DNA from: Spirochaetota bacterium
Lineage (GTDB): Bacteria > Spirochaetota > B62-G9 > DRHN01
NCBI GenBank assembly: GCA_030603285.1
Contig: JAUVYC010000001.1
Span: forward strand, 1 to 42,369
Direction: 5' to 3'
DNA: 42,369 bases
The translations under genes and the position numbers were made by a program. The notes beneath the pieces were generated by a model. That model was not told the DNA's origin and searched no databases. It worked only from the letters and a program-made list of their open reading frames with translations. Below are positions 1 to 42,369 of the stretch, piece by piece (the stretch's first letter is position 1; the number at the start of each line of letters is the position of its first letter).

Positions 1-140
1 AATAATAGCAGTACCCGCAATATGTCAAGGGTAAAGACACGCCCGCAAAACTGACAGTTTTTTAACATGGATTAACCTGGTATATTTACAATAAACCAAA
101 AATTTGCAAATGTCCCGAAATATTACTATCATTTTTTCAT

Positions 141-168
141 TAGGGCAGGCACATGGGCCTGCCCCTAC
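141..168. repeat. REP-like GC-rich hairpin downstream of the 191..1045 gene
   Basis: Perfect 8-bp stem GGGCAGGC (143-150) / GCCTGCCC (157-164) with 6-nt loop. On the minus strand it reads GTAGGGGCAGGCC...TGCCCTA, sharing the GTAGGGGCA / TGCCCCTA ends with the palindrome at 8874-8905. There is no proper T-run on the minus strand, so a terminator role is uncertain. Confidence 0.45.
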
Positions 169-190
169 TACTTTACGTCATCCCACTCTA

Positions 191-1045
191 TTACCTGCTC
201 AAGAATAAACCGTACTTGCGTTGATAGTACTCCCATCTTGCCTTTCCCCAGTACCTGTAATGCCAGGATTCATATTTATAGCCAGTTACCCTCTCCTTGT
301 ATTTAGGGTAGCTAAGTGATACACCATAGTATGAGATATGCTCCTTCAGCCATTGATACGCACAAGTATTTTCAAAATCCTGTGAAAGCACGTTATTAAT
401 TTCGTCTGTTGTGAGATCACATGTGGTTCCAAGCTGATGCTCAGAATGCCCCGGTTTGGCAACACTGTCCTGCAAAACTCCCCGCTTTTTAATGGAATTG
501 TAATACAGGTATGACTGATACTGCGCACTTCTGAATGCAGAAAGGATCCTTATTTTTACTCCATCTTTTTCGGCATCTTCGATCATACGGGAAAATATTT
601 CTTCTGCCTCTTTTCTTAGTAATAGAACCCTATTTTCATACCCCTCTGCACTGTATCTCAAAGGAACCGGGATAAGGTCATTCGGCCTGTAAAGCACAGG
701 AAGCGCGTTTCGTTTATCCACTATTTCTTTTCCTATCTTTATATTTCCATGGCTGTCATAATGTATGCCTGTCGCTTTCTTAACAATAAAACCCTCAGGA
801 AGATAAAAAAAATACGGCTCTCTATAGCAGCGGAACCAGGTAATATTCCCACGAACGTACTCATCTTCAATTCTTACCTTATCTCCGAATTTCAGACATA
901 CTTCTTCGTGTTTTCGTGATGAGAACCCAATCTGCTTATATGGATACCCCTGAGTAAGAATAAAAAATACATATTCACTTTGGGCAGCGTAAAGAATCAA
1001 CGGCAAAAGAAAAAGAGTCAGCAGAAGAAAAGAAAAATACTTCAT
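191..1045 (-). CDS. Peptidase M15B / VanY-type D-alanyl-D-alanine carboxypeptidase, secreted or membrane anchored
   Basis: 284-aa ORF with ATG start and hydrophobic N-terminus MKYFSFLLLTLFLLPLILYA. Carries Zn-ligand motifs typical of VanY/M15B: GHSEHQLGTTCD (H-x6-D) and ESWHYRY (E-x2-H). Confidence 0.8.
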   Translation of the reverse strand: MKYFSFLLLTLFLLPLILYAAQSEYVFFILTQGYPYKQIGFSSRKHEEVCLKFGDKVRIEDEYVRGNITWFRCYREPYFFYLPEGFIVKKATGIHYDSHGNIKIGKEIVDKRNALPVLYRPNDLIPVPLRYSAEGYENRVLLLRKEAEEIFSRMIEDAEKDGVKIRILSAFRSAQYQSYLYYNSIKKRGVLQDSVAKPGHSEHQLGTTCDLTTDEINNVLSQDFENTCAYQWLKEHISYYGVSLSYPKYKERVTGYKYESWHYRYWGKARWEYYQRKYGLFLSR

Positions 1046-1182
1046 GGTTTTGTAGATTACCAGTAAATCTACATAATTTCAATTGAAATAAGAATAATTA
1101 TAGCAATTAAACTTGAAAATAGGTTTTGGAACTATTATAATGAATTTGAATTTAAGAATTATGTTCACATGAAGGAGGAAAA

Positions 1183-2607
1183 ATGATTAAAAAATCAATT
1201 ATTTATGATTTTAATAATGTTATGAATGATAGAATTAAAAGCCCTGCAGGAATTTCCCTCGAAGAAATAGAATCATACAGGCAAAAGGCTTCAGAAATTC
1301 ACCGTACATTAACATCAAAAAGAAAAAATGGAGAACTTGCTTTTTATAAGCTCCCATACAGGAAAAATGAAGTGAAAAATGTTAAAAAAACCGGAGACTC
1401 TGTAAAAAAAGATATGGGAAATAATTTTGAGAATCTCCTCGTAATCGGAATCGGTGGGTCATCCCTCGGGGGTATAGCGCTCATAAAATCTCTCACTCAC
1501 CAATTTTACAATCTTCTACCGGATACAGTAAGAAAAACTCCGAGGATTTTCTTTGTAGAGAATATTGACCCCGACGAAATAAAAGGATTATTTGACATAC
1601 TTGATCCAGAAAAAACAGCAGTGAATATTATTTCTAAATCAGGGAACACTGCTGAACCAATGGCTAACTTCCTCCTTTTTCAAAAGTTCATGGTTGAAAA
1701 AATCGGTGAAGAGAATTTTAAAAAGCAGGTTATTGCAACAACAGATTCATCAAAAGGAACAATGAGAAAAATTGCGGATGATCTCGGGATTAAAACATTA
1801 AGCATATCGGAAGGAGTCGGGGGAAGGTTCTCTGTACTCAGTGCAGTAGGACTTTTCCCGGCATATTTAATGGGAATTGATATCGATTCACTTCTTGAGG
1901 GAGCTGCTTATATGGATAAGCTCTGTAAGAATGAGGATATATTCAAAAACCCTGCATACATGAATGCAGTTATACATTTCCACCTGCATACACGAAACGG
2001 AGTAAACATGGCAGTAGTGATGCCGTATTCAACTGCTCTTGCAGAAATATCAGTCTGGTACCGGCAGCTTTTAGCGGAAAGCCTCGGTAAAAAAAATTCA
2101 CTGAGCGGCGAAGTTGTCTATGCAGGCCAGACACCGATAAAAGCTGTAGGCGCAATAGATCAGCACTCCCAGATACAGCTTTATTGTGAAGGTCCGTTTG
2201 ATAAAATAATTACCATCCTGAGTGTTGACACTTTTAAGATTTTCCTCAACATACCATCTCTCTATGAATCTTATGAGGGAGCTTCTTACCTCGGCGGGCA
2301 TACGCTCAATGAACTTTTTAATGCAGAAAAGCAGGCAACAGTCCTTGCACTGGTAAAATCGGGAAGACCAAATATCGAAATAACTCTTCCGGAAATTAAT
2401 CCTTATACAATCGGACAGCTCTTCTATCTTTATGAAGTTCAAACAGTATTTGCCGGATATCTCTACAATGTTAACTCCCTTGATCAGCCCGGTGTAGAAG
2501 CAGGAAAAAACTACGCCTATGGTATGCTTGGAAGAAAGGGATATGAAAATATGAAGGAAGAAGTTGATAATTTTCCGGAAAAGGATAAAAGATTTATAAT
2601 CAGTTAA
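1183..2607 (+). CDS. pgi: Glucose-6-phosphate isomerase
   Basis: 474-aa ORF with PGI/SIS motifs GIGGSSLG, ISKSGNTAEP and GVGGRFSVLSAVG. Strong RBS gaaggagg lies 4 nt upstream of the ATG. Confidence 0.9.
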   Translation: MIKKSIIYDFNNVMNDRIKSPAGISLEEIESYRQKASEIHRTLTSKRKNGELAFYKLPYRKNEVKNVKKTGDSVKKDMGNNFENLLVIGIGGSSLGGIALIKSLTHQFYNLLPDTVRKTPRIFFVENIDPDEIKGLFDILDPEKTAVNIISKSGNTAEPMANFLLFQKFMVEKIGEENFKKQVIATTDSSKGTMRKIADDLGIKTLSISEGVGGRFSVLSAVGLFPAYLMGIDIDSLLEGAAYMDKLCKNEDIFKNPAYMNAVIHFHLHTRNGVNMAVVMPYSTALAEISVWYRQLLAESLGKKNSLSGEVVYAGQTPIKAVGAIDQHSQIQLYCEGPFDKIITILSVDTFKIFLNIPSLYESYEGASYLGGHTLNELFNAEKQATVLALVKSGRPNIEITLPEINPYTIGQLFYLYEVQTVFAGYLYNVNSLDQPGVEAGKNYAYGMLGRKGYENMKEEVDNFPEKDKRFIIS

Positions 2608-2690
2608 ACAGATATTTTGTTTTAAAATGTAATATTTATAGAAAATTTTTCTTTACAACAAGATTATTTATTATATTATAATGGAATAAA

Positions 2691-2762
2691 GGGCGATTAA
2701 CTCAGCGGCAGAGTGCTACCCTCACATGGTAGAAGTCACTGGTTCAAATCCAGTATCGCCCA
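2691..2762 (+). tRNA. tRNA-Val (anticodon CAC)
   Basis: Hand-folded cloverleaf: acceptor GGGCGAT/ATCGCCC, D stem ACTC/GAGT, anticodon stem CTACC/GGTAG with loop CTCACAT (U33, CAC, A37), T arm ACTGG-TTCAAAT-CCAGT, discriminator A. CCA is not encoded. Confidence 0.85.
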
Positions 2763-2817
2763 TATACCCCGGCAGCAGTGTCGGGGTTTCATTATATATA
2801 GGAAAATTTATCGAAAA

Positions 2818-3381
2818 ATGTTCTGGAACATTGTATGGCTTTCAATTACAAATATTAAAAGGAAACGGCTCAACTCTATACTTTATTTTGTTATGGCCTT
2901 CTTTATTTCACAGGCACTTTTTCTGGTAAACATCTCAAATAGCTTCTTACGATTTCCGGACTTTAAAGCTATACAAACATTTTTTTATATTATTATTTTT
3001 TCTGTTCTTTTTATCTGTATAATTCTACTTGCAGCAGTTTCAATTTTATTTATTCGCATGAGAGCACAGGAGCTGGGAATATTACGGATGCATGGTGCTC
3101 AGAAATCTGATATACTCTTTCTGTCTTCCATAGAAATACTTTTTATTTCCAGTGCTGGGGCTTTTGCCGGTATCCTCTGCGTAATCCTTCTTATTATCTC
3201 AAAAATCCTGTATCTTCCATATTTTCTGGAAGGAATAAAGAGAATTGAACTGATAAAATTAATTGGCTTAGGAGGACAAACTATATCAGGCGTGATCATT
3301 ATAGAACTTGTTATCACAATAGTTATTGTCTCTTTTCTTTTAAAAAATGATATTCCCGATCTTTTGGGAGGTTCATTTTGA
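2818..3381 (+). CDS. Small FtsX-like ABC transporter permease (four predicted TM helices, no large extracytoplasmic domain)
   Basis: The track ORF 2713..3381 overlaps tRNA-Val, so the first ATG clear of the tRNA (2818, MFWNIVW...) is taken as start. The sequence is hydrophobic throughout. The stop overlaps the TTG start of the ABC ATPase at 3378. Confidence 0.7.
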   Translation: MFWNIVWLSITNIKRKRLNSILYFVMAFFISQALFLVNISNSFLRFPDFKAIQTFFYIIIFSVLFICIILLAAVSILFIRMRAQELGILRMHGAQKSDILFLSSIEILFISSAGAFAGILCVILLIISKILYLPYFLEGIKRIELIKLIGLGGQTISGVIIIELVITIVIVSFLLKNDIPDLLGGSF

Positions 3382-4070
3382 GTATAAAAGCAATCTCCGT
3401 ATCAAAAGTATATTCTGGTTCTATAAATAAAGGATATAAAATTGATGCAGTAAAGAATGTAAGTATTGATATAAATGAGGGCAGTTTTACATTAATTTCT
3501 GGTCCAACCGGCAGCGGCAAAACAACCCTTCTTTCACTTCTTGCAGGCATAATGTATCCAACACATGGAGAAATTGTTTACGGAAATATCCATGTTTCCA
3601 CGTCAAATGACAATACAATTTCCAAATTTCGTGAACAATTTATTGGATATGCACCTCAAAATACACTCCTTATAAAAGAACTAACAGTGCTCGAAAATGT
3701 GCTCTCCCCCAATTCGTTCTATAAAAGGAGTATAAAAGAATTAAAATCCTCTGCCCACTATCTTCTCGAAAAACTCAAGTTAATAAATAAAAAAAATTTT
3801 AAACCATGTGAACTTTCAGGAGGGGAAATAAAAAAGGTAATGGTTGTCCGGGCCCTTGTAAAAAAACCTCTTTTCATTTTTACAGATGAGCCTTGTTCAG
3901 AACTTGATAATGAATCAACAGATGATATAATAAGCTTATTGTATGAACAGAACAGCAGGGGTTCGGCGGTTATTATTGCCAGTCACAACCGCATGGTTTT
4001 AAAAGAAAATGCAGATTTCTATACAATGGAAAAAGGGAAAATCACTGAATATAAAAAGGGAGGCATATAA
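3378..4070 (+). CDS. ABC transporter ATP-binding protein (LolD/MacB-like)
   Basis: Walker A GPTGSGKT, ABC signature LSGGEIKK, Walker B LFIFTDEP. TTG start is preceded by RBS gggagg (6-nt spacing) and overlaps the permease stop. Confidence 0.88.
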   Translation: MSIKAISVSKVYSGSINKGYKIDAVKNVSIDINEGSFTLISGPTGSGKTTLLSLLAGIMYPTHGEIVYGNIHVSTSNDNTISKFREQFIGYAPQNTLLIKELTVLENVLSPNSFYKRSIKELKSSAHYLLEKLKLINKKNFKPCELSGGEIKKVMVVRALVKKPLFIFTDEPCSELDNESTDDIISLLYEQNSRGSAVIIASHNRMVLKENADFYTMEKGKITEYKKGGI

Positions 4071-4098
4071 TTAACTATCTTGAGTTACGAGGGACGGC

Positions 4099-4380
4099 AT
4101 GAAAAAAGAAAAAGAATATGCCATTAAAATAAAGATGCATACAGGAAGTTCGCAAAGAGGTATAGTTGTTAAAAACAATGAAATTCATCTATATACACAA
4201 AAAAAACCTGTACAGGGAGAAGCTAATTCTGATGCCATTAAGATCATCTCCGATTACTATAAAGTTCCAAAAAATAATATTTCAATAATAAGGGGTGAAA
4301 AATCAAGAAATAAGGTATTCAATATAAAAGGGAGTTTAAGAGCAGGTAAAGAAATATTAACATATAGCAGGAGGGTATAA
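4099..4380 (+). CDS. DUF167 (YggU/UPF0235) family protein
   Basis: 93-aa ORF. The central and C-terminal pattern ...PVQGEANSDAIKIISDYYKVPKNNISIIRGEKSRNKVFNI is typical of DUF167. Confidence 0.7.
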   Translation: MKKEKEYAIKIKMHTGSSQRGIVVKNNEIHLYTQKKPVQGEANSDAIKIISDYYKVPKNNISIIRGEKSRNKVFNIKGSLRAGKEILTYSRRV

Positions 4381-5244
4381 ATGGATAAGATGAGAACTGC
4401 AATTATTGGAGGTACTGGCCTATATCAAATCGATGATATTACCATAACAAAAAGCATGGATGTAAAAACTCCATTCGGAAATCCATCTGATAGTATCAAG
4501 TTTGCCCGGTTTGACAATACGGAAGTAGCGTTTCTTCCAAGACACGGTGTTGGTCACAGGCTCCTTCCTTCAGAAATTCCTGTTAAGGCAAATATCTGGG
4601 CTCTTAAAAAACTGGGGGTACAGAGAATCCTGTCAATAAGTGCTGTTGGAAGTCTTAAAGAAGAAATAAAACCAAGAGATATTGTGATACCTGATCAAAT
4701 AATTGATAGAACAAAAATAAGAGACAATTCCTTTTTCGGCAACGGGGTAGCAGGGCATGTATCTTTTGCTGACCCTTTCTGTGCGGATCTCAGCAAATTA
4801 CTGTACGAAACAGTAAAATCACTGGGATACAGAGTACATAAAAATGAAACGTATGTATGCATGGAAGGACCCCTCTTTTCAACACGGGCAGAGAGTAAAC
4901 TTTATCGATCATGGGGCGGTGGGGTCATAGGGATGACAGCACTTCCGGAGGCAAAACTTGTACGTGAAGCAGAAATATGTTATGGGATGCTGGCACTTTC
5001 AACTGATTATGATTGCTGGAAAAAAGACGAGGAGGATGTTACCATCGAAATGGTGGTTGAGAACCTGAAGGCTAATACAAAAGCTGCTGGGAGAATTATA
5101 AAAAGATTCATTGAGAAATTACCGGAAGTGGCACCCTGCAGATGTAATGAAGCAGCAAAGTATGCTCTTATTACGGATAAAAGTTTAATTCCTGCATCAG
5201 TGAAAGAAGACTTATCCCTGTTTTACAGTAAATACTGGGATTAA
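4381..5244 (+). CDS. mtnP: S-methyl-5'-thioadenosine phosphorylase
   Basis: 287-aa ORF with PNP/MTAP motifs IIGGTGLY, FLPRHGVGH, PSEIPVKANIWALKKLGV and GMTALPEAKLAREAE-like GMTALPEAKLVREAE. It starts directly after the DUF167 stop. Confidence 0.9.
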   Translation: MDKMRTAIIGGTGLYQIDDITITKSMDVKTPFGNPSDSIKFARFDNTEVAFLPRHGVGHRLLPSEIPVKANIWALKKLGVQRILSISAVGSLKEEIKPRDIVIPDQIIDRTKIRDNSFFGNGVAGHVSFADPFCADLSKLLYETVKSLGYRVHKNETYVCMEGPLFSTRAESKLYRSWGGGVIGMTALPEAKLVREAEICYGMLALSTDYDCWKKDEEDVTIEMVVENLKANTKAAGRIIKRFIEKLPEVAPCRCNEAAKYALITDKSLIPASVKEDLSLFYSKYWD

Positions 5245-5331
5245 ATATTTAATGGCTAATATTTGAATAATTACGTTTAATGTTATAATCATTTATCCCT
5301 GATTTTCAAGGGAAATCAATCGTAATTTGTT

Positions 5332-5796
5332 ATGAAAACTATTCGAACATTTATCATACTGTTTCTTATCCTTTTAATTGTGGTATGGAAAAACACAGCC
5401 TATGCAGGGGACATGCCTTTCTTAATTTCTTCCACAGTAGTCCTGCCGTCCTCTGTGATAGCACACAACTTCTATGCCAAAAGGAAGCCACCTCCTTTGG
5501 AAGTGGCTTCCTTTTGGCTTGAAAACCACCACCTGCTTTGCAGGTGGTCTTTTACTGAAGATAATGTTGAGTACCAGGAAACGCAGTTAAGAAGATTTGA
5601 AACAATTTTTTTCATCTCTTTACCTCCAAGCCTTCTGTTCAGCTTTCTTGGATTTACTGCATATAGAGGGGTTACCGGCAAGAAAGGAACCTTTACTCCC
5701 CTTGAATATCGATACATCATTTTTTCAACTATCGGAATTTCCCTGAGTATAGCATTTAATGATAATAGAATCACCTATCGAAAAGAGTTATATTAA
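5332..5796 (+). CDS. Hypothetical signal-peptide/membrane protein; the ORF is interrupted in frame by palindromic repeat DNA, so the gene model is doubtful
   Basis: 154-aa ORF with signal-like N-terminus (MKTIRTFIILFLILLIVVWKNTAYA) and hydrophobic C-terminal segments. Nt 5476-5553 inside it are two strong hairpins (see repeat and terminator features). Confidence 0.4.
   Translation: MKTIRTFIILFLILLIVVWKNTAYAGDMPFLISSTVVLPSSVIAHNFYAKRKPPPLEVASFWLENHHLLCRWSFTEDNVEYQETQLRRFETIFFISLPPSLLFSFLGFTAYRGVTGKKGTFTPLEYRYIIFSTIGISLSIAFNDNRITYRKELY
5476..5518. repeat. 43-nt near-perfect palindromic element (first copy of a dispersed repeat; partial second copy at 26097..26128)
   Basis: GCCAAAAGGAAGCCAC (5476-5491) pairs perfectly with GTGGCTTCCTTTTGGC (5503-5518). 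The inner TCC-TTT-GGA extends the stem. The core CCACCTCCTTTGGA(A/G)GTGG recurs, reverse-complemented, at 26097-26115 together with the flank GCCAAAAGGAAG. Confidence 0.75.
5528..5553 (+). terminator. Intrinsic-terminator-like hairpin (potentially bidirectional)
   Basis: 9-bp GC-rich stem ACCACCTGC-ttt-GCAGGTGGT followed by CTTTT and preceded by GAAAA. It sits between mtnP and lspA but inside the predicted ORF 5332..5796. Confidence 0.45.
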
Positions 5797-5801
5797 TATT
5801 A

Positions 5802-6362
5802 TTGAAATCTACAAACAATGAGGACTTTCAAATGAACAGCAGAAGAATAAAAATATTTATCATTGTAAGTATTATTGTCATCGCCTTTGATCAAATTACA
5901 AAATGGATTATTAAATCCACAATGGAATTGCACCAGACAATAAGGGTAATTGGAGATTTTTTTACAATATCCTATATTTTAAATTCAGGCATTGCTTTTG
6001 GCCTTTTCGCCCACAATCCATCACCATACAAGGCTGTTCTCCTTATTATCATTTCGATTGTGGCTCTTGGTATTATACTTTATATTTTTTTCTCTCTTCC
6101 AAAGACAGTAAAGGCGTCGGTCCTGGCCATGGGACTGATCTTTGGAGGGGCAGTGGGTAATATGATCGATAGAATTGCAAGAGGAAGTGTTGTGGACTTT
6201 CTTGATTTTGATTTCCCTGACATCGCCATCAAATTCCTGGGGATTCACATGAGAAGGTGGCCTACATTCAACGTCGCAGATTCATGCGTACTGGTAGGGA
6301 TTGTTCTGCTTCTGATAATTATCATTTCCCTCGGAGGCAAAACTGAACAGGAAAGAGCTTAA
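5802..6362 (+). CDS. lspA: Lipoprotein signal peptidase (signal peptidase II)
   Basis: Motifs DQITKW, NSGIAFG, GGAVGNMIDR, VVDFLDF and FNVADS. The track start is TTG 5802; ATG 5832 (MNSRRIK...) is an equally plausible start. Confidence 0.88.
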   Translation: MKSTNNEDFQMNSRRIKIFIIVSIIVIAFDQITKWIIKSTMELHQTIRVIGDFFTISYILNSGIAFGLFAHNPSPYKAVLLIIISIVALGIILYIFFSLPKTVKASVLAMGLIFGGAVGNMIDRIARGSVVDFLDFDFPDIAIKFLGIHMRRWPTFNVADSCVLVGIVLLLIIIISLGGKTEQERA

Positions 6363-6372
6363 CGGCAGTTAT

Positions 6373-7305
6373 TTGTTTCATATATCTGAAAATGATACCC
6401 ATAAAAGGCTTGATATATTTTTAACAGAGAAACTCGTCGTTCTTTCAAGATCCCTGATTCAAAAGTATATTCAGGATGAAAAAACTCCATGTGTACTTGT
6501 AAATACCGCCAGAAAAAAATCAAACTACCGTCTCTGGAAAGGCGACACAGTAACAGTACAAATACCTGAACCAAAAGACTCCTCCCTGGAACCGGCTGAT
6601 ATCAGCTTAAATATTTTGTATGAAGATAGTGATATTCTTGTACTCAATAAGCAGCCCGGAATCCCGGTCCACCCTTCCCATGGACACACAAATGATACAA
6701 TTGTGAATGCCTTAATTCATTATCTGGGCAAAACAGGGTCTCTTTCAACCATTGGAGGTGAAAAAAGGCCGGGTATTGTTCACCGGCTTGATAAAGATAC
6801 CTCAGGAATTCTCCTTATCGCAAAAAATAATAGAGCACATTCCAATATTGCACAGCAATTCTCTATGAGAAAGACAGAAAAGGCTTACGAAGCAATAGTA
6901 AAAGGGATTGTTATTCCGGAACAGGGTATCATTGATAAACCTATTTCAAGAAGTACAAGAAACAGGAAAAAATTTACCGCCGTGGGGACCGGAAAAGAAT
7001 CCGTCACATCTTACAAAGTTATTGATGCTAAAAACGAAACATCCTGGGTACAGTTTATACCGAAAACAGGAAGGACTCATCAAATCCGTGTACATGCAGC
7101 GAGCATCGGGCATCCCGTTATCGGGGATATCCTCTATGCGAGAAAATCCCACCAGGCTGAATATATCGCACTTTTCGCAAAAGAGATCAAGTTCACCCAT
7201 CCGAGAACCGGTTTACCCATGACATTTTCAGCTCCATATCCGAAACACTTCATTGAGCTTGCAAAAATGCTGGGATATTCATTGAACTCTGACAAATTTT
7301 TATAG
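6373..7305 (+). CDS. RluA/RluD-family 23S rRNA pseudouridine synthase with N-terminal S4 domain
   Basis: 310-aa ORF (TTG start). Has the catalytic motif HRLDKDTSG, the S4-like N-terminus RLDIFLTEKL...SRSLIQKYI, and C-terminal GRTHQIRVH. Confidence 0.88.
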   Translation: MFHISENDTHKRLDIFLTEKLVVLSRSLIQKYIQDEKTPCVLVNTARKKSNYRLWKGDTVTVQIPEPKDSSLEPADISLNILYEDSDILVLNKQPGIPVHPSHGHTNDTIVNALIHYLGKTGSLSTIGGEKRPGIVHRLDKDTSGILLIAKNNRAHSNIAQQFSMRKTEKAYEAIVKGIVIPEQGIIDKPISRSTRNRKKFTAVGTGKESVTSYKVIDAKNETSWVQFIPKTGRTHQIRVHAASIGHPVIGDILYARKSHQAEYIALFAKEIKFTHPRTGLPMTFSAPYPKHFIELAKMLGYSLNSDKFL

Positions 7306-7382
7306 TTTTAAAATTCTCTGAAAAAATTTATATTATCATATAAAATGCTTTAAGTTTGCACTGTGTAAAAAAGGGATTGAAG

Positions 7383-8840
7383 ATGGCTATTCTTTACCAC
7401 AGCACCAACAACTATCATGAAAATGTCGGTTTCAGGCAGGCGCTCCTTAATGGTCTGGCATCAAACTACGGTCTTTACATGATGGCAAGAAGCGACATTC
7501 CAAAGCTTTCTTCTAATGAAATAAGAAATATGGAAACAAAGAGCTATGCTGAAATTGCCTTTTCAGTGCTATTCTCATACATATCCCCGGATATTCGTGA
7601 AAATGATTTTATCACCATACTGGAAGATGTTTATGATGAGACGGTAATTCCAGTTGAAATTCAAAAAGTAACCGGCGGCACAAATATCATGTGGTTATCA
7701 AAGGGCCCAACATACTCATTTAAAGATTTTGCTGCACGCTTTTTCGGGAGGGTATTAAATCATTTCCTGGGAGAAAGCGGCTTAAAGAGAACAGTTATTG
7801 TTGCAACAAGCGGTGATACAGGCGGAGCTGTTGCAGATGCACTCCACGGTCTTGGGAATGTATCGAATATCGTATTTTTTCCGGAAGATGCTATAAGCGA
7901 TCATCAGCGGAGACAAATGACGACTTTAAAGGAAAATATATATGCATTTGCCGTAAATGGAGATTTTGATGTGTGCCAGGAAATTGCAAAAAACCTGTTG
8001 AGTGATAGAGAATTGGCATCTAAATGCTTTAACGATCCTGATCGATTTACCTCAGCAAATTCAATAAGCATTGGTCGGCTGCTTCCGCAGGCAGTGTATC
8101 CCTTTTTTGCATACTCAAGACTGAACCTGGGCGGAGACAAGTTTACAACGAGTATCCCGTCCGGGAATTTTGGGGACATGATGGGTACAGTTATTGCCAA
8201 AGAAATGGGGCTCCCGATTAAAAAAATTGTCTGCGGTGTAAATGAAAATAAGGAATATTCTGAGTTCCTGTACTCAGGTCACTATATTGTAGAGCCTTCA
8301 ATATGGTCTCCTTCAACTGCAATGATTGTCTCTCATCCGTCTAATCTTGCCCGGCTTATTGAATTTTACGGAGGACATATATACGATGAAAGAGATGAAA
8401 AGATGAAAAGAGTAACCCATGCCGGAATAATTGACAAAATGCCGGATTTAAAGGAAATGAGAAACGATATTTATTCTGTTAGTATAAGCAATGAAAAGCA
8501 TTATGAGACAATCCGGGGTGTTTATGATAAATACAGAATCATTCTTGATCCTCACGGCGCAGTTGGTTGGAAATCCTATGAAGAATATACACATGGAAAG
8601 TATATCGAACCCGCTGTCATATATGAGACAGCAGATCCAGGCAAATTTCCAGAGGATATCAAAAAAGCTATTGGAATTCATCCTGAAATTCCTGATGGTA
8701 TCAGAAGACAGCAGTCTTTAGAAGAAAGAATATACCGGATAAATACACAGCCGCTGGTTGAAAAAACCGGTGCAAAACGAATGAGTGGAAATCAATATGC
8801 CGAGGTAAAAGAAAAAATTAAATCCCTGTTCATAAAATAA
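7383..8840 (+). CDS. thrC: Threonine synthase (long form)
   Basis: PLP-lysine motif SFKDFAARF and GDTGGA. ATG 7383 has RBS aaggga at 6-nt spacing; the track ORF begins at an upstream TTG (7356). Confidence 0.88.
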   Translation: MAILYHSTNNYHENVGFRQALLNGLASNYGLYMMARSDIPKLSSNEIRNMETKSYAEIAFSVLFSYISPDIRENDFITILEDVYDETVIPVEIQKVTGGTNIMWLSKGPTYSFKDFAARFFGRVLNHFLGESGLKRTVIVATSGDTGGAVADALHGLGNVSNIVFFPEDAISDHQRRQMTTLKENIYAFAVNGDFDVCQEIAKNLLSDRELASKCFNDPDRFTSANSISIGRLLPQAVYPFFAYSRLNLGGDKFTTSIPSGNFGDMMGTVIAKEMGLPIKKIVCGVNENKEYSEFLYSGHYIVEPSIWSPSTAMIVSHPSNLARLIEFYGGHIYDERDEKMKRVTHAGIIDKMPDLKEMRNDIYSVSISNEKHYETIRGVYDKYRIILDPHGAVGWKSYEEYTHGKYIEPAVIYETADPGKFPEDIKKAIGIHPEIPDGIRRQQSLEERIYRINTQPLVEKTGAKRMSGNQYAEVKEKIKSLFIK

Positions 8841-8873
8841 CCAGACAGAACAGACCGTCTTTTTTATTTATAT

Positions 8874-8905
8874 ATGTAGGGGCAATTCATGAACTGCCCC
8901 TACAT
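8874..8905. repeat. 32-bp near-perfect palindrome (REP-like; possible bidirectional terminator between thrC and nadB)
   Basis: ATGTAGGGGCA (8874-8884) pairs perfectly with TGCCCCTACAT (8895-8905). The 10-nt centre ATTCATGAAC is itself almost palindromic. The element shares GTAGGGGCA...TGCCCCTAC with the hairpin at 141-168. A T-run (8859-8866) lies just upstream. Confidence 0.6.
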
Positions 8906-8929
8906 CGCTAATTCCTGGAGAGTCAAAAC

Positions 8930-10504
8930 ATGACAAGAGAAAAAACAGAAGTTCTTGTTATTGGGAGTGGAATATCAGGGTGTACATCAGCTATAACTGC
9001 AAGTGCCTCAGGAAAAAACGTTCTTCTCATCACAAAAACATCGGATCCAATGGAATCCAACACCCTTTATGCCCAGGGCGGAATTGTTGTAATCGGAGAA
9101 AACGATACAAAAGAACTGCTTTATGAAGATATAATGAAAGCCGGAGACGGAATATCAAATCCGGAGGCAGTAAAGATTGTAGCTGATGAAGGGCCGTCCC
9201 TTGTGCTTGACTTTCTCATAGGAGACATTGGAGTATCCTTTTCAAAGAATAGTGATGGGAGTTTTCATTTTACCAGGGAAGCTGCACATACAAGAAAACG
9301 GATTCTTCACTACTATGACATGACAGGCTTTGAAATTGAAAAAAAACTTCTCGAAAAGATTAAAACAATAAAAAATATTACTTTCCTTAACGATTTTACT
9401 GCAATAGACTTGATAACAAGCCACCATCATTCAAAAAACCCTCTTTTAAAGTATAAAAATAATTTATGTCTGGGATGCTATGCTCTTAATAATTCAACAG
9501 GAGGGGTTTACACCATGCTTGCTGATGCGACCATAGTTGCCACTGGAGGAATCGGTAAACTCTATCAGTTTACCACAAATCCGGACTGCGCTACAGGAGA
9601 CGGCATCTCAATGGCTTACAGGGCAGGCGCAGATGTAACCAATATGGAGTATGTTCAGTTTCATCCGACAATGTTTTACTCAGAGGAAGAGAGCAGGTTT
9701 CTAATATCTGAAGCACTGAGAGGAGAAGGAGGCAGGCTGCTTAATAAAAATGGTGAAGTGTTTATGGAAAAGTATTCGACGAGGTGGAAAGACCTTGCTC
9801 CACGTGACGAAGTGACGCGTGCAATTTATAATGAGATGGCGCGGACTGAAAGCAGCTATGTATACCTTGATATTGCGCATTATAAAAAAAAGAATTTAAA
9901 TATTCACAATCGATTTCCCGGGATATATGAAGAGTGCATGAAACATAAAATCAATATTGAAAAAGAGCCAATCCCGGTTGTACCGGCAGAACATTACTTT
10001 TGCGGAGGGGTCCTTATCGGTGATTATGGAAACACAACGCTGCCCGGGCTTTATGCGGTAGGAGAATCTTCCTGTTCAGGAGTTCACGGTGCAAACAGGC
10101 TGGCTTCGGTATCTCTTCTTGAAGGGCTTGTATATGGTGAGCGCGCCGGGATCCGAGCATCAAAAGCCCCGAAACACGAGGAGTTCTTTCCTGATATAGC
10201 AGACTGGATATACCCTAAAAATTTAAATACAACAAATAATGACCCCCTTCTTATCCTCCAGGACTGGAACAACCTGAAAAGTACCATGTGGAACTATGTA
10301 GGGATTATACGGACAGAAACAAGACTGTTAAGAGCAGAATCCGACCTGGGAAACCTGTTTGCCCGCATAACGGATTATTACCGGAATACTAACTTAACAA
10401 AGGCAAAGATTGAATTAAGGAATGGAATCATGGTTGCGAATATGATAGCACAATTTGCCCGGAGGAATAATAAAGCAATCGGATGTCATTATATAAAAGA
10501 ATAA
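8930..10504 (+). CDS. nadB: L-aspartate oxidase
   Basis: 524-aa ORF with FAD motif VLVIGSGISG and the succinate dehydrogenase/fumarate reductase flavoprotein-family motifs HYFCGG and GANRLASVSLLEG. RBS ggagag lies 8 nt upstream. Confidence 0.9.
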   Translation: MTREKTEVLVIGSGISGCTSAITASASGKNVLLITKTSDPMESNTLYAQGGIVVIGENDTKELLYEDIMKAGDGISNPEAVKIVADEGPSLVLDFLIGDIGVSFSKNSDGSFHFTREAAHTRKRILHYYDMTGFEIEKKLLEKIKTIKNITFLNDFTAIDLITSHHHSKNPLLKYKNNLCLGCYALNNSTGGVYTMLADATIVATGGIGKLYQFTTNPDCATGDGISMAYRAGADVTNMEYVQFHPTMFYSEEESRFLISEALRGEGGRLLNKNGEVFMEKYSTRWKDLAPRDEVTRAIYNEMARTESSYVYLDIAHYKKKNLNIHNRFPGIYEECMKHKINIEKEPIPVVPAEHYFCGGVLIGDYGNTTLPGLYAVGESSCSGVHGANRLASVSLLEGLVYGERAGIRASKAPKHEEFFPDIADWIYPKNLNTTNNDPLLILQDWNNLKSTMWNYVGIIRTETRLLRAESDLGNLFARITDYYRNTNLTKAKIELRNGIMVANMIAQFARRNNKAIGCHYIKE

Positions 10505-10514
10505 TATGTCTACA

Positions 10515-10550
10515 GCCTGCATGAAAGCCTGCATGAAAGCCTGCATGAAG
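10515..10550. repeat. Tandem repeat, 12 bp x 3 (GCCTGCATGAAA, last unit ends in G)
   Basis: Read directly in the 49-bp convergent spacer between the nadB stop (10504) and the htrA stop (10554). Confidence 0.9.
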
Positions 10551-10553
10551 AAC

Positions 10554-12026
10554 TTATCCTACCGGTACTACGATGTACCCTACTCTTGTGGTTCTGCCGT
10601 CTCTCACAAGGAACAATACCTCACCATCTTTCGCAGCTTCCTTGACAAGATAATTGAACTCCTTTGGATTATTTACCGATTTATTTCCAACTCTGAATAT
10701 GATATCACCTTTATATAATGCAGTATTTGCCGCCGCGCTCCCGGGCTTTACATCGGTGATAATAACTCCTGTCGTTGTTCTGAGCCTGATACGCTGTGCA
10801 ATTTCATCTGTAACCTTTTCAACAGTTAAGCCTAAAAGATCACTCTCCTTATCTACCCTGGCCTCCTGCCGTATTTTTTCCAGCTCACCAATCCTAACTG
10901 TTATCTCAAGTTCCTTTTTATTCCTGAGTAATGTAATTTTGGCCAGTGTGCCGGGTGTGGTTTCTGCAACCGCATTTCGCAGCTGAGTGACATTTTCTAT
11001 TTTTTCTCCATTATATGCAATAATAATGTCTCCCTGTTCAATTTCTGCCTCTGCTGAAGGCCCGTCAGGCAGAACATCCGCAATAATTACCCCTTTAAAG
11101 TTTTTCCCCAGCTTCAGATTCTTTGCTATATCAGGGGTAACATCCTGGATATTAACACCAAGATATCCCCGAACAACTTTTCCATGCTTTATAAGGGAAT
11201 CAGAAATAGCCTTTGCCATATTTGATGGTATTGCAAACCCAAGCCCTTCCGAGCCTCTTGAAGCTGAAACGATGAGAGAATTAATCCCAATGACTTTTCC
11301 TTTAAGATTGATGAGCGGTCCTCCGCTGTTCCCGGGATTAATTGCTGCATCTGTCTGGATAAAATCTTCATATCCTGTAGGTCCGAGTGCACCGATGTTC
11401 GTCCGGTTTTTCGCGCTGATGATTCCTGCGGTAACGGTCCAGTCCAGACCTCGGGGAGAACCGATTGCAACAACCCACTCACCCACTTTACACATATCGG
11501 AATTCCCAAAACTTGCGTACTTCATATCCGGCGTCGGGTCGATCTTCACTACTGCGAGATCAGTGCGTGGGTCTTTACCAATGAGTTTAGCCTGGTGTTT
11601 GGTTCCATCGTAAAGCTCTACATTTATTGTATCAGCATTCTGAACAACATGATTATTTGTAATTATATAGCCGTCTTTACTGATAATCAGACCGCTTCCC
11701 ATGGCCTGTACAGGCACCTCACGCTCTGTCTCATAAGGGGGCCCGAAAAAATACTTGAAAAACGGATCATTTCCAAATGGCCGCTGTGGAGCCTTTTGTA
11801 TAACAGTTCCTGTTACATCGATATGAACAACAGCAGAAGTCAGAATATTTGCAACCTCACTGATTGCGGTTGTGAATCCGCCTTCATCTTTGATAATAAT
11901 TGTAGAAACAGGAGCCGCTTCCTCTGATTTCCCCCTATCAGGGCTGGATCCCATACCTAGAAGGAAAAAAAACACAGCCGTAATAATAATCGCAAGAACG
12001 AAATAAATACTGCTTCTCTTTTTCAT
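10554..12026 (-). CDS. htrA: HtrA/DegP-family periplasmic serine endoprotease with two PDZ domains
   Basis: Catalytic triad contexts TNNHVV, DLAVVKI and GNSGGPL; N-terminal TM/signal; two PDZ-like C-terminal repeats. ATG 12026 has RBS agggg at about 8-nt spacing; the track ORF starts at GTG 12035. Confidence 0.9.
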   Translation of the reverse strand: MKKRSSIYFVLAIIITAVFFFLLGMGSSPDRGKSEEAAPVSTIIIKDEGGFTTAISEVANILTSAVVHIDVTGTVIQKAPQRPFGNDPFFKYFFGPPYETEREVPVQAMGSGLIISKDGYIITNNHVVQNADTINVELYDGTKHQAKLIGKDPRTDLAVVKIDPTPDMKYASFGNSDMCKVGEWVVAIGSPRGLDWTVTAGIISAKNRTNIGALGPTGYEDFIQTDAAINPGNSGGPLINLKGKVIGINSLIVSASRGSEGLGFAIPSNMAKAISDSLIKHGKVVRGYLGVNIQDVTPDIAKNLKLGKNFKGVIIADVLPDGPSAEAEIEQGDIIIAYNGEKIENVTQLRNAVAETTPGTLAKITLLRNKKELEITVRIGELEKIRQEARVDKESDLLGLTVEKVTDEIAQRIRLRTTTGVIITDVKPGSAAANTALYKGDIIFRVGNKSVNNPKEFNYLVKEAAKDGEVLFLVRDGRTTRVGYIVVPVG

Positions 12027-12295
12027 ATTAATCACCCCTATCTTATTAACAACTATAATCTAATATTTTTATTTGAATTTTTCTACAATTTTAATTTCTC
12101 ATCGAGGTTCAAACTTTTTTCTATGAATATTTATTAATCTATTGTATATTTTAATGACTTACAGACAGAGGAGACCTTAGTATGACTTTAAAAGCTCTTG
12201 CTTCAAATACTTTTTTTCATTTCGTGATTTACCATCCGTCCCATCCAGATGAAATACTGGCCTTTATCATCATATAATATAAGGAGAAATCGATC

Positions 12296-13156
12296 ATGCC
12301 GCAGAACAATGAGATACTGGAAAACATGCGCATAGCACCCGAAGTAAACCGTTATAGAATTTATGCCCCTGATATCGCAAATGTGCGGCGGGCGGGACAA
12401 TTTGTTATTATTCGAATTGATGATCACGGCGAGCGAATCCCTCTTACAATCGCCGACGCCGATCCCGACAGGGGTGAGCTTATTCTTATTGTTCAAGAGG
12501 TGGGAAAGACAACAGCACATCTTGCTACACTGAAAGCCGGTGACCAACTGAAAGACATTATTGGACCGCTCGGTTCACCTACTCATATTAATAATTTTGG
12601 GACTGTTGTAATAGTTGGAGGAGGCATTGGAATCGCACCATGTTACCCGATCGCAAAGGCTATGAAGAAAGCCGGCAACCATATAGTTACCATACTCGGA
12701 GCGCGAACCAAAGACTTATTAATTATGGAGGATGAGATGCGAAAGACCTCGGATGAGGTAAACATCTGCACCGACGATGGGTCATATGGTGCTAAAGGGC
12801 TTGTGACCGATCTTTTAAAGAACTATATCGAAGAACAGGGAAATCCTGACCTATGTGTGGCGATCGGTCCTGTAATTATGATGAAATTCGTTGTGGAAAC
12901 ATTAAGGCCTTATCAGATACCGGTAATTGTTAGCTTGAACCCGATCATGATCGATGGCACCGGCATGTGCGGAGGCTGCCGTGTTGAAGTAGGTGGTGAA
13001 ACAAAATTCGTATGTGTCGATGGTCCTGAGTTTGATGGTTATGCCGTTAATTTTGACCTGCTTATGCGCAGGCTAACTCTATACCGAAAGCAGGAGCACG
13101 AAGCGTACGAACTGTTTAAAAGGTCGCACCGATGCCAAATTGAGGCTGAATTGTAA
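12296..13156 (+). CDS. nfnA: NfnA/SudB-type FAD/NAD(P)-binding [2Fe-2S] subunit (PyrK-like) of ferredoxin:NADP oxidoreductase / GltD-type complex
   Basis: 286-aa ORF. PyrK-like motifs RIPLTIAD, GPLG and VGGGIGIAP, plus the C-terminal cluster motif GTGMCGGCRV...FVCVDGPEF. RBS aaggaga. It is followed by a GltD-like gene. Confidence 0.8.
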   Translation: MPQNNEILENMRIAPEVNRYRIYAPDIANVRRAGQFVIIRIDDHGERIPLTIADADPDRGELILIVQEVGKTTAHLATLKAGDQLKDIIGPLGSPTHINNFGTVVIVGGGIGIAPCYPIAKAMKKAGNHIVTILGARTKDLLIMEDEMRKTSDEVNICTDDGSYGAKGLVTDLLKNYIEEQGNPDLCVAIGPVIMMKFVVETLRPYQIPVIVSLNPIMIDGTGMCGGCRVEVGGETKFVCVDGPEFDGYAVNFDLLMRRLTLYRKQEHEAYELFKRSHRCQIEAEL

Positions 13157-13176
13157 AAATAAGTAGACTTTGGACA

Positions 13177-14628
13177 ATGGGAGCAATCGACATGCAAGAG
13201 ATAGCCGCTAAGTTTAAAGAGATTACACCGAAGGAACGAGTTAAAATACCACGCCAGCCAATGCCGCAGCAACACCCGGATAAACGTGTAAAAAATTTCG
13301 ATGAAGTTCCGCTGGGATATACAGTAGAGCAGGCAATCACCGAAGCCAACCGCTGTATACAATGTAAGAAACCCTCCTGTATTGACGGCTGTCCCGTTCA
13401 CATCAACATACCTGAGTTCATTGAATTCATAGCAAAAGGAAACTTCCAGAGAGCTATTGAAAGCATGAAGAAATATAATATGCTGCCCGCGATCTGCGGC
13501 CGGGTCTGCCCACAGGAAGAGCAATGCGAAGCGACCTGTGTGCTTAAACACCGCAGTGAACCAGTTGCAATCGGAAGGCTTGAACGGTTCATCGCTGACT
13601 GGGAGCGTGACCACGGTAAGATTGCGCTGCCCTCTTTAGCACCACCCAGCGGTAAAAAAGTGGCGGTAGTAGGTTCCGGTCCTGCAGGGCTCACAGTAGC
13701 AACAGACCTCAGGCGTTCAGGACACGAGGTTACAATGTTTGAGGCATTTCACGCACCTGGCGGTGTGTTGTTTTACGGAATACCGGGGTTCCGGCTGCCA
13801 AAGAGGATCGTCTGGGCGGAAGTTAAGATTCTTCAGAAGATGGGCGTTGAGCTTAAGCTTAGCCATGTAGTGGGAAAACTTGGAACAGTTGATTCCCTGC
13901 TGGAGGAATATGGGGCCGTCTTTATCGGTACGGGTGCAGGACTCCCTTACTTTATGGGGATTCCCGGTGAAAACCTCACCGGGATATATTCAGCCAACGA
14001 ATTCCTAACTCGCAACAATTTAATGAGGGCATTCGAATTCCCGACCTACGATACGCCAATCGTCGATGTGGGGCGAGTAGCGGTGATCGGAGGCGGTAAT
14101 GTGACGATGGATTCTGCGCGAACAGCACTGAGGCTCGGCGCTGAAAAGGTCTACAATATCTACCGCCGCTCACGCGTAGAGATGCCGGCACGCGATGAAG
14201 AGATTGAACGCGCAGAAGAAGAGGGCGTGATTTTCAAGCTGCTTCATAACCCTGTAAGATATAGTGGCGACGAAAACGGGCGCGTCAAAGAGATGGAGTG
14301 TATACGGATGGAGCTCGGTGAGCCTGATGAAAGCGGGCGTAGACGACCTGTGCCAATCAAGGGCAGCGAGTTCACCATCGATGTCGATACAGTAGTAGTG
14401 GCTATTGGAAACAGTCCTAACCCGCTGATCCCGCGGACGACACCTGACATCAAAGTGGGAAGTCATGGTAATATAGAAGCTGATACTGAGACCGGAAAAA
14501 CATCAAAGAAAGGCGTCTTTGCCGCTGGTGACATAGTGCTTGGCGCAGCTACAGTCATACTTGCTATGGGTCATGCTCGAAACGCTGCATCAGGGATCAA
14601 CGAATACCTGCAAACAGGCAAATGGTAA
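13177..14628 (+). CDS. nfnB: NfnB/SudA-type subunit (glutamate synthase small-chain GltD-like, 2x[4Fe-4S] + FAD + NAD(P)H)
   Basis: 483-aa ORF. Cys motifs CIQCKKPSCIDGCP and CGRVCPQEEQCEATC; dinucleotide folds VAVVGSGPAGL and VAVIGGGNVTMDSAR. ATG 13192 is an alternative start with a better RBS (gggag). Confidence 0.82.
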   Translation: MGAIDMQEIAAKFKEITPKERVKIPRQPMPQQHPDKRVKNFDEVPLGYTVEQAITEANRCIQCKKPSCIDGCPVHINIPEFIEFIAKGNFQRAIESMKKYNMLPAICGRVCPQEEQCEATCVLKHRSEPVAIGRLERFIADWERDHGKIALPSLAPPSGKKVAVVGSGPAGLTVATDLRRSGHEVTMFEAFHAPGGVLFYGIPGFRLPKRIVWAEVKILQKMGVELKLSHVVGKLGTVDSLLEEYGAVFIGTGAGLPYFMGIPGENLTGIYSANEFLTRNNLMRAFEFPTYDTPIVDVGRVAVIGGGNVTMDSARTALRLGAEKVYNIYRRSRVEMPARDEEIERAEEEGVIFKLLHNPVRYSGDENGRVKEMECIRMELGEPDESGRRRPVPIKGSEFTIDVDTVVVAIGNSPNPLIPRTTPDIKVGSHGNIEADTETGKTSKKGVFAAGDIVLGAATVILAMGHARNAASGINEYLQTGKW

Positions 14629-14629
14629 A

Positions 14630-15691
14630 ATGTATAAAAAATCAATCCTCTTAACTCAGGATAAGCGCCTTGAACAATCTATCAAGATGTTGATGCGTAC
14701 CAAAAAAAAGGAGATAGAAACAGAGTTACTTTTACTGTCCGATATCCATTCAATAAAAAATGACATTCATCAGAATAATAATACCATAAACATCAGAGGA
14801 GAATTCGGATATTTTGTTAAAAAGTACGGCTTTCCCTTCATGCTGATCCTTGATTACCAGATAGATTTTAATTTATCTACAGATAACGACCCCGATAAAA
14901 GAAAACTTGTAAGGACTTTTCTGCTTGCCTTTACTCTTCTGGCAAATGGCAAGGGATATGAAAACGCGACTGCAAATATCGTATTTATTATTGATAAAAC
15001 CCAGCATTCTAAAGCATCTCAATTTGCCAGGTATCCTGTATTCCTTTTAGAACAGATCCGGACAAAAGACGAAAGAATAAATGCGATAATAGAGTCCTTT
15101 GCCAGGAATAATGAAAAAGTAAAAAAATTTTTTAAAATATCATACATATTCAAGCCAGAAGACGGAAAATATGCTCAAGAAATTGAAAGGCTTGAAAAAA
15201 TTATAGATATTTATGATAAAATAGTAGTATCAATGTCTGAACCTGTGGTAAAAAAAACAGGAACGGAAATGATATCAGAGGAGCTGGCTCCTGCAGACGT
15301 AATCTGTAGAGCTACCGTAGATAAACTCATCATAAATGGGAAAGCGACTCAAATAACAGAAGAGGGAAAAACCAAATACCTGGAAAAAAACATTCATATT
15401 TTAGGCGCTGTAACCCAGCGAACAATCCCTACTGTAAAAGACCGCATTATCGCCATCTTTAATACTATGGCAAAAATCAAACCTTTTAAAAAAGATGAAA
15501 GAATATTTATTAATATTCCTGATACATCGGTCATAGACGGTTCCTTTGCTATTTCTATCGGCACTTTTCTTTCAAAAGAACTTTCTGAATACACTGGTAT
15601 ATCACTTAATATCGGAAAATCGAACTGCGATAAATTAAAAAATTCCCATGGTTATTTTGCAATAGAGGACTTTATTATAAAAAACTTGTAA
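14630..15691 (+). CDS. Hypothetical protein (353 aa), Lys/Ile/Asn-rich, no motif recognised
   Basis: ATG 14630 lies 1 nt after the nfnB stop (TAA 14626-14628). The track ORF 14540.. is an out-of-frame overlap extension. The stop is 11 nt before nuoE-like. Sampled lines are 25-35% GC against 53-57% in the flanking genes. Confidence 0.6.
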   Translation: MYKKSILLTQDKRLEQSIKMLMRTKKKEIETELLLLSDIHSIKNDIHQNNNTINIRGEFGYFVKKYGFPFMLILDYQIDFNLSTDNDPDKRKLVRTFLLAFTLLANGKGYENATANIVFIIDKTQHSKASQFARYPVFLLEQIRTKDERINAIIESFARNNEKVKKFFKISYIFKPEDGKYAQEIERLEKIIDIYDKIVVSMSEPVVKKTGTEMISEELAPADVICRATVDKLIINGKATQITEEGKTKYLEKNIHILGAVTQRTIPTVKDRIIAIFNTMAKIKPFKKDERIFINIPDTSVIDGSFAISIGTFLSKELSEYTGISLNIGKSNCDKLKNSHGYFAIEDFIIKNL

Positions 15692-15702
15692 GGAAGATAT
15701 TC

Positions 15703-16173
15703 ATGGAAGAACGGCTGAAAAAGATCTTTTCATCTTATACAGGCAAACAACACGAATTAATACCCATCTTACAACATACCCAGAACGAGTATGGGTACCT
15801 TCCTGAGAACATAATGCTCGATATAGCCGGGTTTATAAGGGTTCCGGAAAGTCGGGTATACAGCGTAGCCACATTTTACGGGCAATTTCGTTTCACACCA
15901 AAGGGTAAAAAACATGTGATGGTGTGCCGTGGGACTGCATGCCATGTGAGAGGGGCCCCGAGGATATTGGAAGAAACAGAAAAACTAATAGGAATCAAGG
16001 AAGGAGAAACCTCACCTGATCTTGAATATTCCCTGGAAACAGTGGCATGTATAGGGGCTTGCGGCTTAGCACCCAACATGATGGTAAATGATGTTACCCA
16101 TGGCCGCCTCACAAATAAAAAGATACATGCGATATTCGTTCGGAAAGAAAAGGGAGAATCAGATGAAAAATAA
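15703..16173 (+). CDS. NuoE/HoxE-like thioredoxin-fold [2Fe-2S] subunit
   Basis: 156-aa ORF with the four-Cys pattern CRGTACHVRG...CIGACGLAPNMMVND typical of NuoE/HydC/FdsG. Confidence 0.88.
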   Translation: MEERLKKIFSSYTGKQHELIPILQHTQNEYGYLPENIMLDIAGFIRVPESRVYSVATFYGQFRFTPKGKKHVMVCRGTACHVRGAPRILEETEKLIGIKEGETSPDLEYSLETVACIGACGLAPNMMVNDVTHGRLTNKKIHAIFVRKEKGESDEK

Positions 16174-19100
16174 GAATATAAAGGTTTTTATCTGCCAGGG
16201 CACAGGTTGTATTTCATCAGGGTCTCTTGAAATCAGGAAGACAATCGAAGAAGAAATTAGAAAGATTGGTCTCAAAGATGTTAGTATTGTACCAACAGGG
16301 TGTCACGGCTTTTGTCAAAGAGGACCCATTGTAATCATCGAACCGGAAGGTATATTCTACTCCGAGTTGAGGGTAGAAGATGCTCGTGAGATTGTTCATT
16401 CCCACCTGCTCAACAATAAACCTGTAGAGCACCTTTTTTATTTAGATCCTATTACCGGGAAATCCATTCCCGACTATCGCGATATTAACTTTTATAAAAA
16501 ACAACAGAGGATCATACTCCGGAATTGTGGTCATATTAATCCGGAAAATATAGAGGACTATTTAGAATTGAACGGGTATAATGCACTGAAAAAAGTCCTT
16601 TTAAATATGAAGCAGAAAGAGGTAATTGAAGAGATAAAAAAAGCAGGACTTCGTGGAAGGGGTGGAGCAGGCTTTCCAACAGGTATAAAATGGGAGCTCT
16701 GTCACAACGCACCGGGGTCAAAGAAGTACATGGTATGTAATGCAGACGAAGGAGATCCGGGGGCTTTCATGGATAGAAGCATCCTTGAAGCCGATCCTCA
16801 CAGTGTCCTTGAGGGATTGATTGTCGCCGGATATGCTATTGGGGCAGATGAAGGCTATATTTACGTACGTGCTGAGTATCCATTAGCAGTCAAACGATTC
16901 AGGATTGCCCTCAAACAGGCAGAACAAAAGGGATTTTTAGGAAATAATATAATGGGGACAAGCTTTAATTTTAAAATGAACGTTATGGAGGGTGCAGGCG
17001 CTTTCGTCTGTGGTGAGGAGACCGCGCTTATAACTTCCATAGAAGGAAAGAGTGGAAGACCGCGCCCCAGACCACCGTTCCCAGTTCACTCCGGTTTATG
17101 GAGTAAACCAACAACTATCGATAATGTAAAGACCCTCGCAAGTGTTCCCAGAATAATACTGACAGGTTCTGAATGGTATTCTAAGACCGGGACAGAGAAA
17201 TGTTCAGGAACCGCAGTTTTTGCCCTTACCGGACAGGTTTCGAATATCGGTCTGGTCGAAGTACCAATGGGTACTTCCCTGCGCAAGATAATCTACGAAA
17301 TTGGCGGCGGTATACCAAATAATAAAGCCTTCAAGGCGGTTCAAACAGGCGGTCCTTCAGGCGGCTGCCTTCCGACCCATCTACTGGACCTTCCTGTTGA
17401 TTTCGATTCCCTGACTGCTGCTGGATCAATGATGGGCTCAGGCGGAATGGTTGTTATGGACGAGGATACGTGTATCGTGGATGTAGCCCGCTATTTTCTT
17501 GACTTTACCCAAAAAGAATCGTGCGGTGAATGTGTTCCCTGCAGACTTGGCACAAAACAGATGCTGGATATTCTAACGGACATAACAGAAGGAAAAGGCA
17601 ACCTGGAGGACATTGATCTACTCATTGAGCTGGCTGAGGCAGTAAAAATAGGGTCTCTCTGCGGACTGGGGAAAACAGCACCAAACCCAATTCTCACCAC
17701 CATTAAATATTTTCGCGATGAGTACGAAGCGCATATAAAATATAAGAGGTGTCCCGCCGTAGTATGTAAAGAAATCATCTCATCCCCATGTCAACACACC
17801 TGTCCAATAGATACAGAAGCTTCTACCTATACTGCGCTCATTGCTGAAAAACGGTATAAAGAAGCATTCGATATAATATTAAAAGACAATCCACTTCCCT
17901 CTGTTGTTGCCCGAGTTTGCCACCACCCCTGTGAGTCAAAATGTCAGGCCGGAAAATGGGCAGAACCTATTTCTGTCAGAGCCCTTAAAAGATTTGTTAC
18001 GGACTATGCAATTGCAAATGACTTATACCCGGAAACAAAAAATAAAATCGAAATAGATTTATCCGGTAATGACAAGATTGCAATAATCGGGGCAGGTCCA
18101 GGAGGATTAACCGCAGGTTACTATCTCTCTGAAATGGGGTACGATGTTACGATTTTTGAGGCACTTGAGGTTTTGGGTGGGGCACTTGCAGTATGCATTC
18201 CTGAATACAGGCTGCCCAGGAATATATTGAACATTGATATAGCGCATATTAAAAACTCGGGAGTAAAAATAAAAACAAATACCATGATTGGCAAAGATAT
18301 AGCCTTTGATGAATTATTAAACAACTACAAAGCCATATTTATCGCCACCGGAGCTTTTAAATCACGTAAACTGCAGATAGAGAACGAAGATGCGCAGGGT
18401 GTTTTAGATTCGATGAGCTTTTTAAAAGATGTGAACCTTAACAAAGAGGTGAAAATAGGCAACCATGTTGGAATCATAGGGGGCGGTAATGCTGCTGTAG
18501 ATGCTGCAAGGTGCGCAAAAAGGATTAAAGGCTGCGAAAAAATTACCATATTCTACAGGAGGACGAGGGTTGAGATGCCTGCTTTCAAAGAAGAGGTGGA
18601 TGCTGCTATAGAAGAAGGCATTGAAATCCATTTTTTGACAGCTCCAATAAAAATAGCTGCTGAAAATGGCAAAATTACCGGAATCGAATTAATAAAAATG
18701 AAGCTTGGACACCTGGATTCGAGCGGGAGAAGAAGGCCAATTCCCATTGAAGGTTCGGAGTTTACAGTATCTCCTGATACACTCATTGTTGCAATCGGTC
18801 AGGACCCGGATCTTTCTTTCCTTGGCAAAAACCATGGTCTTACAATCTCTAAATACGGTACCATTGTCGTATCTTCCGAAACATACGCTACGAATAGAGA
18901 CGGGATCTTTGCCGGAGGTGATGTGGTAACCGGTGCAAACACTGTGGTCGATGCTATGTCATCCGGGAAAAGAGCTTCCAAAATGATAGACAAATATATG
19001 AGAGGGGAAAATATTTCTACCGAATATCAACTCACACGCCCCTCCATGTATGTGCCCCCAGTTGAATTAACAGAGGAAGAGATTGAAGAAGCAAAAAGGC

Positions 19101-19282
19101 CTGAAATATCATGCATACCTGTGGATGAAAGAATACATAATTCTAAGGAAGTTGACCGGCCCATGACAGAACACACAGCAATTAAAGAAGCGCGCCGTTG
19201 TCTCAGGTGTGATCTTGAGACTGAGGATGCGAAAAAATGGCTTGAACAGACACAAATGGCTGAGGTGAAAAGCAATGGATAA
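16163..19282 (+). CDS. NuoF-like (FMN, NADH, [4Fe-4S]) protein fused C-terminally to a GltD-like NAD(P)H/FAD module; putative diaphorase subunit of formate dehydrogenase
   Basis: ATG 16163 overlaps the nuoE-like stop. N-terminal 2Fe-2S thioredoxin-like CQGTGC...GCHGFC. NuoF motifs GRGGAGFPTG, CNADEGDPGAFMDR and ESCGECVPCR...SLCGLGKTAPNP. GltD-like part has CHHPCESKCQ, IAIIGAGPGGL, VGIIGGGNAAVDAAR and GRRRPIPIEGSEF (compare GRRRPVPIKGSEF in nfnB). Confidence 0.85.
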   Translation: MKNKNIKVFICQGTGCISSGSLEIRKTIEEEIRKIGLKDVSIVPTGCHGFCQRGPIVIIEPEGIFYSELRVEDAREIVHSHLLNNKPVEHLFYLDPITGKSIPDYRDINFYKKQQRIILRNCGHINPENIEDYLELNGYNALKKVLLNMKQKEVIEEIKKAGLRGRGGAGFPTGIKWELCHNAPGSKKYMVCNADEGDPGAFMDRSILEADPHSVLEGLIVAGYAIGADEGYIYVRAEYPLAVKRFRIALKQAEQKGFLGNNIMGTSFNFKMNVMEGAGAFVCGEETALITSIEGKSGRPRPRPPFPVHSGLWSKPTTIDNVKTLASVPRIILTGSEWYSKTGTEKCSGTAVFALTGQVSNIGLVEVPMGTSLRKIIYEIGGGIPNNKAFKAVQTGGPSGGCLPTHLLDLPVDFDSLTAAGSMMGSGGMVVMDEDTCIVDVARYFLDFTQKESCGECVPCRLGTKQMLDILTDITEGKGNLEDIDLLIELAEAVKIGSLCGLGKTAPNPILTTIKYFRDEYEAHIKYKRCPAVVCKEIISSPCQHTCPIDTEASTYTALIAEKRYKEAFDIILKDNPLPSVVARVCHHPCESKCQAGKWAEPISVRALKRFVTDYAIANDLYPETKNKIEIDLSGNDKIAIIGAGPGGLTAGYYLSEMGYDVTIFEALEVLGGALAVCIPEYRLPRNILNIDIAHIKNSGVKIKTNTMIGKDIAFDELLNNYKAIFIATGAFKSRKLQIENEDAQGVLDSMSFLKDVNLNKEVKIGNHVGIIGGGNAAVDAARCAKRIKGCEKITIFYRRTRVEMPAFKEEVDAAIEEGIEIHFLTAPIKIAAENGKITGIELIKMKLGHLDSSGRRRPIPIEGSEFTVSPDTLIVAIGQDPDLSFLGKNHGLTISKYGTIVVSSETYATNRDGIFAGGDVVTGANTVVDAMSSGKRASKMIDKYMRGENISTEYQLTRPSMYVPPVELTEEEIEEAKRPEISCIPVDERIHNSKEVDRPMTEHTAIKEARRCLRCDLETEDAKKWLEQTQMAEVKSNG

Positions 19283-21944
19283 GATTACTTTCACAATCGA
19301 TGGGCAAAAGATTACAGCAGATAAGGGTATGACCATATTGGAAGCAGCGCTTGAAAATGGTATCTATATTCCACACCTCTGCTACCACCCTGATTTAGAA
19401 CCTGTTGGTGTATGCAGGCTCTGTATGGTTGAAATTGAACAGAGAGGGTTATTCACTTCATGTAATACACCTGCTGAGCCTGAAATAGCCGTCAGAACAG
19501 AAACCCCGGAAATTGAGAAGGTTCGCAGGGTTACTGCTGAACTCCTGATCGTGAATCACCCATTCGATTGCCTTATATGTGAAAAAAATACAAATTGTGA
19601 ACTGCAAAAGATAGCTCACTTTATCGGTATCGATGAAGAACATATTAATAAAATGAGAAAACCAGAAAGGATACTTCCAATCGATACCTCAAACCCGTTC
19701 TTTATCTATGATCCAAATAGATGCGTCCTCTGTGGTATATGTGTGCGCACCTGTAGAAATACAGTCAGTATAAGTACTCTCGATTTTATGGATCGCGGTT
19801 ACAATTCAATTGTAAGCACCTTTGGGAATAAGCCAATACTTGAATCGAGGTGTGTCTCCTGTGGTGAGTGCGTTGCACGCTGCCCTGTTGGTTCTTTAAA
19901 ACCCAAAGAAACTCCAATACCATCCCGTGAAATAAAAACAACCTGCCCTTACTGCGGTGTGGGGTGTGGATTAATCCTTGGATCACGCGGTGATAAGATT
20001 GTGAGCAGCCGCGGTGATATTGAAAATCCGATAAACAAAGGACAGTTGTGCGTGAAAGGAAGATTTGGGCATGAGTTCATCAATCATCCCGAACGTCTGA
20101 CAACACCTTTAACAAAGAAAGATGGTTTGTTTGTTGAAACCTCGTGGGATGAAGCTCTTGAGCTAATAGCAGATAAGTTCTCGCACTATAACGGGGATCA
20201 ATTCGTGGCTCTTTCATCAGCCAAATGTACAAATGAAGAAAATTATATCATGCAAAAGTTTACACGGGCAGTAATGGGAACGAATACTATCGACCACTGT
20301 GCACGTCTTTGTCATGCTCCATCGGTTGCTGGTCTTGCCCAGAGTTTCGGAAGTGGTGCAATGACAAACTCTATAAACGAAATACAATATACAAAATCTA
20401 TATTCGCGATAGGGACCAATACCACTTCCGCTCACCCGGTAATCGCGTATAAGATAAAAAATGCTGTAAAAGAGGGCTCTAAACTTATTGTGGCAAATCC
20501 GAAAGAAATAGATCTTTGTGAGTTTGCCGATATCTTTTTGCAGCACCGTCCTGGAACGGACGTGGCTCTCCTCATGGGCATAATGAAAGTAATCGTTGAT
20601 GAAAATCTCTACGACAGGGATTTCATCAATAAACGTTGTGAAAATTTTACCGACTTTAAATCATCACTCGATAATTTCACCCTCGATTTTGTCGAAAGAA
20701 TAACGGGAGTCCACAGGGATAAGATAATTCAGGCAGCGGTTACCTACGCTACCCACAAACCAGGTATGCTTTTCTATGCTATGGGAATTACCCAGCATAC
20801 ACATGGAACAGATAATGTTCTTGCCACAAGTAACATCGCTCTACTCACAGGCAATATTGGAAAACCCTCCACAGGGGTAAATCCCCTGAGGGGTCAGAAC
20901 AATGTCCAGGGAGCCTGCGATCTGGGGGCTCTTCCGAATGTCTACCCTGGGTACCAGAAAGTAGATGTACCGGCAATAAAACAGAAGTTTGAAAAGGCAT
21001 GGAACTGTACCCTGTCTGAAGAACCTGGTCTCACTCATACAGAAATATTTGATTCTATCCTCGAGGGGAAAATTAAAGTTCTCTATCAGATGGGAGAAAA
21101 TCCAGTCATCAGCGAGGCAAATGCAAGCCATGTGATAAAAGCCATTGAACAACTGGAATTTTTTGTGGCTCAGGATATATTTCTAACAGAAACAGCCAGA
21201 TATGCGGATGTTGTTCTCCCGGCTTCAAGTTTTGCTGAAAAGGATGGAACCTTTACAAATACAGAACGTCGTGTGCAGCGTGTGAGGAAGGCAATTGAAC
21301 CCCTCGGTGAAAGTAAGCCAGACTGGCAAATTACCTGTGAAATCGCAAAAAGGATGGGGAAAGAGGGGTTTGATTTCACCCATCCTGTTCAAATAATGGA
21401 TGAGATCGCTTCCCTCACGCCAAGCTATGGTGGGATTTCCTATGAACGCCTGGAATATCACGACCTGCAGTGGCCCTGTCCCAATGATACTCATATGGGA
21501 ACCCCCATTCTCCATTCCGAGTCCTTTGCAACTGCGAGTGGAAAAGGTAAATTCATGCCCCTTACGTATAAACCATCATTTGAGCTCCCTGATGATGACT
21601 ATCCACTGATCCTTACAACCGACAGAAGTCTTTACCACTTTCATACTGCAACGATGACAAGAAAAGGCGGGCTGGTAAAATTGCGGGATAGAGAGCTGGT
21701 GGAAATCAACCCCCAGGATGCAGAAGAATTAGGTTTAACAAACGCCCAGCTCGTAAAGGTTATTTCTCGCCGTGGTGTGGTGAAGTCACAGATTAAAATA
21801 ACCGATGTTTCCCAAAAAGGCGTCATTTCGATGACCTTTCACTTTGCTGAAAGCCCGACAAATTTACTTACAAATGATGCAATTGATCCTGTAGCCAAAA
21901 TTCCTGAAACAAAGGTATGCGCAGTTCGGATAGAAAAGGTCTAA
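19275..21944 (+). CDS. fdhA: Formate dehydrogenase catalytic (alpha) subunit, cytoplasmic NuoG-like/FdhF-type, cysteine variant
   Basis: 889-aa ORF. N-terminal 2Fe-2S (CRLC) and 4Fe-4S ferredoxin motifs (CVLCGICVRTC, CVSCGECVARCP); MopB cluster motif CPYCGVGCG; active-site context HCARLCHAPSVAG with Cys346 (tgt 20310-20312) where Sec-FDHs have U. No Tat or signal peptide. Confidence 0.88.
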   Translation: MDKITFTIDGQKITADKGMTILEAALENGIYIPHLCYHPDLEPVGVCRLCMVEIEQRGLFTSCNTPAEPEIAVRTETPEIEKVRRVTAELLIVNHPFDCLICEKNTNCELQKIAHFIGIDEEHINKMRKPERILPIDTSNPFFIYDPNRCVLCGICVRTCRNTVSISTLDFMDRGYNSIVSTFGNKPILESRCVSCGECVARCPVGSLKPKETPIPSREIKTTCPYCGVGCGLILGSRGDKIVSSRGDIENPINKGQLCVKGRFGHEFINHPERLTTPLTKKDGLFVETSWDEALELIADKFSHYNGDQFVALSSAKCTNEENYIMQKFTRAVMGTNTIDHCARLCHAPSVAGLAQSFGSGAMTNSINEIQYTKSIFAIGTNTTSAHPVIAYKIKNAVKEGSKLIVANPKEIDLCEFADIFLQHRPGTDVALLMGIMKVIVDENLYDRDFINKRCENFTDFKSSLDNFTLDFVERITGVHRDKIIQAAVTYATHKPGMLFYAMGITQHTHGTDNVLATSNIALLTGNIGKPSTGVNPLRGQNNVQGACDLGALPNVYPGYQKVDVPAIKQKFEKAWNCTLSEEPGLTHTEIFDSILEGKIKVLYQMGENPVISEANASHVIKAIEQLEFFVAQDIFLTETARYADVVLPASSFAEKDGTFTNTERRVQRVRKAIEPLGESKPDWQITCEIAKRMGKEGFDFTHPVQIMDEIASLTPSYGGISYERLEYHDLQWPCPNDTHMGTPILHSESFATASGKGKFMPLTYKPSFELPDDDYPLILTTDRSLYHFHTATMTRKGGLVKLRDRELVEINPQDAEELGLTNAQLVKVISRRGVVKSQIKITDVSQKGVISMTFHFAESPTNLLTNDAIDPVAKIPETKVCAVRIEKV

Positions 21945-22236
21945 TTAGTGGGTTGAAACAACAAACGGCCATATCCTAAGCCCACCTTCAAGGACTTTTA
22001 CATCAGAAATTTACAAGAGATGGGGGTTGGTTTATCACAATGCGAGTGGTTGAAGTTTATGGTCAAATATGTTATGCTACTGTTTTGAAAAATTTGTGCC
22101 TTAAGCTCAAAACATTAATATAAATGCAGAAGGGTCTTTTTTATATTCATTGCAATGCAGTATTATTGATGTTACGATATTCTGCTGAAAACCTTGAACC
22201 GTACTGTGAAATAATAGAAATGAAAGGAGAATATGT

Positions 22237-23187
22237 GTGACAGAAAAACCATCACTAATACAAATCTGGCTGATTGCTATCAGACCTTTTGCCCTGCCCG
22301 CTTCTACGATGCCTGTACTCTTTGGTACCGTGATGGCGGTAACCGTTGGAAAAGCGACGTTTAACCTTTCCTTATTCCTTCTTGCATTATTTTCAATGGT
22401 TATCCTTCATTCGGGAGCAAACATGCTTAACGATTTTAAGGATTTCAAGAAGGGACTGGATAAGGTTCCCACTCCCAACAGCGGAGCGGTTGTAAGGGGA
22501 TATATTAGTTCCAGGTCCTGTCTCATAAGTGCGATAATCCTTCTTTTAATTGGCTCTATTCTCGGTTTGATAATAGTTTATTATGTCGGTTTACCGATTA
22601 TTATAATTGGTGCTGTTGGAATTGCCATCGGGGTCTTCTATTCTATAAGCCCTGTTGCCCTGAAATACCATGCTCTTGGAGATCTGGCAGTCTTCCTGGA
22701 CTTTGGAATCCTTGGAGCCCTCGGAGCATGGACAGTTCAGACAGGTGCCATTTCATGGATTCCCGCTCTATGGGCTGTACCCATGTCAATTCTGGTTGCA
22801 GCTATTTTACACGCAAACAACTGGCGTGACATACAGGAGGATAAACAAGAAGGGATCACCTCACTTGCTTCTTTGCTTGGTGATAAGGCATCGCATATCT
22901 ACTATGGCTTTCTCATCTACGGGGCCTTTGGTTTTATTCTTTTACTGCTCATTCTAACCCGCATTGTAATACGGCCATCAATGCCATTCACCTTCTTAAT
23001 CACATTACTTTCATTTCCTCTGGCGGTTAAGCTAATGCGTCAAGGAAAAATGCGGGCTGTAGCTGAAAATCGTTTCAATTTTCTCAAGCTTGATGCTGGG
23101 ACCGCTAAACTTAATCTGGTGTTTAGTTTACTATGCACTGTAGCGATCCTACTTCCTTATCTTTGGATATCAATCATATCTCCTTAA
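22237..23187 (+). CDS. menA: UbiA-family aromatic prenyltransferase, MenA-like (1,4-dihydroxy-2-naphthoate polyprenyltransferase)
   Basis: 316-aa polytopic membrane ORF (GTG start after RBS aaaggag). Asp-rich motif NMLNDFKDFKKGLD and second motif NNWRDIQEDK. Confidence 0.7.
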   Translation: MTEKPSLIQIWLIAIRPFALPASTMPVLFGTVMAVTVGKATFNLSLFLLALFSMVILHSGANMLNDFKDFKKGLDKVPTPNSGAVVRGYISSRSCLISAIILLLIGSILGLIIVYYVGLPIIIIGAVGIAIGVFYSISPVALKYHALGDLAVFLDFGILGALGAWTVQTGAISWIPALWAVPMSILVAAILHANNWRDIQEDKQEGITSLASLLGDKASHIYYGFLIYGAFGFILLLLILTRIVIRPSMPFTFLITLLSFPLAVKLMRQGKMRAVAENRFNFLKLDAGTAKLNLVFSLLCTVAILLPYLWISIISP

Positions 23188-24034
23188 CCCTCTCAGTAAC
23201 ATAATCGCATAAATTAAAGAATATCTTCTTAATTGGTCTTTCCTTTAATACCTTAATTTCTCCTTTTGCCCTCTCAGCATATTCTTTGGCTTTTTCAATC
23301 ATACTTATGTCAGAATTAAATATAGAGTCACCGTCCATATAATCATCGACAATTTGAAAAGACAATCCAAAGTATAGTCCATAATTTGCCAATGCTGTTG
23401 ATATTTTTTCATCTGCTCCATTTACCATCCCTCCGCTTTGACAGGATACAGAAAAAAGAGAAGCAGTTTTGTTCTCTATGACTTCAAGATATTCCTTAAA
23501 TGAAGGATTAATTCTGGAATTCTTTATTTTATACTCAAATATTTCACCGAAACACATTTTTTTTGCAATATCGCAGAAGATCTGTGAAAGCCTCTCATAC
23601 AGTTTATGATTTTTTATTTTTATACTGATGAGTAAAGAGAAGGACTGAGAATAAAGGATATCTCCAACCAGAACTGCTATGTGATTACCAAATTGTTTAT
23701 TTAGTGTCAATTGATGTCTGCGATATTTTGATTCATCAATAATATCATCATGAATAAGTGATGCCGAATGAATGAGTTCAATCGCGGTTGCCAGTTTTAC
23801 AAATTGCTTAATGTCTGACTTTTGGAGTTCATTAACCGCTTTAGCTGACAGTAAAACCAGAGCAGGTCGTAAACGCTTGCCTGGAACATTAAAGAGATGG
23901 CTGATAATCCCGTTTACAAATTTGTGATTTTCTGAACTATGTTTTATACCGATTAGTTTTATCTGTTCTTTTAATTCCCCCTCAACTTGAGACAGTTCTT
24001 CTGATATTGGTCGAAAGATCTCTTTAAGTTCCAT
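23174..24034 (-). CDS. Trans-polyprenyl diphosphate synthase (hepta/octaprenyl-type)
   Basis: First and second Asp-rich motifs LIHDDIIDE and IVDDYMDGD. Its 3' end overlaps the menA-like gene by 14 nt (convergent). Confidence 0.85.
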   Translation of the reverse strand: MELKEIFRPISEELSQVEGELKEQIKLIGIKHSSENHKFVNGIISHLFNVPGKRLRPALVLLSAKAVNELQKSDIKQFVKLATAIELIHSASLIHDDIIDESKYRRHQLTLNKQFGNHIAVLVGDILYSQSFSLLISIKIKNHKLYERLSQIFCDIAKKMCFGEIFEYKIKNSRINPSFKEYLEVIENKTASLFSVSCQSGGMVNGADEKISTALANYGLYFGLSFQIVDDYMDGDSIFNSDISMIEKAKEYAERAKGEIKVLKERPIKKIFFNLCDYVTERVKEI

Positions 24035-24289
24035 CTATTCTCTTTTCTATCTCTGATTTGTTAATCTTTTTAATTTCTTTCTTATAAATAATCTAATTGT
24101 AACAGCATAAAAAATATAATATATAGCTTTTTTCTGTCGATGTAAGGTTTTTTCTTCAACTGCCCATCTTAGTTTTTCAATCACTTTTTATTACTGCGAA
24201 CAATGGTATTGTTCAAGCAGGAAAATCACATCATCTTGACTTGATTTTAATAATTCTAAATATTATTATAAACAATGCAAGAATATAGT

Positions 24290-24384
24290 AGAGAGGATGA
24301 AACTGGTGTTTCAACTGGTCTTCAAAACCAGTAGCGGGCGGATAAAACCGTCTGTGGCAGGTTCGATTCCTGCCCTCTCTGCCA
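24290..24384 (+). tRNA. selC: tRNA-Sec (anticodon UCA)
   Basis: Hand fold: 6-bp D stem TGAAAC/GTTTCA with 4-nt loop TGGT; 6-bp anticodon stem ACTGGT/ACCAGT with loop CTTCAAA (UCA); long variable arm (about 7 bp, CGGGCGG-ATAAAA-CCGTCTG); T arm GCAGG-TTCGATT-CCTGC; acceptor AGAGAGG/CCTCTCT; discriminator G; encoded CCA. The 5' end is uncertain by +/-2 nt. It lies directly upstream of selA. Confidence 0.88.
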
Positions 24385-24407
24385 TATATTTTATGATGAA
24401 AAACCCT

Positions 24408-24435
24408 AATGTGGACAAGCCACATTCTTGATTTT
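24408..24435 (+). terminator. Hairpin plus T-rich tail after tRNA-Sec
   Basis: AATGTGG-acaag-CCACATT (7-bp stem) followed by CTTGATTTT. Confidence 0.45.
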
Positions 24436-24489
24436 AAAGATATTTAAATTGTTATTAAGGTACTGAAATATCTAACAACGATTGTTAAT

Positions 24490-25914
24490 ATGCCAGATAA
24501 TCCCTACACCAACAAACTCAATAAATTACCGGGTGTTGATACAATTTTAAATTATCCTGATGTATCCAATTTAGAAAAAGAACACAGCCATGATGTTGTT
24601 GTTCATGCTATCCGGAAGGTGCTTGATCGTATACGGCAGGGTATTCTGAATGGAGGTGAAGAACCTCAGATAAAAAAAATTGTTTCTGATATTTTTATGA
24701 CCGTTCAAGGCATAACAGGGCGTTTGTTCAAACCGGTCATCAATGCCACAGGAGTTGTAATCCATACCAATCTTGGTCGTGCTCCATTTGGAAAACAGGT
24801 TGTGTCTGACGTACAGGAACTCATAACAGGATATTCTAACCTGGAATACGATCTTACAAATGCATGTCGTGGAAATCGGGGAGACCATGTCAGGGAGATA
24901 ATAAGGTTCCTTACGAATGCGGAAGATGCCATCGTAGTAAATAATAATGCTGCTGCTATCATTCTTACCCTTAATACACTTGCCTTGCAAAAGGATGTTA
25001 TAATATCTCGCGGAGAACTTATTGAGATTGGTGGATCCTTTCGGATACCCGAAATAATGGCAGCATCAGGGGCCAGAATGATTGAAGTTGGAACGACAAA
25101 CAGAACAAGGATTGAAGATTATGAAGGTACTATTGGACCAGCCACAGGAATCCTCTTTAAGGCCCATAAATCTAACTTTTCAATAAAGGGATTTACAGAA
25201 GAAGCCAGTATAAAGCAACTCTCAGCGCTGGGAAAAAAACACTCAGTGCCCTTGATCTATGATATTGGTTCAGGTCTTCTTCGTAAACCGAGGGGCCTGC
25301 CGATTAAGGACGAACCGGATGTCAGACAGGCGATCGAGGATGGAGCAGATATTGTGACGTTTAGTTGTGATAAGCTTCTAGGCGGCCCTCAGGCAGGAAT
25401 TATTGCGGGAAAAAAGGAATTGATAGGGCGGTTTTCATGCGCTCCAATGATGAGGGCACTCCGCGTTGGCAAACTAACCCTGGCATTTCTTAATGCTGCT
25501 TGCAGGCATTATCTTGACGATGAGATATTAATCAGTGCAACACCTCTGTTTAAAATGCTTGAGCGTCCGGTAAATGAACTGGAGCGGCTTGCACGCACTT
25601 TACAACAGGAACTTGGAACGCTTCGAATTGATGTTGTTATAATAGAGAGTACAGGCCAGTGCGGTGGCGGGACACTTCCGGATCTTGAGATCAAGAGTTA
25701 TGCAGTTAAATTAAAACCAGGCAGCAAAAGAAAAAAGGATAAAGCATTATGGGCTGAAGAAATTTTCAAAAAGCTTCACTTTCTTGAACGGCCGGTTATA
25801 GGAGTTTTGCGAAAAGGAGATGTCATTTTTGATGTTTTGACTGTCTTTGAGGAAGATATTTCCTACATTACAAGTGCCATTGCAAAAGTTGTGAAGGAAG
25901 TCAATGCACAGTAA
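24490..25914 (+). CDS. selA: L-seryl-tRNA(Sec) selenium transferase
   Basis: 474-aa ORF. N-terminus ...LNKLPGVDTIL typical of SelA, and the PLP-lysine motif FSCDKLLGGPQAG. It is adjacent to tRNA-Sec. Confidence 0.9.
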   Translation: MPDNPYTNKLNKLPGVDTILNYPDVSNLEKEHSHDVVVHAIRKVLDRIRQGILNGGEEPQIKKIVSDIFMTVQGITGRLFKPVINATGVVIHTNLGRAPFGKQVVSDVQELITGYSNLEYDLTNACRGNRGDHVREIIRFLTNAEDAIVVNNNAAAIILTLNTLALQKDVIISRGELIEIGGSFRIPEIMAASGARMIEVGTTNRTRIEDYEGTIGPATGILFKAHKSNFSIKGFTEEASIKQLSALGKKHSVPLIYDIGSGLLRKPRGLPIKDEPDVRQAIEDGADIVTFSCDKLLGGPQAGIIAGKKELIGRFSCAPMMRALRVGKLTLAFLNAACRHYLDDEILISATPLFKMLERPVNELERLARTLQQELGTLRIDVVIIESTGQCGGGTLPDLEIKSYAVKLKPGSKRKKDKALWAEEIFKKLHFLERPVIGVLRKGDVIFDVLTVFEEDISYITSAIAKVVKEVNAQ

Positions 25915-25993
25915 AAGACCACCTACGGTAAGCAGTGGTTTCTACGAAACCTTAGCTTTTTCCAAGCCAAAAGGCTTTTAGGCGCTTAATACT

Positions 25994-26027
25994 GATTTTC
26001 TTGTTATTCACGCAAGAAAATCTTTTT
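25994..26027 (+). terminator. Rho-independent terminator candidate for selA
   Basis: 10-bp stem GATTTTCTTG / CAAGAAAATC with 9-nt loop, followed by TTTTT (26023-26027). The stem is AT-rich. Confidence 0.5.
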
Positions 26028-26096
26028 AATCATGAATGCGGCTTGTCCGCAGTAAAGGCTTAGCCTTTGAATTAACCTTTTTAGAAATAGTATAGA

Positions 26097-26128
26097 CCAC
26101 CTCCAAAGGAGGTGGCTTCCTTTTGGCA
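26097..26128. repeat. Partial second copy of the 5476..5518 palindromic element; likely terminator hairpin for the minus-strand yedF-DUF3343 operon
   Basis: CCACCTCC-aaa-GGAGGTGG (26097-26115) followed by CTTCCTTTTGGCA. The reverse complement TGCCAAAAGGAAGCCACCTCCTTTGGAGGTGG matches 5475-5506 with one mismatch. On the minus strand a T-rich tract (TCTATACTATTTCT) follows the stem. Confidence 0.7.
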
Positions 26129-26183
26129 GTGAAACTTCTCATAATGAGAACCAAAGGAGATATTTACCATCTCATTTTTCCAT

Positions 26184-26420
26184 TTACTGCTTCTCCGGCT
26201 TCCAGTTCACAAAATTACATTCTATACACTTCGCTTTAAGTTTTGCTCTAAGTAAATCTTTTTGTTCTATGGGCAATTCCATACCCATATTACAGTCTGT
26301 GGATATCCATCTGGGCACAGGAATAATCCTGACCCTGATGCCAGCCTCCCTTGCTATACGCTCAGCCTGTAACGCATCATGTGTGGAAGAAAATGTAATT
26401 ATAGATCGTTCTTTAGTCAT
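26184..26420 (-). CDS. DUF3343 (putative Se/S carrier-like) small protein
   Basis: 78-aa ORF. The pattern IITFSSTHDALQAERIAREAGIRVRIIPVPRWISTDCNMG is typical of DUF3343. Its start overlaps the stop of the cysteine desulfurase gene (ATGACTAA coupling). Confidence 0.75.
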   Translation of the reverse strand: MTKERSIITFSSTHDALQAERIAREAGIRVRIIPVPRWISTDCNMGMELPIEQKDLLRAKLKAKCIECNFVNWKPEKQ

Positions 26421-27558
26421 TGCATATCTCAGCTAAAGATTTCAGGAAATATTCAACTTCCTCCTTAGTCGTAAAATAACCAATGCTTGCCCTAACAGTA
26501 CCTTCTGGGAATGTACCAATTATCTTGTGCGCGGATGGAGCACAATGAAGTCCAACCCTTATCATAATGCCAAAACGGTCTTCAAGCTCCGATGCTATCT
26601 CCGCTGGATCACGTCTCTTTACTGTGAAGGAAAATATACCTACGTTAAATCTCATATCACGGGGACCATACACAACTACGTCTTTGATTGTTTCCAGTCC
26701 ATCCCGGAAGATTTTACCGATCTCAAAAATAGATTGACGTATTTTTTCAATCGTCTCTGCTGCAATAAAATCCAGTGCAGCAGAGAGACCTGCAAGTCCC
26801 GGTGTGTTAGGAGTACCGCTTTCATATTTATCCGGTAATATATCCGGTTGGATTTCCTCACTGGAGGCGCTTCCTGTACCACCATATTTAAGCGGAACCG
26901 GACATAAGCCTTTTCTGATATAAAGTCCTCCCACACCCTGTGGACCCATCAAACATTTGTGCCCACTAAACGCTAGTAAGTCTATAGGAAGTCTGGTAAG
27001 GTCAATTGATACACATCCGAGTGTCTGTGCAGCATCAACCAGTGATAAAATTCCATGTTTCCTTGCAATCCTACAGCACTCTTCAATTGGCTGAATTGTG
27101 CCGGTCACATTAGAAGCATGAGGCATTATAATCAATACAGTTTCTGGTCGAAGGCAATTCCTCAGGTCATCTGGGTCTGTAATACTATCAGCATCCGACC
27201 TTACCCTGGTAACAGTTATATCACGTTCCTCTATCATGGCTGAAAGAGGGCGCATAACAGAATTATGCTCAAGACTGGTCACAACTACATGATCTCCTTG
27301 CTTCAAGATTCCCTTGATGGCAAGATTGAGAGCCTCTGTACAATTAAGTGTAAAGATGAGGTGGGATGAATTATTAATTCCCAGAAGACCTGCTATTTTA
27401 TCTCTTACGTCTGTAACAATTCTACTTGCTCGAATACCTTGTTTATGCACAGACCTTCCCGGACTTGCCCCTATAGTGCGCATAAAATTGTCAATTGCTT
27501 TATAAACGCAATCCGGCTTTTTAATAGATGTTGCTGCTGTATCTAAATATACTTCCAT
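26413..27558 (-). CDS. Class-V aminotransferase: cysteine desulfurase / selenocysteine lyase family
   Basis: 381-aa ORF with PLP-lysine motif FSGHKCLMGPQG and the active-site Cys context RVGLHCAPSAH. Confidence 0.85.
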   Translation of the reverse strand: MEVYLDTAATSIKKPDCVYKAIDNFMRTIGASPGRSVHKQGIRASRIVTDVRDKIAGLLGINNSSHLIFTLNCTEALNLAIKGILKQGDHVVVTSLEHNSVMRPLSAMIEERDITVTRVRSDADSITDPDDLRNCLRPETVLIIMPHASNVTGTIQPIEECCRIARKHGILSLVDAAQTLGCVSIDLTRLPIDLLAFSGHKCLMGPQGVGGLYIRKGLCPVPLKYGGTGSASSEEIQPDILPDKYESGTPNTPGLAGLSAALDFIAAETIEKIRQSIFEIGKIFRDGLETIKDVVVYGPRDMRFNVGIFSFTVKRRDPAEIASELEDRFGIMIRVGLHCAPSAHKIIGTFPEGTVRASIGYFTTKEEVEYFLKSLAEICND

Positions 27559-27646
27559 GTTGTATTATAGTCTCTGCGACTATATGGCTGAATATTAACT
27601 AAAACTCTAAATTATAAAGTGACCACCTGTTGAAATGACAAAACTT

Positions 27647-28729
27647 TTATCTCTCACGTGCTTTTAAACCAATACTCAGACAGACTATTAAACCGAGGAC
27701 AACAGAAACAATCCCCCCAAGTTGCACACCTTTAAGAGAACTTGCAATCATAAAGTTATGCGAAAAAGCGGCTCCCGTAATCATTCCCATTACCGTAATA
27801 ATTGAATCACCATTACCCTGGGCAGCAAGCACAAGCTGTCTGAAAGGACACCCTCCAAGAAATACTGACCCGAGCCCCACAAGCGCCATTGATAGAAAAT
27901 TCCATAACTGATTATTATGAGCAGCAGGCTGTCCAGTAAACCCAGGCTTAAAAAAACCAAATATTAAATTAATCACAAATACCCCAGCAAATGTTCCCAC
28001 TAAACCTGAGAGAAGATGAGGGGACCTGAAGAGAATCATATCACGTATACCGCCGGCAAAACATAACCGTGAACGTTGACCCAGTATACCCACAAGCATA
28101 CCGGCTCCCAACGAGAAGGGTATCGGTGCATGTACGCTCTCTGGGCCCTTCTCACTAAAAAAAATAAAAGGAGGCCTCATAAAAATCAGGATTACACCAC
28201 CAATCGCCAACAGCGGCATTATCAAGGATGTAATGTTGAACTTCTCTTTATAAGACCTGCCAAGTGAAGTCCCTTTATGCAAAAACATTGTTCCTGTTCC
28301 GATCCCGGTGATAAAACCTCCGAGACCAAACAAAGCATTCCCATCTCCACCTCCAAGCCGTAACACCATTCGCGTTGGACAGCCAAGGAAAACAAGTGAA
28401 CCAATCATGACAAACATCCCTATTATGAATCTAACTGCTGGAGATGAACCGGACCTTGCAAAAGATTCCTTGCCAAAGAAGGTAGAGATTGCAGCACCCA
28501 GTATTATACCCAATATCTCCGGACGAAGGTACTGTACAGCTTCGGCGCGATGGAAACCCAGAGCTCCTGCAATATCACGTTCAAAACAGGCCATGCAAAA
28601 ACCCATATTCGGGGGATTCCCAAGTTTTACCAAAATACCTCCTACTACACCAAGGATAAATCCTGCTGTTATCACTACAGGCGGAAACTTTTCTTTCCAG
28701 TCAGCACTAATCTGCCAGGTGTTGCTCAT
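27647..28729 (-). CDS. yedE: YedE/FdhT-family putative selenium-metabolism membrane protein
   Basis: 360-aa polytopic ORF with paired Cys-containing half-helix motifs GFCMACFERD and RLCFAGGIRD plus GGCPFRQ. Translationally coupled (ATGA) to yedF upstream. Confidence 0.8.
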   Translation of the reverse strand: MSNTWQISADWKEKFPPVVITAGFILGVVGGILVKLGNPPNMGFCMACFERDIAGALGFHRAEAVQYLRPEILGIILGAAISTFFGKESFARSGSSPAVRFIIGMFVMIGSLVFLGCPTRMVLRLGGGDGNALFGLGGFITGIGTGTMFLHKGTSLGRSYKEKFNITSLIMPLLAIGGVILIFMRPPFIFFSEKGPESVHAPIPFSLGAGMLVGILGQRSRLCFAGGIRDMILFRSPHLLSGLVGTFAGVFVINLIFGFFKPGFTGQPAAHNNQLWNFLSMALVGLGSVFLGGCPFRQLVLAAQGNGDSIITVMGMITGAAFSHNFMIASSLKGVQLGGIVSVVLGLIVCLSIGLKARER

Positions 28730-28953
28730 TTTTGTTCATCGCTTTTGGTGATTGTTAGTCTAAATTCACCATCTTCTTCAACCAGATCAACCATACACCC
28801 ATAACTTCGAGCCAATCGCCAAACATTCTCCTTTGCAACCTCCTCATCTACCAATACCACAATCTCGCCAGAAGTTAATGCCTCAATCGCTGATTTTGCC
28901 TTGATTACAGGTCCAGGACATGATAGTCCTCGTGCATCAACCACTTTTGCCAT
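28726..28953 (-). CDS. yedF: YedF/TusA(SirA)-like sulfur/selenium carrier protein
   Basis: 75-aa ORF with DARGLSCPGPVIKAK (the TusA-type CPxP motif). ATG 28953 lies 7 nt after RBS aaggagg; the track ORF starts one codon earlier at GTG 28956. Confidence 0.8.
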   Translation of the reverse strand: MAKVVDARGLSCPGPVIKAKSAIEALTSGEIVVLVDEEVAKENVWRLARSYGCMVDLVEEDGEFRLTITKSDEQK

Positions 28954-28999
28954 CACCTTTCCTCCTTAAATAACTATATTAATAATTGTGTAAATCTCG

Positions 29000-29029
29000 A
29001 TTCTATCATGCTTTCCAGACTTCAGTTAA
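29000..29029 (-). promoter_or_regulatory. Candidate sigma70-type promoter of yedF-yedE-csd-DUF3343
   Basis: On the minus strand, an extended -10 TGaTAGAAT (29008..29000) and -35 TTAACT (29029..29024) with 18-nt spacer. Predicted TSS is about 40 nt upstream of the yedF start. Confidence 0.3.
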
Positions 29030-29035
29030 TTAGTC

Positions 29036-29081
29036 GCTGGTGAATAATGCAATATTTAGCAATGCATTAATCACCACCAGC
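29036..29081. promoter_or_regulatory. 46-bp imperfect palindrome abutting the candidate -35 of the yedF operon (operator or RNA hairpin)
   Basis: GCTGGTGA-ATAATGCA (29036-29051) pairs with TGCATTAA-TCACC(ACC)AGC (29063-81). About 15 of 16 positions pair, with a 3-nt bulge. There is no T-run, so it is not a canonical terminator. Confidence 0.4.
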
Positions 29082-29180
29082 TCCCGAATTGGTTATTTAT
29101 GATAATTAGATATTGTAGTCAAAATTGCCATCATATTAAATGTTACACATTTATATATAGGAAATAAAAGAACCAATTCT

Positions 29181-29207
29181 GTAGTTGGTGCTCCTGTTAC
29201 CAACTAC
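29181..29207 (-). terminator. Hairpin downstream of selD (terminator candidate)
   Basis: 9-bp stem GTAGTTGGT / ACCAACTAC with 9-nt loop. On the minus strand a T-rich stretch (TTCTTTTATTT) begins about 8 nt after the stem, so the geometry is imperfect. Confidence 0.35.
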
Positions 29208-29395
29208 TAATTAGTTCCTTAACTCATTATATTACAATAGTTAATATTCTTGGAATTGCCAATTTATATACAAAATCGAATTATTCATCAGGAACTAATT
29301 ATGAGTTTCTCTTATTTCACCTGAATATTTCTTCAGGTCTCATTGGAAATTACACAACAAAATACACTTAAATCCTACTATCGGTTACCCTTCTG

Positions 29396-30445
29396 CTATA
29401 CTCTCCTAACTCTAATCAGGGGTTTATCAGAGACTCCTAGCACCTTCCCTACCACCTTACATTGAGTTGATAATTTCCGTTCTGCACTGTCCATCATTTC
29501 CTTCAACTTATCGTATGGACAGGAGATTAGTAACCCTCCTGAAGTTTGTGGATCAAACAACACGTCCTGTTCAGCGAGGTCAATGTTACTATCAAATTTC
29601 ACCATATTACCAACGTACTCTCGATTGCTATATGTAGCACCCGACAATAAGCCCATTGCAGCATAATCCAGCACGTTAGTCAAAAGTGGAACAGAATCAA
29701 AATAAATATCTATCGAAACACCACTTGCTTTTGCCATTTGATACACATGACCAAGAAAGCCAAAACCTGTGATATCAGTACATGATACCGCACCGTATTT
29801 CTGTGCTATAATTGATGCATCTGCATTAAGCGTGCTCATAAATTGATTTGCTTCATTCTCATGCATTTTGTCAGCCAGACCAGCTTTAGCTGCCATTATG
29901 GTAATACCTGTTCCCAGTGGTTTGGTAAGAATCAGAGCATCTCCCATTTTTGCATGTGAATTATCCAATATCTCCCGAGGATTAACAATACCGGTAACAG
30001 CGAGACCAAATTTTGGTTGTGAGTCCACTATTGAATGACCGCCCAGGAGCACAACCCCCGCTTCTTTCAATTTAGAAATTGCGCCACTTATTATTGCCTT
30101 CAATATTTCGGGTCCTAAAGCCTTTACAGGGAAACATACGATTGCCAGAGATGTCAGAGGCTCCCCCCCCATTGCATATATATCACTCAGTGAGTTGGCA
30201 GCAGCAATTTGACCGTAAATGAAAGGGTCTCTTGCAACAGGCGGGAAATAGTCTACTGTCTGCACCAGACATTTATCATCGGAAATCTGGTAAATTCCTG
30301 CATCATCCATGGACTGAGGTCCGATAAGAAGAGCCGGACTATCAGGAAGCTCAACATCCTGCAGGATACAGGATAACATATCTGCAGGTACCTTTGCTGC
30401 ACAACCACACTCTCCTGAAATTTTAAACAAATCAACTGACATCAA
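29396..30445 (-). CDS. selD: Selenide, water dikinase (selenophosphate synthetase), Cys form
   Basis: 349-aa ORF. N-terminal glycine-rich Cys motif SGECGCAAKVP (Cys, not UGA, at the catalytic position) and PurM-like fold motifs DDAGIY and LLGGHS. RBS aaggag lies 9 nt upstream. Confidence 0.9.
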   Translation of the reverse strand: MMSVDLFKISGECGCAAKVPADMLSCILQDVELPDSPALLIGPQSMDDAGIYQISDDKCLVQTVDYFPPVARDPFIYGQIAAANSLSDIYAMGGEPLTSLAIVCFPVKALGPEILKAIISGAISKLKEAGVVLLGGHSIVDSQPKFGLAVTGIVNPREILDNSHAKMGDALILTKPLGTGITIMAAKAGLADKMHENEANQFMSTLNADASIIAQKYGAVSCTDITGFGFLGHVYQMAKASGVSIDIYFDSVPLLTNVLDYAAMGLLSGATYSNREYVGNMVKFDSNIDLAEQDVLFDPQTSGGLLISCPYDKLKEMMDSAERKLSTQCKVVGKVLGVSDKPLIRVRRV

Positions 30446-30718
30446 TAACCAGCTCCTTTGTCAATGAAGTTCATAGACCATGTTGTTTTTATTAAAAATA
30501 TCTTATATAGGCCTGCTTACTTTTTTTTATAGAGAATTGCTCTATTGAAGGGGATTTTTTGCGGTTTAGTGAAATAAAGAAGATTAATAACATTGCACAA
30601 TTATTCATTACTGCTTTCTTTCTTTTGTACGGCAGACACTACCAGACCGGTCTCGCTCCCGTACATTGTCTTTCAGTAAAAACTCTTTTTCTATTTAAAT
30701 AGCTTCCAGTGTTCATGT

Positions 30719-30747
30719 ATGGTAGATTAATCAAATAATATTGTCAA
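30719..30747 (-). promoter_or_regulatory. Candidate promoter for selD, 16 nt after the selB stop
   Basis: On the minus strand, consensus -35 TTGACA (30747..30742), exactly 17-nt spacer, and -10 TACCAT (30724..30719). This implies a selD leader of about 265 nt. Confidence 0.4.
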
Positions 30748-30762
30748 GTAAAAAATATTAAA

Positions 30763-32745
30763 TTATACTCGTTTTGCTTTAAGCGCGGCAGTGCCTTTTT
30801 CTGTTATCATACGCATGTCCCCAGATCGTCTGGTAACACCTTCGGCATCATATATACCTAATAGAAGCAGGCATATCTTTCTGTTGCCGCTAACGAGGTT
30901 ACGAAACTCTGCCACGGTCATGCCATCCTGGCGGTCAGCAAGAGCCTGATTATAAAGAGCCTGATTAGACAACGCTTGCAGCAATTTCTTTCTGCTGTGA
31001 TCCACTACTGACGCATGAAGATAGTTACCATCTATAAAATAGGCCTCTTTCTTTTCAACAAGATAACGCAGAATATTATTTAATCCCTGTTCGTCTATAC
31101 CCTGTTTCTTCGCCGCAGGAATAAGCTCCGACATAATTGGAGTACGCATCTTACAATTTTTCAGGAAATTCGATACAAAGCTGACCTTGCGGTTTAATTC
31201 CGGTCCAATGTCTCCTGTGTGGTTATCGAGCACCCATGTTTGTTCCACACGTTTTATTTTCCTATCCGATTCCATTTTATTAAGCAGCATTCTTAAAATA
31301 ACTTCTGCAGAAGAGCTATGGTCTATCCTTAATATTCCCATAAGTTCCTCAGTTTTACGGCCTTTCCTGTCAAGGGGATTTCGTGAGTGAAAGGCAGCAA
31401 TGTTTTTCAATAATTGCTCCTTTAATCTGTCGTGCTCTCTCTTTATTATTAAATACACAGTATCACCGGAAGTATAGGAAACAATATGTGTTGATAGATA
31501 ACCGGATAATACTTCACGCATCCTATCAGGTGAGACATTCAGTATATTGGCAATCTCTACATGGCTAATCGAACTGAAGTGCTTGTTTACTTCTGCAGCA
31601 GCAAGTTCCTGCAGGTTACCTTCAGATATCCTGGCCATACTTTCAATCAGTTTAACAGGTCGCCTCCTGTGATGTAGAGGGAATCCATCGATTACATTAC
31701 CTCCGCCAAGAGTCAAATCGCTCGACGTGTTTCGAATTACAAACCTATCATCATACTGGACAATGCATGGGGTATCGAGATGTATCTGAACCAGAGCGGT
31801 ATTTCCCCCGGTTAACCTGTCACGATCAATCAAGTGCACCTTTGCCTGTTGTTCATACGTGCCAAGATGGAAAACAACTTGATTCCACAGGCCAAAACTG
31901 CTAATATGTTGAAAGAGACGCAGTTTTACATCGAGCATTTTTGTATGGCGAAGAATACGGTCTGAAAGGATCATGCCTCGTTTAAAGTCTTCACGGTTAA
32001 GCCCTACAAGGTTTATTGCTGCCCTGTCACCGGCAACTACTTCCTGGGCTTTTTTGCCGTAACGTTCAATATGACGCACACGCAACCTTTTTTCTCCAGG
32101 TAATAGGTACGCTGTATCACCTACATGGAGGACTCCACCTATCACTGAACCTGTGACTACCGTACCAATGCCCTTTACACTGAAAATCCGGTCAATAAAC
32201 ATCCTAAAAACCTCGCCAACCGGCCTATCAATAACTTGAGATGCAACCTGGTTAATGCATGCCATTAACTGGTCAAGCCCCTCGCCTTTGATTGAAGATA
32301 CTCTTACGATTGGACAATCCGCCATAAAAGTCCCATGTAAAAGTTCCTTTATTTCTTCCTCGGCAAGTTCAATAATGTCAGGTTCAACCATGTCAATTTT
32401 CGTTATAACAGCAATTCCGCTCTGTATGCCCAGTGCTTCCATAATCTGAAGATGCTCACGTGTTTGAGGCATAACACCTTTATCTGCTGCAACAACCAGC
32501 AGGGCAAAGTCAATACCGCTTGCACCACCTACCATTGTATGAACAAAATCGCGATGACCTGGCACATCAATAATACCGATTTTATCCCCGGAAAGAAGAG
32601 TCATATAAGCAAACCCCAGGTTTATTGTTATGCCCCGTCTCTTCTCTTCTTTGTGTGTATCACAATCAATACCTGTCAGTGCTTTTATTAATGTGGTCTT
32701 TCCATGATCGATGTGACCCGCAGTACCCATAATAAGGTGTCTCAC
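30763..32745 (-). CDS. selB: Selenocysteine-specific translation elongation factor
   Basis: 660-aa ORF. GTPase motifs GHIDHGKT, DVPGH and TKID, EF-Tu-like domains, and a long C-terminal winged-helix extension typical of bacterial SelB. GTG start has RBS ggagag 4 nt upstream. Confidence 0.9.
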   Translation of the reverse strand: MRHLIMGTAGHIDHGKTTLIKALTGIDCDTHKEEKRRGITINLGFAYMTLLSGDKIGIIDVPGHRDFVHTMVGGASGIDFALLVVAADKGVMPQTREHLQIMEALGIQSGIAVITKIDMVEPDIIELAEEEIKELLHGTFMADCPIVRVSSIKGEGLDQLMACINQVASQVIDRPVGEVFRMFIDRIFSVKGIGTVVTGSVIGGVLHVGDTAYLLPGEKRLRVRHIERYGKKAQEVVAGDRAAINLVGLNREDFKRGMILSDRILRHTKMLDVKLRLFQHISSFGLWNQVVFHLGTYEQQAKVHLIDRDRLTGGNTALVQIHLDTPCIVQYDDRFVIRNTSSDLTLGGGNVIDGFPLHHRRRPVKLIESMARISEGNLQELAAAEVNKHFSSISHVEIANILNVSPDRMREVLSGYLSTHIVSYTSGDTVYLIIKREHDRLKEQLLKNIAAFHSRNPLDRKGRKTEELMGILRIDHSSSAEVILRMLLNKMESDRKIKRVEQTWVLDNHTGDIGPELNRKVSFVSNFLKNCKMRTPIMSELIPAAKKQGIDEQGLNNILRYLVEKKEAYFIDGNYLHASVVDHSRKKLLQALSNQALYNQALADRQDGMTVAEFRNLVSGNRKICLLLLGIYDAEGVTRRSGDMRMITEKGTAALKAKRV

Positions 32746-32780
32746 TGTACTCTCTCCATGTCAATGGATAAGTCAACAAA

Positions 32781-34502
32781 CTAATCTCTGGTTAATACTG
32801 CCTGCATAACCCTGAACAGGTTAAATCTAACCAACCTTACAGGCCACCTTAACTCTTCCTGTCTGCTGATATTTGAATTTTCCAGTTGATTGAACCTGTT
32901 TCTCAGTTTTTCAATCTCTATTTCTCGTAACTTTTCATCTTTGATTGATACAATCTCATCAATCCACCGGATAAGTTGTTTTGCCTCTTTGATTAGTACC
33001 TCTAACTTTTCAGCTTCCTTTTGTTTCAATAAACCGAATCTTGCTTTTAATCGATTAAGCTCAAGGGCAGCGTCGTATGTGGATGTAACGATTTCATGTC
33101 GACTCATCCATTCTGTCTCGTAGCTGAGTATATATTTCCAACTGGGTTGTAAGAGAGCCTGCCTGTGCTCCTCCAGGGTTTTATAGAATAACCTGTAACC
33201 GTATTTTTGAGGATCTTCAAATGCCCGGCTTCCTGGATCTAAAAATGGAGATAAGGCAGAGATATAGGGATGTATCCTGCCTGAGTTGGCCTTTGAAAAA
33301 TTTTCTAACAACCCCTCGCAATATTTTATTGTCTCCTTTACTGACTGGGAGGTTTGCTTGGGCAAACCTATCATAAAAAACAAATCTATCCGCTTACATC
33401 CAACTTCCAGAGCATCCTCAATGGTTTTTTCCAGGCTTCTGTTATTGTAATCCTTGCCAAAGGCCTTCCGAACCTCTTCATCATGAGACTCCGGTGAAAT
33501 CTGGAGGTTGAAGTTAGGAATAGAGCGAGCGATCATCTTTAAAAATTCTCTGGTTGCAGGGGAAAAGATCTCCATCGCTATGTGATTTTTGATCTTTTTT
33601 TCCCTGATCTTATCCAACAGTTCCTCAGCATATCGTGCACCTCCCTGGCGAATATCATCTAAAATAAAGATTGGACCTTTCAGACACTTCGAAATCAGAC
33701 CAATATCCTTTGCAACCAGTTGAGGACTTCGATAAGATGGAATGCTCCTTCTGCATATCCGCTTATAGTATTGAGCTGAACCACCACAAATTACGCAGTT
33801 ATTGATACATCCTTTCCAGGGAAGTACAGCCACAATGGGATAATTAATCCAACCTTGAAATGGTAGATGACCTATGAGATCATTATATCGAATACTCGAA
33901 TTTATTATGTTCCTGTAGTCAAAAGATACATCATCTAAATCAGAGGGTATGTGAGAGAATTCATTCACCCTGACTTTATTGTCATCATTACGCCACGTCA
34001 AATTAGGCACATCACATGGCGGCTCATTCTGCCCAATTCTTTTAATAAGTTGCAGCAGGGGTTGTTCTGCTGAATCACCCCTGATAACATAATCGACCTG
34101 GGGATATCTAATAAGTTCCTGATGGTAATATGAAGCTGACATCCCTCCGAAGATTATCGGGGTTTTTGGGTGATATCTCTTAATAATCCTGGCTAATTCA
34201 AGACTTCCCTGCGCATGCACAAGCCAATGTAAATCTATGCCAAAGGCTAATGGATTTAAGGATTTGATTAACTTCTCAACACAAAAACGTTTATTTTTTA
34301 ACATCCTGAGGGCAACATTTATAATGCGCACTGAATATCCATACCTTTGAAGGTATTCAGATATTGTCATAAAGCCAATAGGATACATCTCAAATATCGG
34401 CGTTGAAGGCACAAGATCACTGATTGGGCCGTACATAATTGACTTTTTTCGGAAATCATAAACACTTGGTGGATGGAGGAGAACTAAGTCAGCTTCGGGC
34501 AT
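32781..34502 (-). CDS. B12-binding-domain radical SAM protein
   Basis: N-terminal Rossmann-like B12-binding-type region (VLLHPP..., IIFGGMSASY, VIRGDSAEQPL) followed by the radical-SAM cluster motif GCINNCVICGG (CX3CX2C). ATG 34502 has RBS gaagga at 9-nt spacing; the track ORF starts at TTG 34529. It ends 35 nt upstream of selB. Confidence 0.8.
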   Translation of the reverse strand: MPEADLVLLHPPSVYDFRKKSIMYGPISDLVPSTPIFEMYPIGFMTISEYLQRYGYSVRIINVALRMLKNKRFCVEKLIKSLNPLAFGIDLHWLVHAQGSLELARIIKRYHPKTPIIFGGMSASYYHQELIRYPQVDYVIRGDSAEQPLLQLIKRIGQNEPPCDVPNLTWRNDDNKVRVNEFSHIPSDLDDVSFDYRNIINSSIRYNDLIGHLPFQGWINYPIVAVLPWKGCINNCVICGGSAQYYKRICRRSIPSYRSPQLVAKDIGLISKCLKGPIFILDDIRQGGARYAEELLDKIREKKIKNHIAMEIFSPATREFLKMIARSIPNFNLQISPESHDEEVRKAFGKDYNNRSLEKTIEDALEVGCKRIDLFFMIGLPKQTSQSVKETIKYCEGLLENFSKANSGRIHPYISALSPFLDPGSRAFEDPQKYGYRLFYKTLEEHRQALLQPSWKYILSYETEWMSRHEIVTSTYDAALELNRLKARFGLLKQKEAEKLEVLIKEAKQLIRWIDEIVSIKDEKLREIEIEKLRNRFNQLENSNISRQEELRWPVRLVRFNLFRVMQAVLTRD

Positions 34503-34506
34503 TAGT

Positions 34507-35415
34507 TTACATCCTTCTCTTTGGGCCAAACAACCTGTTTCCCACTCGAATTGATTCTATCACTCCGTTGTAAGCCAAAGATATCTCTGTATGGGCAGAA
34601 AACCCACATCTTTCACAGGAAATTTCTCCCCTATCTTTCACATAACAACCCTGAGTAATCTTATTATCAGGTCCCACACTGGCGATCATCCATGAATGGC
34701 ATTTCCATCGATTATTCTTCAGCGCCTTAAGGCAGGCATACGAGTTGGTAACAGGGAAACCATCGCTTTTCATCTTGATGAGATCATCCAGAATTGTCAG
34801 GCGTTTGTTAAAGGGAAGAAACATCTCATCCTCTGCTCCATTATAAGGATAATGAAACTGAATAGTTATTCCTTTCACCTTTGAAGAAAGAAACTCTACC
34901 AATTCCGGTACTTCTACCCAGTTGATGGAGTTAATTGTTATATGGGCATATACCCTCGAATGAGAGCAGTTTTTCAGGTTAGCAATAATTCTTTCAAAGC
35001 TTTTGCCTCTGATACGGTCATGCGTTTCCTTAAAGCCATCTATACTTACCCAGATAATATCAGAATCAACCTTGAGGGGAAATGTTCCATTTGTAGTTAT
35101 TCCTACACAAAAGAAAAACCTCTTTGCTTCTTTCACAATATCATTAATATCATAGCTTCCATCTTTCCATACGAATGGCTCGCCGCCTTCAATAATAACT
35201 ACTCTAATGCCGAGATCATAAAGCTTTTTAAAAGACTCCTTTGCCTGTGAAAAAGAAAGACTCTTCCCTTTCTTGCTCCAAAACGGGCAGTGTATACATT
35301 TAAGATTACAATTATAGGTGAGCTTTACTCCTGCTAAAACAGGCCTTTTAATATTCAGAAAGCGGCTTTTTGCATAGCAAGAAAGAAGGTATACATACCA
35401 GTGTAAACCTGTCAT
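34507..35415 (-). CDS. Radical SAM protein with C-terminal Cys-rich (SPASM/twitch-like) auxiliary-cluster region
   Basis: 302-aa ORF. Has LTYNCNLKCIHCPFW (CX3CX2C), IEGGEPF, and C-terminal cysteines CHSW...QGCYV...ISCERCGFSAH. Confidence 0.8.
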   Translation of the reverse strand: MTGLHWYVYLLSCYAKSRFLNIKRPVLAGVKLTYNCNLKCIHCPFWSKKGKSLSFSQAKESFKKLYDLGIRVVIIEGGEPFVWKDGSYDINDIVKEAKRFFFCVGITTNGTFPLKVDSDIIWVSIDGFKETHDRIRGKSFERIIANLKNCSHSRVYAHITINSINWVEVPELVEFLSSKVKGITIQFHYPYNGAEDEMFLPFNKRLTILDDLIKMKSDGFPVTNSYACLKALKNNRWKCHSWMIASVGPDNKITQGCYVKDRGEISCERCGFSAHTEISLAYNGVIESIRVGNRLFGPKRRM

Positions 35416-35725
35416 CTACGTACTTCTCAGTAAATATCAATTCAGCAATTTTATATATAACAGGATTTCTTCTCATCCTGTTTATTGTTAGTTACCTCTT
35501 CAATGTACCTCGTAATCTTTCTGTCAGCCTTTTTGATTCCTATAATTGCCTTTTTAAGAAGTTAATTATTTTAGGTATCATCGACAAACCATATATCACC
35601 ACAACAACACCAACAAATGCAATCAACCCCTGAAATCCAAATCTACTAACCATATTCCTCATCTCCCTTTCATTAAATTATTGTTATGTTCAATATCTTT
35701 GAAAAAATTCCTTTATTGCCCGGAT

Positions 35726-36343
35726 TCACAATTTACCCTGCACTCTCTTATCCATCCTTGCCATATCGACAGCAATTGATCTTGCTCTTTTCAGGTTCTC
35801 TTCAGTGTTAACATTAAAAAAAGCAATGCCTGCCGGGTCAAACCTTTCAACTTCTGTTTTATCGATATACTTTATGCTCTTCTCAGTAAAGAAAGACTGA
35901 ATCCTTAGATTATTTTTATCAAGATATTTCTTGATAGATGTTAAACAATCTTTTGAGTAGATAGCATGTAAAGGTTCCAAAAACCGTTCGAGCCTGGGGA
36001 TGATTACATCGTGTTGTCCTATTAACTCCTTCATATAAGAGATTAACCCGGTATTTAGAAAAGGAAGATCACAGCTTACAACAAAATCGTGCTTATCCTC
36101 TGAAATTGTAAGACCCGAATAGATACCGCCTAAAGGACCTTTGTCTGGTATCAGGTCAGGAACTAAATCCACCTCCAGATGTTTGTATTTTTCCGGGCAA
36201 TTGGTGACAATGATAATTCGAGTAAAGATAGTTGATAATACAGCTATTTCTTTTTCGATTATAGTTTTTTGACCGATCCGAAGAAAGGCTTTTTCATCAC
36301 CAATTCTTTGATTATTGCCACCAGATAGGATTATTGCAGCCAT
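35726..36343 (-). CDS. mobA: Molybdenum cofactor guanylyltransferase
   Basis: 205-aa ORF with N-terminal AAIILSGGNNQRIG and the GPLGGIYSGL motif typical of MobA. It starts 8 nt after the fdhE stop. Confidence 0.85.
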   Translation of the reverse strand: MAAIILSGGNNQRIGDEKAFLRIGQKTIIEKEIAVLSTIFTRIIIVTNCPEKYKHLEVDLVPDLIPDKGPLGGIYSGLTISEDKHDFVVSCDLPFLNTGLISYMKELIGQHDVIIPRLERFLEPLHAIYSKDCLTSIKKYLDKNNLRIQSFFTEKSIKYIDKTEVERFDPAGIAFFNVNTEENLKRARSIAVDMARMDKRVQGKL

Positions 36344-36351
36344 ATTTTAAT

Positions 36352-37233
36352 TTACTTTTCTCTGAATAGAAAAATATCAGGTCCCCTGTATCCTTCTTTA
36401 TCTGCAACAATATCCAGCACTAAGGTAGATAAATTCTCAACAAACAAGTTCACACCACTGTCAATCTTCCGGCAATCTATGGTCTTAATGTATCTCTTGC
36501 ATTTTTCGCATACATCTATTCTATGTGCCTGTTCATTTTCTACAAAGAAGTATCGCAAAGATTCCTGATCATTATTTTCACAGAAAGGGCAGACCAGCCT
36601 TTTAAACAACCATTCCGAATGGCATAACGAGCAAAACAGCCATCTTCTGCCAGTTTCTTCTTCTAACCGGACTACCAGAGGCTCTTTACCGCACACAGGG
36701 CAATTTCCTCTAAGCCAGTTGCTTGTGTCAACAAATTCCCCAAGCTTTTCCCCATACTTTGAAATAAAAGGAGAAAAGGCATGATTAATAAGAAAATAAA
36801 ATACAGGATAATCAATCTTCAGGTCACAGGCTAACCTTTCAAGGATAATTCCATCCTCCACAAGGCCTTTAATAAGCACCTTTTGTTGGTCAGCCAGAGA
36901 GGAGCTGTCAAAGTACGCAGGCACTGCTTCACCCCTCTGATTGCGTATAATCCGGTAAATATCTTCCAATATTTTATTAACCAGATCCTGGTCTATTTCA
37001 ATATCTTCTGCCCTCAGCAAAGGCAGCCCTTCTGAATTTCTACTGCTGCAAAGATCTTTGTTAAAAATACTCAGATCAGGTTTGAATAACACTTTAACAT
37101 GCTGTTGGGCCTTTATAGTAGATTCATAGAATTTCAGTATCTCATTTAATTCCGATTTTATGGCTTTTAACCCAGCAATCTGATCAAGGGCTGTGTTATA
37201 AAATTCTTCTCCCATCTTCTCCAATAAAAGCAC
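36352..37233 (-). CDS. fdhE: Formate dehydrogenase accessory protein FdhE
   Basis: 293-aa ORF with the four CxxC pairs of FdhE: CPVCG, CSLCHSEW, CPFCEN and CEKCKRYIK. Confidence 0.85.
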   Translation of the reverse strand: MLLLEKMGEEFYNTALDQIAGLKAIKSELNEILKFYESTIKAQQHVKVLFKPDLSIFNKDLCSSRNSEGLPLLRAEDIEIDQDLVNKILEDIYRIIRNQRGEAVPAYFDSSSLADQQKVLIKGLVEDGIILERLACDLKIDYPVFYFLINHAFSPFISKYGEKLGEFVDTSNWLRGNCPVCGKEPLVVRLEEETGRRWLFCSLCHSEWLFKRLVCPFCENNDQESLRYFFVENEQAHRIDVCEKCKRYIKTIDCRKIDSGVNLFVENLSTLVLDIVADKEGYRGPDIFLFREK

Positions 37234-37296
37234 TCCATCTATTTTGCTAAATCACAGCGATTTTTTACGAGTAATGGCTCACCACCAGATCATCTC

Positions 37297-38187
37297 TTAT
37301 ATCTGCCCACCGATCAGGATTATATATCTCAGATAAAAGCCGCCTAAGAGTACCATGGTAGAAACAACCAGAGAGGTGTGAGGACTTTTGGCCCCTCCCT
37401 TGAACCCAATGATAAGAGGTACAACTAAACCAAGGAAAATAACACCAACCCACCATAGAAGTCCAAATGCAGAACCTATAATCGCCCTCATTGAAGCAGA
37501 ACCGATTCCAAAAACAATGAAAAGGATAACCATTATAAGCTGAACCACAATTACCCGGCTGTTTAATATCTCCAGTTTTGGAACATCAGAGCCAATCTCA
37601 CTCTCTGGGTTGCAAATCTGTAAACCTGCCAGTATAAACACTATCGCTGCTATCCCGGCTACGATAGCTGAAGAAACAAAAACAACAGGAAGCAGCCAAT
37701 TGTTCCAGACAACATTATTGGATGCAGCTATCAACACTCCGGTATAAGTTGTAACCAGCAATGCGAAAGGAACTCCAACAACTCCTACGACTTTCTGAAA
37801 TATTTCAGCCCATTTGAATGGATAGGCGAGAAGAGCAACTATCAGATATACAAACGATAGAATAATAAACACAACCACCAGCCATATTCCTATTGACATG
37901 GTTGATCCAATTTTAAACATAATAAACGGAGATTCAAGATGATTCAGTTCCTGCGCCCGCTTTAAAATCATCTCCCAGAAACGCCCCGGCCGACCCAGGT
38001 CAATAATTAAAAGAACCACACCTAAAATCACAGGCCATGGTGCAATAAGGGCACCGGCTGTACTTATTCTCCGGTATTTTCTGCCTCCTGCCAGGTTAGC
38101 GACTACAGCAACCATAAAGATCGCAGCGCCTAAACCTGCTGTAAATAAATCTATAGCTACGGGTGCGCCCCAAACATAATGTTCCAT
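37297..38187 (-). CDS. NrfD/PsrC-like integral membrane quinone-interacting subunit of the periplasmic formate dehydrogenase
   Basis: 296-aa ORF with about 8 hydrophobic helices. N-terminus WGAPVAIDLFTAGLGAG-like (WGAPVAIDLFTAGLGAA) is typical of NrfD. It starts 2 nt after the Fe-S subunit stop. Confidence 0.75.
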   Translation of the reverse strand: MEHYVWGAPVAIDLFTAGLGAAIFMVAVVANLAGGRKYRRISTAGALIAPWPVILGVVLLIIDLGRPGRFWEMILKRAQELNHLESPFIMFKIGSTMSIGIWLVVVFIILSFVYLIVALLAYPFKWAEIFQKVVGVVGVPFALLVTTYTGVLIAASNNVVWNNWLLPVVFVSSAIVAGIAAIVFILAGLQICNPESEIGSDVPKLEILNSRVIVVQLIMVILFIVFGIGSASMRAIIGSAFGLLWWVGVIFLGLVVPLIIGFKGGAKSPHTSLVVSTMVLLGGFYLRYIILIGGQI

Positions 38188-38189
38188 AT

Positions 38190-38966
38190 TTATTCACCTC
38201 CTGTCTTAGCTTCGGATTTTGACCTTTCTTTTAACAAATAACTACCTATGCCGGCAAGAATGGCCAAACCTGGTATCACGCCCATCAGCCACCTCCAGAT
38301 AATCTTTTCTGTTGGTTTTCTTGGATTCTCAGGCAGTCCATATATCGAAGCATTTTCTGGCAAAAGGTACATCGCATGCTGACCCCCAAGCTCTTTCTCA
38401 CCGTAAATACGTGGAGCAAAACCCTGATTTGTAAGAATCTGCTGTCTTTCCCTTGCAATCCTCAGCATTTCTGCTCTTGAGCCAAACCGGATAGCCCCTG
38501 TAGGACAGACCGTAGCGCAGGCCGGCTTCAGTCCATTTTTCACTCTATCCAGGCACAACCAGCATTTTCTGACAGTCCCGCTGTGATGATCAAACTTCGG
38601 AATATGGAATGGACATGTTTCAACACAAGCCTTACACCCTGCACAAATACCCTGGTTGATATAGACTATTCCATTCTCTAATTTATTAATTGCCCCGGTA
38701 GGACAGACCTGCGCACAGACAGCATCGGTACAGTGGAGACACTGCTGTTTACGGAATAACCACCTTGGATTGTCATCATAATCAACAGGTTCAATAAACT
38801 GAATGAGCGTCCACGTCTCCGGAGAAAGCTGTGGTGGATTCTGGTAAGTGCCTGTAAATCGAGTCTTTTCTGCCTTGTGTTGATTCCACTGCTTACAGGC
38901 TACCTGGCATCCTCTGCACCCCATACACCTTGATACATCAATCAACATTGATAACTCTGCTGTCAT
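38190..38966 (-). CDS. Formate dehydrogenase iron-sulfur (beta) subunit, FdnH/HybA-like with C-terminal TM anchor
   Basis: 258-aa ORF. Four ferredoxin-type Cys clusters (CMGCRGCQVAC, CLHCTDAVCAQVCP, CAGCKACVETCP, CWLC...CATVCP) and C-terminal helix GVIPGLAILAGIGSYLL. The start abuts the fdnG stop. Confidence 0.85.
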   Translation of the reverse strand: MTAELSMLIDVSRCMGCRGCQVACKQWNQHKAEKTRFTGTYQNPPQLSPETWTLIQFIEPVDYDDNPRWLFRKQQCLHCTDAVCAQVCPTGAINKLENGIVYINQGICAGCKACVETCPFHIPKFDHHSGTVRKCWLCLDRVKNGLKPACATVCPTGAIRFGSRAEMLRIARERQQILTNQGFAPRIYGEKELGGQHAMYLLPENASIYGLPENPRKPTEKIIWRWLMGVIPGLAILAGIGSYLLKERSKSEAKTGGE

Positions 38967-41900
38967 TTAGACCACCTCCTTCTTATTAACATTGCACAGG
39001 AAAGCCTTATACTCCGGAATCATGGTATTGGCATCTCCGACATGAGGTGTCAAACAGTTTGCGCTGGAACCTCTGGCCAGACCTGTATAACCCCAGTGCC
39101 ATGGAATGCCAATCTGGTGTACTGATTTTCCGTTCAGTTTGAATGGCTTAAACCGTGGAGTAACGCATGCAATACCTTCCAAAGTACCGCGAGCTGTTGT
39201 CACTATTATTTTGTTACCGTTTTTGATCCCCTTCTCAGCAGCAAGTTCAACGCTCATCTCCACAAATACATCCGGCATAAGCTCCACCAACCATGGGAGA
39301 TTACGCGTCATTGCGCCTGCCTGCCAGTGTTCTGTTACACGATATGTGGTGCCTACAATCGGAAATTCATCAGGCGTCCCGATTTTATTATTCTCGGGCC
39401 TTACCTCATGCCATAGTTTTATCGCCGGGTTGATCCTTGTTGCATGTCCCATCGGATTTTTAGTCAGAGGACTTTCAAGCGGTTCGTAATGTTCCGGCAA
39501 TGGACCATCTACCCTCCCCATCCCAAAGATCCTCGCGTGACCCTCGGGCTTCATAATAAAGGGATACTTTGCATCATCCCGCAAAGTTCCATCCGGATTC
39601 ATTAGCGGGTACCATCCGCCGTCCGGGACATCACCAATCCACTTCCTCGATATATACTTTCCATCCGATGCCCCACCCTTGAATACAATTACAGGATGTT
39701 TCTTGTCCCAGGGCCGGCCTTTCATGTCAACAGACGCCCGGTTGTATATTATCCGCCGGTTAACAGGCCAGCACCATGCCCATTCAGGGTATAACCCAAT
39801 ATTGGTCGGGTCTAATCCATTACGGCGCGTCGCCATATTGCCAGCCTCTGTATAAGAAGCGCAATACAGCCAGTTGCCGGAAGAGGTTGTCCCATCCGCT
39901 TTCAGTATTCCGAAGCTCGGTAAGAGTTTCCCGGTATTAAGATCATACCCATTTATCTCCTTAGCAACTGCATGCACATCCGGTTCGTCGCCTGTACCAT
40001 AATCCCATGCCATATCAAGAATAGCTCCGGCAATCGGACCACCCTGATTCTTATATCGTGCACTTACAGCTTTAAAGAGCCTGTCCAGTATCCACAGGTC
40101 AGATTTAGCTCTGCCTGGAGGATGAACCGCAGTGTAACGCCACTGACTCCAGCGTCCTGAGTTGGTTATACTCCCCTCCTTCTCCATGGACGCGGCCGCA
40201 GGTAAAAGGAAGACCTCGGTTTTTATAGAAGCAGGGTCAACCGTGTCGTCGAGGTCATCTCCTTTGGGACGACGCCAGAAGTTAGCAGTATCAGTTTCCC
40301 AGAGATCTGCACATACAAGCCAGTCTAATTTCTCCAGCGCCTTACGTTCTTTCTGAGCATTAGGCCCGCCTACTGCGGGATTCTGACCCAAACAGATCAT
40401 ACCTTTTATATCACCATCATACATAGTCTCAAACAGGGAGATATGGGAGTAGTCCTTACCCACCTCTCGTTTGGGCAGATATCCAAAGGCAAAATCATTT
40501 TCCGGCGTTGCTTTATCGCCGTACCATGATTTCAGAAGACTAACGATGTATTTTCTTGCATTTCCCCACCAGTCAGCGCTCCTCGGGTCTTTATTTTTGC
40601 CCTCATATTTAATTCTAGAATATGTATCAACAGATACATCATCTTCCTCAGGGCACTTAAGATACCCCGGCAGATAATGAAATAGTATGGCATGGTCTGT
40701 CGAACCCTGAACATTAGACTCACCACGCAAAGCATTAATTCCTCCGCCAGCCACCCCCATATTAGCCAGCAGCAGCTGAAGGATAGCATACCCGCGGATG
40801 TTTTGCGTTCCATAGGTGTGCTGTGTAGTACCCATCGCATACATGATCGTCCCGGCCTTGCCTCTCTTTCCGGATTCCGCAAAGGTCCTGCATACCTCAT
40901 TATACACATCAGCAGGTGTACCGGTGATGTTACAGACTGTTTGCGCATCGTAACGTGAAACATGCTTTTTAAGAAGCTGGAATACACAGTCCGGATGACT
41001 GAGTGTCTTGTCCTTTTTGTGAATCCCGTCGCTATCAAGCTGGTAACTCCAGGTTCCTTTACTGTACGAGCGTTTTTTAGGGTTGTACCCGCTGAATACA
41101 CCATTCATATCAGCCGGCAGCTTAAAAGCGGGATCGATAAGAAACGAGGCGTTGGTGTACTCGCGCACATACTCCATATTATAGCTCTGTGGGTTTTTCT
41201 CCATATCGTCCAGGACATACTTTATCATACCGTTAATAAACGCAATGTCTGTCCCTGAACGCAGTGGCGCATAAATATGGGCCTTTGAAGAAGTCCGTGT
41301 AAACCGCGGGTCAACACTTATAAGTTTTGCCCCTTGTTCAATTGCTTTTGTTACCCATTTGAAAGATATGGGATGGTTTTCTGCGGCATTACTGCCAATA
41401 ATCATTATTCTGTCCGCGTTGCGAATATCGATCCAGTGATTTGTCATTGCACCCCGCCCAAATGTCTCGGCCAAACTGGCCACAGTGGCGGAGTGTCATA
41501 TGCGGGCCTGGTGCTCTAAGTAAACTACACCCAGGGCACGTGCAAACTTGCTGTACAGGTAACATTCCTCATTATCAAGAGCAGCGCCTCCGATCGCAGC
41601 TATATTGTCAATACGATTGGTCTTTCTGCCATCAGACAGTTCTGCATCACGTGTTTCTTTGATCCTGCTGGAAATACGTTCAATTGCCCAATTCCAGGAC
41701 TTTTCCTCCCAGTCGCTGCCCCCTGGCGCACGGTATTTAACCTTGTCAAGACGACGTTCATTATTAGCTACCTGATATAAAGCTGATCCTTTGCTGCACA
41801 GAGAGCCCTGGTTAATGGGATGATCAGGGTCCCCTTCAATATTGATAACCTTGCCGTTACTCACAGAAACAATCTGTCCGCATCCGACAGCACAATAAGG

Positions 41901-42047
41901 GCATATAGTAGTTGTTTGTTTTGCATATCGTATTCGCAGTTGTAGATCTTGTGCCCTGGCTGTAAGCGGCTTCAGATTAAACAAGCCCGTAGCTATTAAA
42001 GCTGTAACTCCTGAAAGCTTTAAAAAATCTCTTCTTGTTAAATCCAT
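38967..42047 (-). CDS. fdnG: Selenocysteine-containing, Tat-exported formate dehydrogenase catalytic subunit (FdnG-like); UGA at 41496..41498 decoded as Sec
   Basis: Track ORFs 41496..42047 and 38967..41483 are in the same frame, separated only by TGA. The junction reads VYLEHQARI-U-HSATVASLAETFGRGAMTNHW, the conserved Sec active-site context of FdnG/FdoG-type enzymes. Twin-arginine signal MDLTRRDFLKLSGVTALIA...ARA. N-terminal cluster motif CPYCAVGCG. The joined product is 1026 aa. Confidence 0.9.
41450..41495 (-). promoter_or_regulatory. SECIS-like mRNA stem-loop immediately 3' of the fdnG UGA
   Basis: The mRNA after UGA reads CACUCCGCC-AC-UGU-GGCC-AGUUU-GGCC-GAG-ACA-UUUG-GGCGGGGUG. Lower stem is 9 bp (one G-U). 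Upper stem is UGU/ACA plus GGCC/GGCC with apical loop AGUUU starting 18 nt after the UGA. Confidence 0.6.
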
Positions 42048-42074
42048 TCCTTTACGAACCCCCCTTCCCTTTAT

Positions 42075-42369
42075 TTAAAAAATTCCTTCCGGCAGCTCTT
42101 GAATCTGTTTATAGCTAAATACCGGACCATCCTTACAAATATATTTGCTGCCAATATTACATCGACCGCACTTGCCAACCCCGCAGCTCATCCGCCTCTC
42201 AAGAGAGGTTATAATTCTTTCATCGCTGAACCCCAGGTCCAAAAGAGGCAGCATGGTAAACTTCAACATTATTGGCGGGCCGCAGACAAGCACAAAAGCG
42301 TTCTCTGAGCTTGGTGCTACTTCCTTCAGAATCGTTGGCACAAATCCCTCCCGGCCCTTCCAGTTATCA
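42075..42369 (-). CDS. C-terminal part of a PyrK/AsrB/hydrogenase-gamma-like FAD/NAD(P)-binding [2Fe-2S] oxidoreductase subunit (5' end outside window)
   Basis: The reading frame is open to the window edge (DNWKGREGFVPTILKEV...). It has VLVCGPPIM and the C-terminal cluster motif CGVGKCGRCNIG...ICKDGPVF. The stop is 27 nt upstream of the fdnG start. Confidence 0.7.
   Translation of the reverse strand, partial: DNWKGREGFVPTILKEVAPSSENAFVLVCGPPIMLKFTMLPLLDLGFSDERIITSLERRMSCGVGKCGRCNIGSKYICKDGPVFSYKQIQELPEGIF

Follow-up and report, generated by a model that had tools for sequence, protein, structure and literature searches.

Why should two radical-SAM genes lie among genes for selenocysteine (Sec) insertion and formate dehydrogenase (FDH) maturation, and on what might their products act? 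Our analysis of the window (the whole 42,369-nucleotide stretch of Spirochaetota contig JAUVYC010000001.1) places a small radical-SAM gene (302 amino acids; ORF and translation) at 34507..35415 and a B12-binding radical-SAM gene (573 amino acids; profile score and Pfam domains) at 32781..34502, both on the minus strand and inside an FDH/Sec island, as an earlier note on this DNA had it. The minus-strand gene order is fdnGHI-fdhE-mobA, then the radical-SAM pair, then selB-selD. The catalytic subunit gene fdnG (38967..42047) is read through a Sec codon, TGA 41496..41498, which lies in frame at the canonical Sec site (...EHQARI*HSATVASLAETFGRGAMTNHW); in one related locus (L001) it is called as two genes. 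It is followed by an fdnH-like four-cluster ferredoxin subunit (38190..38966), an NrfD-type FDH membrane subunit (37297..38187; Pfam NrfD, 118 bits) that presumably interacts with quinone, NrfD-type subunits being quinone-interacting membrane anchors, and two genes recognized by NCBIfam and Pfam profiles, fdhE (FDH accessory protein, 36352..37233) and mobA (molybdenum cofactor guanylyltransferase, 35726..36343). Beyond the pair, still on the minus strand, are selB (30763..32745, GTG start; TIGR00475, 340 bits), selD (29396..30445; profile match), a YedE-family putative selenium transporter (27647..28729; TIGR04112, 450 bits) and a class-V aminotransferase that is a cysteine desulfurase or an SclA-like selenocysteine lyase (26413..27558); selA (24490..25914; TIGR00474, 523 bits) and tRNA-Sec (selC, 24287..24383) are on the plus strand. 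This inventory agrees with the neighbours listed in the earlier note. Also in the window are a polyprenyl-diphosphate synthase gene (23174..24034, minus strand), which in related islands is directly upstream of the radical-SAM pair, and a MenA-type 1,4-dihydroxy-2-naphthoate (DHNA) polyprenyltransferase gene (22237..23187, plus strand; TIGR00751 menA, 107.9 bits, cut-off 102.15), all of whose top matches are DHNA prenyltransferase models.

The two radical-SAM genes had been described as abutting or overlapping. The B12-binding frame is open from a TTG at 34529 (582 amino acids), and homologues and the gene calls of 98%-identical contigs start at ATG 34502 (MPEADL...), so the genes abut, 4 nt apart, and do not overlap. 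The selB GTG is indeed 35 nt past the stop of the B12 gene, and in this gap there is a GGAGAG ribosome-binding site but nothing that resembles a terminator. The pair also follows fdhE-mobA on the same strand as described, but the 310 nt that separate mobA from the small gene are not empty: they hold a TatA-like mini-ORF of 37 amino acids (35540..35653, minus strand) with a GGGAG ribosome-binding site. TatA genes at the matching position in three related loci (L165, L171 and L172) align with it, and L001-L003 have a called gene that corresponds to it. Scanning the pair for promoters and terminators gave site counts that are at shuffle level and uninformative; the pair is probably co-transcribed with the FDH-maturation and Sec-insertion genes.

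What kinds of enzyme are these? Profile searches, a check that the earlier note had proposed, place the larger protein clearly in the curated NCBIfam family TIGR04190 (694.5 bits against a cut-off of 500, spanning residues 14–557 of the 582-amino acid frame and profile positions 1–537 of 554). Its B12-type N-terminal domain and CINNCVIC motif were read correctly: a B12-binding domain (PF02310, 55.8 bits; cut-off 32.1) precedes a Radical_SAM domain (PF04055, 43.1 bits; cut-off 29.5) whose CX3CX2C cysteines, C232, C236 and C239, do not vary in the 16 sequences compared. This is the arrangement of class B radical-SAM enzymes, and the protein is predicted to be a cobalamin-dependent (class B) member of that superfamily. 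A PDB sequence search with it gave zero matches; the closest folds, TsrM, TokK, MgmA, OxsB and CysS (TM about 0.5), are generic class B relatives. These are mostly methyltransferases, OxsB not being one.

In the 302-amino acid protein the motif CNLKCIHC (C36/C40/C43) and the C-terminal cysteine cluster pointed out previously are both genuine, since these three residues and C239, C257, C267 and C270 are invariant in a 52-sequence alignment, with C228 near-invariant. The C-terminal cysteines are sufficient in number for one auxiliary cluster, which fits the earlier description as SPASM/twitch-like in part; the full seven-cysteine SPASM motif is absent from the alignment. The AF2 model (pLDDT 89, with residues 260–264 of low confidence) has an amphipathic helix at the N-terminus, and its top fold matches are SkfB (twitch), CteB and SuiB (TM about 0.6). 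Pfam Radical_SAM scores 64.6 bits, and among NCBIfam and Pfam profiles no named family passes its cut-off: the top NCBIfam match is TIGR03961 (the PTO1314 family; 128.4 bits, cut-off 306.05), TIGR03470 (HpnH) gives 51.7 bits (cut-off 225.05) and is slightly outscored by the heme-pathway models NirJ and AhbC, and DUF3463 gives 28.4 bits (cut-off 31.3), a match to this domain (PF11946) being precomputed for most homologues. MoaA or another molybdenum-cofactor radical-SAM enzyme was considered and rejected (MoaA 38.4–44.3 bits against cut-offs of 231–325), in keeping with the opinion of the earlier note.

The context of the pair was surveyed in about 170 related loci encoding TIGR04190 relatives (164 non-redundant loci in 15 sequence clusters). 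The family, named after the Thermoplasma acidophilum gene Ta0216, comprises at least 7,800 clusters at 90% identity; it is common in Chloroflexota and Thermodesulfobacteriota and has members in Nitrososphaerales, Bathyarchaeota and Hydrothermarchaeota. Bacterial and archaeal members are about 50% identical, and an archaeal relative of the window's protein (52% identity) receives the same TIGR04190 score. Within the window's clade the small radical-SAM gene is no more than 1.5 kb from the B12 gene in 17 of 19 loci, a pairing that exceeds chance.

Do the selenium genes next door point to the activity? The earlier note had proposed radical chemistry on selenium or on the FDH cofactor, such as formation of C-Se or C-S bonds or methylation of a selenium metabolite or of Mo/W-bisPGD; modification of tRNA-Sec or SelB would be a further form of the same idea. 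Part of the linkage on which it relied is conserved: 54 of the 164 loci have selA or selB no more than 3 kb from the B12 gene, and 32 have fdhE no more than 6 kb from it. The coupling can be very tight. In 52 loci selA comes immediately downstream in the same orientation, and for 40 of these the gap measured between ORFs is at most 50 nt; start and stop codons of B12 and sel genes frequently overlap, and there are at least four sel-linked gene orders (B12-selA, selA-selB-B12, B12-x-selA-selB and B12-selB-selD). In L037, L032 and L044 the B12 gene is the last of a selA-selB operon that has neither FDH nor men genes around it, the selB stop overlapping the B12 start in the first two, and no FDH gene is within reach in 12 sel-linked loci whose upstream sequence exceeds 8 kb. 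The largest cluster, of 62 delta-proteobacterial-type loci, has the B12 gene fused to selA, and neither menA nor a prenyl synthase is found within 10 kb; in delta-type loci the stretch from fdhE to the B12 gene holds variable genes (lipoprotein, patatin-like, metallophosphatase-like), which gave no lead. These arrangements, like the terminator-free gap before selB in the window, are what a selenium-related activity might produce, but they are limited to two of the 15 clusters, which are neighbours in the tree, and one ancestral island could account for them. The other 110 loci have no sel gene nearby, so at the level of neighbourhoods the family does not follow the Sec trait, and it has members in archaeal lineages (Nitrososphaerales, Bathyarchaeota, Hydrothermarchaeota and Thermoplasma) that to our knowledge are not users of selenocysteine. 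The small gene is missing from the strongest sel-linked clade. Nor is the B12 protein itself a selenoprotein, which would have accounted for the sel linkage: no in-frame TGA or interrupted B12 frame occurs in the roughly 170 loci. Because sel linkage is confined to these two clusters and other clusters lie in quinone or isoprenoid neighbourhoods, selenium or molybdenum-cofactor chemistry is not the best reading, and we consider it quite improbable. The proposed conservation thus holds for a part of the loci and breaks down in most clusters, largely the outcome that the earlier note had said would refute its idea, and the activity deduced from it is not supported.

The neighbours that are shared more widely make quinones and isoprenoids. 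A menA or polyprenyl-synthase gene adjoins the B12 gene in seven of the 15 clusters, archaea included, as against two for sel genes, and wherever a clade's prenyltransferase neighbour was tested, DHNA prenyltransferase models were its top matches. The usual order in the window's clade is fdnGHI-fdhE-(mobA)-menA-polyprenyl synthase-tatA-rSAM-B12rSAM-(tatBC)-(selAB), and the run menA-polyprenyl synthase-(tatA)-rSAM-B12rSAM follows fdnGHI-fdhE(-mobA) in L005, L009, L013, L014, L085, L087, L165, L171 and L172. Outside the two sel-linked clusters such neighbourhoods occur with sel and fdh genes both out of reach: in Dehalococcoidia the MenA-type gene is head-to-tail with the B12 gene, at a distance of -1 to 40 nt, in an operon gatB-SAM_HAT-menA-B12rSAM; in Zixibacteria and Ignavibacteria menA precedes the B12 gene; in three archaeal loci (L036, L066 and L167) a geranylgeranyl-reductase (GGR)-family gene adjoins it, and a fourth (L168) has a polyprenyl synthase next to methyltransferase-GGR-B12rSAM, beside cytochrome b genes; and one Chloroflexota clade has the B12 gene inserted in the complex I (nuo) operon, where nuoC and nuoD flank it. 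In L169 it adjoins a polyprenyl synthase and nuoA-L. The 42 Anaerolineae loci have it between MoxR and DUF58.

Several of these contexts would also suit a maturation factor of membrane-bound respiratory oxidoreductases (FDH-N, complex I, NiFe(Se) hydrogenase), with or without the small enzyme, acting for example by C-methylation of a subunit residue as Mmp10 and MgmA do on methyl-coenzyme M reductase. The nuoC-nuoD insertion is one; others are the FDH operons in which the B12 gene is beside fdhE and flanked by tatA/tatBC (L165, L171, L172), a locus in which it is beside FlpD-NiFeSe hydrogenase-HycI-HypF genes (L170), and two in which the small gene, with no B12 partner, is beside fdhE and NiFeSe hydrogenase genes (L164, L166). 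MgmA is also among the best fold matches. FDH-N, Nuo and hydrogenase have no single homologous subunit common to all of these contexts, the menA-B12rSAM operons of Dehalococcoidia include no oxidoreductase gene, the archaeal neighbours are GGR and polyprenyl synthase, and the Anaerolineae and selAB-only contexts would likewise go unexplained, so that we regard such a maturation role as unlikely.

The GGR and polyprenyl-synthase neighbours might instead indicate a membrane isoprenoid other than a quinone as the substrate of the pair (a polyprenol, an ether lipid or another isoprenoid lipid), which the enzymes would modify in the manner of Grs/Gmm/Cgm/Ted with archaeal tetraethers or HpnP/HpnR/HpnH with hopanoids. 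Several archaeal lipid-tailoring enzymes are B12 radical-SAM proteins (bioRxiv 10.1101/2025.10.20.683597), and the NCBIfam profiles give weak similarities of the larger protein to HpnR, HpnJ and the ladderane-lipid B12 radical-SAM family, and of the smaller to HpnH. The recurring prenyltransferase is specifically of the MenA type, however, and insertion in nuo and FDH operons points to the respiratory chain; a non-quinone lipid is for these reasons an improbable substrate. The possibility that the larger protein is Grs, the GDGT ring synthase, or Ted was disfavoured on distribution, not on sequence: Grs is reported to be near-absent from bacterial MAGs, with homologues in only four Acidobacteriae MAGs among 533 bacterial hot-spring MAGs, and the abundance of TIGR04190 in Chloroflexota and Thermodesulfobacteriota is an indirect argument against identity with Grs.

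We favour the reading that the radical-SAM pair tailors menaquinone or its prenyl chain within a self-contained FDH support island, and put its probability, and that of menaquinone or its prenyl precursor being the substrate, at about 0.5. The linkage to FDH and Sec genes is better explained by an island that bundles the needs of a selenoprotein FDH that reduces menaquinone and is exported by Tat. What is established is the membership of the family, the domains, the conserved cysteine ligands and the neighbourhood statistics; the function assigned to the pair is drawn wholly from gene context. In this scheme MenA and the polyprenyl-diphosphate synthase, both encoded in the window (22.2–24.0 kb), would make demethylmenaquinone in the membrane, and the TIGR04190 enzyme would then modify the naphthoquinone or its prenyl chain. 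Its likeliest reaction would be methyl transfer through methylcobalamin to a carbon out of reach of ordinary SAM methyltransferases, although methylation in particular is a tentative suggestion that we would not expect to hold. The small enzyme, with its radical-SAM and one auxiliary cluster, would act on this lipid in a further radical reaction; it is an accessory confined to the window's clade. Electrons from the neighbouring NrfD-anchored, Tat-exported, selenocysteine-containing FDH would be accepted by the product. Besides the FDH structural genes, the island would provide for export (FdhE, joined in relatives by Tat genes), for the cofactor (MobA), for selenocysteine (SelA/B/C/D, YedE and the desulfurase) and for the quinone (MenA, the prenyl synthase and the radical-SAM pair).

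Various smaller observations touch on a quinone substrate. The NrfD-type FDH subunit in the window is in its favour, as are the amphipathic helix of the small protein and its below-cut-off similarity to HpnH, an enzyme that acts on an isoprenoid double bond (PMC13459092). Among the menaquinones of T. acidophilum are methylated and methylthio forms (PMC6770870), no enzyme is known that makes methionaquinone or omega-cyclic menaquinone, and 39 species make menaquinone without menG/ubiE (PMC13386864); the first two of these are leads only. Set against a quinone are the selA-fused largest cluster, the selA-selB operons of L037, L032 and L044, the MoxR/DUF58 context of Anaerolineae, which is silent on quinones, the unpartnered small genes of L164 and L166, and the fact that the known menaquinone ring methylases MenK and MqnK are of class C, not class B. 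The tight selA/selB coupling in two clades stays unexplained by menaquinone tailoring. It would be accounted for, together with the MenA linkage and the coupling to selD, if the B12 enzyme bridged quinone and selenium metabolism, for instance by attaching methylthio or methylseleno to C2 of demethylmenaquinone from a donor supplied by SelD or a desulfurase, the result being a quinone that resembles methionaquinone or contains selenium; a bridge through tRNA-Sec or SelB modification can also be imagined. We know of no selenium-containing quinone that has been described, and we think any such bridge very improbable.

TIGR04190 is a large, strongly conserved family with no assigned function. The literature that we searched (on TIGR04190, Ta0216, PTO1314, radical-SAM genes with sel genes, and B12 radical-SAM enzymes with menaquinone) yielded no function, structure or linkages for it, and as far as we found there its gene linkages are undescribed. 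If it does tailor menaquinone, a cobalamin-dependent step would be added to anaerobic quinone biosynthesis, formate respiration in many uncultured anaerobes would require cobalamin, and quinone variants that lack known enzymes (methionaquinone, omega-cyclic and extra-methylated forms) might be explained. It might also be relevant to how quinones are used by Chloroflexota, a phylum in which many members seem to be without the known pathways (PMC13386864). The analysis documents a portable island that carries FDH-N with the genes for its export, cofactor, selenocysteine and quinone supply, and the selA/selB-B12rSAM operons are a separate, directly testable puzzle.

How do the two proteins compare with known systems? 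The larger is a full-length member of TIGR04190, itself a sequence definition only. Like HpnP/HpnR, Gmm/Cgm/Pgm, Grs and Ted it has an N-terminal B12-binding domain and a radical-SAM barrel; its predicted substrate is a membrane isoprenoid as with these class B lipid enzymes, and prenyl-synthase and GGR genes are among the neighbours. Its resemblance to them in sequence is weak (HpnR, 49.5 bits against a cut-off of 650), and TIGR04190 neighbourhoods feature MenA and respiratory complexes in place of hopanoid or tetraether genes. The role proposed for the pair resembles that of MenK/MqnK/MenK2, menaquinone C-methyltransferases of anaerobes that give a lower-potential quinone, in being radical-SAM menaquinone tailoring in anaerobes; those enzymes are class C, HemN-like and without a cobalamin domain, whereas the TIGR04190 protein has a B12 domain and its sole HemN-type match is 19.3 bits. 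The 302-amino acid protein is closer to HpnH and the archaeal PTO1314 family than to MoaA, but it scores under the cut-offs of both (225 and 306), and DUF3463, the C-terminal domain of HpnH, is under threshold in it. With FdhD/FdhE/MobA and SelA/B/C/D the pair has no homology, and most TIGR04190 members are outside such islands; what it shares with these genes is its physical position among them, a linkage kept in two clades.

The larger protein of the pair, a B12-binding radical-SAM (rSAM) protein of 573 aa (window 34502..32781, minus strand; B12rSAM below), belongs clearly to NCBIfam TIGR04190 (694.5 bits; cut-off 500), a curated sequence family named after Ta0216 of Thermoplasma acidophilum that has no assigned function and whose members, in all the source names seen, carry just the generic family name. 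Pfam finds B12-binding and Radical_SAM domains in the protein, its CX3CX2C motif is invariant, and it is one of the class B radical-SAM enzymes as well. A PDB sequence search found no relative, and the only fold matches of its AF2 model (pLDDT 75.5) are generic cobalamin-dependent rSAM enzymes (TsrM, TokK, MgmA, OxsB and CysS, TM about 0.5). Homologues of both proteins of the pair are numerous (55–80% identity) and spread over candidate phyla, and the two homologue lists apparently share many contigs, which first suggested that the genes occur as a pair.

The small rSAM (302 aa; 35415..34507, minus strand) has the cysteines of the radical-SAM cluster and four invariant C-terminal cysteines, sufficient for one auxiliary cluster, so that of its earlier description as SPASM/twitch-like the second term is the most that can be kept. 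Its best family matches by HMM are all under the cut-offs: 128 bits to TIGR03961 (the PTO1314 family; cut-off 306), about 60 bits to NirJ/AhbC and 51.7 bits to HpnH (cut-off 225). Its model (pLDDT 89) resembles SkfB, CteB and SuiB. MoaA is rejected at 38–44 bits against cut-offs of 231–325, in agreement with the earlier note. Close small rSAM homologues (62–64% identity) are encoded without a B12 partner at two surveyed loci, L164 (1372–2313) and L166 (10001–10909); taking these two in the order listed, the first adjoins fdhE and FlpD/NiFeSe-hydrogenase/HycI genes and the second is near hydrogenase and MTHFR genes.

Both genes lie in a co-directional minus-strand block of fdnG, fdnH, an NrfD-type subunit gene, fdhE, mobA, small rSAM, B12rSAM, selB, selD, a YedE-family transporter gene and an SclA-like desulfurase gene, and the earlier placing of the pair within a selenocysteine (Sec)/formate dehydrogenase (FDH) island stands with minor corrections. 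The fdnG gene (42047..38967) has an in-frame TGA at 41496..41498, at the canonical Sec site (...EHQARI*HSATVASLAETFGRGAMTNHW). The start of B12rSAM is most likely the ATG at 34502, since homologues and the gene calls in 98%-identical contigs start there; with this start the two rSAM genes are 4 nt apart and do not overlap, where the earlier note had them abut or overlap. The pair indeed stops 35 nt before the selB GTG; a ribosome-binding site (GGAGAG) is present in this gap, in which no terminator-like site was seen. Between mobA and the small rSAM gene, which are 310 nt apart, is a 37-aa ORF (35653..35540, minus strand) with a good ribosome-binding site, and its product can be aligned to TatA over the N-terminal transmembrane helix and the hinge; since full-length tatA holds the equivalent position in the related islands L165, L171 and L172, the ORF might encode a shortened or minimal TatA. 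About 45 nt before the start codon of the small rSAM gene is a hairpin (35459–35482; 8-bp stem, T-run on the minus strand not clear), a candidate for a regulatory element or for a weak terminator. The tRNA-Sec gene and selA (24.3–25.9 kb, plus strand) are adjoined by a polyprenyl-diphosphate synthase gene (24034..23174, minus strand), and this is followed by a MenA-type prenyltransferase gene (22237..23187, plus strand; TIGR00751, 107.9 bits, cut-off 102); these last two converge, their 3' ends overlapping by 14 nt (23174–23187). Close relatives differ in the part of the island that supplies selenium: in three loci whose rSAM genes are 98% identical to those of the window (L001–L003), selD is followed by a gene for a 75-aa TusA in place of the window's YedE and SclA-like desulfurase genes (26413–28729). 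The window also contains, on the plus strand, a second, cytoplasmic-type FDH/NuoEFG-like cluster (12296–21944), which consists of NuoE-like (15703–16173), NuoF-GltD fusion (16088–19282) and FdhA/NuoG-like (19275–21944, without an in-frame stop) genes, with NfnAB-like genes upstream (12296–14628).

Planctomycetota, Aerophobetes, Bipolaricaulota, Lentisphaerales and unclassified bacteria are among the members of the window's clade, and 17 of its 19 loci have the small rSAM gene alongside the B12 gene. The usual order is fdnG-fdnH-nrfD-fdhE-(mobA)-menA-polyprenyl synthase-(tatA)-rSAM-B12rSAM, so the pair is contiguous with quinone genes in these islands; the window has the same components in rearranged order. 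The genes that follow B12rSAM differ among members: tatA/B-tatC, selA-selB-selD-tusA-yedE-desulfurase (L165), modABC-4HBT-moeA (L171), inverted selB-selA (L172) or NiFeSe hydrogenase genes (L170). The island looks like a portable package of FDH-N with the genes that serve its export and provide its cofactor, selenocysteine and quinone. Between fdhE and the pair, L170 has several short AhpC/thioredoxin-like gene fragments in a row (3360–4766), which look like selenoprotein genes that gene calling has broken at TGA codons.

We sampled loci with TIGR04190 relatives, 80 from species-representative genomes and 80 from metagenomes, together with single-protein look-ups, identified neighbour genes by BLASTP and Pfam/NCBIfam, and counted over 164 non-redundant loci. 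All counts are lower bounds, since many contigs are short: selA or selB is within 3 kb of the B12 gene in 54 loci, fdhE within 6 kb in 32, menA or a polyprenyl synthase gene within 3 kb in 30, and the small rSAM gene within 1.5 kb in 14. When the B12 proteins are clustered at 62% identity, sel adjacency occurs in two of the 15 clusters and menA or prenyl-synthase adjacency in seven. The selenium linkage is therefore real but narrow; the conserved linkage to sel and FDH genes that the earlier note took as its test is present in those two clusters and, for sel, fails in the others. In the largest cluster (62 loci, Syntrophales/Thermodesulfobacteriota-type) the gene directly after the B12 gene is selA in 51 loci, and the stop codon of the one frequently overlaps the start codon of the other (in L029, for example, the B12 gene is at 9989–11734 and selA at 11731–13179), and fdnG-fdnH-fdhE and two variable genes are often upstream; no small rSAM gene, and no menA within 10 kb, was found there. 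Its sister group has the order selA-selB-B12rSAM; in L037 and L032 the stop of selB overlaps the start of the B12 gene, and L044 has an inserted LysR gene. No FDH gene was found in reach in this group, nor near the B12 gene in 12 sel-linked loci whose upstream sequence exceeds 8 kb. The sel-linked groups neighbour the window's clade in a neighbour-joining tree, so a single ancestral FDH/quinone/Tat/Sec island that then decayed could explain the pattern. Persistence of the linkage across at least four gene orders nevertheless suggests selection for co-expression of B12rSAM with sel genes, which a quinone role does not fully explain. The earlier proposal that the pair performs selenium or FDH-cofactor chemistry draws support from such loci, but with sel adjacency in only two clusters against seven for menA or prenyl synthase we consider it very unlikely.

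Contexts in other clades point elsewhere. Dehalococcoidia-type loci (L079, L137, L143, L144, L146 and L147) have a conserved gatB-SAM_HAT-menA-B12rSAM operon, in which the gene for SAM_HAT, a SAM-cleaving SAM hydroxide adenosyltransferase (PF01887/PF20257), adjoins menA, and the gaps from the MenA-type gene to the B12 gene measure -1 to 40 nt, so that the two abut or overlap; cysS, ispF and ispD are on the opposite strand. MenA is also upstream of the B12 gene in Zixibacteria and Ignavibacteria. In one Chloroflexota clade (L080, L055, L071, L129 and L132) the complex I operon carries the B12 gene as an insert between nuoC and nuoD (L080 180–6948: nuoA, nuoB, nuoC, B12rSAM, nuoD, nuoH, nuoI, nuoJ). 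In a further locus, L169, which is listed apart from that clade, the B12 gene adjoins a polyprenyl synthase gene and nuoA-L. Maturation or post-translational modification of respiratory complexes might be read from such insertions and is an unlikely alternative beside the menA operons. The B12 gene follows a geranylgeranyl-reductase (GGR)-family gene in Nitrososphaerales, and a Hydrothermarchaeota contig has a polyprenyl synthase gene and a methyltransferase-GGR-B12rSAM run beside cytochrome b genes; tailoring of a non-quinone isoprenoid lipid would suit the reductases, and we hold it, too, to be improbable. MoxR and DUF58 genes are usually adjacent partners, and the Anaerolineae context (42 loci, B12 gene flanked by MoxR or DUF58; such loci fall within L015–L082) is uninformative: a MoxR AAA+ ATPase gene is directly upstream in 17 of the 80 genome loci, all in one cluster (e.g. 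Chloroflexota L068, 8975–9946), and, counted separately, DUF58 is directly downstream in 11 of the 80 (e.g. L031, 11807–13105).

The informative contexts share a link to the membrane isoprenoid quinone, through its prenyltransferase, the synthase and reductase of its side chain, and the enzymes that reduce or oxidise it. The best-supported reading of gene context, to which we give a probability of about one half, has menaquinone or its prenyl precursor as the substrate of TIGR04190. Cobalamin-dependent methyl transfer would be the likeliest reaction, by analogy with class B precedent and the closest folds, though we put it at well below even odds. The small rSAM would then be a clade-specific addition that carries out a further radical reaction on that lipid, and in the window the product of the pair would be the electron acceptor of the NrfD-anchored Sec-FDH. 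Two published leads, neither of them a test, are that T. acidophilum makes methyl- and methylthio-menaquinones (PMC6770870) and that the biosynthetic enzymes of methionaquinone and omega-cyclic menaquinone are unknown (PMC13386864).

Among known systems, the large protein falls by HMM within TIGR04190, a sequence definition without a function, and within class B; a MenK/MqnK-type enzyme is rejected, as those are class C. The small rSAM stays under the cut-offs of the PTO1314, HpnH and MoaA families. The literature searched contained no mention of TIGR04190 or Ta0216, no publication tying a cobalamin-dependent rSAM enzyme to menaquinone and none tying TIGR04190 to menA, nuo, FDH or selA/selB. 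On gene context, from which all the functional evidence comes, TIGR04190 is a class B rSAM family with a probable role in quinone metabolism that the searched literature does not describe.
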